From Candidatus Omnitrophota bacterium (GTDB lineage: Bacteria; Omnitrophota; Gorgyraeia; Gygaellales; JAQTUX01): a stretch of 64,000 nt of DNA. How positions within the stretch are numbered: the first letter of the stretch is position 1; each line of letters starts with the position of its first letter. Shown here piece after piece: positions 1 through 64,000 of this stretch. The position numbers and the translations under genes were made by a program. A model generated the notes under the pieces. It did no database searches and was not told the DNA's origin. It saw only the letters and a program-made list of their open reading frames with translations. The stretch spans positions 433,872 to 497,871 of the forward strand of contig JAQTUX010000002.1 in NCBI GenBank assembly GCA_028707125.1, written 5' to 3'.

Positions 1-3000
1 TCTGGAAATTGTCAATTATATTGGTAACACTGCTTATATTGCTTTCCAGCTGGCTTAGCGCGTCTACGACGGATTGCATCTCCAGCACGTCTGCCTGATA
101 TCCGGTCTCTGTTATACCCGGGTCGGCTATGCCCAACCGCTGCCTGCGTTCCAGTTCGGTTTGAAGCGCTTCCCTCTTCTCTGCCAGGTCCTCAACCAGC
201 CGGTTCCAGGCCTGTAAAAGGCCGCTGCCGCCTGCCGCCAGCACCACCGGGTCTTCTTCCCAGGAGGCGATCTCAAGGCCAAGCGCGATACGCAACTGCA
301 TCTGAAGCCAGCCAATAGCGCCGATCGCCAGCGGATTGGTTTCAGTGTCGCCTTCCAGCCAGACCCTGTAGTTCTCGCGCACATACTGGAAGAAGATTTT
401 GTAGCGCATATCATCCCAAACGCGCTTGGCATCCTTTATGACCCTGATGCCGCCCATAACCCCCTGTATCCTTGCCGCGTGATACATAGGCACATACTTG
501 CTGAAGAACTCCTTCTGCATCCTGATATATTTGCCGTATTCGTTCTTGATCCTGGTGTATTCTGCCGCCTTTTTGTTCAACTCCTCAAACGAGGCAATGG
601 CCTTCTTGCGGGAAGCGGGGTCGTTGCCGTTCTTGAACTTATCCTCAATGATCTCCTTGACGATCGGTACCGACGGCGGGTTATCCAGATAGGTCTTGTT
701 GCCGTCCTTATCCATCAGCACCCAATTATGTGTCTCGGTCCCTTCGTCATAGGCGTATTCAACGATGGCCGGCAGCACAGCGGGCTTGCCGTCAATGAGC
801 CCGTCGGCGATAAAGCGCATGTCCCTGGTGATCACCGTGCCGGGCTTGAGCGTTATCTTCAGGCCGTTATCAAACTCAACTACCATCGCCTCCCTGATTA
901 TCTCCATATGGAGCTCCATCAACTCTTTGGCGTCGTTGATCAGGTAGATGCCGGGCAGTTCAGGGAATTGTTTGAAGGTAATGACTTTTGCCAGCGGCAC
1001 CTGCATTGTCTGGCCGCCCTTCAGGCGGGCGCCTTTGACCATAAGCGCATCGTAGTCCTCAGGTTTGACGGCCTTACCGCCCAGGCCGTTCCGCATCGCC
1101 CAGTCAATGCGCGCCATATAAAGGGAAGGTATGACCACACTCCCGCTGTAAGGATTGATGTCGGCGTCATATGCCTCGGCAAAGTTTCCGTCCGACTCGA
1201 TCTTATAGAAGCCGTTGTCATAGCGCAGGACGCTGCCTTTGGCCGCTACGCGCATGTCCCCGACGCCGCTATATGCGGTGATCTCCCCCGGAAGGACCTT
1301 GAGCTCGTTGTCCTTGTCATCCTTGTAGGTTAAGGTATCGTTGCCGTTGATCTCGCCCCCGAAATTAAGCATCGCGGTAAGGAAATCATTGAGCCGCTCA
1401 TAATCTATTATGCCGGGTATTATATAGTCACCCAAAGGCAGCCAGGCCTCGCCTGATGTGGTCTCTGTCTCAAAGCCGTACTTTTCTATGGATTCCTTTG
1501 TATTGGGGAAGAATATCCTTAAAGGAGCGGTGGTGGTAAAGCGCTTTTCATTATATTCGCCGTTTTCATTCTTAAGCGGAACATTTAAGTCCTCCCTGAC
1601 TAATCTGCCGATGACGCTCTCTTGCCCTGTTCTCTGATCTATCTCCCGCACCAGATGATAGCGGTAAGTCGGATCGTAATTCAACCTCGCGTCTATCAAT
1701 GACTGTCTCTGCCACTCTGAAGAGAATGGATAGGCGGCATAAGGGCCGGCCTTTTCCCGCGGCATGCCCTCAAATATATGCTTGATCCACTGGTTGGGAT
1801 CAGGCCCTTCGAAAATGAATAACTTATCGCTCTCCAGGTCATCTACTTCCTTAAACCACTTTATGTCTATGCGCGGGTTATACAGGACAGCGGACGTCCC
1901 TGCTTCAAAGATCTTAAATCCGGACGGCTTGACATTTAACTTATGGGGGACCATCACGCCGCCGTAGTGGCGCAGCTTTCCCATTACCGGCATATTCATT
2001 ATATGGGTAATGCTTGAGATGAGCGATATGCCGGAAAGCGGGTTGAACATACCTTTGGCGAATAAGCCGTATAAGATATTTATCACGTTTATGAAATCAT
2101 AGCCCTGGCCGCCCAGGCCGAATCCCAGGAATACGCTCTTTGCCACCCTCAACTGCGCCAGGGCGCCTGCTGCCTGCGTATCCAGGGTCACCATAAAGCT
2201 CACCGGGTCAAAGGTGATCTCCTCGCCGGCCAGGTATCTCTTGTAATTCTCAAGGTATCTCTTGATATTGTCGCGCGTCTCACTGATGCGCTGCTCAAGA
2301 TATGCCAGGGCGCGCGCCTTGCTTTCGTCAATGGCGAATTTGATCCTGAGTTCTCTGGGGTCTTCGGGCGCCTGCCTGCCTTCGTCATTGGCAATGGTCA
2401 GAGGGTTGTCTCCGGACTTCTCAAGGAGGTTCATCACTGTGGAGGCGAGGAAGACCGACGAATCCTCAGGCGTATAAACATCGCCCCAGGCAGGCACGCG
2501 CCTGTCTGTCTGCGTGGCAAAAGGAAGCGTGTCTTCGAAGGCCATCGCGTCCAGGCTCTTGCGGTATTTATCAACAAGGTCGTCCCTGCCTGCCTTCTTA
2601 TAGAACATCATCGCCTCGATCGTACGTTCGGGGCTGCCCAGGTTAAGCGCGTCTTTCTCTTTAAGCTCCTGCTCCAATTCCTTGATCTCATCCGTAAGCG
2701 CGCCTATCTTCCAGGCGATCTCATCCAGCTCTTCTTTTGTCTTCTTCTTGTCCTTCTGCTGCTCCTTGAGACCCTTGATCTGCCGTTCCTTGAAATCCAT
2801 CAGCTCTTTGCGCGACTTGTTATATGAATCAAACAGCCGCTTTCTCTCCTGACGTCCGGCAAACGCGATCAGCGTGACATCTGCCTCTTTGACCCCCTCT
2901 GCCCTGGTCTTGTATTTCGTGCCCACGCTTGCCTCTGTCTCCAATGCCTGCGCGAGCTCCTCATAGGTCAAGCCGATACCTTTCAATTCTTCTCTGGTCA

Positions 3001-6000
3001 TTGCCAGCGCCGGTATTGCCTGGGCATCGGAATAGAATGTCTTGTCTATCTCGTTACGCGTAATGCCGCCGAAGAACCTCTTCTCCTTTTTATCCGCGAA
3101 CAATCCCATTGCCGCGATCACCTGCCGGGCCTTTATCCCAAAGCTGACCCCTGTCTTATCCTCGTATGCCTCGTAGGCCTTTAACAAGGCGATGGCGCGG
3201 CCGTTCTCCTCAGTCGAGACACCGCCTATCAGGCGCGGCTCTATGAAATTGCCCGCCTTATCCATACGCAGGTCATAGCCCTGCTGCAAGAGCACCGGTT
3301 CCCGCGACATATCTACGCCGCCCAATTCCTCTGCCGTAAACATATCCTTTAGATCGCTCAGGCGCAGCGGCCGGCTCATAACGGCGTTGGTGATCTCCTG
3401 CGCCAAGCCAAGGAACGCGTTATCGCCGGTAGCAATGGTATAGGCGAGCATGCTCAGCGCCAGCGCCGAATCCACGCCTGTCCTGGTCCTGTATATCTCT
3501 ATCCTGCCTGTCTGGGCGTTGAAAGCCTCCGGTATACCTCTGAAATACTGTTTCCTGTCTGTCTTTACGTAATTATTCTCGTAGAACTTAAGATAGAAGG
3601 AAAGCACTGCCTTTGCCTCATCCTTCCTGTCTTTATTGAGCAGCCACATCACCAGCACTGCCTGGTCAAAGGTAAACGCCCTGTTTGCCTCAAGCGCAAA
3701 ACCCGGATGGGACACCCACAGCCCTGTCTTTTCCAGCTTGATGATACCGGCCTCGATCGCCTTTATGCTCTCCTCATATACCTCTCCGGTCTCTTTCCAT
3801 ATGGTTGCGGCACCCGCGTGTGACTGGGCGTTCTTGAATGAGACATCCAGCCACTCCTTGAGCGACTTCCAGTCATCCATTACCTCGCGATAGCGTGCCC
3901 TGAAATTCTTCTCAACCATACCGAAATCCATCGCTGTCAGGTCAGCCGCATTCTCAACAATAGCGTTTATGTCCGTATATACCCTGCCCACAAACGCCTC
4001 TTTCCGGGCAGCGTTAAGATCTTCTGACAGCTGCGCGGCGACAAACAGGTCAAGTATCTCTTTATATTTGGCGATAATGCCGTCCCTTCTCTGCGTGATC
4101 AAGCTTAATTCCTGCCTCTCCTGGGCGCCTATACCCTTATCGTTCTTCTTGTCATCAAGCGCCTTCTTGGCCTTTTCAAGCACGGATGGGGCAGGGAGCA
4201 GGGCCTTTAATTCTTTTACCTTGTTTTCAACGGCCTTCTCTATACCGTCTTTGCCCAGGCGCGCCTGAATGTCCTTGTAATTGTCTGACGGCTGCCACAA
4301 ATCATCCGGCCCTATAGCCCTGGCTGCCAGATCGCCTCTTGCCTGCAGTTCTTTCTTGGCATCTTCTACGTTCGCCTTCATCTCATCAATCTTCGATGCT
4401 TCAACCTGCAGGGGCTGGACCTTTTGTTTAGAAACCGCCTCTTTGGATGCCTTAACTAAATAATCCTCTGGATCAACTTCTCTGCCGTTGATGCCGCCTT
4501 TTCTGATCTCAAAATGTAAATGGGTCTGAGGTACATTATAGGCATTGCCTGTTCTGCCCACTGCCCCTAAGACGTCTGTCTGTGTAACCTGCTGTCCTTT
4601 CTTCACCTTAATTGAATCTAAATGAGCGTAAAGCGTATAGTTTTTGTCCTTGTGTTTAATTATCACTGTCTTGCCATAGTCCGTCTTTGAGCCGGCAAAG
4701 ACGACCTCTCCTTCTAACGCAGGATGCACGTCCGTGCCTTTTTCGGCCTCTATATCAATGCCTTGATGTTTATGGTTGTTCCTGCTGCTTACTCTATAAT
4801 CGCCGAATTCACTTACAATGTCTCCTGCAACCGGCCATGTGTAAATATTATTTTCTACTCTCCTGTCTCTCGCTATGGCGCTGAATACGATCAAATGAAG
4901 CGGTATCCTCCATGTCCCACCCGAAATCTGTTTTGTCCGCGGCGCCAGGGCATCATTCAACTCCTCTATTCTGGCGTTAATGCCGGTTGATATGCGCTTT
5001 AATACCGCCTGGTGCGTCTGCCTGCTCCACTCACCGGTCTGCTCAAGGCCCAGGCCCTTCTGCAGCGCCTTGACCTGAGAAGACAAGAGCTCGGTGTAAA
5101 TGGCGTTTGTCTCCTCATTCAGATATTCGCCGTATAACCTGATGCCGTCCAAGCCGTATTCCTTTTCTGAAGAAGAAACCCTCTTGTTCTCTAACCATTT
5201 ACCCACGATCTCCCGTATGCCGATCACCCTCTGGTCTTTCTTATTGCCGTCCACCTTGAATATATCTGAGTCATCGCCCTGCCATTTCAACTCTTCCAGC
5301 CCGGCCTTCTCTTGTTCCAGCACAAGCAGGTCGTTAAGTTTCTTCAGCTTATCCTCGGCCGCTTTTATGCCGGCATCGTTTTTCTGGGAATCGTATTCTA
5401 ATTTAAGTGAATTGATCTCAAGGCGGGCTTGGATCACCCTCTCTCTTAAGTCCTTAAATTCGATGCCGGCCCTATGCAGCAAGGCCTGCTCGGCAAACAG
5501 CCCCTTCCTCTCATCCATCAATGTATTGGCCCTGCCTTCATAAACGGCGGTCAACTCCTCCCGCAGGTTCTTCCAGTCATCTTCGTCAAGGTTCTCGGTC
5601 AGCTTATCGCGGCCGTGTATCCTGTAGAAGATATTAAGCGCCAGCACGGGGGATTTATCTACGGGATAACCCGCTTCCTTAAGTAAGCTCATCAATATAC
5701 TATCGCTGTCGGATGAGGAAGCGCCGTATTTACTGAAATCAATGGCCAGATCATCAAGCGTAATGGCCTCAAGTTCTGCCTTCTTAAGTCCTGCCTTAAT
5801 GCCCTTTATCTCCTCATCGATCGCCTTTATCAGGCCTGCCCTGTCCTGCGCTGACCTGGCGTCAACTTTTTGTCTATCCTCAATTTCCTCTTCAAGGCCG
5901 GCGATCTCTTTCCTGATTTCAAGCAGCCGCAGATTCTCTCCGGCGGCCCTGTTCTCTTTTACCTCTAACGCCTCTTTCTCTTTATTTAAGGCCTCTATCT

Positions 6001-9000
6001 TCTCTTTGTTGATGCCCTGTTTCAACTGCGCCATCTCTTCATCCAGCGCCTCAACCTGCTCGTCGTCTTTGTTCGCTGCCTTAATAAGGGCGTCCCTGTT
6101 TATCTCAAGCAGCCTGATGTCCTCTTCCGCGGTCCTGTATTCATTCGCCTCCAATGCTGCCTTTTCCGCGGCAACTTCCCTCTCTGCCTTTATCCTGCCT
6201 GACTCTGCCTCAATAGCACTCCACTTCTGGACTAACCTTCTGTACGCGCTGTCTTCGCTGCCCTGCGGATCATTCCAATATTTCCACAGGCCGTTGGCAA
6301 CCTCGCGCGCCGCTGAGCGCTCCTTGTAAGTAGGAAGCTCTGATATGGCCTCTTCCTGGCGGCCGCGCGCCTGCTTCTCTAACTCTGAATACCAATATTC
6401 GCCCTGCTGCCTCTCCTGCTCCGCCTTTTGCCTCTCGCTCAGGTCCTCTTTCCCGCCCAGGGTATAATGGATGAACTGCGGTATAGACGCTCCGGCTATG
6501 GTCTGCGGTAGAAGAACGTGCCCCAGGCCGATGGCGCCCGGAGGAACAATGAGTTCTCCGTCCTCGCTGAACTGTCCCGCGCCTTCCAGGCCGTTTGCCA
6601 ACGCCATTGCCTGCTTACCGCCGTAGTCCTTGAACAGAGGATGGTTGCCCATTGCCTGGCCGGCGTCAATGATCAATCCGATCTCAGCCGAGATCAACCA
6701 CATATGCCACAGGCCGATGTAGAAATCCTTGCCCGCCCGCACCAGAGCCATATAATATCCGTTACGATCCTTTGTCTCTATGGCGGACAGGTCGAATAAC
6801 TTCCTGATGCCCTTGTCCCCATAGAATGCCGCGGTGAGGATTATTAACGCGGGCGCGGCAACAACGGTCAAGGCCGCGGCTATGTCAAATCCGGCAAACA
6901 ACACACCCTTCCTGACGGCGCCGGCCGGTATTGACCCGCCTCTTTCTTCATATATCTTAAGGTAACTGTTACGCAGCTGCGGTATTTTCTTCAGGTTAAG
7001 GGAGATGACTATAATCGCCAGCCGGAACATCTCTTCCAGCGTATACTGCAAATGCAGCCCTGTCAGCAAGCGCTTCATCAGCATATTGCCGCCGACTATT
7101 GAAGGCGGATTGGCGATATTCCAGCCGAACAATGCCGCCAGGGGCCCGGCAACATAATCGCCGGCCAGGGCAAGCACAGCCCTGCCGATAATAAACCTGA
7201 CAATTCCGGAAGCAATAGGAAATGCCGCTTTAGCGGTTGTCCTGATGTTCTTCAGGGCATACACGGCCCGGCCTGCCAGGTCTGTGTTGGACACAGCGCC
7301 TACAGCCAGGTATTTGTCCTCCACGAATTCGGCAAACTGAATATTGGTCCAGATATAGTCAAAGAAGAAGTTCCAGAGCACCGATGCCAGATACGGCGAG
7401 ATAACGCCGAATATGGCGCCATAGAGGATGCCCGGAGCGCCTAAATAAGTCCCGCCTACGACAGCGCCGATCGCCGCCAGGGCCTTTATGTAAGCGCGGC
7501 GGTTAAGCACATCGTACGCGAAACTTAAGAAATCCTTCTTAAGCGGCCTATTATATTCTTTTGATTTTAAGAATCTCTGCCAGTCATCTTTGGTGGCGTT
7601 CATCAAGGCAATGATCAGGCAGCCGGAGAATAACAGTTTGGCGGGCTTGCCGCGGGAAAGGCGGCGGATGTCCTGCGCCAACTTGCCGATACCTAACAAT
7701 AACACTATGGAGGGGAACACGTAAGGAAATACACCGGCGATATAGGCGAGAACGGGAATGTTTGAATGAAGTATTGCTGCCGGAAGCGCTGCTTTTGTGG
7801 AGCCGGCGAACAACTGCAGGCCGTAAGAAAGGACGGAGATGCTTGTGATCAAACCAAATGACTCTTTGAGGAATTTGCGCGCCTGAGAAAGGTATCCCCT
7901 GTCAGGGCCCCTGATCCCGCCGTGCTCCACGCGCTGCTGCGTGACGCGCGCTGCCTGCGACAAGAACATTACAGAAGTATAAACGAAAGGAATGGATAAC
8001 AGAAATGCCGCGATACCCACGATTGTCAGAGGATTGGCAAAGGCGTAAAATGCCATTGCCGCCACCGGAATCAGGGCTACAACGCTCATAGCCATTGAAC
8101 CGCCGGCAGTAGCGCTGCCGGGAATGCGCTCAGAAGCGGAGCTGGAGGCCTGCTCCCGGCGCTCAGCATTTACAATACCCAGATCTTTGAATACATCGGC
8201 GGGGATAGTCGGATAGATTGCGCTGCCGCACAATATCCTGAGGAATCTTTCCTTATCCTCTGACGAGATATTCCCGGGAGCGCCTTTATAAAAATCAGGG
8301 CCCTTGATTATGGCGGAATGCAATATATCCTGAGCAGCATAGCACACAACAACATAGAAGCTCTTTACGGCTTTGTTCTGAGGAGACGCCGTATTACGTA
8401 TCATATCCCAGGACGCTTTGACGGCGCACTTCAACAAGGCCTTGCCCGGCTTACTGATCTTCTGCGTATCCTCTGCTTTAAGGTTTGCTTTGACCCAACC
8501 GTTCATAATAAACATATCTAAAAATTCGGAAAATGCCTGCACGGCAAGCGTTAAGTCATTGGGCATCACATAAATGCTGCCGCCTCGCAGCAGAAGCCAG
8601 ACGGCTGAGGCCTTCAACTCCTCGGGAAGACGGCCCTCCCTTATCTCTTGAGGAATCTGTTTCTTCTCTTTATATGCCTCCATATATTGATTGCGGAGAC
8701 GCGCGTACTCTGTGCCTATTGTGATCTCTCTATCGCCGCTCTTGACCCGCTTTGTTGACCTTATAAGACGCTCCTCAACCCAGCTGTAAAATTTGTCCTT
8801 ATCCCTGTTTTTATATAACAGATCCTTCTTTTCCCTTAGCCACGCATTCTCCCAGAGATACTGCTTTACCAGGTTATCTATGTAAGCCGGGCTTAAACCG
8901 GATGACAGTATCGCGGTATTTACCAATTCCCTGACCGTCTTTGAAATCCGAGGGCTCTTCTGCACCGCAATTTCAACGTCTAACATACCATTCAAAAATT

Positions 9001-12000
9001 CAGGAAGAATATGAAATTCGGAATCCGCCCTGTCTTTCTTCTCCCGCCTCAATCCCTCTATATAAACATTTACCACTTTGTCTATATAAAATACCTTTTC
9101 AATAATATTATAGAGATTTGTGGTCTTTAATTCCTTTGACTTGGCATGTATCGCCTGTTTTTGCGCCTCACCTTCAAGGCCGCTTAATTCACACCAGTCC
9201 TTGATCAAGCTGACAAGCACCTTAGATGTGATCCTCGCGACCAATTCCTGTTTATTAAGCGTCCTCTTAGCGGTAAGGAACCCGAATAATCCTCCGCCGT
9301 TGCCGTTCCCTGAAGAGCTTGCCTTTGGATTATTTTCCGCTAACGGCGGGGCAATGCTTATGTTAACCCTGGGCTGATCTTTGGTGCCGTTTTGTATATC
9401 TATATGGATCTGCCGCAGTACATTTAATATCGCGGTTGCCAGATCAACTGTCTGAGAAAACACATCCATGCCGTCCAGGTCCTCAACAATGACCTCTTCC
9501 GGCATATCCAGCTTCCCGGAGGGAGTCAGGAAGGAAAATTCCAATCTGCCTCCGTTGTTTACGGCGGCCCTGGGTACCACTATACCTGCCTTGCCGGACG
9601 CGAAAAGCTCGCGCGCGCCTATGTGATCAAATCCGGGGAACATCGCTTCTATTTGCGCCGCGTGCGATGCTAATAACGGATGCAGCGTTACGCACGAATG
9701 GTCTAAATGCGGATTGTCTCCTATGGTTACCAGTATGGCATCGTTAAAATAATGCTGCATCTGATGTGACTCATAAAGCGCGTCATTTACAAAGGCGAGC
9801 GAGGCCAATTTAGTAATGGTATATTTCTCCTTCTGGTCTATCCTGATCAACGCTTCTGATATGGGATTGCCTTCCCTCCACCTGTTCCTTACCCTTACAT
9901 ACCTGAAACACTCCACCCCGTTGTCTCCCGCGAACATCACACCCATAACGACGAAGTCAAAATCATCAACGGTAACATCAAGCTGCCCTAATGAATGGGC
10001 CAAACCGCTGAATCCCTGGCTTTGCCTGAATGCCTGCAGCAACTCGTCTGTCGTATTCTCTTCCCGGATATTGACTACCGCGGTCCTGTCCGTATTAAGG
10101 CCGACAAAGTGCCTGCCGTTCCTTAAGCTTATAATTAACTCTTTCAGATCTGCTACCTTGGGGCTGTCATTGCTGTCTACCAAAGTATTATCTAAGTCAA
10201 TAGAGAATATCACCGGGATCTGAATGCCCTCCAGGATGCTATTTATCTGTTCGCGCATATCCTTCTGTGATGCCATACCAAGACGCGTGAGAAGCCAATT
10301 AGTAACAGATGAGGAAGATGATTCTCCCTGTCTCTCCTTATAGGCCTGTGTGTATTCCTCCCTGTCCTTTTCGCGTAAGCCGACATACAAGGCAAGCAGG
10401 CCAACCCCGAAATCCGCCCCCTCTGCGTGGTCCATAAACCACTCTGAGATCAGCGTCAGCGCGCGCTCTGTTTCTAAGAGCGCCGGCCCCTGGTCATTCT
10501 TGCCTAAGGCCTGCAGCTTATTCCTGATGACGGCCTTAAGATAAGCCGGCAGGCCCAGCAACGCGCCTTTTTTGAACGACTCCGCGCCTATACTGTGGTC
10601 AACGCCGAATGTCTCAAAATCTATCCGCTCATTCTCCCCGTGGAATTTCATCTTAAATAACACCCAACGTATAAAGTTTACATATGATTCTATCGCGGGG
10701 CCGGTAATGCCGCTGTTAAGAGGCCTGCCGTTCTCTAAAGTAACTATTTCCACCGGGCTATTATCTAATAATTGCTCTAAAGAAGGCATTGCCCTGCGGA
10801 CCGCGTATCTAATGGGATATGTGGTGGTTAAAATACTGAAATGCCTTCCTGCCAGTTCTCCCTCCTGAATCTTCATTTCCTTCTTAAGGGCATAAGACAG
10901 CGCGATCTCGTCGCCTTCCGGCACGTTATGGCCTCTATCGCGAAGGATACCCTCCAGCTTCATTATTTTATTGCGTATTATATCCACTGCGGAAGACGCC
11001 ACGGTCACCCGGTTCCTGCCGTTTTCCTTTGAAGCATACAATGCCTCTTTGTCTGCCTTATACTCTAATGTTGCCCGGTCATTGCCATGTTCCGGAACAG
11101 CGGCAACTCCCAGGCTTATAGTAACGTTAAGGGCCTCGCCTTTATATTCTATCTTGAGGTTCTCAACCGCCGCCCTTATTCTCTCGGCAACTATTTCCGC
11201 GCCTTTGGCATCAGTTTCGGGCAGTATTACCGCCATCTCTTCGCCGCCGTAACGCGCTACGAAATCATTGGGACGTACGGCATTCTGAATAGCCGCGGCC
11301 ACCGCCTTCAGGACTTCATCCCCTGCCTTATGGCCGTGTGTATCATTAAATCTCTTGAAATGGTCTATATCGATCATTATGAGTCCAACAAAATAACCTA
11401 CGCCACGGTGAACGGCGCGTTTGAGCTGCTTATCCAGCTCGGAGTCATACGCCCTCCTATTATTCAGGCCTGTCAAGGCGTCTGTGGATACCAGCCTTTC
11501 CAAGCGTTTTATCTTGTTATTAAGCGCCAAGTAAGTCGCGGCTGCTCCCATGACTATGCCGACTGCCACACCAACCACTACCGCCGAAGAACTTGGCTTT
11601 TCCGGCACAGCCACGCCTGATACGGAGTTTACCTGATCAGGCGTGGTCTGTGTGGTTGCCGTCGATGCGGTAGACAGGGATATGGTTGTTGCGGCTGAGC
11701 TGGACCTTGCCGCGGATGGTGTCTGCGTCTGTGCCTCCGACCTCTTCCCAGGATTCTGCTGTGCCGTTACGGGCGTAGACGCGGCCCGCGCCATCGTCAA
11801 ACACAAGGAAGATGCGGGTCTTTCCGCTGGGTTCCTTTCCCGCTCCGAATACTGTCCTGTCCTTGCTGAAGATGACGAGGTGGTCAAACTGGAACTCTGC
11901 GAAGTTGATCCTGCACATTTTAATGCACCTCCTTCAATTAAATAGCGGGCGCGCTCGGTGGGGGTCAGGCCCCGGAGGTATCGGGCCACCAAAGCAACGC

Positions 12001-15000
12001 CCGCTATTATATTTGCCGCTGTAATCACGAGCCCAGCCACGGGTAGGGTGATCCCTGGCGGCGAACTTGTTCTTTCTAATAATTCAAAGGCATTCCTGGC
12101 CTTTTCTATCCTCTGCTCATCGGTCAATCCTTCTTCTTGCGCCGCGGTCAGATTTACCATTACCGGAGAGACCTCTTCAATGACATGCGGCCTGGTAAAG
12201 TAGGCGTCATCCTGCGCGCCCAGGTAATTTCTGCACCATGCCTGCGTGACCATAGTTATGCGAACAGCATTGATGTACGGAAAGCGCTTATACACGAAAT
12301 CAGTTGCCCTGTAAATATCTTCGGAATTAAGAGGACCGTAGCCCAAATGCGTTGTGCCTTTAAGGCTAGGGTGGGTATGCGCCATTTCCAGGAGGTCTAC
12401 GAACTGCACGCCTTGTTTCTCATACAATTCGGCCAACCACTGCATTATATAATAAACAGGGATCGCGTTTCTTCCGCCTTCAATGAATCTGGTATGTGTC
12501 GCGCCCCCATATACAGCCGTGATCATCGCGACTTCGGTATTCTGGGTATTCCTCCTCTTGTTGCACTCTTTATGAAGAGCCCACAAGCGGACTGCCCTGC
12601 CAACCTCTACCTCTGCCGGTATGATCCTTATAACTGAACGCTGATGAAGTATAAGCTCATCTACATCTGCTCTGCTTATAATAGCTTCTCCGTCAAACGT
12701 AGTGGATTTCCCGTCTTTTCTGATTAATATGGGGTCAAATTCCGGAACTTCGTTATGAGGGACTGTTTTGAACAGCGAACCTGCGTATACACGAATTCCA
12801 CCTGCTGTTTGCTCTGTATTCTGCTCAACAGCGACAGGTGGACTGGTTTCGTAGCGCTCTATTACCGCGGAACTCGCAACAAGAACAGCGTCAGCCGCCC
12901 TTTGTAACTGTTCAACCGGCGGCAGGATCGGCGCTATATAGGCCTTTCCGGTGGTCGCACTGCTGGAACCACTGTTTCCGTTACCGGAACCTGAACTTAC
13001 ACTCTGGGCGCCTTGGCCTCTGCCTGTATTTTCCGCAGGCAGGCCTGATTCATTCGCGTTCTTGCTGTCTGCTACTGCACTTCCTGCACCTCTACGATCA
13101 ATATGTTTGCCCGCTTCTGGCTCGACGACCTGGCTTTGGGCAAAGCCAGCCGCCCCGCTTATCCCGCCTGCTCCGGTAGCGCTTGAGCTTCCGCTCAACA
13201 TGGCGAACATCTGGTCAAGCGGAATACCCATACCCACCGTGGCTGGCATGGGAAGTATTATCGGGCTCTGTAAGATTGTCTGACTTGCGGCCGAACCGGC
13301 TGTATTAGAAGGACTGTTACCTATATTATTGCCGCCTGTGGGCGCCTGAGGCATACCCAACGGTTGCTGCGAGCTGGCAGGCGTGCCTGTTGGTCCATCC
13401 TTGGGCGCCTGTTGGCTATTCTTTCTGGCTTTATCCCTGCCCGCAGAGAAAAATGACTTAAGCATGTACTGAGAACGGACCAGTATATCTGTATTCCCCT
13501 CAACTGTATACCGATACGGATGATCACCTTCAAGCGCAACCAGGGCATTACCTTCCGGAATCTTAAATTCACCTACGATTTCTCCTCCCTTGTACCAATT
13601 CACACCCATATGGCCGACTATTTCCGCGGCTTCATTTGTTCTCAAAACACGGAATTCTCCGCTGTATACTGATGCCCCCTTAGGATATACATCAACGACC
13701 AACGTCTCATGGCCTGTTCCCGGAGTTACATACAGGTACCAATGCGCGTCATTATTTACCAACTCTACTTCCCATGCCGGGTCAAATATCTTTAATAACT
13801 GGCCGAATACAGTGTTGCGGGTCATGCAGGCAGCGCCATCCGGTAAATACATATTAATATGCCCGTATAATGATTCCACGACCTTCTCTAACGCGTCGAT
13901 CCTGGTTATCGCGGTAATATCTTTTTGTTTCTTCAGGTTACTCAACTCACTTTCCGCGATGGCAAGATCATCTTCGGCATGAATGTCTTTAAATTGACTT
14001 ATCGCCTTATCATATAAATCTATCGCGCCAATTATGTCCCCTCTTTCTGCCAACACCCTGGCCTTCTCAACTTTTGCTTCTGCCGTTGAGCTGGAAACAG
14101 GGCCTACGGGCGTAAGGGCGATGCTGCCGTCCTGCTGAAGCGCTATCCTGAAGAAATGCTTTAAATCAGCGGTGCTGGCAAGGGCCTCCGGCGGTTGAAG
14201 CGCGCCGTTAACTATCGCCCCTATTTTCAGCTCTTCTCTGAGTACCAGGGGCTGCCCCTTATAATCGTCTATCGGGGTGCCGACAGGTATTATTTGCACC
14301 GGCCTGATATTCCACGGTTGGATATCCATCTCGCCGTTATTATCCAGGGTTACCTTAAATTCATTGTCTTCTTTATCAGCGGCCATTACCTCTTTTGTCA
14401 CTGATTTTATGCTGCCGTCCTTGCCCTTCAATATATTGATCTCGCCCTGCAGGATAAGCGGATGCTCATCGTCGCTGCTGATATTCTCTCCCTGCTTGCG
14501 GGTTATCTTTAAAGGCATAAATACAGTATGGCCGTCTTTGCCTGTTTCGCTTACAATCCAGGGATCACCCTCATTATCTACAAGGTCTATGGAATCAACG
14601 CCTGTCTTTCTCTCAAAACCGTAAGGAAGATATCCTCCGGCAGCGGGCCTTAACACCTTGCCGTCGTCCAGTTTTATCTCTGCAAGTATTGTTGCCTTAT
14701 CATCGTCAAGGCACAACCAGCCGTTTATCGCCGCTGCCTGCTGCCTGGCCTTTTTCTCTATCTGCGGCTCGGTCAATTTATCCTTATTCTGCTTAGCGTC
14801 ATTAACGGCGTTCAGCGCCTCCCGCGCCATTTCAACGCTCACCACGCCCTTATTAGCCGCGATCTTATCCATCATTTCATCTATTGCGGCTATGCCTGTC
14901 CTGGCTGCCGCGGGAAGGCCTTTAACCGTCGCCGCGATGCCCAATTTCCCAAACCTGCGCATATTCTGCCACAATAAAGGATTGATCCTCAATATACCCG

Positions 15001-18000
15001 CGTCTAACTCTATTATCTGTTCGGCGCCCTCTGCCAGGAACTCAACCCCCGCGGGCAACTGAGCGCCGCTTATGCCTAATTCCTTGAACAGGGCGGGGAT
15101 CAACAACTGCGTCCCTTTCTCAAAGCCCCTGGCCGTAATATCCTTACCGTCAACCTTGAGCGGCTGTTCAGCGATAACAGCGGTGGCCCTTGATATGGCC
15201 CTGCCGTCCAGGAACTGGAAGCCGTCCTCTGTCACCATTATCTGCATGCCCACGCGGAAACCCTCTGCTCCGGGTATTGAGAGGAACGGCTGGAGAGATA
15301 CTATGTCTCCGTTGCGGACGATGCCGGATAATTCAACCCTGTCGTCATAATGACCCATTGGGAAGCTGTGCCTTTCCTCGCTGCCGAATACCTCATGTAT
15401 CTTCTGCCAGAATCCGTAGCGGCTGCCCAGGCCGCGCCTGGAGGCGTTAAGTATCCTTCTCTCCTCCGCCTCCAACCCTTCTAATGCCGCCTCTTTTTCT
15501 TCGTCGCTGAGGCCCAACAGAGGTATTGATTTCTTCTTAAGCCTGATCTGCACCAACGCCTCGCCGCCTGCCATACCGGCAGCAGCCAGGCCCGAAAGGT
15601 CTTCCCAGGTAGGCGTAAAGGGATTCCTGAGATTATCGAGCACTGCCCAGAGCGCGTCATACTGCCTCAAATGCGCGTCTTTCTGAGTATGCGTGAGCCC
15701 GCTCAAACTCTCCTCAAAGCTGTCTCTGTTACCATTACTGTAATCTATCTCTTTAAGCTGTAGTTTAGCGCCTTCGCCCTTGACCACCGCGAAGACATAG
15801 GACTGGTCAACGCGCTCGCCGCCCACATCAACAACCGCGTCTAATCTAAAGGTATCGCCCGCCCTCAAATACCTGTCCGGGCCCTGGTAACCCATGATCG
15901 AGGTATTCCTTCCGGAAGATGCCGATGTATCCCGCTGCACGACTATCGCGGGGGCATCCTCGGCAGCGCTGCTGGAAGAAATCCCGTAGACCTCGTTTAC
16001 AAAGGCGCCTCTTAATTGCGCCCCGGTCATATTATTGTCTTCTGCGAACACGGCAACGACGCTATCCTTTGCCGCGTTGGATACCTCGTATGCCCGGCCT
16101 TGCAGGTCAAGCTGCTCCTGTGTCTTGAACTTAAGGCGGGATAATTCATAGTTGTGGGTAATGCCTATTGCCTGGTCGGCGGAAAGGCCGGCAACCGTCT
16201 CAAACACATTGGTGCCGGGGTCCTGCTTTGCCCTGTGCATCAAGCGCATAAAGTAAAGCGAGATCCTGTCATCTATGCCTGTCATAAGTTCGGACGCCAT
16301 ATTAATATAATCGGCCGCGGAAATGGCGCTTAACGCCTCGGTTATGACTTCGTTAGGATTATGCTCTTTCAGGTCAAGTGAATCAAGGTCCCAATCTTCA
16401 GCAGGATTGCCCATTCTTTGTTCTAACGCGCTAAGGAAAGGACGCGTGTAAGGATTGTTCCTCAAGGCATCCACGCGCGCCTTGTGCAGCTTCCTGGCGT
16501 AATCTACATCGGTATCACCCGGCATTCTGGTGACAGCGGCCTGTCCCAGCACGTTTTTAACTATGGAGTGGTCAAGTTCGTGAATAACATCGTGGATGCC
16601 TGTGGGATTCAACGAGATAGAGACGCTGCCGCCATCGTATCGCCTGGAGAACAGGTCTTGTCCGGCGTCTATCTTTATCGGCCTGGCCTCGTTCGGCTGG
16701 TTCTGCGCGGTTACCATACGGCCCTCATCCCAGAGCGTGCCGTATTCCACAAGCTCATAGGACTGCGTATCCATAAGCTGCCCGGCAGCCGTTGCGCCGC
16801 CGCCTAAATGCTGCGTAAGATAAGTCAGGGCAATGTTTCGGCCGTCTTTATTTACGTTCAGATTCAAAACCGGGATAAGCGCGTTATATACGCTCTTTGT
16901 GTCGTATTCCGCGCTGTTCTCCACGTTTCTTTTTACCTCAGCCAGCTTAACTTCGGCGTCATCCGCGCTCATACCTGTGCCTATAAATTGCTGTTTATAT
17001 GCATCGTGATTGCTTGCCAGGAAATCTAATGCCATCCTGCGGCTGATATATCCCTTATTCCTGCCCAGCAGTTCAAACTCCGCCTTCTGGCTGTAATGAT
17101 GCAGGGCGATCTCATCCAGGCCAACCATCTTCTTCAGCCCCCTGATATTCGTGAGCTGCTTTTCCCTCTTCTTAAGCTCCTTTAGTTTGTCCTTCCTGGT
17201 CTGGGCGTCCATCGCCGAGTTCTTAGCGATCTTGTCCCTTTCCTTAGCGAGCTGCTTCAATTCCACGCTGAACTCAGCGTCCTTAAACTCGCCATCTTCT
17301 TTCTGCAACTGTTCCCTTAATATGCCTCTGAGCTCTCCTGCCTTGCCCAGGCCCAGCCGCGATAAGCTGTACCAGTTCAACTGCAAGAGGCCTTTTCTAA
17401 AGAGACCCATATCCTGCCTGTTCACGCCGGCCAGCTCTTCTTCAAGCGCGCGCACGCCCATAACGCGCCTTGCCTCTGTTTCAAACCACTGCATCCTCTG
17501 CAAATGGCGGCTCTGGCCGCTGGTGAGGTATTGCGCGTAAGAATGCAGCATCTTTGCCTCTGCGTTCTCAAGCTGAGGACGCAAGGCGCGCGCTAGGGCC
17601 GACCTCCAGGTCACTTCATCCTGATAAAGCGAGCCGCCCGGAAGGGTATAGGCCGCTAAATTCCCCACCTCCTGCATAACGCTTCTGCTGAATGTCTCAT
17701 CCCCTGCCAGGCACTCTTCAACAATCGCCTGCGTATTTACCTTAAAAGGCAGGATGTGCTCATCCGCAACGTCTGAATTATACGCGCTGAAACCGTCATT
17801 GCTGATAATGATGACTTTTCTGCCGGTCATCGCCCCTGCTATCATCCTTGCCGCTCCGTCTTCGCCTTTAAGTTTCGCGGCGACAAACAGATTGGCTGCC
17901 TCCGCCCTTATGGGGTTGGTTTCCGTAGAGGCGCGCGCCTGTATCTCGGCGAGTTTCGCGTGCCTGTCTTCAGGCGCCGCTGCCTGATACTCTGCCTCCA

Positions 18001-21000
18001 GCGGCACCATTTCCGCCTGCGCGCCAAAGAACTCCCGCCATTTATTCTCGCTGCCTACTTCAAAAGTGCGGATATAGCCGTTCTCATCCACAATGATCTC
18101 GGTGCCCGCGGGCAGCCCCTCATCGGCGATTGCCTGGAGGGCGTAACGGTCGTTCTTCCAACTATCCCAATTACCGCCGGTCAGGCAATCCTCTGCTGCC
18201 GTCTTCTGAGAATCCATAGAGCCGCTGAAGCTCACGCCTATTACCCTGCTGTTCTGCCGCGACAAGCTCCTCTTCAGCGCCCAGGCGCTCTTGTAAGTAT
18301 TGCCGATGCCCCCTTCAGGGGTAAGGATCTCCTCTAATAACTGGACGTACTGCGCGGGCAAAGGCAGGAAATTAAGCAGCACGATATCTATTGCCGGCTC
18401 ATGCAAGCTCTCCTGCAGGGTGCCGTTGACAACCAGGGTGCCTAACCTCGCTCCCAAAAGCCGCGTCCTCTCCATAAAGCTCAAGGATGACTTGTTTGAC
18501 TGCTCAAAGACCTTCTTAAACGGCGTTTCAAACACCTCCAGGCCCTCTGCCAGCGCCTGGTATTTCGCCCCCATATTGGCGAACTTGATATTGGGGAAGG
18601 AATGGCGCGCCAGAGGGAACAGCAGATTCAGGGCGACGGCGAATGATACGTTGGACTTTTCCAGGTTCTCCCACTGATCTTTTAGAGAAGCATTCTCCAA
18701 TAATTCAGCAAAAGAACCGATCTTTGCCTTGCCGTCCTTCTCGCCGTATAATCCCACTGAATACGACCTGGTGAACATCTCCGCGGCGAATTTGACTATG
18801 TCTGTAAGCTTGTTAAATGAAGGATACCTGTCCAGTATGTCGCTGTAGACCTCTTTGGTGGCCTTGATGCCAAGCAGAGCAGCGTCTCTTTGCGTGATCC
18901 AGAACTGGCCTAATGTCTGAGACAGCAGGCCCTTGGCAAAATTGGTATATTGGGAGGGTATCATAATTTCCTGTGCCACGGCGCCGGTGGCTGTGATGGC
19001 GATATACAACGGCGCGATCACGCTGAGGATATTCCAGGCGCTTCTGGCGGTCACGTCATAGAACAGGCCCTTTGTGGCTGCCAGCCCTGTTCCGCCTATG
19101 CGCTGGGACAAAGAAGGTTTATTAATATCATATCTGCCGAAGGGATGGGCCAGCAGGCTCATCGCCCCCAACGCGGCAATAATCCCGCCGGTTACGCGCA
19201 GCGCCTCTGCCGGAGCCCTGCCCTTTAAGCTCAGGGCGTCAACTACCTTAAGGGCGGTTGTGTTTTCAATACCCAGGCCTTTCAGGTCGGCGCTGTCAAA
19301 GCTGCCCATAGCATACAACAGGCCGCCCGCTCCTATTAATCCCAGATCGCTGAACACCGGATGCTCAACGCCCCTTCTATACCAGCTGCTAAGGCTCTGC
19401 CGCGTGCCCTCCCACATACCTGACACGCCTTCTCTGATCGCGCCTGACTGTACCCGCTCGCCTCTGGCATTTGTATAGAACGCCTTTTCCGGACGGCCCT
19501 TCCTGTACGTCTCCCAGGCGCGGGCGCCGAATCTTGTAACGCTCTTAACCAGCGCGCCTTCAATAAGGGCAGTGGTCAAATCAGCCGGCATACCTTTATA
19601 TTCGCTGAACAGATGTGGCGTTGAGGCGTCTTTCCAGTTAAATCTTTCGGGATGGCGGCTGATCCAATTCTCGGTAAGCGACACCGCGGGGTCAAACACC
19701 GCTTTTTTGGCTCCGTAGACCAGGGCCGCGACTGATACGGTATCTATGGCAAAAGAAGCGATCCTGGGAGTATGCCTGGCTAACATTCCGGCTATGGCGC
19801 CTGCTGCGGCATAAGCAGCCAGATCCAGCGGCTCTGTAATATCATTATTATAAAAACCGTAACCCAGCCCGGCAGCCGCGCCCAACAAACCATAGGTAAG
19901 AGGATAACTTATACCCTTGGATGTATCCCAGGCCCTTTCTGTCCTGATAAAGCTCTCGCCGAAGACCCTGCTCAAACCTGACTTGGGATTGGAAACGACG
20001 GGGCTGAAGCGGATATTCCTGGCTAAAAGCATTCCGCCCAGGCCGCCGATCATCAGGCCGGCGTTGGCAACATAATTGGCGAAGACCGAATCTCCCTGTT
20101 CGCCGCTATGATACAACGCTAAACCGGTTGCCATCATCGCCGCCGGCGTAAGCACTGTGCGCTCTGCCGCGGCCTGGACAATATTGCTCTGCGCTATGGC
20201 GCGCGCAAGATTGGAATTGGCCGCCTTAAAGTATCCTGCCCCGGCAAAATTCCAGATCGCGGCAGCGCCGATGCTGGCAGAGGCCACCTTATCCAGGCCG
20301 TAGGCAACGTAGGCCGACTGGTTTTTGATCGCGCCCCACTTCTGGCTCCAGTCCTCTCCCTGCATAGGCCAGGCAGGGATGCCGATGCTCAAGGCCGTAT
20401 TCAGGCGCGTAAGGTTGGCCGCCTGATTGTAGACGCCGGCGGCAATGTAACCCCACTGCTGCGCGGCGGATAACTCACTGAATAACATGTTGCTGCCGTC
20501 TGCCATCCTCATCAGCCAATCGGTCTTCGTCTTACCGCTGAACAGCGGTCTACTGTAAGTCATTCCCAGAGGAGTATATTCAATGAAGACATTTCTCTCA
20601 GCCAGCAATCTTTCCGGCGCGTTAGTTGCTTTGGTTATCTGCCTGCCGGCATACCTGAAGCCAAGAACGCCCAAGGTGAAGCTGCCTGCCAGACGACCCA
20701 TGTTCGCGGGATTGGCCTTTATCTCTTCGCCTATGCCGGCGGCGATCTGAGGCATTATCGTAGAAAGGGTTAATGCCTGCTTCAGGGTCTCTAAAGGATT
20801 GGAAAACGCGTAAATGGTGTAGCTGTGGCTTGCCGCCTGTAATGCAAGATCAAGCGCTCCCGCGACATAGCCGGGGATGAAGGCGTAATACCCGAATTTT
20901 TCATTCATCGCCTGGTCAAACGCCTTGCGCTCTTTCAGTTTAACCGCGTCTACCCTGCCCTCAAGATTCTCGCCAAAACCCATCCTGCCTGCCGAGGCGA

Positions 21001-24000
21001 TCAACGTCCTGCCCGGGTCCAGCATAATGCCGCTTATCTGCGCTCCCCAGCCCAGGGAATTCACCAGAGGACGATACATCTCATCCTTGGCGATCACGGT
21101 TGAGCCGGCAAGAAAACCAAGTGTGTTTTTAGTCAAGCCGGTCATTTCATCAAAACCCCTGCCTAATGCCTTTGGATAATAAACGGCAAGGTCTTTTGCC
21201 TTTACGGCAAGACCGCGGCCGTAATCTAATCCCTTATATACCCGCAGTAACAGGTTGTGGACTATCTGCGGATTATTTTTTATGGCGGGGATAAGAAAAT
21301 TCAGCGCCTTGCCGCCTGCCCATGACACTCCTGCCAGCGGAAGAGTGACCTGCAGGCCCTTAAGATGCAGGGCTAATTGGCCTGATAAACTGTTCGGCAG
21401 CTTCCAGGCATCTTCTTTGCCGCGGTTCTCTATGCCGTTAAGAATGTATCCCGCGGCCGCATTAAATGTAACTATCTCCGCGATCTTGAATAGCGCCTTG
21501 GCCTCTGCGCTATACTTGCTTACAAGGTCCATTGCCAGCCGAGGAGTGTTGAGCGCGATGACGGTCGCGGCGCCGTAGCCAAGCGACCTTCCGGCTTCAG
21601 ACCAGCTGTCTAAACTCCAATCCTTTTCATAGAGGCCTTTCTCCGCGTAGCCGATAACAGGGGCTGCCAAGGCGTTAAGCGTTATCTGCGGATGCTTCGT
21701 GACAAAACCTGTAAGCTTCGCGGGTATGCCGCGGCCATACCACAGGCCGTTGGCTATGCCGACGGTGGCTGCGCCGTAGGCCCCTATCTTTCCTATGTCA
21801 GATAAACTGTCTATACTCCAGTCATTTCCGAATACGCCATTTTCAATATAGCCAACGACAGGAACGGCTAAGGTGTTAAGCGTTGCCTGCGGGTGCTTGG
21901 TGACAAAACCGGCGACATTCGCGTAGAGCTTCGGCGCCAATTTCATTATGGCCGTTCTCCAGCGATACCCTCCCAAAGCCGGCAGAGTGACCATAAGCCC
22001 TTTAAGCGACAGATCTATAAGATCAGAACTGCTGTTCGGCAGCTGCCAGGCATCATCCTGGCCGCGATTCCATATTCCGTTTACTCCGTATCCGCTGGCG
22101 AGGGTGCCCGCGGCCGCGCCTGTGGTCCAGAGCAGGCCTTTACCGGTTTTGACTAAAACAGGGTATTGGCTTAAGAACCCGAACATCTTACCTGGAATAT
22201 TGCGTCCGGCATACAGCAGGTTGGCTGCCACTACAGTCGCGCCGCCATAAGCGAAGGTCTTGCCGGCGTCAGACCAGCTGTCCATGCTCCAGTCCTTATC
22301 ATACAGGCCCTTTTCCGCGTAACCGACAACAGGGACTGCCAAAAGATTAAGCGACAACTTCGGATGAGCCGCGGCGCTGCCGCTCACCACGCCTATCTTT
22401 GAAATACCCTTGATTATAATGCCGTTCTTATCAAGTATCTGCCGGATTTCGGGAGTATTGATACCTTTTGTAATATTGTGCTGGGCCTTGACTGCCGTGG
22501 CCGTCCTTAAAGCGCTGTCTCCGGTCTTGAAACCGGCTTTATAAGCGGCCTTTAACAACGGCTTTGTAATGGCGTTGGCTGCTTCCTGCACGTTCTCTCC
22601 GCGCATGCCGCCGGCAAAACCAGAAGCAAATTTCATTATGGGCTTTCTTAACAGATACGTCGCCAAAACCGTCAAGGTAATCGGCAGCCCCTTAACAGAC
22701 AGGTCTGCTATATCCGAGATGCTATCCGGCAGGGCCCAGGCGCCATCCTGCCCGTGATTCCATATACCATTCACTGTATAGCCGGCAACAAGATTACCTG
22801 TTGCTACCGCGCTGCTCCAGAGCAGCCCCTTGGCAAGCTTGCCGGAAACATTATATTTTCTGGCGAAGTCCCCTATCATCCCGGGTATGCCGCGGCCATA
22901 CCACAGGCCGTTGGCTATGCCGACGGTGGCTACGCCGTAGGCCCCTATCTTGGCTATGTCAGACAAGCTGTCTATGCTCCAGTCGTTTCCGAATACGCCC
23001 TTTTCCGCGTAGCCGATAACCGGAACGGCCGCGATGTTAAGCAACGGCCGCGAATGGAGGCCGGCCCAGTTCATTACGCCGGCAGACATCCTTCCTACGG
23101 CGCTCGCATTCACCCACTTAATGCCTGCCTTTGCCCAGCTGCCAGCATAACTACCCGCGCCTTTCAATATCTTCCATGTGCCGCCAGCCAGGCCCCTGAC
23201 AGCAGATACGCCTAATCCCTGATATAGATACGTCTCCGCGACAGTGCCCACGCTTTCGCCTATTGTCATCGGCCGGCCCAGGTATTGCGCGCTGTTATAA
23301 TGCCCGTAGCCAAGGAAGGCGCTCGTCCAGAAAGGAACTCCCGGAGCGCTGGTCGCGCTCTTTATCAGATTACCTGTTGCCGTGCTTGCCCTGTATAAGA
23401 AGCCGGCTCTGCCCGTTATCTCCGCTCCCGCAGCCCCCCAACCCAGGAATTTAGCGCCCAAAGAAGTGCCCATCTTGCTGCCGGCGCCCGGGAGCAGGAA
23501 TGTCGCCGCCAGCAAACTATCCTCTCCGAATGATAAAGGCCTGCCCTGATATTGCATAGATGCCCAGTTAGCCGCCACATCTGTGACGGCAGCGGCTGAA
23601 GGGATCATCAATCCCCTCGCGCCGACACCCAGCTTAAGCAACTGGCTGCCGTAATATACTTCAAGAAATGTCTGTCCTGCCTTGCCCCAGTATCCGATAC
23701 CCCTCACCCAGGGATTTTCAGATTGCAATGCGGAATTCATCGGGCTGTATCCTTTTGTCCAGGCATCTTTCCCGTAGGCGCCGACGTAGTAGGCATTATT
23801 GAACCAGTAAGGCGCGGCATCAGAACCATGCAACCTGCCTAACGTCTTATCATAGGCCCATACGATCCCGCCGATGCCATACTCTATGCCGCTCTGCCCA
23901 TACGTCAGGCCGGAGTTCAAGGCGCTGCCTACCGTGTTTATCGCAGCCACTATTTCCTGAGAACCGCCAAGGGTGTATAACTTCACTGATGTGCCGTCGG

Positions 24001-27000
24001 ATTTGCGCAGTTCCCAGAATCTCCAGTTTTCATCCGGCAGGCCTTTTGTATCAATGCCTTTGCCGTCCGCGGTCCTGATCATCCTTCCTATCTCTGCGTC
24101 GCTGTATATGTAAGGCCCGGCGCTTGTCAGCATAAGCAGGTGATTCTCTTCAAGGGCCCCGATTGCCGCGCTGCCCGTATCCGCTACCGGCCTCCAGGCC
24201 CTGCCTAAAGCCCCCCTTGGCCTGCCGCCTTCGTCAAAATACAGCACACCCTGCGCCCGGCCGGTGAGGGGATTGACCTGCGCGCTGCCCGGGGCGATCT
24301 GCCACAAGACATCCAGACCCTTCTTGTCCAAAGCAATATTGACATGACTGCCCGGTTCAACAAGTGAATGGTCAGCGATCGCTTCCTGCGCTCTCGCGAT
24401 GTCCTTCTGCGCGTTAAGCGACATATTGGAAAGGATATCGCCTATAGAAAGCTGCAAGCCATAGGCGTCTTCGGGAATATTGCTTGCAAGGTTACGCAGG
24501 TCTTTCATATCTTCGGGAATACTGTTGATCAATTCCTTTTGTTTCTGCGAAGCGGCATCCTTCTTGCCCGTATTGATATAAGCCAATAACTCCATAAATC
24601 CCTGCTGCACTCCGGGAAGGACCTTATCCAATTTTTCTTTTTTCTGTTCGGCGTATTTCAGGTCACCCTTGAGCTGGGCATTCCCGATCTCTATGGCCCT
24701 GGCCTGGTCCTGTGCCGTGTATTCCCCTTTTACCGGGAAGATGCCGTTTCGGGCCTCCCATTCACTTTGCGCGGTGCGGGCAGAGGCGATGGCCTGCGCG
24801 GATACCTGCTGGCCGCTGATCAGGTCCCAGCCCCTTCCCAAACTGTCTACGATTATGTTCCCGTAATTGTCTGTAACACGCGCCTCTTCCGCGCCATTCT
24901 TCAGTACGATAGCGGGCTTGCCTTCTGTGGCCTTATCATCCACGACCAATAATATGCCGCTGCCGGGCGCGCCCAATTCCCTTGAGACAAAATACTTTTC
25001 ATTATTGACAAAGGTTACCAGGCCCATCCCGTTCTCGCCGGACTCAAGGGAGGTGCCCGCGGGGACCGCCTGATTGAGCGCGGCAAGGTAAGGATCAAGC
25101 GGTATGGAATTGACGAGCGCCTTGCTGAGCGCTGCTATGGCAGTGGGCAGGGCCGTCCCGGACGGAGCCAAGGCCGCCTTTAATTGCGCCGCGAGGGCAA
25201 CGCCGTCGGCGTCTCCGTATAACTTGAATAACTCCTCTGCCTTATTTATGTTCTGCAGAGCGACGTCATTTTTGCCGTTATTGTAATTGTATAAAGCCAG
25301 ATTGTAGAAATTATCAGCCAGGCCTATTACATTCCTGCCGGTATCGTAGGCGTTGTCCGCGCGCGTCTGCGCGTCCGCGTACCTGCCTACCTTAAGATAA
25401 TACTGCGTTAACTGTTCATCAACGATCGCCTGCGGGGCAAATGCCTCGCCTACGATGCTCTTAAGCTTATCCTTATCGCCTGCCGCCAATTCCTTGTATT
25501 TGCCCCAAGTTATCTCCTGGGATTTATCCGGCCCGAACTTTAACACGGCATCCTTGGAATATTCCACGAGATAGGTCAGGTCAGATATCTCAAGGGTGTC
25601 GGTGTTTACTATGAACGCGTGGTCCCACTTGCCGTCCTTGTCCATATCGCCGTATGCCAGGCGCAAAGGTATGCCCAATTTAACGGCTATCGCCGCGCCC
25701 TCGGCGTTAAAGTTAACGCAGGGGCCGAGCATCTCCTGCTTGAGCTTGTCGTTATATTTCATCTCGGTGAAGATGAAGCTTACCAGTTTGCTGTCATTAT
25801 CCACTTCAGCCCTGAGGTTCTCAACATTAAGTTCTCCTCTGGCCTTCAACTCGTCTATCTTGTCATAGACCGGCTTTGATTCCGCCGCGCCTATCCTCTG
25901 TATGGCCGGCTCATTGGCGATCAAAGGAAGCAGGACATCCAGGACCTTGCCTATGACCCTTTCAGGCAGGACAAATTCCGCTTTTAAGGGGCTTTCATCC
26001 AGATTGGTAAATCTGGCTGTGAAGGGGCTGCTCAATTCCGATATGGTTCCGTCCAAACTTATGGACCCGACTCCGGATATGGCATTTCCGTCAACGCCGA
26101 TCCTGTCCTTGACCTCCCATGCATCAACCACTGCTTTTGAAGGAAGGCCTACTCTTGTCATGCCTGTAACCTCTACCTTACCTTCGGCGTTGGTGTAGAG
26201 TTTTGACCCATCCTTTATAACATCAAGATAGGCGTCTATTGTGTCCGCGCCCTCGGCATCCTTGCCTTTACCTATATTATATGTAAGCGCCAGCTCCTCT
26301 GCCCTGTATCCGCCCACGTTCACCGTGCCGTCCTTTGCCTTGAATACGTGCAGGATGAGCTGGCCCAGATCATCCGTGCTCTTCAGATGATGTATACCGG
26401 TGAAATAGGACAATTGCCCGTTCTCGTTAAAATATATGTTTGAGCCGTTGGCAGCCAAGAGGTCTGCGGTAGGAAGCCCTAAAGGACTGACGGCCTTCGC
26501 GTATACAGTGTTATCTCCGGCGTTATTCAACAGCTTGAGCCCCTGCGTATCCTGGGATATGGAGCCGTTCAGCAGGCCGCTGAGGTTGACATTCAACCAC
26601 TGGTCTTTACCCATAAGCATGCCGTTGGCGGTGTCCCTTACCATCTCCACCTCGTGGAAATTGGTCTTGGCCTTATGAAGGGCATCATATTCCGCGTCAA
26701 AGGCCTGCCTCAATTCAGCCGGCTTATCGGCAATACCCGCCCTGGCATCCGCCACATCATTGACGAGCTTGGCAAGCTCTGTCTTCTGGTTCTTTACATG
26801 TTCAAGGTATGCTTCATCCATTTCCTCCACGGACAGATCCTTGTGCTCTGCTTCAAACTTGCTCCTTGCCTCCCTGTCTGATTCAGCGATGTTCTGGAAT
26901 ATGTCCTGCACAACGGCAAGGGTCAGCCTGTCATTTGCCATCTGCGCGGGCGGCAGGAAAGGAGCCAGGCCCTGCGGCTTCAACCTCAACATACCCACCT

Positions 27001-30000
27001 CTGAATCAGGCCCGTATCCGGGTATATCCTTGAAATCCAGGGCAAACGGCACATCCACCGTGCCCGCGTCGCTCATATCGCTATAAGTGCTTGAGCCGGA
27101 GAGTTTCACGCTGTCCTTCACCACGCCGTTATACAACCGCCCGTCCCTGCCCATGACAAACTCTTTGGCGATCGCGTCTACGCGCTGCGCTACGTTGTGA
27201 TAGTTACCCTGCTCATCAATGTAGTCCTCAGACACAAGCAGGCCTTCCGTACCCTGCTTTTCCAGCGATAACCGCCCGGAATATAGATCGATCCTTCCGT
27301 CTTTGAAATACACGGTCTTGTCTTCAGCCACTACTGCGTTCCCTGCCTGTTTGCCCTGAGGGTCAACAAGCCGTATAAGCGCGGCATCGGCTCCGGTGGT
27401 GTTCTTCATAATCAGGCCGGTGGTATCCTGATAAGCGCGCGCGTTGAACTCCGTGGAGAAATCCAGGACGATCCTCTGGCCTGAAGCAACCATGCCGTCA
27501 GGCCCGCTCTGGGGATACAGATAATGGATGTTCCTGCGGTCGGCGTCCGAAACAGGAAGCCCCATGCCATAGACCATATGGTATGTGTCGCTATACGCCG
27601 CGAAGGCGGCATCCTTGTTGGCATTGAATTCCTCGTCGCTGCCAAACATTATTTTATTCATAAGTTGAGGGTGGCTTTCCCACATCCCGCTGAAGACCGC
27701 CTCATCCATGCTCACTGCCCCGGCTGAATTACCGGAATTCAAGCTAAGCAGGTTCATCGCGTTCTGGGCCAGCGCCTTTTTCTTGTCAGGATTCTTCAGT
27801 ATCTCCTCTTTCTCCTGATCGGAAAGATTCCTGAAATTCTCGATCAACTGATTGCGGGACTCTTCTATTCTCTGTTTACCCTCTTCAAACGCCTTCTGCT
27901 GGTCTGACTGCACCAGCTGCTCCGGAGGCGTAAACCTGGAAAGGTCGGAATCAACTAATTCAAGCTTACCCTGGTGTCTTACCGGCTCGCCGTTCTTATT
28001 CAACCGCTCAACCGCGGCTACGGCCGCCGTCCTTAAGAATTTCTGTTCGCTGATATTTTTACCGTCATATATCCTGCGCTCCGGTGAGACCAGAGAATTA
28101 TCAAGGTCAACGTCAAGATAAACCCTTCCGTCAATACCTATATTAAATGTATGCGTGAGTTTCGGCGCGGGAGTGCCGGCGGCAATAAGACCGCCGTCTG
28201 GATCATACGAGATATCGTTTATGTTGTAAACTTCTCCAGGTATTGCCGTGATCGAGCTTTCCGCGTCAGGCCTGAATCCGGCATAGCCGCCCTCCGCGTC
28301 AAAATACAGCTCTTCGCCTGTCTTGTTGGCGATGTGTTTGCCGTTCTCATCAACGATCTTTATGTAATGGGAATTGCCCAGCGTGAGCTTGCTGGTATTC
28401 TGCGATAACTGCGCGCTGAATGGCGTAATCAATGTGGACAACAGCGACTGCCCGCTCACCATGCCGTCTTTCAACGGGCTGAGCTTATGATTATCCTTGA
28501 AGCGTTCGGCATAGGCAACAGCCAATTGCTCCAGTATCTTCTGGCCGTCCTGCTTATCAGGCGCTGACCTGACCTCGCCGGGTATGCCGCTGTCCTCGGC
28601 TATCTTGTTTAACTCTTCTAATTCCGTCGCCGGGCCTTTGGCAGTGCTTTTAGCGGATGCCTCTACATTATCGTAGAACTTCTTAAGGTCGGAGAAGCTG
28701 GTCAGGACCGGCGGGACGTAAGCCATATCGCCCATTTTCTCCAAGAGGATGCTGCCTATCTTTGCTTCACCTATCTGCTGCTCTATCCTCTTGTAGGAAT
28801 CGAACGTGGTTTGGCCTGTCTCGATCTTGCCGTCTTTCTGTGCAGCCCAGTAAAAGTTATTATCGTATAATTCTACGCCTTCGTCGACAGAAACGTATTG
28901 CTGCGCGTCGGGGCCGCTGCCGGAGAACTCAAAGGTAAAGGGCAATCCTTTGACTTTGTATCCGCCGAAGGTAGGCAGCCCATTCGTGGTATAGCTATGG
29001 CCGACGATCCTTCCTTTGGGAGAAAACTCCTCAAACCTGCCTGTGCCGGAGAAGAAACTGCCATTTTCATCAAAATACGCCTCCTGCATAGTGCCGTCGG
29101 CAAGCGTACCCTCGGACATAGCAATACTACCCACATTATGAATCTTGCTGTTATCCTCAACAGTTATTAAAGTAAGGAAATCATCCAGCGGCCCGCTGAT
29201 ACTGGCGTACCTCATATTGCGCTGGTCTAAGGACATTGAGCCGGAGAACAGGGTGCTTAAACTGTCTATTTTTACGCGCTGGCCTATCGCCTTGTTACCT
29301 ATGGCAGTAACGAGGTAATCGCCGGCAGCTGCCTTCTCAACGTCGGCACTTGTGGTGGTAGGCGTGGCCTTGCCTGCCTGCTCAAGTTGGTCCTTAAGCC
29401 CCTGCTCAACGCCGGGCACAACAGAACCGACAACAGGTAGACGGGTCATCTTATCGTCGATGTTTCTTGAAACAAAGGTTAAGTCTCCTTCTTTGATCCC
29501 GTCGCCAGGTTTAACCGAACCGATTGAGGCGGCAACATCGTGCCAACCCTCTGCGTCAAGGTATCTGTCCAACCCTTCTGCCTTCCTGAAGAACGGCCTG
29601 CCTTGATCGCCTTTTTCCCACTCAAGCCGGGCGACCTTTGTCTTGCCCTCTATGCCGTCAACCGGGTCTTTTAAGACAACACTCACCTGTTGGCCGTCAA
29701 AGGCCTTATAACCCTGTATCTTGTAATCAGTGGCGTTGCCATATTTATCGAAGGTAACGCTGTTGGAGCCGCCAAGGTAGTTAAAGCCGTTATATACCCC
29801 GTCCGATCCCTGCTGGATAGCAGGCATAAACGGATGCTGACTGTCAAAACCCTCTAAACTGACCCGCGCGTTGCGAAAAGCCGGAGAAAAATCTATCTGC
29901 CCCAGCGAATAGTTGCCGGTTGTATCTGTAAATGCCAGTTTCGGGTCGTATTCAATGCCCAATTCAGGGCTGCCTTTCGTCACCTCATAAATGGTGTCCC

Positions 30001-33000
30001 TGAACCTCCTTAAGGAATAAAGCCTGTCTGCAAGCTCCGGCAGCTCGCTGCCTCCGGATGAATCTTCCGGCACAACCTGCGGCTGAAGATAGAGCTTGCC
30101 GTTATTGGCGTTATCGTTATCTGTATAAGAAAGCTCCTTGGGCCCAAGCGCAACCCTCCCCTCTGCCTTCTGAATATCTTCCAGAGGATTGCCGGCCGCA
30201 TCGTAGGCGCGCTGATACCTGGTAGCCCTGCCGTCCACTACCTGCTTTCCATACTGCCAGTCCCCTCCTGCTTTTGCAGATGCCACCGTGCCCCAGCCGT
30301 GAGAGCCCTCTTCAGGCACTATCGCGCTGATCAGCCGTTCATTGATATTGCTTCCTGTCAGCCCCGTATTTATCGCCGCGGCCTGCTGTTTATATGCTAC
30401 TGTGGAATACATATCGGGCCTGGTGGAAGGGCTAAGCAGGCCGTTGGATAATACCCTGTTCCCCTTGAGATTCCAATAATCTATGCCGTTTATTCTTATG
30501 GCTGTTTCAAAATCCTCTTCAACAAGGCCTATGCCGCCGCTAAAGGTCAGGTTGTTAGAGCTGACCAGCGTTCCCGGCGTCTCGCTGAGCAGGAAATACG
30601 CCTTGTTTGCCGGCCCGGCTATAATATCAAGTTTGCGGCTGACAAACCTTATAACGCCCTCATCGGACATAAGGCTTAAGTCCGAATCCGACAGGCGCGT
30701 GGATATGGGGAGCATATCCTGCGGCAGGGCTGATGCGCCTATGTCGCCTCCCAGCCCGGACGCGGACGCTGCCTTTGCCTCTATCGTGGCTTCCAGGCAA
30801 TCGCTTTCCTCAAATTGGACCGCTAATTTATCATTGCTGTGCATAACGTCGCGCTCAACACCGGCGCCATCAACAAGCTTCATTGAATCCGCCTGAAGCA
30901 GGTCATTGGATACGAAATACGCGGAAAGCCCGGGGTCCTGCGCTAATTCATCCTGCCCCCGCTTCCTCAGGTCAAATTCTAACGTAGTAACATCCGTCAT
31001 ACGCAGCGTAAAGGGCTCCCTTGCTCTCAGGACATTAAAGGATGTATCCAGCCGCTCAACACCCGCGTCTTTGTGCGTGCTGTAGCCGAAATAAGATATG
31101 GGATTTTTGCTATCGTGCGGCATAAACGGCGTGACAGAATAATCCGCGTTAACGAAGCTCACGGCGTTACCCAATAACATATCACGCTTATCTTCTATCG
31201 CGTTGCCTGACGCGTCTATCTGCGCGATCGTCTGCGTATTCGCATCTTTCAGGTTGCCGGGCAGAGTGTAACCGGCTAAATTACCTGCCGGTGTAGCGGC
31301 AGCAGCGTCAAACGCGGGCGAATGGACCACGGACCCGGGCGCCACCACGAGGCGGATATCCACATCCCTGGTCAATTCGGCTAAATCGCCTGCCTGTCCT
31401 GCCCCCGCAAATGTGGTCTTACCCTCAATAAGGTCCAATCCCGGCGCGTCGTCCCTCTGACGGGCGCTGAATTCAGAGGCGCCTATAAGGCCTGTCAGGC
31501 CGCCCAGCTTCACGTCGGCCTTGCTGCTGATCGCGGTTTCTCCGTTGACATATGCCACGGCATAGGGCTGGCTGCCTGAGAAGCCGACCTGCATCAGGCC
31601 CTCTGCCGGCTTAAGCGACTTCGAACCAACAGAAGTGGTTATGGTTACAGGGACCGGCACCTCCTGTCCGCCCATATACGGCGTCGCGGCCAGGAATGAT
31701 TCTCTCCCTTTCTCGGGGGCGAACCCAACGGCATAAATGCTGTCTTTAATGCCTAACGACTGCGCCAAGCCTTCTGCGCCGCTCTCAAGCATGCGAAAGC
31801 CCTTTGTGATCTCCCGCTCATAGTGGCTTAAATTAGCTTCCTTGACCAACTGCTTCGCCTCTTCAGCGCTGTTGACCGCCTGATTGGCATACACCCGCGC
31901 TCCGTCAATCAAGCCCGTATATGTGCTGAGATTGCCGGTCTGGGTAAAATAATACTGAGCCGGCGACGAAGGCATATTGACCTGCCAGGTCATGGCAGAT
32001 GCGTCAAATCCGGCAGGACGGGTGATCGTGCCTGATACGCCGGAGGCATTGACAAAGTTCAAAGGATGCGCTGTTACATAAGCGTTGAAACTGACGCCCA
32101 AGGCCGAAAGTGTGGTGCCGGAAAATTCCACCGCGCCTGTAATGCCCTGTTTGGCTGAATCAACTACATTGATGCCTGCACGCGCGAAATTTTCTATGAC
32201 CTCGCGCACGCCTTCCTTAAAATCGCCGTATTTCTTCAAGTTAGCGAAAGAAGTCAATCCCGAACCTAAAAGCGCCATGTCCAGGCGGCTGCCGCCTTCA
32301 TAAGCGCTCTGATACATCGCCTGTATAAGCGCGGCCCCTTGCTGCTCATGCAGAGAGGCAGCGGGCTGAGCAGAGCGATCATCCATCATAACCGCGCCGA
32401 TTATATTATTCGCGCCGTCTTTGCTGCGCCACAACGCCTTGACTATATCGGCGTCGGTATTTCCTGCCGAGGCCTCTAATGAAGAAATGTCGGAAGGCAA
32501 AGCGGGGATATCTGAGAGAGGTATCTCTTTCTTGAACTCCTCGCCGGTGGCTGAGAGCGTCCCAGTGATGATAATACCTTTGTTATCCTCTTTAACATTC
32601 CACTCGCTCAACGCGGGAGTAGAGAACTTCCCGGGCAGGATAAAGGATATATCGGCGCCTTTAGCCCCTTTGGCCAGACGGTCAAAATAGGCTCCGACCG
32701 CGGCGCCGCCCTTATTGAACGCCTCGGGCAGGTTTGTTCCGAATAATGTCTGGATGCCTGACTTGATGTCAAAATACAGGTTACTTTCACCCTCTGTTAC
32801 CTTCCATTTCAGGGCATCCCCTTCCTTAAATACCGCGATATTGCCGATCTTGCCTTCCTGCTTATCTCCCAGGACACTCTTTATTATGCCGCGGTCTTCC
32901 AGGCCGAGAATGACATCCCTTGAGCCGTCTTCAGGCCCAAGCGTGATCTTTAAGAGCGAGCCGTCGTCGCTGACGCCTAACTTATGCGGGTTGCCTCCGT

Positions 33001-36000
33001 CAATACTGACCGTGCCCTTTACCGAAGCAGGGTCTATTGTCGCCTTGCCGTTAATATCGTATGCCGCCTCCCAGTAGGCACCCGAAAATTCCATGTTACG
33101 CGTCTTTAGCTTTCCGTCGGTATCCTTTACCTGATAATCCAATGATGTTGAAACCGGCGCCTCGGGGGTGGCGATCATAGGATCAATAAAGGTTATCGCG
33201 CCCTTGTGGGTCTTCACGTAATCCTGCTTGTTATCTACGCGGGACTGGAATTTATATCCCCAGGCGTTCAATGTAGCCCCTTCCTTGAAGTTAACCCTGG
33301 TATTGTCGCGGAAAGTAGTCGAGTAATCGAAACCGGGAGCTGATGTCGAACTCATCAGGGATATCGGATTGAACAGCACATAACCGTCTTTCTGGAAACG
33401 ATGGCTGTTGCCATCAAAATAAAGTATGTTCTCCGCGCTGCCTAAGTTTTTCTCTCCCTTAAGGTCGGTAAAATACGGCTGGGCATCTGTCTGGACCTTT
33501 GGAACGCCGTTAACGGCTAAATTGTCTTCATCGTTAAACTCAATCTGCCTTCTGTCAGCGCCTTCAACGAAGTAACTCTGGGCGATAACCGACTTAAGTT
33601 CATTGGCATTGTTTATTGCCTTACCTGCCTCTACCGGCCGCGCCAGCATCAAATTGTCCGTTGTTGTCTTGAACGGCTCTAATTTCTTAAGTTCAATATC
33701 CTGCGCGTTGCCGTTATTGTCAAACTGTGTCGTAAAATCGGCCTTGATGTCCGCGCTGGCAAACTCTGCCACCTTGCCGTCATTTATCTTAAAGGACAAC
33801 GCGTTCATGGCAAATCTGTCCTCTAAGAGGTTCTTTCCTGAACCGCCCACAAGCCTCTTGGTAAAGGTGGTATCTCCGTTCCATTTGTTTATGCGCTCAA
33901 TGTCAAGGGAAGCTACGGCGTTGCCGGCAACGGCTATCTCGCCTGTGGCATGGTAAAGCGCCTTGAAATTATCTTCGGGCTGGATCCTGAGGGAACCGAA
34001 AGGTATGCCTTCTTTAGGGGCGTTCCTAAAACTAAGATCTATGTTGTTCCTGTGAAGCGTGCCGCTCCAGTCAACGTTCCAGCCGTAGCGCGGGTCATGA
34101 GGCACCTGGACCAGTATGCTCGCTCCGGCAGCCGGGGTGAATTCCGTATTGTCGGCCTTGTAATCTTCAACAGCGGCGTTGCGCACAACCTTACTTAATT
34201 CCGCGGGAATTTCAGTAGTGGCTGTCTGGTTCTTGTTGACCGCCCTCTCCTTTCTTTGCGCCCACTTGTTATCAATCTTTGCCAGATAGCCGGCGGCCTC
34301 ATACTGTTTATCCGGCAAGGCCGATATGGAGACCAATTCGGGAGGCAGCTTGGCGATTATACCGTCTTTTATAAAGGATTGGGGAATATCAACGGCAGGC
34401 ACAGGCACCTCTCCTGTCATATCCAGGGTTAATTCCAAATAAGGCGGCTCGCTGGAATCCTTAAGGCGCATGTCCAGCATTTTAAGTTCGCCGTTTAATT
34501 CAAAGGGGCGCGTGCCTGTGGCCAGGTCATGCTTCTCTTTAAGATATATATCCTTGAAAATATTCTTTCCCTGTTTAACCTCACCCTGGCGGAAATAGCT
34601 GCTTTCAAAACCGCCGTACACTATGCGGTCTGCCGCCTTATTGTAGGCGATGGTAAAATTCTGCCCCGGCAGCTCTCTATGTATATTCTGACCGACCAGT
34701 AAGTTGTTCTTACCGGTTATGTTATCAACGATGCCGATGATACCCTGGGTGAGCACTCTTTCGCCCTCGGGATTGATCACGTATCCTCCCAGATCCCTGC
34801 CATTCTCATAACTATGCTGATGCACGATCTGCTTGCCAAGTATCATCTCATGTCTGAGCCCCTCTGATACATTGATGCCGCCGAAGGGAGTGGTCGGCCC
34901 GATCACGGCGTTAACGCGCATCCTGTTGTCTCTTCCGTTGCCTTCAAATATAGCAAAGTCGCCCTTGCTGTTGGGGATCATATTGATCTTATCGGACTTA
35001 GCTATCGTTTCATAGTCGGCAGGCACGTTGGGCTTATTAGCGGCGCCATAGCTTGCAATGTGGCGCTGAAGATCCCTCACCGCTGCCTGGTGCTCAAAGG
35101 GGTCGGAATATGCCGGGTCAAGTTTTACGATGTCTCCTTTCCAATTACTGTCAAGCGCCGCGGCTTGCAGGGTATTCTTATCAGCCGTGTCCGCGGCAAC
35201 GAAGTTCTGAGGAAGAATGTTCAGATCGCTTACGTGCGCGCCGATGCCGTTACTGAGGACAAAATCGCTGGCGGCCTGGCCTCTCTCATTCCATGTTTCA
35301 ACCCCTAATATCTCACCTGTCTTGATCAACCCGGGTATGGCATTCTTCTTTCCATCTAATGCCTTCCAGCTATACTGGGCGCGGCCCGCGGGCAGGATGT
35401 CTTTGCTTTCTCCGGGAATTATAGTATCAAACATCTTGCTGAAGAAAGACCGCTTGATATCGCTGTCCCGGTTGGGATCTCCATCCAGGAGTTTCCCGTT
35501 CTTGTCAAATAATACGCCGCCGTTGCCGCCGAATGAAAACACCCAGCTGCTGTCCGGCCTGACCAGTTTTTGATCTATCTTGGAAGATATGTTTTCGGGG
35601 ATTATTATTGATTTATCCTCATACTGGAAGCCGCGGTGCTCGGTTATGCCGCCCTTGTGCATTTTTATCGCGCCGGCTATGACCTCTTTGAACGAGCCGT
35701 CCGGGTTGAAAAGCACGGAACCGCTGCTTGGGCCCCAGATACTGTTACCCACAACGCGCCTTACGTTCCCCGCGTCAGACCAGGCCCATTTCTGCTGATC
35801 TATGTCCCAGGCCTTCTGCCGGGACATATCCAAAAGGAAAGAACCGCCTTTATCCGTATCAAAACGGTGGTATATTATCTTTTCAGGCAAGATGCCTGTC
35901 TGGGACAGGCCCGCGTGCAATGTCTGTGTAAGTATGCCGGAAGCCGATGAACTCAAGGTCGTGCCGGTATATTTTGCCCAGCCGCTGAAGGCGTTTGGCA

Positions 36001-38338: not shown

Positions 38339-38346
38339 AGCTTATC

Positions 38347-39243
38347 CTAAAATCCGAACGTCCCTCCCCGCATAAATTGCAACAATATCGGCCCGGCCAC
38401 CATGATCAAAACCATCGGCAGAATGCAAAACAACAAGGGAAACAGCAATTTGATCGGCGCCTTCAGGGCCATCTCTTCCCCGTTCTGAAAACGCCGTATG
38501 CGCATCTCTTCCGACTGTATCTTCAGCGCCTCTCCCATAGGAGAACCCATCCTGTCCGCCTGAAGCAGCGTCCTTGTGAAAGACGACATCTCTACCATGT
38601 TGACCCTGTAAGAAAGGTTCTTCAGCGCCTCCCTCCTTGTGCGGCCCACCTGCGTCTCTCTATACATCATCGCCAGCTCTTCAGTTAGAGGGCATTTCTT
38701 AAAATCCCTGATGACCCTGCCCACCGCGAGCATAAAATCAAGGCCGGCGCCGACGCACAGGTAGAGCAGGTCAATGACAAAAGGCAGGTCTCGTGATATG
38801 GACCTTTGCCTCTTTTGCACCCGGCTCCTTAACCAGAGGTCAGGAAGAATAAACCCGATCGCCAAGCCCGCCGCTATATACAGCGGCCGGTTAAAAAATA
38901 TTATGGAAACAACAATGCCTGCTAACGCGGTTGAGACAAACTTGAAGCTAAGGAACTCCAAAGGATTTAAAGGATATCCCGCCATAAGCAGTTTCCTCTC
39001 CAACCCCTTTAATTTAAGGCGCTTGCTTAACGGCCTGACAACAGGCAGGAACGCGTCAAGAAATTTGCGCAAAGGGTTCCTCTCCCTTTTTTCGGATTCA
39101 AGAGCGGCGATATCCAGGCTTTCCTGTTCATCCTCGGAAAGATACGCCTCTTCTCTTTTGGTAAAAGGAGACGACAGCTCAAAGGCGAGAAGGACTATCG
39201 CCGTAAAAATAAGGCAGTACGCGGATATCAATAATATGCCCAT
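38347..39243 (-). CDS. tadC: Tad pilus inner-membrane platform protein TadC (T2SS-F/GspF-like domain)
   Basis: 298-aa track ORF with 3+ TM segments and a GspF-like core. It lies directly downstream of tadB, and its stop sits 8 nt before the giant-ORF start. Confidence 0.8.
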   Translation of the reverse strand: MGILLISAYCLIFTAIVLLAFELSSPFTKREEAYLSEDEQESLDIAALESEKRERNPLRKFLDAFLPVVRPLSKRLKLKGLERKLLMAGYPLNPLEFLSFKFVSTALAGIVVSIIFFNRPLYIAAGLAIGFILPDLWLRSRVQKRQRSISRDLPFVIDLLYLCVGAGLDFMLAVGRVIRDFKKCPLTEELAMMYRETQVGRTRREALKNLSYRVNMVEMSSFTRTLLQADRMGSPMGEALKIQSEEMRIRRFQNGEEMALKAPIKLLFPLLFCILPMVLIMVAGPILLQFMRGGTFGF

Positions 39244-39244
39244 C

Positions 39245-40093
39245 TCACACCTCTACCTTGCTGAACTTCATAATTAAAAATATACCTATTATATAAAGCG
39301 CGGCGCCCCCGCCTAAAAGCATCTGCCCCATCTGGTCGTTAAGCATTACCTCAAAAAAGGCGTTGTTCATGGTATAGACAAAGAACCCGAAGGCGATCGG
39401 CAGAATACCCATGATCGTGCCTTGGAGCTTCCCCTGGATGCAGAGCGCGTTGACCTTGCCTATAAGCTTGTTCCTTTCCCTTATGGTAGTCACCAACTCA
39501 GAAAACGTGTCGGTAAGGTCTCCGCCGGATTCCCTGGCCACAAGTATCGCCGTATTGATCAGATCAAGCTCATCGATCGGCATCCTCTTCTTAAGATTGT
39601 TCAAGGACTGCTCAAGCGGCATACCCACGCGGTTCTCCCTCACCACCAGCCCGAACTCCTGAGATACGGGCGCGGGCATCTCTTCAACTAATGCCTCAAA
39701 TGCCTGAAGCAAGCTCAGGCCCGCCTTAAGGGAGCCCGAAAGGATCATCAAGGCGTCAACCAGCTGCTGGGAGAACATTTGCCTGCGTATCCTCTCCATC
39801 TGCTTTATAACCAAAGTAGGCACTATGAGCCCGATGAAACCCGCAGCAGCGGCAGCGAGTATATTACGGAAAACCAAATACGCCCCGAACGCCAGGACAA
39901 CGGGTATTAATACATCAAGGACCATGATCTTGTTAATGGGCAGGTTCAAAAACATCCTGTCAAGCTTAGGCGCGTATTGTTCCATGCGCCTCTGGCGCTG
40001 CCTTTCATACAGCTCTACTGCCAGCGGTATGCACTCATTAATAAGCAGCCCCACCGAACCAAAACTCAGGATAAATATGGCGAATTTGATCAT
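39245..40093 (-). CDS. tadB: Tad pilus inner-membrane platform protein TadB (T2SS-F-like)
   Basis: 282-aa track ORF with a GspF-like domain and TM segments at both ends. There is a 1-nt gap to tadC. Confidence 0.8.
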   Translation of the reverse strand: MIKFAIFILSFGSVGLLINECIPLAVELYERQRQRRMEQYAPKLDRMFLNLPINKIMVLDVLIPVVLAFGAYLVFRNILAAAAAGFIGLIVPTLVIKQMERIRRQMFSQQLVDALMILSGSLKAGLSLLQAFEALVEEMPAPVSQEFGLVVRENRVGMPLEQSLNNLKKRMPIDELDLINTAILVARESGGDLTDTFSELVTTIRERNKLIGKVNALCIQGKLQGTIMGILPIAFGFFVYTMNNAFFEVMLNDQMGQMLLGGGAALYIIGIFLIMKFSKVEV

Positions 40094-40452
40094 TCCTGCT
40101 CCTCTTGTCCGTCTTCCGGTTGTGTCGCGCTTACGTATTCTCCGTGCAACCTGTCGTAATCCTCAACCTCTGTAAATTTGTTGCTATGCATTAGTTCCGA
40201 AGATGCTTCATCCGGCCCGTCTACGTTTACAGCGTTGCCATATAACCCACTTAGAACTTCGCTGCTGATCGGTTCAGAGGCCCCAGGGTCGGTTGTCACT
40301 TCATACTGCCAGCCGAAACCGATCGCGTCTGCGGCAGTCCGCCACCTTCCCTGCATAGCGCGCTTAAGGTAGACCTGCATGGTCATGACCGCCGCGACCA
40401 TCACGATCACCAACACGCAATACTCAATCGCACTGATACCTTGGTTTTTCAT
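40090..40452 (-). CDS. Flp/TadE-type class III prepilin-like protein (MKNQG/ISAIEY…)
   Basis: Carries the G/XXXXEY prepilin-peptidase motif followed by a hydrophobic helix and 'MQVYLKRAMQGR', which is shared with the paralog array. Confidence 0.65.
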   Translation of the reverse strand: MKNQGISAIEYCVLVIVMVAAVMTMQVYLKRAMQGRWRTAADAIGFGWQYEVTTDPGASEPISSEVLSGLYGNAVNVDGPDEASSELMHSNKFTEVEDYDRLHGEYVSATQPEDGQEEQE

Positions 40453-43228
40453 AGTTCGCGTCCACCATTCTTGCCAGGTCGTTCGCCCGCCAGTAATGAT
40501 AGGCGTATGAGCGCGACCTTATGCCCTTGCCTAAAAGCCGCAGCGCCTCTATTTCGCTTAACCTGTTATCCGGGGTTATCCGCCCCAAGTCAACAGCGTC
40601 GCCGTATCTGGAATTCCAGAAACCTATGGCGTTCTTCGGCTCATCAAACCTCTGCACTTCAACCGATACCTTGCCTTCTTTATTCCTGAGATAGACGCAC
40701 CTCTTTAATCCGCCCCATTTCTTCTTCGCCTGCAGATACGGCACCTTGAACGGATACACGGTGACGTTTATAACGTGTATGCCCGCTTTGTCATCCCAGG
40801 CATACAGGGCGTTGGGAGTAAGATTCCATTTATCCTGCAACGCCTCTACCTCACCGTTGAACAACTCAATATCATCCCTGAACTGCTGGATCGCCTTTAT
40901 AAAAGCGGTCATACTTCCATCCTGCCCCTGCTGCAACCTTGAAGGCCTGTCGGATGCGGGGTCAACGTCTTTATCGTATATTTCTTCGTTGATCTCATCT
41001 ATTATTGCCTCTTTGATCACCTTGTCCGCGTCCCAGTTCCCATACCTGAAAATCCCATAGTAATTTTGATTTTGGATTGAATCAGGCAATGCATCCCTCA
41101 TCGCGTCCCTTATTCCTGTTAACTTCAACTCCCATGCCTCTAATGACTGCAGCCACCCTTTCTCAACAACCGGTGTCTCACCTTCAAGCAATTCGCCCTC
41201 TCCGGTGCACCAGTTATCAGGAACCCAGCTTATCTCGTCATACCAGTTGTCATAATTAATCTCTGCTGAGCTTTGGTTAGGGTGGCCGGCAAGCGGCTTA
41301 TATCTAGTTCCTATTTCGGGTTCAAGCCGTGCGATTTCACCTTCCGCCAGGCCTTCGGGAATATCAAGCAAATCATACAATTGGCTCTGCCACATTCCAA
41401 AAGTCGCCAGCAGGTCCTTATCGCTGATCGTCATCTGCCCCTGGACAGGCCGGTAATCCCTCTGGAGACGGCCATTAACATATTGATAACCCCAGAAATA
41501 CCTGTAGCCGTAGCCGGCCGGTATATATGCGCCGCCAAAGAATGACTGCATATAGTCCTCAAATGCCTCGGCACCCCATTTTAACAAATCAACCTGGTCA
41601 ACCTTATTGTATTCGCTGCCGCTGTCAGAGCGGTATTTTGCATCAAAATCTATCCAGGTCGCTGTCTCGTCCTCATCGATAAGCTGCGCTCGCAAAACAG
41701 ACAGGATTGCCGAAAGATCGCTGCCGAACACCGCCGACATCGCGCCCTGTTCCAGGTCTAAACCTATATTTAAACGCACTTCTGTCTGGCTTACCTGCTC
41801 AGCCCAACCGTTTTCTGTCAATTTTCTGGAAATGCTGTCCCACTCAAGCCCGGCCTGCTCAACTAGATCTCGTGTAACTATCCCCGCGTCGGGATAAAGT
41901 TCGCTGAAGGCGCGCTCTTCCGTCGCGTTACCGGGCACATAAAACGGAAGGGTTTCTCCCGTAAGAACCAGATTATTTGCCGGTAGAGTAATATTAAAGT
42001 CGTAGGAATGATAATAAGTATAGCTGCCTCTGGAGCTGCCCCACTGCCAGCTCCAGACAGGCGCGTTGATATCTCTTGCCAGCTCTTGCATATACCGCCA
42101 AATATCACTGCTGCTGACAGTAATTGTATCGGCGTGGTCCCTGAACAACACGCGCAATAATTCGTTAAGTTTTATATCCGTATCGTTAAATGTTTCTATC
42201 AAATCGCTTCTATAGATGCTGGAACTTATATTCTGATATGAATACTTGCCGCCGGACCTGTCATAACCATAGAATTCCAGGTGATCGCTTATGCGGAAAT
42301 TTCTTAACACAAATAATTTGGCAAGAAGACGTTTGATATTTGCTTCATCCGCCGCCTCTCCAGCAATATCAGGCCACTCCTCTTCATACAGGACCTGATA
42401 TTGCCCGTCTTCATCCCGCTCCAGTTCTATCCTGAAGGAATTCTGCATGAATTTCTGCTCAGCGTCCCAAAACGCCTTCATCTTAAGCTTAAATTGCGCG
42501 ATCTTGGCCTCTAAATCCTTATTATAGCCGTCCACGTTCTTCAGCCGCTCCACATACCATCTGGAAAACCGGCCGATCTTATCGCCTTTAATACCAAGGG
42601 GTTTCTCCCTGATATCGCGGCGGCGCTCTCTGCATACCGGCTCTTGGCCGGGATTAGGAGCGTCATAATAATAACAGCCCACCTCGCCGTCCTCATCCAG
42701 GTCAAACTCATCAGCCACCTTAACCGGGTCATCAACTATCTTGAACAGGGCGGTCTGTATCGCCCCTTCCCTGAATTTCATCTGCTCGGTCATCTTGGCA
42801 AACTGCCGGTTTACAGCCCGGACCATTGCCGGCTCGATCAGAATTGCCTGTGCCGCGACTCCTATGGTCGCTAAAACCGCTCCTACCTGGGCGCCGGTAA
42901 GCGCCGCGCCTGTTAAACCTAAAAAGCCGCCGAATCCAACAGCCATGAGAAAGGCCGCAGCCACTATTGAAAAGAAGAAGCCCCAGTTGAACTTGCACTT
43001 ATGGTCTCTGTCGCCTATAAATTTATGAGAAAGATAATGGGCAAAACTGCCCAGGTTATTGGCTAAATTAAATGACGCGGCGTCTGCCGCCTGCTCTACG
43101 GAAAGCTTCCTCTGTGAAAGGTGGCCTATATTGATCGCCACGGCAGCAAACAGTATCAGCGCCGCCAATAAAAGCGTTATCAGCGTGGCGATCTGGCCCA
43201 TCTTCTTTCTTTTGCCGCAGAGCATCAT
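40424..43228 (-). CDS. TadG-like large pilus-associated protein (N-terminal Tad/TadG membrane-anchor motif)
   Basis: 934 aa. The N-terminal TM segment is followed by 'HLSQRKLSVEQAADAASFNLANN', resembling the TadG N-terminal domain. The remainder is unassigned. Confidence 0.55.
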   Translation of the reverse strand: MMLCGKRKKMGQIATLITLLLAALILFAAVAINIGHLSQRKLSVEQAADAASFNLANNLGSFAHYLSHKFIGDRDHKCKFNWGFFFSIVAAAFLMAVGFGGFLGLTGAALTGAQVGAVLATIGVAAQAILIEPAMVRAVNRQFAKMTEQMKFREGAIQTALFKIVDDPVKVADEFDLDEDGEVGCYYYDAPNPGQEPVCRERRRDIREKPLGIKGDKIGRFSRWYVERLKNVDGYNKDLEAKIAQFKLKMKAFWDAEQKFMQNSFRIELERDEDGQYQVLYEEEWPDIAGEAADEANIKRLLAKLFVLRNFRISDHLEFYGYDRSGGKYSYQNISSSIYRSDLIETFNDTDIKLNELLRVLFRDHADTITVSSSDIWRYMQELARDINAPVWSWQWGSSRGSYTYYHSYDFNITLPANNLVLTGETLPFYVPGNATEERAFSELYPDAGIVTRDLVEQAGLEWDSISRKLTENGWAEQVSQTEVRLNIGLDLEQGAMSAVFGSDLSAILSVLRAQLIDEDETATWIDFDAKYRSDSGSEYNKVDQVDLLKWGAEAFEDYMQSFFGGAYIPAGYGYRYFWGYQYVNGRLQRDYRPVQGQMTISDKDLLATFGMWQSQLYDLLDIPEGLAEGEIARLEPEIGTRYKPLAGHPNQSSAEINYDNWYDEISWVPDNWCTGEGELLEGETPVVEKGWLQSLEAWELKLTGIRDAMRDALPDSIQNQNYYGIFRYGNWDADKVIKEAIIDEINEEIYDKDVDPASDRPSRLQQGQDGSMTAFIKAIQQFRDDIELFNGEVEALQDKWNLTPNALYAWDDKAGIHVINVTVYPFKVPYLQAKKKWGGLKRCVYLRNKEGKVSVEVQRFDEPKNAIGFWNSRYGDAVDLGRITPDNRLSEIEALRLLGKGIRSRSYAYHYWRANDLARMVDANYEKPRYQCD

Positions 43229-43256
43229 TTTATCTCACCTTCCATCTTTATGATCC

Positions 43257-43604
43257 TTAATCCCTGTGTAACGCGGGATTTTCCCGGTCAAAAACATAAA
43301 GCGGCTTTGCTGTATAAAATCCTGTTGACCAGGGGTATAATCTCTGGCGCCTTGTACCTCTCCCTAATTCTTCATCATCTCTTTTCTCGTTCTCTACTGT
43401 CGTCATGTTAAAAATCCTGCCCGACTGATAGTCGGTATGCCTGTATTTGAAATTATTGCTAAACCAGAGCAGGATATTGAACGTCCCCAAAAGCAGAACC
43501 ACAAAGGCGATAAAGGCAACCGTTGATTCTATGGTTACCTGCCCCGTACCTTTACCACGGACCTTCAACCTTATGCCCTGTTGCCCATCCCTTATCTTTA
43601 TCAT
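43257..43604 (-). CDS. TadE-like pseudopilin (…GKGTGQVTIESTVAFIAFVVLLLG…); start probably at internal Met ~43604
   Basis: Class III signal-peptide-like N-terminus. The track ORF 43257..43643 overlaps the upstream gene, so the likely true start is the internal Met. Confidence 0.45.
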   Translation of the reverse strand: MIKIRDGQQGIRLKVRGKGTGQVTIESTVAFIAFVVLLLGTFNILLWFSNNFKYRHTDYQSGRIFNMTTVENEKRDDEELGRGTRRQRLYPWSTGFYTAKPLYVFDRENPALHRD

Positions 43605-44859
43605 AACGTTTCTCCGTAAACACAAGTAATCCAAAACCCTCATTGCCCTCTATATTATCGTTGGCATTGTTTCTCGCCTCTCTCAACTTTAAGTCCAGAT
43701 TACTGGGGGTAACATTATTAGTTGCCCAAAGCACTTGAAAGAAAATCATCAAGTGGCTGAGGTACTCTGGATCGGCGATGACAGCCGCCTGATAATCGCT
43801 TACCAAAACAATAAATGCTTTAACGTTGGAAAAATCGCCTTCTCCGGTATTGGTTTCAGCTATATCTATGCTTGGATTCTCTGTAAATGTGTCCGGGGAT
43901 ATATTATGAAGCCCAAGGGGATAGATAAAATGTTCTTTCCCGTTTATCTTTACCAGGTTATTTACCAAGGCAAGCGTTTCATGTTTTAATATAAATGAAC
44001 CGCTGTTTATATTCCTTTGTATCCAATAAGAATTATATCTTTCCGGCTCATTTTTGGAATCTTGCCAGACCTCACCTTCCTGGCTGTCTATAACCCTTAT
44101 ATAATCAACCACCTCGCGGCTGCCCATGCCGCTTCCCTCTCTCCTGTTCTCTACGCTCAACACGCTTTCCTCTTCGCCGTCGCCGTCCAGGTCAAGGCTG
44201 TCGCCTTTAGAAATCTTGTCTACGGCAACATCTTCCCACTCCCAGCTTCTAAGGCGGTCGCCATTTTCAGCAACCCAACGCATCTGTCTGACATTTACGC
44301 GCGAATCCACGGCGTTGTCTTTATCCTCAAAGAACACCGGTTTACCGTCGGCGTTCTTTTTGGGGTCAATATCTTTTCTCTTCCTGGGCATAGCCGACAA
44401 AACAGTCCCTTCCGGCGACTCTAAATGTCCGTCCCTTACATATATCGTCCGGAACCCCGCGGTTGTAAAGGTGTATCTTTTATCGCCGAAATCATAAATT
44501 ACCCTGGGCAAGTCCTCTTGTTTGTCCCAGGTAATGTTGTAAAACAACTTCTGCGTCCAGACGGCAGAATTGAACTGCACAAAAGGCGTACGCTCCGCGT
44601 ATCCGCTCAAACCCAGGGGGTTGCCCGGGTCAGGAACCGGCAGCTGCGTGAATCTGGCGTAGGTTATGGTCCTCGCGTCATTCCGGGCATCGTATGCCTC
44701 TTTATACGACTGCCTGAATACCTGCATAGACAGGCCATGGTTATAGTTAAGCGTCGTCCCGTATTTAACAAAAAACCCTATCACCAGAAACAGCGCCGTG
44801 CCGAATAACGCCAGCTCTGTCAAGGCCTGCCCGGATTTTTTAATTACCGAAATACTCAT
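43552..44859 (-). CDS. Long (435 aa) TadE/TadF-like pseudopilin (…KSGQALTELALFGTALFLVIG…)
   Basis: N-terminal G-Q-x-x-x-E-(L/F) followed by a hydrophobic helix. It is unusually long for TadE/F. Confidence 0.55.
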   Translation of the reverse strand: MSISVIKKSGQALTELALFGTALFLVIGFFVKYGTTLNYNHGLSMQVFRQSYKEAYDARNDARTITYARFTQLPVPDPGNPLGLSGYAERTPFVQFNSAVWTQKLFYNITWDKQEDLPRVIYDFGDKRYTFTTAGFRTIYVRDGHLESPEGTVLSAMPRKRKDIDPKKNADGKPVFFEDKDNAVDSRVNVRQMRWVAENGDRLRSWEWEDVAVDKISKGDSLDLDGDGEEESVLSVENRREGSGMGSREVVDYIRVIDSQEGEVWQDSKNEPERYNSYWIQRNINSGSFILKHETLALVNNLVKINGKEHFIYPLGLHNISPDTFTENPSIDIAETNTGEGDFSNVKAFIVLVSDYQAAVIADPEYLSHLMIFFQVLWATNNVTPSNLDLKLREARNNANDNIEGNEGFGLLVFTEKRYDKDKGWATGHKVEGPW

Positions 44860-45178
44860 ATTTGGATTGCCTCACCTTCTCATCTCCTTTGCGCAATGTT
44901 ACGCTGCTAACCTGCTCTGTAGTGCTTCTATTGCGACCATCCGCCTGGTTCCGCGGATTAATAATACTTGATACAGACACCGAGCCGGTTTCCAGATACG
45001 TATACATACCGGAGTAAGTGTTCCCCGGAGAATACTGCTGGCCTATGTCGTCCGCGGCAAGCCGCATCCTGCCCTGGATCGCGCGCTTAACATAGGTCTG
45101 CATGGCGATCAAGGCGCCGACAATAACGATCACCAGCACGCATATCTCTAACGAGGACTGGCCTGATCTACGCATCAT
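44840..45178 (-). CDS. Flp/TadE-type prepilin-like paralog (…MMRRSGQSSLEICVLVIVIVGALIAMQTYVKRAIQGR…)
   Basis: Track ORF 44840..45217. The likely start is the internal Met. G/QSSLE + hydrophobic helix + conserved 'AMQTYVKRAIQGR'. C-terminal 'KYEYFGN'. Confidence 0.6.
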   Translation of the reverse strand: MMRRSGQSSLEICVLVIVIVGALIAMQTYVKRAIQGRMRLAADDIGQQYSPGNTYSGMYTYLETGSVSVSSIINPRNQADGRNRSTTEQVSSVTLRKGDEKVRQSKYEYFGN

Positions 45179-45188
45179 CTTTCCTTCC

Positions 45189-45650
45189 TTATTCAACCGG
45201 CTGAGTTGCCTCAGCATAAGATTTTGTCCACGTTACTTCTCCGCCTATCGGCTCTGCGCCATCCGGAAGATCGGAATGATCCGAAGGGCCAATCTCCAGC
45301 ACGGTAGCGAATTCCTCATTTACAGCCGGACTGTCAACGCCGTATTGCTCATCTTTTTCGTTGCCGGCCATGAATTCGGTATCTTTAGTGTTGCTTAAAC
45401 TATACGACTCTGCGGCCGATCTTGATATCTCACCCAGCATCAGGTCACGCTCAGGGACGTACTGGTCACGCTCAATATCAAACTCGGGGCCTAATTTTAA
45501 AATACTATTAGCCGAGTTAGCTATGCCGCCCTGGATCGCGCGCTTGACATAGGTCTGCATAGCCACAAGCGCTGCCCCCACAAGAGCGAATACGATAGCG
45601 TATTCGCTCAAGCTCTGGGCTTTAGTCCTCCTGATAGAACCTCCGGCCAT
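45189..45650 (-). CDS. Flp/TadE-type prepilin-like paralog (A/QSLSEYAIV variant)
   Basis: 153 aa with the same N-terminal architecture and an acidic C-terminal extension. Confidence 0.55.
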   Translation of the reverse strand: MAGGSIRRTKAQSLSEYAIVFALVGAALVAMQTYVKRAIQGGIANSANSILKLGPEFDIERDQYVPERDLMLGEISRSAAESYSLSNTKDTEFMAGNEKDEQYGVDSPAVNEEFATVLEIGPSDHSDLPDGAEPIGGEVTWTKSYAEATQPVE

Positions 45651-45692
45651 AGCTGAACACTCCCTGTGAAGTTAAAACTGCCATAAAACACT

Positions 45693-46169
45693 TTAATTGC
45701 TAACGGCCTGTATCCATCGATTATGACTATCAATGGTCACATTACTCGTTGGGCTCGAGGCCTCAGGTATCGTGTCTTCGTCTGAAACAAAACCACCGTA
45801 ATCCGTTGTTGCCGGCTCCGGCTCTTCGTCGCTATCCGGATCCTGTCCCCAGAACTCATGTTTTTGCTTGGCAACGATCTCCCATCCTTTACGGTTCTGC
45901 TGCTGCGTATCGATCTGTGAACCTGACCGTTCAAATTCTCCACCACTCAATTGCACCCAGTCCCTGCTAACTGTGTAAGAATCGGTCTGATGAGCGCTCT
46001 TGGTATAGCCCGGTGAATACTGCTCGCCCATATCATCGGAAGCGCTTCTCAGACGGCCCTGGTAGCCGCGCTTGATGAACGTCTGCATGGCTATGAGGGC
46101 GCCGATGATGACTACTATAAGTATGGCGAATTCCAACGTGGATTGGCCTTTGTTCTCTTTAATAAACAT
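45693..46169 (-). CDS. Flp/TadE-type prepilin-like paralog (MFIKENKG/QSTLEFAIL…)
   Basis: Track ORF 45693..46283. The likely start is the internal Met at ~46169 with an AAGGAGGTGA RBS. The N-terminal half is identical to the next paralog. Confidence 0.6.
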   Translation of the reverse strand: MFIKENKGQSTLEFAILIVVIIGALIAMQTFIKRGYQGRLRSASDDMGEQYSPGYTKSAHQTDSYTVSRDWVQLSGGEFERSGSQIDTQQQNRKGWEIVAKQKHEFWGQDPDSDEEPEPATTDYGGFVSDEDTIPEASSPTSNVTIDSHNRWIQAVSN

Positions 46170-46193
46170 TTCTTCTATCACCTCCTTACTATT
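46008..46193. repeat. 186-bp perfect direct repeat, copy 1 (pilin paralog 5' end + RBS)
   Basis: Identical to 46526-46710 by eye ('cccggtgaatactgctcgcccatatcatcggaagcgcttctcag…cctccttactatt'). Confidence 0.8.
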
Positions 46194-46686
46194 GAGGAAT
46201 TGGCGACGTCTCTGCAGTAGCCAAATTCGTATTGAATTCTGTTGAATATCTACCACTATGCACGGCTGCCTGATCTGCGGCACTCACGCCTTCTAACGCG
46301 TCGGGTGTCTCTCCGCCAGTAATCGTGTGTTTCCGACCTTCGTTTATCTCTTCCGGAACTTCACCCCAGAATTCAAAATTTGACTTTGCCACTGACTCCT
46401 TATTGATCCTGTCTTGATGCTGGTTCTTTATCTCGGAAATAGAAATTATTTTGTTATTAGCGTCGGCCTTTACCCTCTCCTCGTTATGCGCAAAACTTAT
46501 ATTATACTCATCGGATTGCGTGTATCCCGGTGAATACTGCTCGCCCATATCATCGGAAGCGCTTCTCAGACGGCCCTGGTAGCCGCGCTTGATGAACGTC
46601 TGCATGGCTATGAGGGCGCCGATGATGACTACTATAAGTATGGCGAATTCCAACGTGGATTGGCCTTTGTTCTCTTTAATAAACAT
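46189..46686 (-). CDS. Flp/TadE-type prepilin-like paralog (MFIKENKG/QSTLEFAIL…)
   Basis: Track ORF 46189..46716. Internal Met start with the same RBS. Its 5' 186 bp is a perfect copy of the downstream paralog. Confidence 0.6.
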   Translation of the reverse strand: MFIKENKGQSTLEFAILIVVIIGALIAMQTFIKRGYQGRLRSASDDMGEQYSPGYTQSDEYNISFAHNEERVKADANNKIISISEIKNQHQDRINKESVAKSNFEFWGEVPEEINEGRKHTITGGETPDALEGVSAADQAAVHSGRYSTEFNTNLATAETSPIPQ

Positions 46687-46710
46687 TTCTTCTATCACCT
46701 CCTTACTATT
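46526..46710. repeat. 186-bp perfect direct repeat, copy 2
   Basis: See copy 1. Confidence 0.8.
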
Positions 46711-47083
46711 GGTCAACCGGAGCGTGGAATTTCTGCGCCCCCTTTCTCGCTATCTCCTCTCTGTTAATATTTCTCTCAACCTCGCCGCCTTCCTTTACTT
46801 TAGTATCTACCTCGTCGGCTCTACCGGTAGCAAACCTTGATTCAAGATAATACGGCTCATATTGCCCTGTCTGAAAACTCAATTCTGTGGTATTGCCAAC
46901 ATCGGTAAGCGTTATTCCCGTCTCTGTTCCGGCTATTGTCGGCTGAAGCTGCGTAGATTGCTCTATCCTGCCCTGCAGGCCTCTTTTTACGTATGTCTGC
47001 ATGGCGATCGCGGCAGCTACTACCAGCCCGATAAGAACCGCGTATTCCGCGGTATTCTGCCCCTCTCTATTCCGTAGTAACAT
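46706..47083 (-). CDS. Flp/TadE-type prepilin-like paralog (MLLRNREG/QNTAEYAVL…)
   Basis: 125 aa. RBS GGGGGTG 7 nt upstream. Confidence 0.65.
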   Translation of the reverse strand: MLLRNREGQNTAEYAVLIGLVVAAAIAMQTYVKRGLQGRIEQSTQLQPTIAGTETGITLTDVGNTTELSFQTGQYEPYYLESRFATGRADEVDTKVKEGGEVERNINREEIARKGAQKFHAPVDQ

Positions 47084-47120
47084 TTATTTTCACCCCCTTT
47101 AAGCGAATGAATGACTCTGA

Positions 47121-47582
47121 CTATGTGCCGTTAATGGTCCGATTAGCTGTTGCCCCGGGTTTTTCCTGCGTCTGGTATCCTATTCTCTTTGTCTTAGTGT
47201 CGGATTCAGCGCGTAAAACAGCGCCTCCCAGACCTACATGTTCATGTTCAGGCGTTCTGCTGGCGCTTACGAAATCCGAACGAAGATATTCTGGTTCATA
47301 CTGATGCCCGCTTGCGAACAGGTTCTCAGCACCGATAAAAGGCACCGTAGCATTTATGGTCGTATTTGTCGTTGTCGTATTGTTTACGGGATTGGTCGTC
47401 CGCAATACACCCGCAAGACTAAAAGTGCTTACTGTATGCGGCCTTGCGTCTACCGCGTCTTTCACCTTCCCTTGTATGCTTCTCTTAACCAATGTCTGCA
47501 TGCCAATCGCGGCAGCTACTACCAGCCCTATCAGGACGGCGTATTCCGCGGTATTCTGCCCCTTTCTATTCCGTAGTAACAT
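47121..47582 (-). CDS. Flp/TadE-type prepilin-like paralog (MLLRNRKG/QNTAEYAVL…), Thr/Asn-rich C-terminus
   Basis: 153 aa. The N-terminus and 5' leader are near-identical to 46706..47083. Confidence 0.65.
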   Translation of the reverse strand: MLLRNRKGQNTAEYAVLIGLVVAAAIGMQTLVKRSIQGKVKDAVDARPHTVSTFSLAGVLRTTNPVNNTTTTNTTINATVPFIGAENLFASGHQYEPEYLRSDFVSASRTPEHEHVGLGGAVLRAESDTKTKRIGYQTQEKPGATANRTINGT

Positions 47583-47619
47583 TTATTTTCACCCCCTTTA
47601 AGCGAATGAATGACTCTGA

Positions 47620-47847
47620 CTATGTAGTGCCGTTTACTGTTGGCCTTTCTCCTTCTAAAGGCGTATATGTTGCCCTGTAGCTCTCGGTCTTGTCTTGCAT
47701 TTCTCCCGCAACATGCGCTACACCCAACTCAAGATGCTTCTTCATAAGAGCGCTGATGACCACTACCGCAGCCACAATGGCTGTGAATACTATCACGTAT
47801 TCCATTATTGACTGGCCCTTCTTCGCGTTGAACTTCATTTCTTTCAC
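47620..47847 (-). CDS. Short Flp-type prepilin (MKEMKFNAKKG/QSIMEYVIVF…)
   Basis: 75 aa, classic Flp size and motif. Confidence 0.65.
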   Translation of the reverse strand: MKEMKFNAKKGQSIMEYVIVFTAIVAAVVVISALMKKHLELGVAHVAGEMQDKTESYRATYTPLEGERPTVNGTT

Positions 47848-47896
47848 CTCCTTCTTTTAACAAAAAATCCCGGCAAAATTACCGGGATAAATCCTG

Positions 47897-48061
47897 TCAG
47901 GTATTCAGCGGCTCGGCGTTGATCTGATTCTCCAATGCCTTCAGATTCGCCTGCACAGCCCGCTGCACATAAACGCGCATAGCCACAAACGCGCTGACCA
48001 CAATAATTATTAAGACAGCATACTCAAGTGAGGCCTGACCCCTATGCCATCTATTTACCAT
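47897..48061 (-). CDS. Short Flp-type prepilin (MVNRWHRG/QASLEYAVL…); start at internal Met
   Basis: Track ORF 47897..48175 overlaps the upstream gene. The internal Met gives a 54-aa prepilin. Confidence 0.5.
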   Translation of the reverse strand: MVNRWHRGQASLEYAVLIIIVVSAFVAMRVYVQRAVQANLKALENQINAEPLNT

Positions 48062-48063
48062 CG

Positions 48064-48282
48064 CTACCTCCGGATTGACTCTGCTATGCCGCTGAAAAAA
48101 CCTCTCAATCCAAACGCGCTTTCGCTTTTCAAGTAAGCCGCGAACATCACAAAGGTCACCACCGCGAAGGCACAAAAGATCAAAAAATATTCTACTGTTG
48201 CTTGGCCTTTTTTAATTCTTAAGCACTTTGTAAAAGTTTTGTTTAAGTGCCTAATAAAAAAACCGAAAGTTTCTTTCATCAT
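48064..48282 (-). CDS. Flp-type prepilin-like ORF (…RIKKG/QATVEYFLIF…) with uncertain start
   Basis: Has the G/XXXXEY motif, but its first 10 codons coincide with a hairpin + T-run terminator-like structure. Confidence 0.45.
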   Translation of the reverse strand: MMKETFGFFIRHLNKTFTKCLRIKKGQATVEYFLIFCAFAVVTFVMFAAYLKSESAFGLRGFFSGIAESIRR

Positions 48283-48300
48283 TTCCTTTCGGCTTTCGGT
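48250..48300 (-). terminator. Hairpin (CCGAAAG…CTTTCGG / GAAAG-AAA-CTTTC) followed by T7 run on minus strand
   Basis: The minus strand reads '…ccgaaagccgaaaggaaatgatgaaagaaactttcggtttttttatt'. It lies ~170 nt downstream of the 532-aa gene stop and inside the first codons of pilin ORF 48064..48282. Confidence 0.4.
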
Positions 48301-48466
48301 AGCCCGGCCTACCTTGATAACAATGTTGTCAAGGTACCGTGGCTTTGCGCATCCCGGCTTACGCCGGGAATTGCCCTTTTCGCTGCCGTTCTACTTGCAC
48401 TTAAAATATACCATATATACTACTATATGTCAAGCGCAAAACTGCCTGAAATTGAAAGCGGTTACA

Positions 48467-50065
48467 TTATTGTGAGAACCAGAAACGGCGGCCGGTTTTA
48501 TCAACGCTATTTAGTTCGTTGGCGCGCTTAGAAAGATAGGCAATATCGTTGGTATGGCCTTGCGGCTGGAATTTGATGAGGTTGTATTTATCCTGTTGGA
48601 TCGATCTGCCGCGTAGTTTGAAAACCCGCTCCGTTATATCGTTTAAGGCAATCTTATCATAACCTATTGGCAATAAATGTGTTGCGCAATACTTTATCAG
48701 GCCCCAGCGCCAGGCCTTAAGCACGCTCTCAAAGGATAGCGCCTCAGGTATGTATCCCCTCTCCCCCTGCTTGCGCGTTTCCTCCGTCGAGAAAACATTC
48801 TTCAGGCCGAATGAGAAAAACTCGATCCTCTTGTTGAAATCATCCAGAGCATCCTTGAAATCAGGCCATTTGTTTAAATACGCCCGGGCAACGTCCTCTT
48901 TGCTTAACGACTCTTTATCCATATCTGTCAGCAACACAAGATAATACCTGTCCCGCGAGGCCTTCTTAATGAAAATGGCCCTTAACGTAACTAATTGATT
49001 TAGCTTATGTTGCGTGAATTGAGCCGTCCCTTCCGACAATACGATCTCCTCAAGATCGGGTCCTGGCCGGAAAAAAGACCCTTCTTTTTTATCCTCTAAG
49101 GCGATTTCGGAGGCGTATTGCCCTTCAGGCAGCCCTATTATAAAGTCGGTTTTAAGGCGCGGTATCTCGCAGGCGCTGCTTATCTCCTCTCTGCCAGAGG
49201 TGAAGAACGATATGTTTTTAACGTAGAGATGCGAGGGGAACTTACAGCAGCCGATGAAATCAAGCAGGCCTTGCGGCATCTTGCTCGCTAAGGGGGCGAT
49301 AAAGATAACAAACGGCTCTGTCTTGTTTATGAAGGTATTTTTTATATAAATCTCTGTATTGTAATATGTTGCGTAAAAATCTGACGGGATATTACCATAA
49401 GGCCAGATCGTCCTCGCGCTTGCGTCAATATATATTGAAGAGTCGTCTGATAACACAAATTTCAAATACTGCACCTCTCGGATACGCGGCATAAGCTCTT
49501 TGTATAACCTGAAATTGATTGCTGTATTATATTGCAATTGTTCAAGATAAGATACCAACCCCCCATAATCTATGCCGGCTCCTGTAAGGCGCTCAAACGT
49601 CTCTTTTATATAACTATTTGATTCGTAATCGTTTACGTCACCAAATAGGGAGATGTACAATAAAGTTTCCACGAGCGCCCTGATGTTTCCAGGGGCATTT
49701 TCGGCAGTGGTTTCTTGCAATAAATTCGTTATATAATCAACCCCTCCCAAAGTGTTTTCAATTGCCTTGAGCAAATATAGGCCCATATTCAATTCGCCTT
49801 CTTGAGGGAGTTTTGGGGGCTCCGGTTTTATCTCTGGCCTTATCTCAGGAAGGGGCGGCACAGGCGCCCCCTTCCTGCGCCTGCCAACAGGGCTGCTTAG
49901 ATTTAATTGTTTGATTATATTATTTACTGTGGACTTTGATATTGTCTTATTGAATCTCTGAGAAAGCGTAGCGGATATTTTCCTCGCGCTCAGGCCGGGG
50001 TTTTGCTTCTTAAGATCAGAAATGCTCTGTTTGAGCTCTTCAGTTACTTTGTAGATAACGCCCAT
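48467..50065 (-). CDS. Hypothetical 532-aa protein with N-terminal HTH-like segment
   Basis: Track ORF. The N-terminal '…LSARKISATLSQRFNKTISKSTVNNIIKQ…' resembles a helix-turn-helix, followed by a Pro/Lys-rich linker and a large unassigned domain. Confidence 0.55.
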   Translation of the reverse strand: MGVIYKVTEELKQSISDLKKQNPGLSARKISATLSQRFNKTISKSTVNNIIKQLNLSSPVGRRRKGAPVPPLPEIRPEIKPEPPKLPQEGELNMGLYLLKAIENTLGGVDYITNLLQETTAENAPGNIRALVETLLYISLFGDVNDYESNSYIKETFERLTGAGIDYGGLVSYLEQLQYNTAINFRLYKELMPRIREVQYLKFVLSDDSSIYIDASARTIWPYGNIPSDFYATYYNTEIYIKNTFINKTEPFVIFIAPLASKMPQGLLDFIGCCKFPSHLYVKNISFFTSGREEISSACEIPRLKTDFIIGLPEGQYASEIALEDKKEGSFFRPGPDLEEIVLSEGTAQFTQHKLNQLVTLRAIFIKKASRDRYYLVLLTDMDKESLSKEDVARAYLNKWPDFKDALDDFNKRIEFFSFGLKNVFSTEETRKQGERGYIPEALSFESVLKAWRWGLIKYCATHLLPIGYDKIALNDITERVFKLRGRSIQQDKYNLIKFQPQGHTNDIAYLSKRANELNSVDKTGRRFWFSQ

Positions 50066-50077
50066 TTAGTCAGCTCA

Positions 50078-50180
50078 AAAATGTCCAATCTAATCTTTAA
50101 GTCAGATTGGACATTTATGCCTCCACATCAAGTATAATACAAGAGTTAACTAAAGTCAAGTTAATTCAGATTGGACAATT
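50078..50180 (-). promoter_or_regulatory. Sigma70-like promoter (-35 TTGACT / 17 nt / -10 TATACT on minus strand) with palindromic operator ATGTCCAATCT-N12-AGATTGGACAT and a third half-site
   Basis: Plus-strand IR arms sit at 50081-50091 and 50104-50114, and the third half-site 'cagattggacaa' at 50167-50178. The -35 is the revcomp of 50154-50159 and the -10 the revcomp of 50131-50136. The element sits between the DUF192 stop and the start of the HTH-protein gene. Confidence 0.5.
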
Positions 50181-50190
50181 ATAGGAGAGT

Positions 50191-50532
50191 TTACTGAAAG
50201 GTAATGACATCCCCTGTTTCAGTGCGGGTCTGGCGAGCAGTTCCGGAAGGAAGTTCTATGCAGTAATAAGCCCCAAGATAAATGCCAGAAAGGCGCCAGG
50301 GCTGGAGATCATGCAAAACCTTGATAACCCTGCCCTGCCTTGTGGTAAAGACAGCGTCAATGCTGAATTTCATAAAAAAGGTGTGAATGGAGGTGCAGGC
50401 GGCTATGACCAGGCCCTCTCCCTGATGAAGGGACGTCTTTCCCAAAAGCCCCTTCATGCGCGAAACCAGGGTATCGGCTAAGGCGGCGTTTTCTGCCAGA
50501 ACCGTGCCCTTACCCTGGTTGATTATTTTCAT
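50191..50532 (-). CDS. DUF192-family protein (commonly encoded in tad loci)
   Basis: 113-aa track ORF whose sequence pattern (…GLLGK…GEGLVI…CTSIHTFFMKFSIDAVF…) is typical of DUF192/COG1430. Confidence 0.7.
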   Translation of the reverse strand: MKIINQGKGTVLAENAALADTLVSRMKGLLGKTSLHQGEGLVIAACTSIHTFFMKFSIDAVFTTRQGRVIKVLHDLQPWRLSGIYLGAYYCIELPSGTARQTRTETGDVITFQ

Positions 50533-52691
50533 TACTGCTTGAAGAGGTTATCAGGGACTTCAACACCGTGGGACTTTATTTCCTCTATAAATGAAGGGAT
50601 ATATCCTGTGGGGATGTAGGTGCCGGTGATCCTTCCGTCCTTATCAAGCCCTGTCTGCTTGAATGTAAAAATGTCCGCCATATCAATATGCACGTCGTCC
50701 TTCATGCCGGTGATCTCGGTGATCTGCATGATCTTCCGGGAGCCGTCAGAAAGCCGCGCCGTATGCACGATTATATCAACTGCCGAGGCGATCATTTCGC
50801 GTATGGCGCGGATAGGCAGTTCTGCCCCGGACATCAGTATCATTGAATCAAGCCGGGAAAGGACATCGTGAGTGGAATTGGCGTGTATGGTGGTAAGCGA
50901 ACCGTCGTGGCCTGTGTTCATTGCCTGAAGCATATCCAGGGATTCCGGGCCGCGGCATTCGCCTATTATTACCCTATCAGGCCTCATTCTCAGGGTATTC
51001 CTGAAAAGCTCCCGTATGCTGATGCCGCCCTTGCCTTCTATATTGGGCGGCCTTGACTCAAGCCGCCCCCAATGCTCCTGGCGAAGCTTCAACTCTGCCG
51101 CGTCTTCAATGGTTATGATCCTCTCATTCTCCGGTATAAACTCGGAGAGCACATTCAAAACCGTGGTCTTGCCTGAGCCGGTTCCGCCGGACACTATCAG
51201 ATTCTTACGCACGATCACGCATATCTTTAAGAAATCCTTCATCTGTTCGCTTAAGGTGCCGAACCTCAGCAGATCATTGATATTGAACCTCTCTACGCCG
51301 AATTTCCTTATGGTAAGCATTGGCCCGGTAAGGGAAAGCGGCGGGATGATCGCGTTCACGCGGGAGCCGTCAGGAAGGCGCGCGTCCACCATGGGAGTGG
51401 ACTCGTCAATATGCCTGCCGAGAGGGGCGATTATCCTCTCAATGATCTGCCGGACCTGATCGTCCGAAAGAAACCTCTTGCTGGTCAATTCTATCCTGCC
51501 GCGCCTTTCTATATAGATCTGGTCCTTATTATTGACCATTATGTCGGTTATGTCTGGATCGCTGATAAGGTCTTCCAGCGGCCCTAACCCCAGCGCTTCA
51601 TCCGTGATCTCTTTTATAAGCCGCTTTCTAACCTCAAAACTGGAGAGGAATGCTCCGGTCTCGGCAGCCAGGGCGTTTGACACGGCCTTCTCGGTCTTCT
51701 CCTTTATCTGGCTCACCTTATTCGGATCGATCGTATTCAGATCAAGCCGTTTCAGATCCAATTCTTCTATGATACGCTGGTGCACCCTTTTCTTAAGGAT
51801 GATGACTTCGTCCCTCTCGGACTCTACTCTTTCCGCCAGGCGCAGCGGCTCAGCCAACCCCAGGCGCCGCCAGAAATCTCCTTCCTTGGCCAAAACAGAT
51901 TCTCTTGCCCTCTCCAGCGCCACCTCCTGGTGTTCAATGTACAGGTCCGCCTTCTCAACAAGGACCTTGCCCAGGCCCTTGATCACATTGCTTACCTTTG
52001 AGCGCGGGGCGTCAATTACGATGGGGACCCTTCTGTTCACGGAATAACCCACTGCCTTGCCTTCCGAGGGGATCTTGGCCAGTATCTCACAGGGAAGCGC
52101 TGCCCTTACCTCCTGCCAGGTAACACCCCCCACGCTCTCTGAACGGTTGAGGAGAAGCTTTACCATTTTCAGGGGGAAGTGCAGCGATTGCAGAACATCC
52201 AATGACCACTTGGTCTGATACACGGAAAGTATGTCGGGGGTAACCACCAGGAGGACAAGGTTTGACTGATTAAAGGCATAAAACAGCATCTCAGAAAAAC
52301 CCTTACCCACATCCATAATAACGTAGTCATATTCCTTATTGAGCATCGCGAAGACGTCGCTTATGTATTTTTCCTCAAGGTGCACGCTCTGGCGGGGGCG
52401 GGAGACCGCGGCAAGGAAATCAATTTTCAGATCGGGGAGTTTCAGCATAAACTCCCTTATAGACGCCACCGGCGGCTGTTTCTTAAGGCCGACTATCGCG
52501 TCAAGAAAGTTATACGACGGGCTTATGTTAAGCATGCGCGCCATATCTCCCGGCGCCTGAGTATCCAGGTCAAGCAGGGCGACCTTCTTGCCCTGGTCTT
52601 TTGCTATGCTTACGGCAAGATTGGCGGCGATAAGGGTTTTCCCTACCCCACCCTTAGTGGAGAAAATCGCGATTGTCTTAGCGGAAGGCAT
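50532..52691 (-). CDS. tadA: Fused TadZ/CpaE-like ParA-type ATPase domain + TadA/CpaF secretion ATPase (719 aa)
   Basis: The N-terminus 'IAIFSTKGGVGKTLIAANLAV' is a deviant Walker A of the MinD/ParA/CpaE type. The C-terminus 'IVSGGTGSGKTTVLN…' is a CpaF/VirB11-type Walker A, followed by the His-box region. Confidence 0.8.
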   Translation of the reverse strand: MPSAKTIAIFSTKGGVGKTLIAANLAVSIAKDQGKKVALLDLDTQAPGDMARMLNISPSYNFLDAIVGLKKQPPVASIREFMLKLPDLKIDFLAAVSRPRQSVHLEEKYISDVFAMLNKEYDYVIMDVGKGFSEMLFYAFNQSNLVLLVVTPDILSVYQTKWSLDVLQSLHFPLKMVKLLLNRSESVGGVTWQEVRAALPCEILAKIPSEGKAVGYSVNRRVPIVIDAPRSKVSNVIKGLGKVLVEKADLYIEHQEVALERARESVLAKEGDFWRRLGLAEPLRLAERVESERDEVIILKKRVHQRIIEELDLKRLDLNTIDPNKVSQIKEKTEKAVSNALAAETGAFLSSFEVRKRLIKEITDEALGLGPLEDLISDPDITDIMVNNKDQIYIERRGRIELTSKRFLSDDQVRQIIERIIAPLGRHIDESTPMVDARLPDGSRVNAIIPPLSLTGPMLTIRKFGVERFNINDLLRFGTLSEQMKDFLKICVIVRKNLIVSGGTGSGKTTVLNVLSEFIPENERIITIEDAAELKLRQEHWGRLESRPPNIEGKGGISIRELFRNTLRMRPDRVIIGECRGPESLDMLQAMNTGHDGSLTTIHANSTHDVLSRLDSMILMSGAELPIRAIREMIASAVDIIVHTARLSDGSRKIMQITEITGMKDDVHIDMADIFTFKQTGLDKDGRITGTYIPTGYIPSFIEEIKSHGVEVPDNLFKQ

Positions 52692-52700
52692 AGTTATTCT

Positions 52701-54311
52701 TCAGCGTCTTTTATAAACAATGGGGACGTCAACCCAGAGTTCTCCATCCTGGATCTGGGGCGGAAACGGAGGATAGGGGGACTGCGCTTTGGCAACGGAG
52801 ATCGAGGCGTCATCAATGATCTTGTAGCCGGATGACTCGGTTAATTTTATATCCCCGAGCCGGCCGTTACGCAGGATGCGAAGGCTTAATTTCACTACCC
52901 CTTCCCATCCCGCGTCGCGGGCAACCTTAGGATAATACACTGACCTGGATATCTTGGTCTGCACTGCCTTGACGTATTTGTACACATTTTCGTTGCCCAG
53001 AAAATATGAAGGAGAGACGATATCCGCCTCAAATGAGGCATCGCTCCTCTGCCGGGACATCCCCCCCTTGCGCAGGGAAAGATTGCCGATGTCCTCTTCC
53101 TTTATAACGTGAGGGGTAAGAGTGATCACCAGCTCCGTCTGGTTATTGGTAAAACTTTTTGACCTGAACAGAGCGCCTAAAACCGGCACATCTCCCAGGG
53201 CAGGCCACTTAGTCAAGGTATCGCTGTCTTTATTCTTAATTAAACCCGCCAGAAATACGGTCTGTCCGTCCTTAAGATATAGTTCGCTCTCCGCCTTGCG
53301 CGTGTCAAAGCCGGGTATGTTGATACCGCCTGCCGTTACTGAATTAGCGGTATTTATCTCGCTTACCTCCATTGTCAGCTGGGTAATGATCGCCTCGCTT
53401 TTTGTGTAAGTAGGCTTGATCTTCAAAGAGATACCTATATCCCTGTATTCCACATTAGTGGTAAAATTCTCTCCCAGCGTGCTGGTAGTGACAATGGGCA
53501 CCTCTCCGCCGACAAGGAACTCCGCCTCTTTACCGCTTAAACATACGAGTTTTGGCCGGGAAAGCACCCTGCCCTTGCCGCGCTTGATATACATGTTCAA
53601 TGCCGCGGTCACGTCTGTGCGGGTAAGGTAGCCGATCCTGAATGCCTCCGCCACCCTGTGGCTGAGCGGCTCTGTGGCTATGCCTTCAAAGGGGTTTTCC
53701 GTTACGGTTGTAAGCGGCTGGAGCGTCCAGCCGACGCCCAGATTATCGGCGTCGTCTATAGTCAACTCCAGGATCTGGACGTCTATCTCAATAGAGGTCT
53801 TTGACTCCTCGGTAATAACCGTGTTTACTACATATTGTTTCAAATCGCCCAATACGTAGTCAAGCTTCTCTTTTTCCGCTTCATTCACTACCTGTCCGCT
53901 CAGAAATACCTTCCTCTCATCCTCGTTTATCTTTGTCTGAACTTCGGAAAAACCCGTATCCGCGAGGACCCGCTTGATCCGCGCGTTAACCTGGTCCAGA
54001 TCCACGCTGAATACCTTCAGGCGGAAGGAGTGCTCGCCGAATTTATCCCAGTAAACAAAGGTGGTGGTGCCGTCCGCCTTAGCGTTCACTACTATATCTG
54101 TTTCAGTAACCTCGGCGACATCCGCCACAGCGGGATTACCGATCACCACCCGTGTCGGCTCTTGCGCTTCAAAATGCCTGACCTCATTCACCATCAGCAT
54201 TATCTCTTCAACGCCTTCTATCTCCCCTATATCAAACAATGCCGACGCGGGAGCGGGATGCGACAGTGCCAGTAAACCAACCAGGATAGGAACTAACAGC
54301 GCTTTTCTCAT
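52701..54311 (-). CDS. cpaC: CpaC/RcpA-type secretin with C-terminal TonB_C-like domain
   Basis: Signal peptide. Secretin core '…LVCLSGKEAEFLVGGEVPIVTTS…ISLKIKP…VFLAGLI…'. C-terminal 'YPKVARDAGWEGVVKLSLRILRNGRLGDIKLTESSGYKIIDDASISVAKAQ…PFP' resembles the TonB C-terminal domain. Confidence 0.8.
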   Translation of the reverse strand: MRKALLVPILVGLLALSHPAPASALFDIGEIEGVEEIMLMVNEVRHFEAQEPTRVVIGNPAVADVAEVTETDIVVNAKADGTTTFVYWDKFGEHSFRLKVFSVDLDQVNARIKRVLADTGFSEVQTKINEDERKVFLSGQVVNEAEKEKLDYVLGDLKQYVVNTVITEESKTSIEIDVQILELTIDDADNLGVGWTLQPLTTVTENPFEGIATEPLSHRVAEAFRIGYLTRTDVTAALNMYIKRGKGRVLSRPKLVCLSGKEAEFLVGGEVPIVTTSTLGENFTTNVEYRDIGISLKIKPTYTKSEAIITQLTMEVSEINTANSVTAGGINIPGFDTRKAESELYLKDGQTVFLAGLIKNKDSDTLTKWPALGDVPVLGALFRSKSFTNNQTELVITLTPHVIKEEDIGNLSLRKGGMSRQRSDASFEADIVSPSYFLGNENVYKYVKAVQTKISRSVYYPKVARDAGWEGVVKLSLRILRNGRLGDIKLTESSGYKIIDDASISVAKAQSPYPPFPPQIQDGELWVDVPIVYKRR

Positions 54312-55201
54312 TGCTCTCCCTTTCCGCCTGTCAGCGAAACGGTTTCCTTGCTAAGCCCTCTATATATCTCCACTTGCCTTGCCTGCGCCGGAGCCGTAGC
54401 TGCCTCCTGCGCCTTCTGGATCAACTCGGGATAGATATGCTGTAAGACCATATCCCAGCTTGCGGGCGGGGCCTTGGTAACCTTACTGTCCGCGGGCGAA
54501 CGCAATGACAGCCGGATCTTTCCCTGTTCATGCACAAAAGAGATCAGCGTGGCCTCTTCGGGGCTGACCGCTAGCGTTATAGGCGGGTTTGCCTGGGCGC
54601 TTGAACTCTCGCCGCGGGAGGTCTGCCCCCCTACCGCTAAAATAAGTATATTCTGGAACATCGTCATTGTGGTATTCTGGACGACCTGGTTGCCGTCAGG
54701 GCCGCGCATAGGTATGGGCACGTCTCCCAGCACATCTACATAGTCACCCGGCCGTATCATTCCGCCTACCGCGGCAATATTATCTATTATCAAAGTTATG
54801 GCGCGTTTTCCAGCCGGTGTCTTCATTGCCAGGGTAGTCTCATCTCCCGGCAGTTTGATCTTATTGCTCAGAATATGCTCGCCGCTGGATATATCCAGAG
54901 AGGCGATCTTGCCGATCGCGGCTCCCGTGTGGGTTAATGCCCTGGGCTGTATGGCTGACTTGGGAACCGATTCTACCTTAACGTCCCTCTCTTCTAAAAC
55001 CGTGCCGACGGAAATATCGCGCGCGGCAACAACGACATTAGAGTAATCTTCTTTCTGCGCCCGAGCCATACTCTTTAACCCCTCTTCTTTTTGCTTTATA
55101 TAAGTATTAATAAGCAAAACGGCAAGCGCGCCCGCGATTATGGCTATGGCCAGAGGCATATGTTTCTTGATACCGGAAACGCCAAGGGAGGGGATCGGCA
55201 T
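54308..55201 (-). CDS. cpaB: CpaB/RcpC Flp pilus assembly protein (SAF domain)
   Basis: 297 aa with an N-terminal TM segment and a SAF-like region. It overlaps the secretin start by 4 nt. Confidence 0.75.
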   Translation of the reverse strand: MPIPSLGVSGIKKHMPLAIAIIAGALAVLLINTYIKQKEEGLKSMARAQKEDYSNVVVAARDISVGTVLEERDVKVESVPKSAIQPRALTHTGAAIGKIASLDISSGEHILSNKIKLPGDETTLAMKTPAGKRAITLIIDNIAAVGGMIRPGDYVDVLGDVPIPMRGPDGNQVVQNTTMTMFQNILILAVGGQTSRGESSSAQANPPITLAVSPEEATLISFVHEQGKIRLSLRSPADSKVTKAPPASWDMVLQHIYPELIQKAQEAATAPAQARQVEIYRGLSKETVSLTGGKGEQ

Positions 55202-55206
55202 AAATA

Positions 55207-56127
55207 TTACTCCACCTTATCTTCGTACACTTCTATTTTGGACTTACTGGAAAGACCGCCTATCAATTCTTCGATCTTCTGTTGCTGCTTGAGGAACCTC
55301 AGGCCGTTCTTAATATCATCCCACATCTGCGCCAGCGAGCGCGTCTGTCCGCCTTTCTTCTCTTCTAATTTAATAATGTAGTAGCCGTCAGGGCCTTTAA
55401 AAATACTGCTGGTCTTGCCCTGCTCAAGCGTGGGCGAAAAAGCGACATCCTCAAACTCTTTGAATTTCTGGCCCGCGGCCACAAACCCTATATCTCCGCC
55501 GTTCGCGGCTGAAGAGTCCTTGGAAGAGTTTCTGGCTACCGTCGCGAAATCAACCCCCTGGAGCAGCTGGATCAAGGCCTGCTTCGCCTCATCTTCCCCC
55601 GCCGTGACGATTATCCTGAAACGCCTCTGCTCGGGCTCGCGCAGCTGCTCTTTGAACCTGTTATAGTACTCCTCTATCTCCTGCGAGGTCACGTCTATAT
55701 TGGCCGTCTCTTCCCTGACCAGCTCGGCGACCACGAGGTTCTGCTTCAATTTATTCAGCGCCACCTCTACCTCGGGGTTATCGTCAAGGTTTCTGGCCAT
55801 ACCCTCCTGATAGAGAAGCTCCCTTCTAACCAGTTCATTCCTGAGATAATCCAGTTTTTTATCCCGCGTATCTATCTTAAGCTCTGGCCTGTCCGCGGGG
55901 ACCAGGTTGTTGTAACCCGCAACCTCCTGATTTAAGTCCTCCAAGGTCACGAATGAATCGTTGACCTTGGCCGCGATGGTACCCTGGGGCTTAGCCGCCT
56001 TCGCTTCTGTTGTCTTTTTTTCTGCCCCGGCCTGCTTTTTTAAAAAGGGGATCTGGTCGCATCCCCACAACATAGCTGCTGATAAGATCACGAAAGAAAG
56101 AAAAACATGACTGCCCCTGCCCTTCAT
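55207..56127 (-). CDS. Parvulin-type peptidyl-prolyl cis-trans isomerase (SurA/PrsA-like), probable lipoprotein
   Basis: Signal peptide ending …AAMLWGC (atypical lipobox). A SurA-like chaperone N-region is followed by a PpiC domain ('…GGDIGFVAAGQ…FSP…GKTSSIFKGPDGYYIIKLEEK'). RBS GGAGGT 6 nt upstream. Confidence 0.7.
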   Translation of the reverse strand: MKGRGSHVFLSFVILSAAMLWGCDQIPFLKKQAGAEKKTTEAKAAKPQGTIAAKVNDSFVTLEDLNQEVAGYNNLVPADRPELKIDTRDKKLDYLRNELVRRELLYQEGMARNLDDNPEVEVALNKLKQNLVVAELVREETANIDVTSQEIEEYYNRFKEQLREPEQRRFRIIVTAGEDEAKQALIQLLQGVDFATVARNSSKDSSAANGGDIGFVAAGQKFKEFEDVAFSPTLEQGKTSSIFKGPDGYYIIKLEEKKGGQTRSLAQMWDDIKNGLRFLKQQQKIEELIGGLSSKSKIEVYEDKVE

Positions 56128-56313
56128 ATGATTACCTCCCCGTAAAAAGAAAAAGCCAGCCGGTAATTTTTACCGCGGTGCTGGCCGTCCTCATAAACAA
56201 TATCCTTTCTCATATCTTGTTTATATTCTATAACATAAATATAATAAGAGTGCAAGAAAAATTTTAATATAAATAAAAAACTTTTAAGAAGAGAAATATG
56301 GTATATAATCTTA
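56128..56313. promoter_or_regulatory. AT-rich divergent intergenic region with promoter-like elements for the minus-strand tad operon and the plus-strand glycosyltransferase cluster
   Basis: 186-bp AT-rich spacer between divergent genes containing several TATAAT/TATATA matches (e.g. 'ggtatataat' ~56,290). Confidence 0.4.
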
Positions 56314-58308
56314 GTGAAAATGGCTGACAGGTCTAAGTTCATAAAAAACACTGAGTTCGCGTTAGGGGCAGCCGCCCTTGCCTTTCTCTTCGCTCTTTTA
56401 TACCTGAATATGCTCATCCAGTCGCGCGATCCGGATATCTGGCTGCATCTTAAGACCGGAGAATATATTGTCCAGAACCGGGCTGTGCCGCAAGAAGACA
56501 TATTCTCCTCTACGGTATCCGGAAAAGAATGGATCGACCATTCCTGGCTTGTGCAGGTGATCTTCTATTCGGTATTTCATCTGTCGGGAATAAACAGCGT
56601 TGCCTCTCTCTGCGCCGTCATAGTCCTGCTTGCCTTTCTTTTCCTCTTTCTAAGCACCTACGAGCAGCGCGAGTATTTGGTCTTAAGCGTACTCATGCTG
56701 ACAATAACGCTCCTGGCCTCGCTTATAAGGTTCAACCTGAAACCGGAAAACTTCTCCCTTCTGTTTTTTGCTATTTATCTATACATATTAAGGAAGCATC
56801 CGCATAATAAAATCGTCTTCATCCTGCCCCTGATACAGGTTATCTGGGCAAACTGCCACGGATTCTTTATATTGGGCCCTCTTTTATTGTTGATATTTAT
56901 CGTCGCGGAAAAGACAAAACGACATCTGTGGCCGGTCTTCCTGCTGGCCTGCGCCGCGTCTTTCCTGACCCCATACGGTTATAAAGGGGTGCTGTATCCC
57001 TTCACCATAATATTAGGATCCACAGGAAAGATCGGCATATTTTATAAACATATAATCGAGCTTCTGCCCACCTGGCAATTAGGCCCGCGGGCGTTCCTGC
57101 CGTATCTTGCTTTGATCATAATCTCTCTATTCTCATTTTTACTAAATCATAAAAAACTTAATCCCGCCTATATTATAATCTGGCTGTCGCTTTTGGGCAT
57201 ATCGCTCAGGATCAACCGGAATGTCATCTTCTTCAACTTCGCGGCCTGCCTATTCACCGTGGATAATATCAGGGCATTTTGGGAAAAGGAAGGCCCTAAA
57301 TTCTCCCGGGGCATTCCGGGCAAAGCCATCTCTGCATCTAAATATATCCTGATCATCTTTACAGCCGGCTGGCTGCTGCAAAAGAACGCGGCCATATTAA
57401 ATAATAACCCGTATTATTATATCTCCGCAAGGGACTGCCCTGATAAAGCGGCTGAGTTCATCCTGAAAGAAGGCCTGCCGGAAAATATATTCAACGTCTT
57501 CAACCACGGTTCCTATTTTATCTATAAACTGTTCCCGCGGGAAAGGGTCTTTATTGACGGAAGGACCGAATTATACGGCGGAGGGTTCTTTGAGGACTAC
57601 CAGAAAATACTTAATATCAATGAGCCGGCGATAAATAACCTGCTTGAGCGATACAAGATAAATACGGTCATATTAAGCGACAACTTGCCTACGGTATCCG
57701 GCCTGATGGCATACCTCTATCGCAGGCCGGACTGGGCCCTGGTCTATTTTGATGAAGACGCGCTGATATTCTTAAGAAATAACGAACGAAACAAAGCGCT
57801 TATCAGCCGGCTGAAAGTTGATTTAAATAACCGGCCGGTTACAAAGACGGGCCTCTCCGCTACGCACGCAAGATTTGCCTGGATGTTTTATTATCTGGGC
57901 CTTAAGGAACAGGCAATAAACGAGGCCAAAGAGGCATTAAAAATATGGGAGAGGTCTGCGGATGCCTATAATGTCCTGGGCAGGATCTATACCGCGCAAA
58001 AGCGCTACGCAGAGGCATTGGAAAATCTGCGCCTTGCCCGCGCCTATGCTCCGTCTAATATGGAAACCCTCATCGGCCTTGGCGATCTTTATATGGAAAA
58101 AAGAGAGTATGCCGAGGCGATACGGATATACAAAAAACTGGTTGATCTCTACCCTTATAAATCTGAACCACATTATCTGTTAGGAAAGGGTTACCACGCG
58201 GCAAATAACCTGAAGGCGGCTATCAAATCCCTGAAGAAGGCAGTCGGATTAAATCCCTACAAGGATAAATATCATAAAGAACTTGTACGGGTCTATAATA
58301 AAGGATAG
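56314..58308 (+). CDS. Polytopic membrane GT-C-like glycosyltransferase (PMT/ArnT-like architecture) with C-terminal TPR repeats
   Basis: 664 aa (GTG start at 56314 or ATG at 56320). About 11 TM helices with extracytoplasmic loops, then >=3 TPR repeats. Family assignment is by architecture only. Confidence 0.5.
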   Translation: MKMADRSKFIKNTEFALGAAALAFLFALLYLNMLIQSRDPDIWLHLKTGEYIVQNRAVPQEDIFSSTVSGKEWIDHSWLVQVIFYSVFHLSGINSVASLCAVIVLLAFLFLFLSTYEQREYLVLSVLMLTITLLASLIRFNLKPENFSLLFFAIYLYILRKHPHNKIVFILPLIQVIWANCHGFFILGPLLLLIFIVAEKTKRHLWPVFLLACAASFLTPYGYKGVLYPFTIILGSTGKIGIFYKHIIELLPTWQLGPRAFLPYLALIIISLFSFLLNHKKLNPAYIIIWLSLLGISLRINRNVIFFNFAACLFTVDNIRAFWEKEGPKFSRGIPGKAISASKYILIIFTAGWLLQKNAAILNNNPYYYISARDCPDKAAEFILKEGLPENIFNVFNHGSYFIYKLFPRERVFIDGRTELYGGGFFEDYQKILNINEPAINNLLERYKINTVILSDNLPTVSGLMAYLYRRPDWALVYFDEDALIFLRNNERNKALISRLKVDLNNRPVTKTGLSATHARFAWMFYYLGLKEQAINEAKEALKIWERSADAYNVLGRIYTAQKRYAEALENLRLARAYAPSNMETLIGLGDLYMEKREYAEAIRIYKKLVDLYPYKSEPHYLLGKGYHAANNLKAAIKSLKKAVGLNPYKDKYHKELVRVYNKG

Positions 58309-58311
58309 GAT

Positions 58312-59073
58312 ATGCTGGAAGGGAAAAAGATTATCGTAGTTCTACCGGCATTTAACGCATCCGGGACGCTAAAGAAGACATACGAGGACATCCCCGAAGG
58401 CATTGTAGATCAAGTCCTATTAATAGACGACTATAGCTCCGATAATACCGTAGAAATCGCCAGGAAGTTAGGCATTGAGGTCTTTGTCCACGAAAAAAAC
58501 AAAGGGTACGGAGCTAACCAGAAAACCTGCTATAAGGAGGCATTAAGAAAAGGGGCGGATATTATAATTATGCTGCACCCTGATTACCAATATCCCCCGC
58601 GGCTCATAACTGCCATGGCAGGGCTTATATGTTCGGGGATATTTGATATCGTGCTCGGCTCAAGGATACTGGGCGGAACGGCCCTTAAGGGCGGCATGCC
58701 GTTATACAAATATGTTGCTAATAGGACGGGGACATTCATAGAGAATCTCATGTTAGGGCAAAAGTTATCCGAATACCATACCGGCTACAGGGCCTTTGCC
58801 AAAGAGGTACTGCTGAACCTTCCCCTGCTTGAGAATTCCGATGATTTTGTGTTTGATAACCAGATCATCGCCCAATCCGTTTATTTCGGCTACCGCATCG
58901 GAGAAATAACCGCCCCTTCCCGATATACAAATGAATCTTCATCTATCTCTTGCATAAGAGGCATAAAATATGGTATAGAGGTAATGATAACTGCCTTGAA
59001 ATTCCTGCTGCAGAAACATTCTGTGGCTAAGTTCCGTATTTTTAATAAAGATGGGGGGAAGCTCCTGCAATAA
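58312..59073 (+). CDS. GT2-family glycosyltransferase, polyprenol-phosphate sugar synthase (Dpm1/GtrB-like)
   Basis: 'IVVLPAFNASGTL…LLIDDYSSDNT…' DxD-containing GT-A fold with a C-terminal amphipathic tail. There is a 4-nt gap after the GT-C gene. Confidence 0.75.
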   Translation: MLEGKKIIVVLPAFNASGTLKKTYEDIPEGIVDQVLLIDDYSSDNTVEIARKLGIEVFVHEKNKGYGANQKTCYKEALRKGADIIIMLHPDYQYPPRLITAMAGLICSGIFDIVLGSRILGGTALKGGMPLYKYVANRTGTFIENLMLGQKLSEYHTGYRAFAKEVLLNLPLLENSDDFVFDNQIIAQSVYFGYRIGEITAPSRYTNESSSISCIRGIKYGIEVMITALKFLLQKHSVAKFRIFNKDGGKLLQ

Positions 59074-59205
59074 CATAACGGCCAGGCCCTGCCTTCTGAT
59101 ATGTTTCCTCGTGCTGATCGCTTCCTAATATGGCTGAATATCATAAGGAACTGGGACGGGTTTACGAAATAACCCTCGATCCCGGTATGGCCACCGAGAA
59201 ATCCG

Positions 59206-61557
59206 ATGACGCACCAACCCGCTAATCAGATCTCAAGACTCTTCTATTCCGGCATATTTATTCTTAGTTTTTGTCTGTTAGCACTGGAAATCCTGCTAAC
59301 CAGAATTCTCAGCGTAATATTCTGGTATCATTTTGCATTCTTAGTGATATCGGTTGCTATGTTCGGAATGACAACCGGCGCTCTTATTATATATCTTATT
59401 CCAAAGGCCTTCTCGCCTCATTTAACCCAAAAACATATAGCGCTTTATGCCTATCTCGGTTCTTTCGCTGTTGCCATAAGCCTGCTGTCTTTATTTTACC
59501 TGCCGGCGCTATTTGCCTTGCTAAATGCCTCCGGCATGCTTCTGCCGGTATTGTATATTTTGCTATCCCTGCCGTTTATAGCTATTGGCATATGCCTATC
59601 TTTGGGCCTTACAAGATTTCCCGAACATACGGGAAAGATCTACAGCATAAATCTTATTGGCTCTGCCCTGGGTTGTATCGGCATAATCTTTATCTTAAAT
59701 ACCCTCAACGCGCCTTCGGCCGTATTATTCATCGCCTTCCTCTCAGTATTAGCGGCCCTGCTATTTGCTTTTAGCGCGGGGATGGGTAGAATATTCAAGC
59801 TTTTATGTATCTTCACACTCCTGTCGGCATATGCCCTTTGCCTAAGAAATGAGTATTATAATCATATAAGGCCTCTATGGGTAAAGGGTGAAATACGCGA
59901 GAGGCCGCCCTTATACAGCAAATGGAACTTCTTCTCCTACATAACTGTTGATACACCATCAAGAAAACCTTTTGGCTGGGGATTCAGCTCAAAAATATCC
60001 TCAGCTGAAATTAATACGCAGGAGTTAATGCTGCTTATCGATGAGGGTGCCGGAACGGTCTTGACCAAGTTCAATAAACTCTCGGATTTAGAATATCTTA
60101 AATTGGACGTCTCTGCCATAGCATACTATCTGGGCCACAATGAAGATGTGCTTGTATTGGGCTCCGGAGGGGGAAGAGATCTATTGACCGCCGCGCTCTT
60201 TGGGGCAAAAAAGGTCGTGGGGGTAGAAATAAACAAAGATATAAATGAAACCGCTTTTAATAAACTTAAAGATTTTTCGGGAAAGATAAACGATTGTGGC
60301 CAAATACAATTAGCAGTGGATGAAGGTAGAAGTTACGTCTCAAGGTCTAAAGAAAAATACGATATTATACAGGCCTCCTTAGTCGATTCTTTCGCGGCTT
60401 TCGCGAATGGGGCTTTTGCCCTCACGGAAAACGGCCTCTACACGAAAGAGGCATGGGTTATTTTCCTGGAACATTTAAAGGAGAAAGGTATTTTAACGTT
60501 TTCCAGATGGTACGACATGAACAATCCTTCAGAAATATACAGGTTGATCTCGTTGGCAAGAACTGCCTTGCAGGAAATAGGCATAAAAGACCCGAGGCAA
60601 AATATTGTCCTAGTCCGCTACCTGTGGCCCGGAAGCAACTTGGGTGTGGGAACGATCCTGGTAGGAAAAAATCCTTTCTCGGATTCAGAGTTGGCGACTT
60701 TGGAGAATATAACCGATGATTTAGAATTTGAACTGGTTTTATCATCGAAGGTATCTAAGGACAGCAATTTTATTTCCATCCTGGAAGGCGCTCCCTATCT
60801 CTTTTTAAACATCAGCCCCCCCACGGACAACAAGCCGTTTTTCTTTTATTTCGCTGAGTTCCGCGACCTTTTTTCAAAGAATATATCTGATCAAGGAATA
60901 ATCGTCCTAAGAAAGACCTTCTTCAGTATATTAATCTTTGGGACAATCTTTATTTTGATACCGTTGATATGCAGACCGCGCCATAAAGAAAACAACCCGG
61001 TATCTGTAAATATGTTGGTCTATTTTGCTTCGATTGGTTTGGGGTTTATGCTGATTGAAATACCTTTAATGCAAAGATTGGGGATATTCCTGGGACAGCC
61101 CATTTATGGATTGACCATTGTTTTATGCTCTTTACTCTTTTCTTGCGGCATAGGCAGTTATTTAACAAAATATTGCAAAAGTAACGCTAAAAAGATATTG
61201 CCGTTTTTGGTATTATTACTAGTTACTTCTATTTTACTGAATTTATTACCCTTGGTCATTAAACTGGCTACTCCCGCCCCTATACCTATAAAAATAATCT
61301 TATCTCTTTCGGCTGTAATTCTAATCGGTTTGTTTATGGGCATGCCTTTCCCCATAGGGATGGCAAATGCCGGAGGAGAGGATGCGTCGCGCGTACTTTA
61401 CTGGGGAGTAAACGGTTTTACTTCTGTTTGCGGTTCTGCCCTGGCTGCGGTTATATTGATCAATTTCGGTTTCCAAAAAGCCCTTATAGCAGGCGCTATA
61501 TGTTATCTAATAGCCCTCTTATCGCTATTGCCTACTTTAAAAAAATCCGCCGCTTAA
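59206..61557 (+). CDS. Membrane protein with spermidine-synthase-like (Rossmann methyltransferase-fold) domain flanked by multi-TM regions
   Basis: 783 aa. The N-terminal ~7 TM segment is followed by the central motif 'VLVLGSGGGRDLLTAALFGAKKVVGVEINKDI' and a C-terminal multi-TM region. Confidence 0.55.
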   Translation: MTHQPANQISRLFYSGIFILSFCLLALEILLTRILSVIFWYHFAFLVISVAMFGMTTGALIIYLIPKAFSPHLTQKHIALYAYLGSFAVAISLLSLFYLPALFALLNASGMLLPVLYILLSLPFIAIGICLSLGLTRFPEHTGKIYSINLIGSALGCIGIIFILNTLNAPSAVLFIAFLSVLAALLFAFSAGMGRIFKLLCIFTLLSAYALCLRNEYYNHIRPLWVKGEIRERPPLYSKWNFFSYITVDTPSRKPFGWGFSSKISSAEINTQELMLLIDEGAGTVLTKFNKLSDLEYLKLDVSAIAYYLGHNEDVLVLGSGGGRDLLTAALFGAKKVVGVEINKDINETAFNKLKDFSGKINDCGQIQLAVDEGRSYVSRSKEKYDIIQASLVDSFAAFANGAFALTENGLYTKEAWVIFLEHLKEKGILTFSRWYDMNNPSEIYRLISLARTALQEIGIKDPRQNIVLVRYLWPGSNLGVGTILVGKNPFSDSELATLENITDDLEFELVLSSKVSKDSNFISILEGAPYLFLNISPPTDNKPFFFYFAEFRDLFSKNISDQGIIVLRKTFFSILIFGTIFILIPLICRPRHKENNPVSVNMLVYFASIGLGFMLIEIPLMQRLGIFLGQPIYGLTIVLCSLLFSCGIGSYLTKYCKSNAKKILPFLVLLLVTSILLNLLPLVIKLATPAPIPIKIILSLSAVILIGLFMGMPFPIGMANAGGEDASRVLYWGVNGFTSVCGSALAAVILINFGFQKALIAGAICYLIALLSLLPTLKKSAA

Positions 61558-61561
61558 ATAA

Positions 61562-61636
61562 TAGCCCCAACCGGATTTGAACCGGTGTTTAAAGGCTGAG
61601 AACCTTCCGTCCTGGACCAGGCTAGACGATGGGGCC
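61562..61636 (-). tRNA. tRNA-Glu (anticodon CUC)
   Basis: Minus-strand sequence GGCCCCATCGTCTAGCCTGGTCCAGGACGGAAGGTTCTCAGCCTTTAAACACCGGTTCAAATCCGGTTGGGGCTA folds as a cloverleaf. The D-arm is almost identical to E. coli tRNA-Glu. The anticodon loop is TTCTCAG and the T-loop GGTTCAAATCC. No CCA is encoded. Confidence 0.8.
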
Positions 61637-61656
61637 AAGAGGCCAAAGTTTTTATT

Positions 61657-61684
61657 ATTTTAACAGACGCGACTACTTAGTCAA
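61657..61684 (-). promoter_or_regulatory. Sigma70-like promoter for tRNA-Glu (-35 TTGACT, 16-nt spacer, -10 TAAAAT)
   Basis: Revcomp of 61679-61684 = TTGACT and revcomp of 61657-61662 = TAAAAT. The tRNA 5' end is ~20 nt downstream. Confidence 0.4.
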
Positions 61685-61701
61685 TATAAAATAAGAGGGC
61701 G

Positions 61702-64000
61702 CTACTTGCGGATCTTGATCAGGCCTGACTCTTTCCAGCCGGAATCATCGCCATTTTTGTCAATTGCCCGCAGGAATACTTTTTTACGTATGTTGCGGCC
61801 GCCATTGTTCACAAACCGCAAAGATAATACCATTTGCAACATCCTGCCGGACTCTTTCATCTCCCCTAATGCACCAGCCCAGTTAATTAAAAGTATCTCT
61901 CCTGAAGAATACAATCTCTTCTCTGATACATTATATCTAAGTTGGGCCCCTGAGTTGCCCTGAGGGCTATCTCCGATAAACAGATACACATCCTGCAGGT
62001 CCTGCCAGCCGGCATTATCAAGATAAGTGGCTGTAAGCGTCAAGTCTTCTCCTGAGCGAACCATCTCCCAGTCAGGAGAAAGCCCTCCTATGCGCGGCAC
62101 AGAGCGCACAAACTCAGACCTTGCGGAAACTGTAACGCTGATGGGCTCTTGGGAAACATCGGATTCGTTATAAAAGGTTATGGTGCCGGCATTCAAAGTG
62201 GAGGAAAGCTGTTTTCTATCAATCGAAATTTTAACCGGAGCTGATGCCTGAGAGAATACTTGGATACGATTATTGCCTGCATCACTGATATACATATTAC
62301 CTAAAGTGTCGACGGCTATATCATTTGGTTGCTTGAATTCCCCTTCCCACGTTCCCCACCTTCCAAAATAAAATAATGAATTGCCATCTTGGTCAAATTT
62401 ATAAATTTCGCCGTTATCAAGCACCAAATAAACAAAACTATGTGAATCACAGGCAATTCCCGTTATATCTATGTTATTTTCCCATGGTTTAATCCTGTCG
62501 TTTAATTGGTCAAGCGTCCAATTGTCAATCAAATCTCCATCCTGATTTAATACTGCGAGACCAAAATAGCGATCGTTGGAGTGGCCGCGGTTATAAGCAG
62601 CGTAAATGATATCTTGGGAGGTTATAGCTATCGCATAAGGCCTAGTGAACATATCCCATTCCTCTATAACGTCGCCCTTTGAGTCATATTTAATGAGAAA
62701 CTCGCCAGACTCTGGATCAGAGATATACATATTATTCTCGGAATCGATAGCAATATTTTCTACTCGGCCGTCTTGACCGTGAAACTGATTATTTAAAACT
62801 ATCTCTTTGATCAAATTACCTTCGTTATCAAACTTGAATACATTCCGAAAATAAGGAATATATATATTATTCTCTAAATCCAAAGTTATATCATCGCTTA
62901 TTACTGATGGAATAGCCACAGACCATTCCTTGACTTTGACAAGCCCGCCTTTTATACCAAATTTTTGGATAAGCAAATCTTCTGCAGACGTGTTCTGTGC
63001 GGACCCGATGTAAATATTGCCCTTTTTATCAACATCTAACCATAACGGACCATTATAAAATATATCCCCTGACTGCTTATTATAACTTCCCCACTCAGCA
63101 ATAATCCTGCCTTGAGAATTAAACTTAAGGATTTTTGTATTGAGCTCATCAGGTGTTGAATACGGACACATATATATATTACCATCTTCGTCTATTGCCA
63201 CATCTCCTGTATAATGCAAGTGAAAATCTATATAATTGCCTGAGAAATCGACAATGTTCCAACCGGAAGAAGACTGAATAAGGCGGCCTTCAGTGTCAAA
63301 CTTACCTAAGAATCGTTTGTGCTCATGACCTATATAAATTACATCTTTAGAATCTATGGCAAAAACTTCGCCATATTGATAATCGCTGCTATTATGATTG
63401 GGATTGCTGGTTTCAAATCCCCATCGCTTCATATAATTTCCGTCTGAATCAAATTTCCAAATTCTCATATAATGATTATCGGCTATGTATATATAATCTC
63501 CAGAATCAATAACTATGCCTATAGGCTGGCCATAATAGCCTAATGTCGCACGAAAACTCCCCCAGCGTTTAATATAATTTCCATTTTTACCAAATTTATG
63601 CACGCAAAAGTTCTCATAATCAGTTACGTAGATATTATCTTGAGAATCAACAGCTATATCATATGGCTTCCAACTGGATCCGGGCTTAAAACTTGTAATA
63701 AAATTGCCGTTTCTATTAAATTTTTTAATCCTTGCTTGATCATTATAATAATAGTTATAATCAGTCACTACATAGAAATTATTCTCGGAATCAAAAGCAA
63801 TATGATGAGGATAATAAACATAGCTGTTACTTGATGGATTGTCATTCCCTACTTCAAGTATAAATTCACCATATTTGTTAAACTTTTTTATGCGCTTATG
63901 ATAAGTATCAACCACATAGATATATCCCTCGTGATCGACTCCAATACTGTGCGGATGGCTGAAATACCATGGATTCGGCAACTTTGGCCACATATTGGAA
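61702..64000 (-). CDS. NHL-repeat beta-propeller protein (>=763 aa; N-terminus may extend beyond window end)
   Basis: Repeated '…YIYV(A/T)D..N.RI.KF…G…' NHL-like blades, e.g. 'GNNRIQVF'. The track ORF runs 61702..63993. Confidence 0.7.
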   Translation of the reverse strand, partial: SNMWPKLPNPWYFSHPHSIGVDHEGYIYVVDTYHKRIKKFNKYGEFILEVGNDNPSSNSYVYYPHHIAFDSENNFYVVTDYNYYYNDQARIKKFNRNGNFITSFKPGSSWKPYDIAVDSQDNIYVTDYENFCVHKFGKNGNYIKRWGSFRATLGYYGQPIGIVIDSGDYIYIADNHYMRIWKFDSDGNYMKRWGFETSNPNHNSSDYQYGEVFAIDSKDVIYIGHEHKRFLGKFDTEGRLIQSSSGWNIVDFSGNYIDFHLHYTGDVAIDEDGNIYMCPYSTPDELNTKILKFNSQGRIIAEWGSYNKQSGDIFYNGPLWLDVDKKGNIYIGSAQNTSAEDLLIQKFGIKGGLVKVKEWSVAIPSVISDDITLDLENNIYIPYFRNVFKFDNEGNLIKEIVLNNQFHGQDGRVENIAIDSENNMYISDPESGEFLIKYDSKGDVIEEWDMFTRPYAIAITSQDIIYAAYNRGHSNDRYFGLAVLNQDGDLIDNWTLDQLNDRIKPWENNIDITGIACDSHSFVYLVLDNGEIYKFDQDGNSLFYFGRWGTWEGEFKQPNDIAVDTLGNMYISDAGNNRIQVFSQASAPVKISIDRKQLSSTLNAGTITFYNESDVSQEPISVTVSARSEFVRSVPRIGGLSPDWEMVRSGEDLTLTATYLDNAGWQDLQDVYLFIGDSPQGNSGAQLRYNVSEKRLYSSGEILLINWAGALGEMKESGRMLQMVLSLRFVNNGGRNIRKKVFLRAIDKNGDDSGWKESGLIKIRK

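What the first reader, a model, noticed from the sequence alone, without database searches (positions are those of the whole stretch)
52701..54311. Tad secretin carrying a C-terminal TonB_C-like domain
The secretin core is followed by '…YPKVARDAGWEGVVKLSLRILRNGRLGDIKLTESSGYKIIDDASISV…PFP'. That matches the TonB C-terminal fold, which contacts TonB boxes or peptidoglycan. A secretin-TonB_C fusion could couple the outer-membrane pore to periplasmic or peptidoglycan contacts. It might also energise or gate passage of very large cargo, such as the giant protein. This arrangement is uncommon.
Basis: partly seen in the sequence, partly recalled or inferred. Interest (0 to 1): 0.55.

Follow-up and report, generated by a model that had tools for sequence, protein, structure and literature searches.

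The report
Tad secretin with fused TonB-type domain
The outer-membrane pore protein of a pilus machine in an Omnitrophota bacterium really does end in a TonB-type binding domain; this fusion is standard across the phylum, is not described in the papers searched, and most likely acts as a built-in docking or anchoring module, not an energy coupler.

Summary
ORF 52701..54311 (-) encodes a 536-aa RcpA/CpaC-type Tad secretin. It has a signal peptide, a PF13629 N-domain and a Secretin domain (E=7e-46). A disordered tether of about 36 aa then leads to an intact TonB/TolA-type C-terminal domain (Pfam TonB_C E=5.5e-16; AF2 pLDDT 94; TM 0.77 to H. pylori TonB-CTD).

It is not a one-off. All 120 best database hits and all 80 best GTDB species loci carry the fusion, and every informatively named one is Omnitrophota. 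The family is separated by a sharp score gap from ordinary CpaC. TonB_C is as conserved as the pore domain (47% vs 49%), while the tether is not (14%).

The protein has no inner-membrane anchor and no Pro-rich spacer, so it is not a TonB and cannot transduce energy by itself.

The module sits where P. aeruginosa RcpA carries its pilotin-binding tail. The fused loci lack detectable TadD/CpaD accessory genes and instead always begin with a lipoprotein SurA-like PPIase.

Best reading: a passive, cis-tethered docking or anchoring module. The partner is unknown. The PPIase's N-terminal peptide and peptidoglycan are the two candidates.

NCBI names the protein "TonB family protein", and the Omnitrophota papers do not mention the fusion.

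The parts
52701..54311 (-). Whole gene: Tad (RcpA/CpaC-type) secretin fused to a TonB_C domain, 536 aa
   Evidence: ORF. Pfam and NCBIfam domains. It is an exact match to an NCBI protein named 'TonB family protein [Candidatus Omnitrophica bacterium]'.
54240..54311 (-). Signal peptide (aa 1-24, MRKALLVPILVGLLALSHPAPASA), predicted cleavage after ASA
   Evidence: This is the only hydrophobic segment of the protein. The cleavage site is inferred by eye from the AxA motif.
54009..54209 (-). N-terminal beta domain (aa 35-101), PF13629 T2SS-T3SS_pil_N, typical of CpaC/RcpA
   Evidence: 4e-11. The AF2 model has pLDDT above 90 here.
53823..53999 (-). BON-like alpha/beta domain (aa 105-163)
   Evidence: The BON match is weak and below threshold (19 bits). 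The region is confidently folded in the model.
53100..53804 (-). Secretin pore domain (aa 170-404)
   Evidence: Pfam Secretin 7e-46. Best solved relatives by sequence are 8jvb (2e-39) and P. aeruginosa RcpA 8odn (9e-34). Fold matches are to secretins.
52992..53099 (-). Flexible tether (aa 405-440), variable in length and sequence
   Evidence: Residues 409-438 have pLDDT below 50. Family linker length is 20-72 aa, median 28. Mean pairwise identity is 13.7%. Proline is 10.6%, so the linker is not TonB-like.
52710..52991 (-). TonB/TolA-type C-terminal domain (aa 441-534): helix, short helix, strand, strand, helix, strand
   Evidence: Invariant residues are Y446, P461, A464, G471, G483, S494, G495, D500 and P517. 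Mean pairwise identity is 46.8%, against 48.6% for the pore domain.
55207..56127 (-). First gene of the cassette: lipoprotein SurA-like PPIase (lipobox ...LWGC). Candidate assembly chaperone or partner.
   Evidence: Rotamase domains. A lipobox Cys is present in 74 of 74 orthologs and is followed by a semi-conserved [DE]-K-[IL]-x-[FL] peptide and a tether of about 26 aa. An ortholog is present in 76 of 82 loci.
54308..55201 (-). CpaB/RcpC
   Evidence: TIGR03177 2e-54. It lies immediately upstream of the secretin in 76 of 76 assessable loci.
50532..52691 (-). TadZ/CpaE (MinD-like) fused to the TadA/CpaF ATPase, 719 aa
   Evidence: It lies downstream of the secretin in 66 of 66 assessable loci.
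50191..50532 (-). DUF192 protein
   Evidence: A tblastn match is present in 57 of 82 loci.
48467..50065 (-). 532-aa protein with an N-terminal HTH; a conserved locus component
   Evidence: HTH hits are sub-threshold. It is homologous over its full length to the protein at the equivalent position in L001 (24% identity, E=4e-22).
44840..48282 (-). Cluster of about eight Flp-type pilin genes (G/xxxxE[YF] class III signal motif)
   Evidence: Read directly from the translations.
40424..44859 (-). Two large proteins (435 aa and 934 aa) with pilin-like N-terminal hydrophobic helices, possibly TadE/TadG-like pseudopilins
   Evidence: Sequences. No Pfam hit. The assignment is inferred.
38347..40093 (-). 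TadB and TadC platform proteins
   Evidence: T2SSF domains.
2..38338 (-). Giant gene (at least 12,779 codons within the window, running off its end). Its ATG lies 8 nt after the TadC stop codon, and it has an N-terminal Peptidase_C39 domain.

Best explanation
The gene encodes the outer-membrane secretin of the Omnitrophota Tad-like pilus/secretion machine. In this lineage the short C-terminal tail found in canonical Tad secretins has been replaced. That tail is the S-domain, which in P. aeruginosa RcpA binds the pilotin TadD. Here it is replaced by a flexible tether of about 20-70 residues carrying a complete TonB/TolA-type C-terminal domain. In an assembled channel (13-14 subunits in RcpA), a crown of these domains would hang in the periplasm at the outer rim of the barrel, just under the outer membrane. 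I propose it is a passive docking module that captures a short extended peptide of a partner protein by beta-strand addition, which is the established binding mode of this fold. It would thereby help target, assemble or stabilise the secretin, taking over the job done in trans by TadD or CpaD in other Tad systems. It is not an energy transducer.

Shown: the domain identities, the fold, the tether, clade-wide conservation, the lack of a membrane anchor, and the absence of detectable TadD/CpaD next to the fused secretins.

Inferred: the periplasmic position (by homology to RcpA), the docking role, and the partner. My leading partner candidate is the N-terminal peptide of the lipoprotein PPIase encoded at the head of the operon.
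For: Domain identity and fold.

The secretin domain ends at residue 404, which aligns to RcpA residue 371, so the extension occupies the position of RcpA's C-terminal tail. The last four residues of that tail bind TadD and are essential for assembly (PMC10499894).

The linker is disordered and variable, while TonB_C is as conserved as the pore domain.

All 120 best protein hits and all 80 best GTDB loci carry the fusion. Scores fall sharply from 342 bits or more (all fused) to 126 bits or less (ordinary CpaC), so this is one deep clade.

The strongest single-copy relatives of the module are all secretin fusions or fragments of them.

Non-fused control loci carry TadD-like TPR and/or Pilus_CpaD genes and no PPIase. 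In 1.35 Mb around fused secretins there is no CpaD hit and only two weak, distant TPR hits.

The PPIase is a lipoprotein in 74 of 74 orthologs, with a semi-conserved peptide after the Cys and a tether of about 26 aa.

TonB and TolA C-terminal domains bind their targets by beta-strand addition (PMC12204202).
Against: No partner has been identified, and no complex prediction or binding data exist. The PPIase peptide motif is short and low in information, and it could equally be a lipoprotein-sorting signal; by the E. coli rule, which I cite from my own knowledge, D/E at +2 means inner-membrane retention. The TadD/CpaD absence test used tblastn only, covered only flanks of 10 kb or less, and could miss divergent or distantly encoded genes. 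The control set of non-fused loci is only three. One of them (L085) lacks TadD, CpaD, PPIase and TonB_C alike within its 12 kb, so an accessory is not obligatory. The monomer AF2 model shows no in-cis strand pairing with the domain.
Confidence: 0.45

Rival explanations
1. Direct peptidoglycan anchor. The TonB_C crown binds the cell wall and fixes the secretin against pilus retraction forces. This would make it functionally equivalent to the AMIN domains of PilQ or the OmpA-like CpaD belt of Caulobacter.
For: Secretins are repeatedly coupled to peptidoglycan binders: PilQ AMIN domains (PMC5285504) and the CpaD belt around CpaC (PMC13170226). CpaD is absent from the fused loci. Some family members carry two tandem TonB_C modules that arose by repeated duplication. 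That is the pattern seen with avidity-driven binders of polymeric ligands, and PilQ AMIN copy number varies in the same way. From my own knowledge, not checked here: Kaserer et al. 2008 reported peptidoglycan binding by the TonB C-terminus.
Against: The established ligand type for this fold is a peptide strand, not glycan. No recognised peptidoglycan-binding domain (LysM, OmpA, AMIN, SPOR) is detected. Module charge is not conserved: pI ranges 4.2-9.7 with a median of 5.7. Peptidoglycan binding by TonB C-terminal domains is itself poorly established.
Confidence: 0.25
2. Self-association clamp. Neighbouring TonB_C domains, or a TonB_C and a neighbour's linker, pair by strand exchange around the ring. 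This would staple the oligomer together and make it independent of a pilotin.
For: The local concentration is high, with 13-14 copies on short tethers (RcpA stoichiometry). From my own knowledge: TonB C-terminal domains form strand-swapped dimers in crystals. 1u07 appears among the fold matches.
Against: The linker has no conserved motif (13.7% identity). An odd stoichiometry (C13) is awkward for dimers. There is no direct evidence.
Confidence: 0.1
3. Cargo or substrate receptor. The TonB_C crown recognises a box peptide on a secreted substrate, for example the giant protein encoded downstream, and presents it to the channel.
For: The giant gene starts 8 nt after TadC in the same operon. This locus type is conserved upstream of Omnitrophota giant genes (10.1101/2023.11.21.568195).
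Against: No motif or interaction has been identified. The C-terminus of a secretin lies on the outside of the barrel, not at the periplasmic vestibule entrance (inferred from the RcpA-TadD structure). The fusion occurs in far more genomes than are known to have adjacent giant genes. The locus has about eight Flp pilins, so the pilus is the obvious substrate.
Confidence: 0.07
4. Energised gating. The domain couples the pore to a proton-motive-force motor, or competes with or relays force from a genuine TonB-ExbBD system, to open the channel for very large cargo.
For: PocAB-TonB3, an ExbBD-TonB paralogue, is required for type IVa pili in P. aeruginosa by an unknown mechanism (PMC5285504). So a link between TonB-family proteins and pilus machines exists somewhere in bacteria.
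Against: There is no transmembrane anchor and no Pro-rich spacer. The domain is covalently attached to the outer-membrane component, which is the opposite topology to a force transducer. No ExbB/ExbD genes are in the locus.
Confidence: 0.04

Closest known systems
RcpA/CpaC secretins of Tad (Flp) pilus systems (P. aeruginosa RcpA, PDB 8odn; Caulobacter CpaC)
   Same: Same PF13629 N-domain plus Secretin core. Solved Tad-type secretins are the best sequence matches. Same neighbours: CpaB/RcpC, TadZ/TadA, TadB/C and Flp pilins.
   Different: RcpA ends in an unstructured tail whose last four residues bind the TPR pilotin TadD, and CpaC is belted by the OmpA-like lipoprotein CpaD. Here the tail is replaced by a tether plus a folded TonB_C domain, and no TadD or CpaD gene is detectable nearby.
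TonB / HasB / FusB energy transducers and TolA (C-terminal domain III)
   Same: The C-terminal module has the same fold and the family motifs (YP...G.EG, SSG..LD.AA). The best solved match is the H. pylori TonB C-terminal domain.
   Different: There is no N-terminal transmembrane helix to couple to ExbB/ExbD or TolQ/R, and no periplasm-spanning Pro-rich domain II. The module is attached to an outer-membrane channel instead. NCBI's name 'TonB family protein' is therefore misleading.
Peptidoglycan-tethered secretins: PilQ with N-terminal AMIN domains; CpaC with the CpaD belt
   Same: A pore-forming secretin equipped, in cis or in trans, with an extra envelope-contact module whose copy number can vary.
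   Different: The module type differs (TonB_C instead of AMIN or OmpA-like). The position differs (C-terminal at the outer rim, not N-terminal as in PilQ). The ligand is unknown.
PocAB-TonB3 requirement for type IVa pili in P. aeruginosa
   Same: A TonB-family C-terminal domain is functionally tied to a type IV filament machine. Carter et al. speculated about a TonB3-PilQ contact.
   Different: There the TonB paralogue is a separate inner-membrane protein with its own motor. Here only the C-terminal domain is present, fused to the secretin. No homology between the two systems was tested.

Membership tests
Secretin superfamily, Tad-type (RcpA/CpaC) | Secretin domain (PF00263) above the curated threshold | tested here: met
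   156.3 bits against a gathering score of 27.5, residues 243-404.
Secretin superfamily, Tad-type (RcpA/CpaC) | CpaC/RcpA-type N-terminal domain (PF13629), as opposed to the N0/STN plus Secretin_N repeats of GspD and PilQ | tested here: met
   PF13629 scores 42.9 bits against a gathering score of 23. No Secretin_N or STN hit was reported.
Secretin superfamily, Tad-type (RcpA/CpaC) | Encoded in a Tad locus with CpaB/RcpC, TadZ, TadA, TadB/C and Flp pilins | tested here: met
   Synteny holds in 76 of 76 and 66 of 66 assessable related loci.
Secretin superfamily, Tad-type (RcpA/CpaC) | Short unstructured C-terminal S-domain that binds a TadD-type pilotin | tested here: not met
   The C-terminus is a tether plus a folded TonB_C domain. 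No TadD-like gene was found nearby.
Secretin superfamily, Tad-type (RcpA/CpaC) | Forms a gated 13-14-mer channel in the outer membrane | not testable with these tools
   Only monomer models were possible.
TonB-family energy transducer | TonB_C domain (PF03544 / TIGR01352) above the curated threshold, with the TonB C-terminal fold | tested here: met
   59.2 bits against 24.6, and 49 bits against 27.1. TM 0.77 to 6sly.
TonB-family energy transducer | N-terminal transmembrane helix that couples to the ExbB/ExbD motor | tested here: not met
   The only hydrophobic segment is a cleavable signal peptide at residues 4-24.
TonB-family energy transducer | Long Pro-rich periplasm-spanning spacer | tested here: not met
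   The linker has a median length of 28 aa and is 10.6% Pro, against 25.6% in the E. coli TonB spacer.
TonB-family energy transducer | Binds a TonB box of a TonB-dependent transporter by beta-strand addition | not testable with these tools
   No multimer prediction was available. Whether this genome encodes such transporters could not be checked from a 64-kb window.
Peptidoglycan-binding secretin anchors (AMIN, OmpA-like, LysM) | Presence of a recognised peptidoglycan-binding domain | tested here: not met
   There is no AMIN, OmpA, LysM or SPOR hit. The only related hits are a weak BON match and a weak NF008399 match, both below threshold.

The most novel reading that the evidence does not exclude
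The fusion is a 'Rosetta stone' for a new kind of secretin-chaperone coupling. In this reading, the TonB_C crown on the secretin captures the TonB-box-like N-terminal peptide ([DE]-K-[IL]-x-[FL], on a tether of about 26 residues) of the dedicated lipoprotein SurA-like PPIase encoded at the head of the operon. Beta-strand addition of the TonB-box/TonB_C type would thus be reused for pilotin-like targeting and assembly of an outer-membrane channel. By extension, TonB-family C-terminal domains may contact type IV filament machines directly, which would bear on the unexplained PocAB-TonB3 requirement for pili in Pseudomonas.
Probability: 0.15. Interest if true: 0.7.

Novelty: new variant of a known kind. 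Interest (0 to 1): 0.45.

Why it matters
Secretins need accessory factors to reach, assemble in and stay fixed in the outer membrane, and these factors differ from system to system. A whole phylum of ultra-small bacteria, thought to be predatory or parasitic, has replaced the usual Tad accessories with a fused TonB-type domain plus a lipoprotein PPIase. That would be a new solution to this problem, and the first case I could find of a TonB_C fold hard-wired to a secretin.

It has practical consequences too. Automated annotation calls these proteins 'TonB family protein'. A 2026 Omnitrophota preprint counts 'TonB-domain' genes flanking giant genes separately from the pilus genes. These are probably the same secretin, which I did not verify. 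The machine sits directly upstream of the giant genes that are the phylum's most discussed feature, so knowing how its pore is built matters for any model of how those proteins or the pili are deployed.

Tried and rejected
1. Artefactual gene fusion or frameshift. Rejected: the architecture is conserved at 35-78% identity in hundreds of independent assemblies.

2. The C-terminus is an ordinary S-domain. Rejected by the HMM matches, the model and the fold search.

3. A TonB-like energy transducer. Rejected: no membrane anchor and no Pro-rich spacer.

4. Looking for the fusion outside Omnitrophota.
- The GTDB scan returned only Omnitrophota-titled records, one unclassified 'MAG: bacterium', and 'uncultured Planctomycetales/Planctomycetia' assemblies that are probably coarse labels.
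- Cluster names for the double-TonB_C variants were uninformative. One was labelled Hydrothermarchaeota, probably a binning error.
- A homology search seeded with P0141, whose Ala-rich signal peptide looked typical of a high-GC genome, again found only Omnitrophota-named relatives.
- So there is no evidence for the fusion elsewhere, but its absence elsewhere is not proven.

5. The profile search with the TonB_C module. Many top hits were proteins with 3-6 tandem TonB_C repeats and no secretin. They rank high through summed scores and are not close relatives.

6. Module charge as a test for peptidoglycan or membrane binding. Uninformative, because pI ranges from 4.2 to 9.7.

7. The 532-aa HTH ORF inside the locus as a transposase insertion. 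Rejected: it is conserved at the same position in L001.

8. Co-occurrence of a giant gene with the fusion in related loci. Not assessable, because flanks are 10 kb or less and the giant gene starts about 14 kb downstream of the secretin gene's end.

9. Literature searches for 'secretin + TonB' fusions, Omnitrophota Tad loci and V. archaeovorus found no description of this architecture.

10. An in-cis TonB-box in the linker or the N-terminus. The linker is unconserved. The N-terminal E-E-x-x-L-x-V segment is simply the first strand of the PF13629 domain.
Full report
**Observation**

The window contains an ATG-initiated ORF at 52701..54311 on the minus strand.
- Pfam finds a CpaC/RcpA-type N-terminal domain (PF13629, residues 35-98, 4e-11), a Secretin domain (243-404, 7e-46) and a TonB_C domain (458-534, 5.5e-16; 59 bits against a gathering score of 24.6). 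The related TonB_2 model also matches.
- NCBIfam's tonB_Cterm model scores above its cutoff as well.
- Both halves of the observation are therefore real and far above chance.

**Structure**

An AlphaFold2 model built on a 50-sequence family alignment gives the following:
- a confident N-domain;
- a BON-like alpha/beta domain;
- the secretin beta-sheets;
- a disordered segment at 409-438 (pLDDT below 50);
- a very confident C-terminal domain at 441-534 (pLDDT 90-96), with the order helix, short helix, strand, strand, helix, strand.

Modelled alone, residues 436-536 reach pLDDT 94.2 and pTM 0.82. The top 26 Foldseek matches in the PDB are exclusively TonB, HasB, FusB and TolA-III C-terminal domains. 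The best is the H. pylori TonB C-terminal domain (6sly, TMq 0.77, 1.8 A rmsd). Sequence search of the PDB with the C-terminal 119 residues finds only TonB-family domains. The full-length model matches solved secretins in one part and TonB C-terminal domains in another, and the separate TonB-domain matches indicate that the solved secretins do not cover the C-terminal part.

**The secretin is of the Tad type**

- The best solved sequence relatives are 8jvb and P. aeruginosa RcpA (8odn).
- The gene sits in a complete Tad locus, all on the minus strand:
  - a PPIase (55207..56127);
  - CpaB/RcpC (54308..55201);
  - the secretin;
  - a TadZ-TadA fusion (50532..52691);
  - DUF192 (50191..50532);
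  - a 532-aa HTH protein;
  - about eight Flp-type pilin genes;
  - two large pilin-like proteins;
  - TadB and TadC.
- A giant gene follows TadC after 8 nt. It has at least 12,779 codons within the window and a Peptidase_C39 domain near its N-terminus.
- This is the conserved 'type II secretion-like' locus described upstream of Omnitrophota giant genes (10.1101/2023.11.21.568195) and the Tad complex discussed by Seymour et al. (PMC10066038). Neither paper mentions a TonB domain.

**Distribution**

- The protein is identical to an NCBI entry named 'TonB family protein [Candidatus Omnitrophica bacterium]'.
- All 120 best hits among 5.8 billion proteins (36-78% identity) have the same PF13629 + Secretin + TonB_C architecture. 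Every one with an organism name is Omnitrophota.
All 80 retained loci match the query through residue 533-536, so they carry the whole fusion.
- Some record titles say 'uncultured Planctomycetales/Planctomycetia'. I regard these as coarse submitter labels but could not verify that.
- CpaB lies immediately upstream in 76 of 76 assessable loci. The TadZ-TadA fusion lies downstream in 66 of 66.
- A search seeded with a divergent member shows a clean break. Every hit of 342 bits or more is fused. The next hits, at 126 bits or less, are ordinary CpaC secretins without TonB_C.
- The fusion therefore marks one discrete, deep clade. It is the rule in this phylum, not a rarity.

**Selection on the module**

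- Mean pairwise identity within the family is 48.6% for the pore domain, 46.8% for TonB_C, 43.4% for the N-domain, 36.4% for the BON-like domain and 13.7% for the linker.
- Linker length ranges from 20 to 72 aa, with a median of 28.
- This is the signature of a functional domain on a flexible tether.
- A profile of the module, searched against 1.84 billion representative proteins, found the following:
  - The strongest single-copy relatives are all secretin fusions or fragments of them.
  - There is a sub-class of secretins with two tandem TonB_C modules (640-1090 aa).
- In that sub-class the two copies within a protein are more alike (51%) than copies between proteins (35-40%). So the duplication was repeated or the copies evolve in concert.

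**What it is not**

- The only hydrophobic segment is the signal peptide.
- The linker is short and 10.6% proline, against 25.6% in the E. coli TonB spacer.
- The protein therefore lacks the two other defining parts of a TonB-family transducer. It is attached to the outer-membrane end of the machine.
- It cannot by itself deliver proton-motive force, and no ExbB/ExbD genes are in the locus.
- The 'energised gating of giant cargo' idea is unsupported.

**Where it sits and what it replaces**

- The secretin domain ends at residue 404, which aligns with RcpA residue 371.
- In P. aeruginosa, RcpA continues as an unstructured tail whose last four residues bind the TPR lipoprotein pilotin TadD. That contact is essential for assembly, and TadD forms a ring around the barrel (PMC10499894).
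- In Caulobacter, an OmpA-like lipoprotein, CpaD, forms a belt around CpaC and is proposed to anchor it to peptidoglycan (PMC13170226).
- By homology, the Omnitrophota TonB_C domains hang at this same outer rim.
- Non-fused control loci behave classically:
  - L083 has a TadD-like TPR gene, and L084 has a TPR gene plus Pilus_CpaD. Neither has a PPIase.
  - L085 shares the TadZ-TadA fusion and DUF192, but has neither TonB_C nor a PPIase.
- In 1.35 Mb around fused secretins, tblastn finds no CpaD and only two weak, distant TPR matches.
- Instead, the cassette always begins with a SurA-like PPIase. It is a lipoprotein in 74 of 74 orthologs.
- After the lipidated Cys it has D/E at +2 (68 of 74), K at +3 (46), an aliphatic or aromatic residue at +4 (68) and F/L at +6. 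A tether of about 26 residues follows.

**Mechanism**

- The established mode of binding for TonB and TolA C-terminal domains is beta-strand addition of a short partner peptide (PMC12204202).
- My best explanation (0.45) is that the domain is a passive, cis-tethered docking module. It would replace the S-domain/pilotin or belt arrangement of other Tad systems and help target, assemble or stabilise the secretin.
- The lipoprotein PPIase's N-terminal peptide is a candidate partner. The probability of that specific pairing is about 0.15. The motif could equally be a lipoprotein-sorting signal.
- Rivals:
  - direct peptidoglycan anchoring (0.25), favoured by analogy with AMIN and CpaD and by the tandem duplications, but not by the fold's known ligands or the unconserved charge;
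  - self-association around the ring (0.10);
  - cargo recognition (0.07);
  - energised gating (0.04).
- The existence of PocAB-TonB3, needed for type IVa pili in P. aeruginosa by an unknown mechanism (PMC5285504), shows that a link between TonB-family proteins and pilus machines is not unprecedented. I did not test any relationship to it.

**Novelty and verdict**

- The sequences are in public databases, but under a misleading name ('TonB family protein') or a partial one ('pilus assembly protein CpaC').
- None of the papers I could search describes the fusion.
- A 2026 preprint lists 'TonB-domain' flanks of giant genes separately from the pilus genes. These are probably this same secretin; I did not check the accessions.
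- I classify the finding as a new variant of a known kind: a Tad secretin with a different, fused C-terminal accessory module.
- It is a solid, checkable lead of moderate interest (0.45). It is not a new type of system.

Noticed in passing
window 55207..56127 (-), and orthologs in L001-L082: The first gene of the Tad cassette is a SurA-like PPIase that is a lipoprotein in 74 of 74 orthologs. After the Cys it has a semi-conserved [DE]-K-[IL]-x-[FL] peptide and a tether of about 26 aa. It is absent from the three non-fused CpaC loci examined.
   Followed up: partly
window 50532..52691 (-): TadZ/CpaE (MinD-like) and the TadA/CpaF ATPase are fused into one 719-aa protein. The fusion is conserved downstream of the secretin in 66 of 66 assessable loci and is also present in the non-TonB_C locus L085. 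In L083 and L084 the two proteins are separate.
   Followed up: partly
P0125, P0127, P0128, P0130, P0131, P0133, P0134, P0141, P0144, P0147 (proteins): This is a sub-class of the secretin family with two tandem TonB_C modules (640-1090 aa). The two copies within a protein are more similar to each other (51%) than to copies in other proteins (35-40%).
   Followed up: partly
window 2..38338 (-): A giant ORF of at least 12,779 codons runs off the window. Its ATG lies 8 nt after the TadC stop codon, and it has a Peptidase_C39 domain at residues 176-254.
   Followed up: partly
window 48467..50065 (-): This 532-aa protein has sub-threshold transposase-type HTH hits and sits in a lower-GC stretch. 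It is nevertheless conserved at the same locus position in L001 (24% identity over the full length, E=4e-22). It is probably a locus-specific regulator and not a mobile element.
   Followed up: partly
window 44840..48282 (-): About eight Flp-type pilin paralogs lie in tandem. Two pairs share nearly identical N-terminal halves (45693..46283 with 46189..46716, and 46706..47083 with 47121..47582), which suggests recent duplication or recombination. The first pair also overlaps in its coordinates.
   Followed up: no
window 50191..50532 (-); also L001, L002, L085: A DUF192 (COG1430) gene follows the TadZ-TadA gene in most loci (tblastn match in 57 of 82 loci). It is also present in the non-fused locus L085. 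Its role in Tad systems is unknown.
   Followed up: no
L001 4040..7701 and L002 3600..7245: A FIST protein, a GAF histidine kinase and a response-regulator GGDEF protein form a trio encoded divergently upstream of the Tad cassette in both distant relatives. The window has a TPR membrane protein at that position instead (56314..58308).
   Followed up: no
proteins P0121, P0122, P0135, P0138, P0143 and others: Many non-secretin proteins in the public collection carry 3-6 tandem TonB_C domains. Some have BlaR1/M56-like N-terminal membrane regions, judged by eye from the N-terminal sequences.
   Followed up: no
window 61702..63993 (-): A 763-aa NHL/beta-propeller repeat protein lies at the lower-GC end of the window (GC falls to 0.38-0.42).
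   Followed up: no

Follow-up and report, generated by a model that had tools for sequence, protein, structure and literature searches.

A predicted GT-C-fold protein gene, a GT2 gene, and a SpeE-like membrane protein gene beside a Tad locus in an Omnitrophota genome: a possible glycosylation operon

In a stretch of 64,000 nucleotides from a Candidatus Omnitrophota bacterium (contig JAQTUX010000002.1; hereafter the window), three real co-directional open reading frames (ORFs), here called genes A, B, and C, are transcribed divergently from a Tad operon (Table 1). This arrangement beside the Tad genes and the giant ORF described below, including the positions of the ORFs, is as an earlier note on this DNA had described it. 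We regard all three as genes rather than chance ORFs because each has hundreds to thousands of significant homologs. The start of gene A annotated by NCBI is an ATG at position 56320, which yields a protein of 662 amino acids. Gene B begins 3 nt past the stop codon of gene A, and 132 nt separate genes B and C. GC content along the cluster and its tRNA end falls from 0.52 to 0.44 and then 0.38. Shuffled sequence yields promoter-like matches at least as often as the region between the PPIase gene and gene A, and therefore no promoter is claimed there. Past the DUF192 gene lie nine pilin-like genes with class III signals, one TadG-like gene, two TadB/C genes, and a giant ORF of more than 12,780 amino acids that continues past the window edge.

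Table 1. Features of the three-gene cluster and its surroundings (positions within the window)
Feature	Positions	Strand	Description
Divergent Tad operon, five genes	50191..56127	-	Pfam and NCBIfam matches
DUF192	50191..50532	-	ORF; Pfam/NCBIfam
CpaE-TadA fusion	50532..52691	-	Pfam/NCBIfam
Secretin fused to TonB_C	52701..54311	-	Pfam/NCBIfam
CpaB (CpaB/RcpC)	54308..55201	-	Pfam/NCBIfam
PPIase, PpiC-type	55207..56127	-	Pfam/NCBIfam
Intergenic region, PPIase gene (-) / gene A (+)	56128..56313		AT-rich, divergent; sequence read
Gene A	56314..58308	+	ORF, GTG start, 664 aa
A membrane domain, residues 1-364	56314..57405	+	11 predicted TM helices (AlphaFold), cytoplasmic N-terminus
A DxD-W-H motif DPDIWLH, residues 39-45	56428..56448	+	opens first periplasmic loop; candidate catalytic/metal site
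A periplasmic alpha/beta domain, residues 365-524	57406..57885	+	AlphaFold secondary structure; invariant FIDGRTELYG segment
A TPR tail, residues 525-664	57886..58305	+	four to five TPR repeats, predicted periplasmic
Gene B	58312..59073	+	253 aa
Gene C	59206..61557	+	ORF, 783 aa
C N-terminal 7-TM bundle, residues 1-218	59206..59859	+	AlphaFold helices
C SpeE-like Rossmann domain, residues 219-562	59860..60891	+	predicted periplasmic
C C-terminal 7-TM bundle, residues 563-783	60892..61554	+	AlphaFold helices; duplicate of PRK03612 N-terminal bundle type
tRNA-Glu(CTC)	61561..61637	-	ARAGORN and Rfam; cluster boundary, 3 nt past gene C stop

A “tetratricopeptide repeat protein” in NCBI, from a Candidatus Omnitrophica MAG, matches the gene A product at 100% identity, and Pfam confirms the TPR tail reported in the earlier note (TPR_2, TPR_19, and TPR_16 at residues 530-662). 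Outside this tail, a Pfam search returned nothing at E ≤ 10, a profile of A found no match among PDB chain sequences, and hhalign found no match to the PMT proteins of related loci. At the sequence level, A thus appears to have no tie to any curated GT-C family. The AlphaFold model of the protein (pLDDT 92.2, pTM 0.90) has the STT3 chain 8age_A as its best non-TPR Foldseek match (E = 2.7e-8, TM 0.53), followed by AglB, human STT3A/B, and DPY19 (E values from 2.7e-8 to 2.7e-6, TM about 0.5). Because the closest non-TPR structural neighbors of this confident model are STT3, AglB, and DPY19, the prediction that A is a polytopic protein of GT-C fold with a periplasmic TPR tail is supported, and an enzymatic role is predicted for it. 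The earlier description of A as a PMT/ArnT-like GT-C protein therefore holds for the fold (AlphaFold, Foldseek) but not for the family, since Pfam, PDB, and hhalign comparisons do not place it with PMT, PMT_2, or ArnT.

Orientation of A was based on Lys and Arg counts in the loops, and the odd number of TM helices combined with an internal N-terminus places the TPR tail outside the membrane. Conserved polar residues of the membrane domain are restricted to predicted periplasmic loops. Residues D41, W43, H45, D62, R139, Q175, W178, N180, H182, E249, and R302 are invariant, and D39 and N303 are nearly so. Within the DxD-W-H motif, all 51 homologs compared keep D41, W43, and H45, and at least 90% of them have D39; the pattern D[IL]WLHLK[TA]G is specific enough to pull 583 relatives from genomes. 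The FIDGRTELYG segment of the alpha/beta domain contributes the invariant residues D415, G416, R417, E419, and Y421.

Gene B encodes a soluble GT2 protein without a TM anchor, with a Pfam match to Glycos_transf_2 (2.6e-20) that agrees with the earlier note. Its best PDB match is the Dol-P-Man synthase 5mlz (7.9e-10), followed by ArnC, and its best NCBIfam matches (AglJ, PpgS, and a Dol-P-hexose transferase) all score far below the cut-offs. B thus groups with polyprenyl-phosphate glycosyltransferases, as expected from its previous assignment as a Dpm1/GtrB-like GT2, and is a candidate polyprenyl-phosphate sugar synthase of the DPMS/GtrB/ArnC/PpgS type. In the segment H89-P-D91-Y-Q93-Y-P-P, a His occupies the place where DPMS carries the first Asp of D-A-D.

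The gene C product has a SpeE-like core flanked by 7-TM bundles (AlphaFold pLDDT 89, pTM 0.89), which bears out the proposed spermidine-synthase-like fold between membrane domains. The core is also recognized by Pfam (Spermine_synth, 6.5e-5), barely at threshold. In the NCBI gene model, the start is placed 51 codons too far downstream, so that TM1 is missing and the invariant residues R33, S36, F45, and S49 lie upstream of the annotated start. The family comprises more than 2,391 homologs across phyla. Like SpeE/PRK03612, C has the central domain fold, including the N-terminal beta-hairpin part, and a 7-TM bundle homologous to the PRK03612 N-terminus; residues 603-772 of the C-terminal bundle align to positions 22-194 of NCBIfam profile NF002956. 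The SpeE-like domain retains the G-x-G-G-G-R-D loop, E341, D372, and D394. C differs from SpeE/PRK03612 in its additional 7-TM bundle, in the loss of the gatekeeper acid and first catalytic Asp, and in the predicted periplasmic position of its SpeE-fold domain. The last point follows from positive-inside counts: the mean K+R content across 41 homologs is 1.3-2.8 in the short loops on the N-terminal side and 0-0.7 in domain-side loops. We propose that C is an accessory membrane enzyme.

Several characterized systems resemble parts of this cluster. The eukaryotic TMTC1-4 proteins are GT-C O-mannosyltransferases with lumenal TPRs, built from 11 TM helices with the N-terminus inside and the TPRs outside (PMC7801869). 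The models indicate that A likewise has 11 predicted helices, a cytoplasmic N-terminus, a C-terminal extracytoplasmic TPR array, a conserved acidic pair that opens the first extracytoplasmic loop, and a long outer loop between TM7 and TM8 with short surface helices. Furthermore, TMTC proteins use as donor Dol-P-Man, the product of a DPM1-type GT2, for which B is the parallel. However, A is bacterial, has no DUF1736 or other Pfam match outside its tail and no detected sequence similarity to TMTC, carries D-x-D followed by W-x-H where TMTC has DD, and has 160 additional residues, predicted to form an alpha/beta domain, separating TM11 from the TPRs. The predicted layout of A matches the TMTC architecture and does not make it a member of the PMT or ArnT family. 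The oligosaccharyltransferases STT3, AglB, and PglB (GT66) share with A a soluble extracytoplasmic domain past the last TM helix that holds a short invariant motif, FIDGRTELYG in the case of A. Relative to these proteins and the C-mannosyltransferase DPY19, A lacks a WWDxG motif and an STT3 Pfam match and has 11 predicted TM helices instead of 13. The adjoining GT2 gene suggests a monosaccharide-phosphate donor rather than a pyrophosphate-linked oligosaccharide.

A two-step logic of GT2 plus GT-C is also found in the GtrA/GtrB/GtrC, ArnC/ArnT, and PpgS/Rv3779 systems, where a cytoplasmic GT2 loads polyprenyl phosphate and a polytopic GT-C enzyme transfers the sugar outside. B resembles PpgS in having no TM anchor, but A falls outside the GtrC, ArnT, and Rv3779 families, and no flippase of a known family, such as the GtrA or ArnE/F type, is present. 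Sugar is transferred there to O-antigen, lipid A, or arabinogalactan rather than to proteins. A protein acceptor is used by TfpW of Pseudomonas aeruginosa group IV strains, a GT-C arabinosyltransferase whose gene neighbors pilA; with a polyprenyl-phosphate sugar as donor, it modifies pilin Ser/Thr residues in the periplasm. By description, A shares with TfpW a GT-C fold (predicted in A) and a pilus-locus gene, although TfpW serves a type IVa pilus, A lies beside a Tad locus, and TfpW to our knowledge has no TPR tail.

Almost all Omnitrophota carry the A family, with at least 583 genome matches, and it extends to Elusimicrobiota and Nitrospinota; it comprises 32,728 clusters at 50% identity (E ≤ 1e-3). 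Its co-occurrence with tad loci, raised as a check in the earlier note, gives a mixed picture. About 62 of the 97 A copies examined lie, often in tandem, in a conserved housekeeping block (pgk-tpiA-secG-SBP_bac_5 ABC transporter-A-glgC) with no pilus genes, and in four relatives that belong to the same clade as the window (L002, L006, L007, L169) A adjoins leuS and an AP endonuclease gene instead. Yet A recurs beside or inside a Tad locus in 11 independent loci of varied orientation (the window, L004, L005, L008, L009, L026, L032, L033, L040, L167, and L168), which are split between two separate A-tree branches. C lies beside a Tad locus in three (the window, L084, and L170), the latter two carrying C orthologs of 68-76% identity in the same PPIase-adjacent slot. 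The five-gene Tad block adjoins A or C homologs in L004, L008, L009, L026, L032, L040, L084, L167, and L170, and part of it does so in L033 and L168, whose contigs end there. In other arrangements, A recurs next to GtrB-like GT2, PMT, or other lipid-linked-sugar genes: L171 has the order c21-A-GT2(GT2_TM_C)-PMT family-radical SAM-GT2-GT4-GT4, L089 the same c21-A-GT2 arrangement plus a second GT2, L167 the order PMT_2-GT2/methyltransferase-c21-A, and L004 a GT2 and two polytopic proteins before c21-A. In L089 and L171, C orthologs are divergent from A.

We lean toward the reading in which A and B, possibly with C, form an extracytoplasmic glycosylation operon serving the adjacent Tad and giant-protein export apparatus, and we give it slightly less than an even chance. 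By its family resemblance, B would load one sugar from a nucleotide sugar onto undecaprenyl phosphate at the cytoplasmic face. The lipid-linked sugar would then be flipped to the periplasmic leaflet; candidates for this step are C, with its twin 7-TM bundles, or the product of a small 4-TM gene located before A in relatives. A, given its predicted fold and topology, with the conserved D39-x-D41, H45, R139, N180/H182, E249, and R302 all facing the periplasm, would take this donor and would select the acceptor protein with its alpha/beta domain and TPR tail. A Sec-type signal peptide at the start of the giant ORF and class III signals (G/Q-x-T-x-E-Y) on the pilins indicate that both kinds of protein pass through the periplasm. 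From gene neighborhood, we infer that the acceptors may be the nine pilins and/or the giant protein on their way to the Tad machine. The “long S/T-rich linkers” ascribed to the giant protein are overstated, because Ser+Thr averages 11% and passes 35% in only 1 of 254 overlapping 100-residue segments (12,780 residues in the window); neither it nor the pilins are notably Ser/Thr-rich. C would act in this module as an accessory membrane enzyme. Besides the low Ser/Thr content, several results above weigh against this reading: the missing sequence-level tie of A to curated GT-C families, the housekeeping setting of most A copies, the low NCBIfam scores of B and its His in place of the first D-A-D Asp, and the absence of a flippase of a known family.

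Alternatively, the cluster could be a general envelope glycosylation operon whose Tad adjacency is incidental, with A and B modifying a housekeeping periplasmic or outer-membrane protein, or a glycan or lipid in the manner of ArnT, EmbC, and Rv3779, and with the pilins and giant protein not being specific substrates. The broad distribution of A and its main context in the housekeeping block agree with this reading, as do the polysaccharide-synthesis character of the L171 island with its GT4, GT2, and radical-SAM genes, the lower GC content of the A-B-C stretch relative to the Tad operon, and the tRNA gene at its end. A general envelope role is also suggested by B orthologs (61-64% identity), which are found next to a Wzy_C gene, at a distance of about 8 kb from A copies of the core type. 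On the other hand, the 11 A and three C loci abut or interrupt Tad loci in different orientations and on two A-tree branches, and in L005, L009, and L168 A has the pilin array on one side and the TadA operon on the other. Given that a Tad locus occupies roughly 1-2% of such genomes (a rough estimate, not computed), chance adjacency would be hard to obtain, and we therefore consider incidental placement rather unlikely, if a real contender.

Two further readings assign the cluster no glycosylation role in the Tad system. A could be a structural Tad assembly factor whose TPR tail helps to assemble the secretin or serves as a pilotin, in the manner of TadD, PilW, or Tgl, with the membrane domain a mere anchor lacking transferase activity. 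The window's Tad locus has no other TPR protein or TadD equivalent, and in five species A lies directly upstream of PPIase-CpaB-secretin in the same direction. However, the weak NCBIfam matches of the tail to Tgl (1.9e-8) and PilW (1.6e-7) amount to general TPR resemblance and fall well short of the cut-offs (34 versus 225 bits), and most A family members have no Tad genes nearby. Conservation also peaks in the periplasmic loops of the membrane domain (D41, H45, R139, N180, H182, E249, and R302) and not in the TPRs, a pattern that an active site should show but an anchor should not, which makes an assembly role improbable. Still less credible is the view that C is a true membrane-bound spermidine or polyamine synthase for cell-surface polyamine in a cluster functionally unrelated to glycosylation. 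C does match only Pfam Spermine_synth and NCBIfam SpeE models, and its top 50 Foldseek matches are all aminopropyltransferases (1uir at 3.9e-8), but its scores of 23-31 bits fall about ten-fold below the family cut-offs of 250-470. In the HMMER alignment with 1uir, the dcSAM-selecting gatekeeper acid of G-G-G-(D/E)-G is Gly322 and the first Asp of D-x-x-D is Ser391; without these two signature acids, C is not expected to be a spermidine synthase. The domain is moreover predicted by the positive-inside rule to be periplasmic, dcSAM is not known to occur in that compartment, and a speD-like gene is absent nearby.

The glycosylation operon that we tentatively favor would thus make the pilins or the giant protein possible glycosylation acceptors. 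Two of the three genes come from large families that are without curation, and the link of these families to such a locus is repeated in about a dozen related genomes.

Gene A, which encodes a GT-C-fold membrane protein with a TPR tail, is followed on the same strand by genes B and C, and ORF calls place all three divergently from a minus-strand PPIase-CpaB-secretin-TadA operon. A trio of genes beside the tad and giant-protein operon, as the earlier note had described, is therefore confirmed. Pfam and NCBIfam matches give the gene order of the divergent operon as PpiC-type PPIase, CpaB/RcpC, secretin-TonB_C, CpaE-TadA ATPase, and DUF192. Further along this strand are nine pilin-like genes, all of which carry class III signals (G/Q-x-T-x-E-Y), a TadG-like gene, two TadB/C genes, and then the giant ORF (2..38341), which encodes more than 12,780 aa and continues past the edge of the window. 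The fusion of CpaE/MinD-like and TadA domains in the ATPase and the C-terminal TonB_C domain of the secretin are unusual, and both are kept in related loci. A promoter and terminator scan of positions 55900-61900 yielded the same counts as shuffled sequence.

Coordinates and sizes of the features discussed (positions refer to the window unless a locus from another genome or metagenome, L004 to L169, is named)
Feature	Position	Strand	Length	Remark
Gene A	56314..58308	+	664 aa	
Gene B	58312..59073	+	253 aa	start 3 nt past A stop
Gene C	59206..61557	+	783 aa	132-nt gap after B
Part of C before the start of the NCBI protein	59206..59358	+	51 codons	NCBI protein 732 aa
tRNA-Glu(CTC)	61561..61637	-		3 nt beyond C stop
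NHL beta-propeller gene	61702..63993			
CpaE/MinD-TadA fused ATPase	within 50532..54311	-	719 aa	
Secretin-TonB_C	within 50532..54311	-	536 aa	
HTH-like gene	48467..50065			
c-di-GMP-I riboswitch aptamer	48295..48385	-		RF01051
First pilin-like gene	48064..48282	-		
Sequon-rich pilin-like gene	47121..47582	-		
c21 homologues	L004:5544-5969, L005:9577-10011, L026:8077-8508, L033:7857-8288, L089:9271-9705, L167:3767-4168, L169:9548-9997		129-149 aa	
PCMT-family gene beside a C homologue	L126:176-949		~257 aa	

Around positions 56000..64000, GC content drops stepwise from ~0.52 in the Tad operon to 0.44 in the A-B-C cluster and 0.38 in the NHL beta-propeller gene, and a tRNA-Glu gene lies directly beyond C. 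These features may mark an island boundary or reflect a compositional effect of membrane proteins. The interval that separates the HTH-like gene from the first pilin-like gene holds a c-di-GMP-I riboswitch aptamer (53.5 bits; gathering score 35), and this aptamer heads the unit comprising the pilin array, the TadG-like gene, the TadB/C genes, and the giant ORF. In addition, the Tad operons of six related loci (L004, L026, L033, L040, L084, and L170) have beside them a module of FIST, histidine kinase, and GGDEF response regulator genes. Together, the riboswitch and this module suggest that expression of the pilus and the giant protein is under c-di-GMP control.

A Candidatus Omnitrophica MAG encodes a protein with 100% identity to the product of A, under the name “tetratricopeptide repeat protein”. 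Pfam matches of A are confined to TPR repeats (residues 530-662). We obtained an AlphaFold model of A from 51 homologues (pLDDT 92.2, pTM 0.90), for which the best non-TPR Foldseek matches were all GT-C enzymes. These include yeast and human STT3 (8age_A, E 2.7e-8, TM 0.53; human STT3A/B), archaeal AglB (5gmy/3wak), and the C-mannosyltransferase DPY19 (7zli). Based on the helix boundaries of the model and on Lys/Arg counts across the family, A is predicted to have 11 TM helices with its N-terminus in the cytoplasm. The N-terminal tail is rich in Lys and Arg, the first outer loop is acidic, and the long outer loop between TM7 and TM8 holds two short helices. The membrane part is followed by a 160-residue alpha/beta domain and then the TPR tail, both predicted to be periplasmic. 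The invariant polar residues (D41, W43, H45, D62, R139, Q175, W178, N180, H182, E249, R302, and D415-G-R-x-E419) all map to the predicted periplasmic side, and at least 90% of the 51 sequences also have the Asp of D39.

At the level of fold, then, A superposes on solved GT-C enzymes and combines first-loop acidic residues with a cytoplasmic N-terminus. Judged from the model, A is a GT-C protein by fold and topology within an uncurated family, and these features together with its outward-facing conserved residues make it a predicted periplasm-facing glycosyltransferase. The earlier note had called A a PMT/ArnT-like GT-C enzyme, of which the GT-C part holds at the fold level (AlphaFold and Foldseek) but the family part does not. 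No Pfam match was found for residues 1-529 even at E<=10, and 42 distant homologues matched only TPR families in Pfam. When PDB sequences were searched, the full-length profile recovered only TPR proteins and the membrane-domain profile gave only chance-level matches (e.g., ND4L, E 0.09).

Membership in the PMT, PMT_2, or ArnT families (GT39, GT83) was rejected in the absence of matches to PF02366, PF13231, or related models. An hhalign comparison with two PMT-family proteins from related loci gave a probability of 0.1%, although its sensitivity is low given that one side was a single sequence. Likewise, the likeness of A to STT3/PglB/AglB (GT66) is structural only, since A has no WW dipeptide (hence no WWDxG motif) and no Pfam match. 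For the TMTC O-mannosyltransferases (GT105), the reported plan is one of 11 TM helices with an acidic pair in the first outer loop and TPRs on the lumenal side (PMC7801869). The predicted architecture and topology of A resemble this plan (11 TM helices and a C-terminal extracytoplasmic TPR array), but at the sequence level A has no match to DUF1736 (PF08409). The A family itself comprises 32,728 clusters at 50% identity (E<=1e-3) and extends to Elusimicrobiota and Nitrospinota, has no Pfam model, and consists of genes annotated merely as encoding tetratricopeptide repeat proteins.

Gene B was expected to encode a GT2 enzyme, and its product matches Pfam Glycos_transf_2 at 2.6e-20 and has no TM helix. 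The best PDB match is Pyrococcus Dol-P-Man synthase (5mlz, 7.9e-10), followed by ArnC. Among NCBIfam models, AglJ, PpgS, and Dol-P-hexose transferase rank highest, at 55-64 bits where the cut-offs are 325-375. Polyprenyl-phosphate GT2 enzymes carry the metal/donor segment D-A-D-L-Q-x-P-P, which the segment H89-P-D91-Y-Q93-Y-P-P of B resembles, except that the first Asp is replaced by His. On sequence grounds, it is reasonable, rather than proven, to regard B as a putative polyprenyl-phosphate glycosyltransferase of the DPM1/GtrB/ArnC/PpgS/AglJ class. Orthologues of B (61-64% identity) are found beside a Wzy_C gene, ~8 kb from A copies that reside in a housekeeping block.

DPMS/GtrB-like GT2 genes adjoin A in the window and its homologues in L089 and L171, and this repeated pairing gives indirect support to a polyprenyl-phosphate-linked sugar as the putative donor for A. 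The gene order in L171 is c21-A-GT2 (with a GT2_TM_C domain)-PMT family-radical SAM-GT2-GT4-GT4, and L089 again has c21-A-GT2 plus a second GT2 gene. In L167 the order is PMT_2-GT2/methyltransferase-c21-A, and in L004 a GT2 gene and genes for two polytopic proteins lie upstream of A. In many relatives, the A homologue is directly preceded by the small gene c21, which runs up to or into the start of A and whose product has approximately four hydrophobic helices. This small gene has no Pfam match and is absent from the window; identification as a GtrA-like flippase was considered and set aside on these grounds. The c21 protein is a possible candidate for a partner subunit or a flippase.

A genome scan identified at least 583 relatives of A, mostly labelled Omnitrophota, and the neighbours of A homologues were clustered across 81 loci. 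The dominant context is a housekeeping block (pgk-tpiA-secG-SBP_bac_5-two permeases-two ABC ATPases-A-glgC-fabV/acd-etfBA-smc) without pilus genes, in which A often occurs in tandem. Most Omnitrophota (L010-L083) carry an A-family gene in this block, constantly right after the Opp/Dpp-like importer. In Velamenicoccus archaeovorus LiM (L039), this housekeeping context is the only one seen for A. At 11 independent loci, A adjoins or sits within a Tad locus. In the window it is transcribed divergently from the PPIase gene. It is directly upstream of this gene and co-directional with it in L008, L026, L032, L033, and L040, convergent on DUF192-TadA in L004 and L167, and between the pilin array and the DUF192-TadA block in L005, L009, and L168. 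In a neighbour-joining tree, the Tad-linked copies are split between two branches, and four relatives in the branch of the window's A (L002, L006, L007, and L169) adjoin leuS and an AP endonuclease gene. Linkage to tad loci is real for a subset of the A family, but not for the whole family: 11 loci link A and three link C to Tad genes, whereas ~62 of 97 A copies sit in the housekeeping block and most distant C copies are unlinked.

The model of C (pLDDT 89) consists of seven helices, a SpeE-like domain, and seven more helices. Its top 50 Foldseek matches are all aminopropyltransferases, and its last seven helices match the membrane region of PRK03612 proteins. Scores of C against TIGR00417, NF002010, and NF002956 are 24-31 bits, approximately ten-fold below the cut-offs of 250-472, and 40 of 41 homologues likewise score below the SpeE cut-offs. 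In a HMMER alignment to 1uir, Gly322 occupies the position of the gatekeeper acid of G-G-G-(D/E)-G and Ser391 that of the first Asp of D-x-x-D, of which only the second Asp (D394) is kept. Across the 41 homologues, Lys plus Arg in the short loops amounts to 1.3-2.8 on the N-terminal side and 0-0.7 on the domain side. By the positive-inside rule, these low domain-side values place the SpeE-like domain in the periplasm, as a prediction only. Decarboxylated SAM (dcSAM) is made in the cytoplasm. Identification of C as a true spermidine synthase is disfavoured by the sub-cut-off scores, the loss of the gatekeeper acid and first Asp, and the predicted periplasmic location. The evidence argues against spermidine synthesis, and the SpeE annotation is probably misleading for the widespread family of ~800-residue proteins that C represents. 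The NCBI protein for C begins 51 codons 3' of the ATG and loses the conserved first helix. The omitted residues R33, S36, F45, and S49 are invariant in the 41 homologues, and thus the deposited gene model appears truncated.

A close C orthologue in L084 lies directly upstream of PPIase-CpaB-secretin-TadA-DUF192, in a MAG whose A copy (L010) is in the housekeeping context. In L170, the slot that A holds in the window, divergent from the PPIase gene, is taken by the C orthologue. L089 and L171 have C in divergent orientation to c21-A-GT2 and followed by the FIST-histidine kinase-GGDEF module. Distant C-family genes of other phyla had no Tad neighbours. Their commonest neighbour (38 of 81 loci; L087-L166, metagenomes) encodes a PCMT-family methyltransferase with a signal-peptide-like N-terminus, and the example in L126 is a protein-L-isoaspartate O-methyltransferase (PF01135, 1.9e-64). 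C and the PCMT-family protein would then be two SAM-fold domains with a predicted location outside the cytoplasm. A bolder proposal, which we consider improbable, is that C represents an undescribed enzyme class in which a periplasmic SAM/dcSAM-type Rossmann domain sits between two 7-TM bundles that deliver a cofactor or lipid-linked substrate across the membrane. C would then form with A a dedicated maturation station that, in predatory or parasitic Omnitrophota, chemically decorates Tad pilins and the giant surface proteins. If C is such an enzyme, its frequent pairing with PCMT in other phyla would point to protein chemistry that depends on an adenosyl cofactor and takes place outside the cytoplasm.

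From neighbourhood only, the TPR tail of A and the repeated placement of this gene in Tad loci suggest that its acceptors are proteins in transit across the periplasm, with the pilins and the giant protein as candidates. At its N-terminus, the giant protein has a segment (MFIDWRKKIWIKAVALLVVAVFLPEQVSWA) that looks like a Sec-type signal peptide. The S/T-rich linkers formerly attributed to this protein are only weakly borne out: Ser plus Thr averages 11%, and 35% is exceeded in just one 100-residue window, located near residue 8800. With 7-19% Ser plus Thr in the pilins, Ser/Thr richness was found in neither candidate. N-x-S/T sequons number 11 in all pilins against 6.5 expected, which is too weak an enrichment to support N-glycosylation of pilins. 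Six of these (1.7 expected from shuffling) are in one pilin-like protein, which has the run NPVNNTTTTNTTINAT and a C-terminal ANRTINGT, and the other eight show no enrichment.

In the mechanism we propose, A would act with a DPMS/GtrB-type GT2 that supplies a lipid-monophosphate sugar donor, and transfer would occur on the periplasmic side to Tad-bound pilins and/or the giant protein. The strongest rival is that A serves general envelope glycosylation and that its placement beside Tad genes is incidental or lineage-specific. The mainly housekeeping context of the A family favours this rival, as do the lower GC of the A-B-C cluster and the tRNA-Glu at its end. The interpretation of the earlier note is supported in part, by the GT-C fold and the Tad linkage of a subset, but not as regards PMT/ArnT membership or linkage of the whole family. 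It is also possible that the TPR tail of A is purely structural, as in TadD, although such a role leaves the conserved residues of the membrane domain unexplained.

The logic of a GT2 and GT-C pair is already known; new here are the uncurated families, their recurrent linkage to Tad and giant genes, and the architecture of C. Literature searches that paired Flp pilin glycosylation with glycosyltransferases, or membrane-bound or spermidine-synthase-like proteins with glycosyltransferases, returned nothing relevant. For Omnitrophota, published work already describes a Tad-like system in which a Rotamase_2 PPIase precedes giant genes, and a term search of papers on this system revealed no TPR-tailed membrane glycosyltransferase or SpeE-like membrane protein at these loci. 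Omnitrophota are ultra-small and probably predatory or parasitic, with a presumed role of the Tad-like secretion system and the giant proteins in host attachment (PMC10066038; bioRxiv 10.1101/2023.11.21.568195).

The A family is a very large group that combines a GT-C fold with TPRs, and it would be an architectural bacterial counterpart to the animal TMTC O-mannosyltransferases. Should A, B, and C modify the pilins or the giant protein, D39 and D41 of A would offer a concrete experimental handle, and surface glycosylation would join the attachment machinery of these bacteria.
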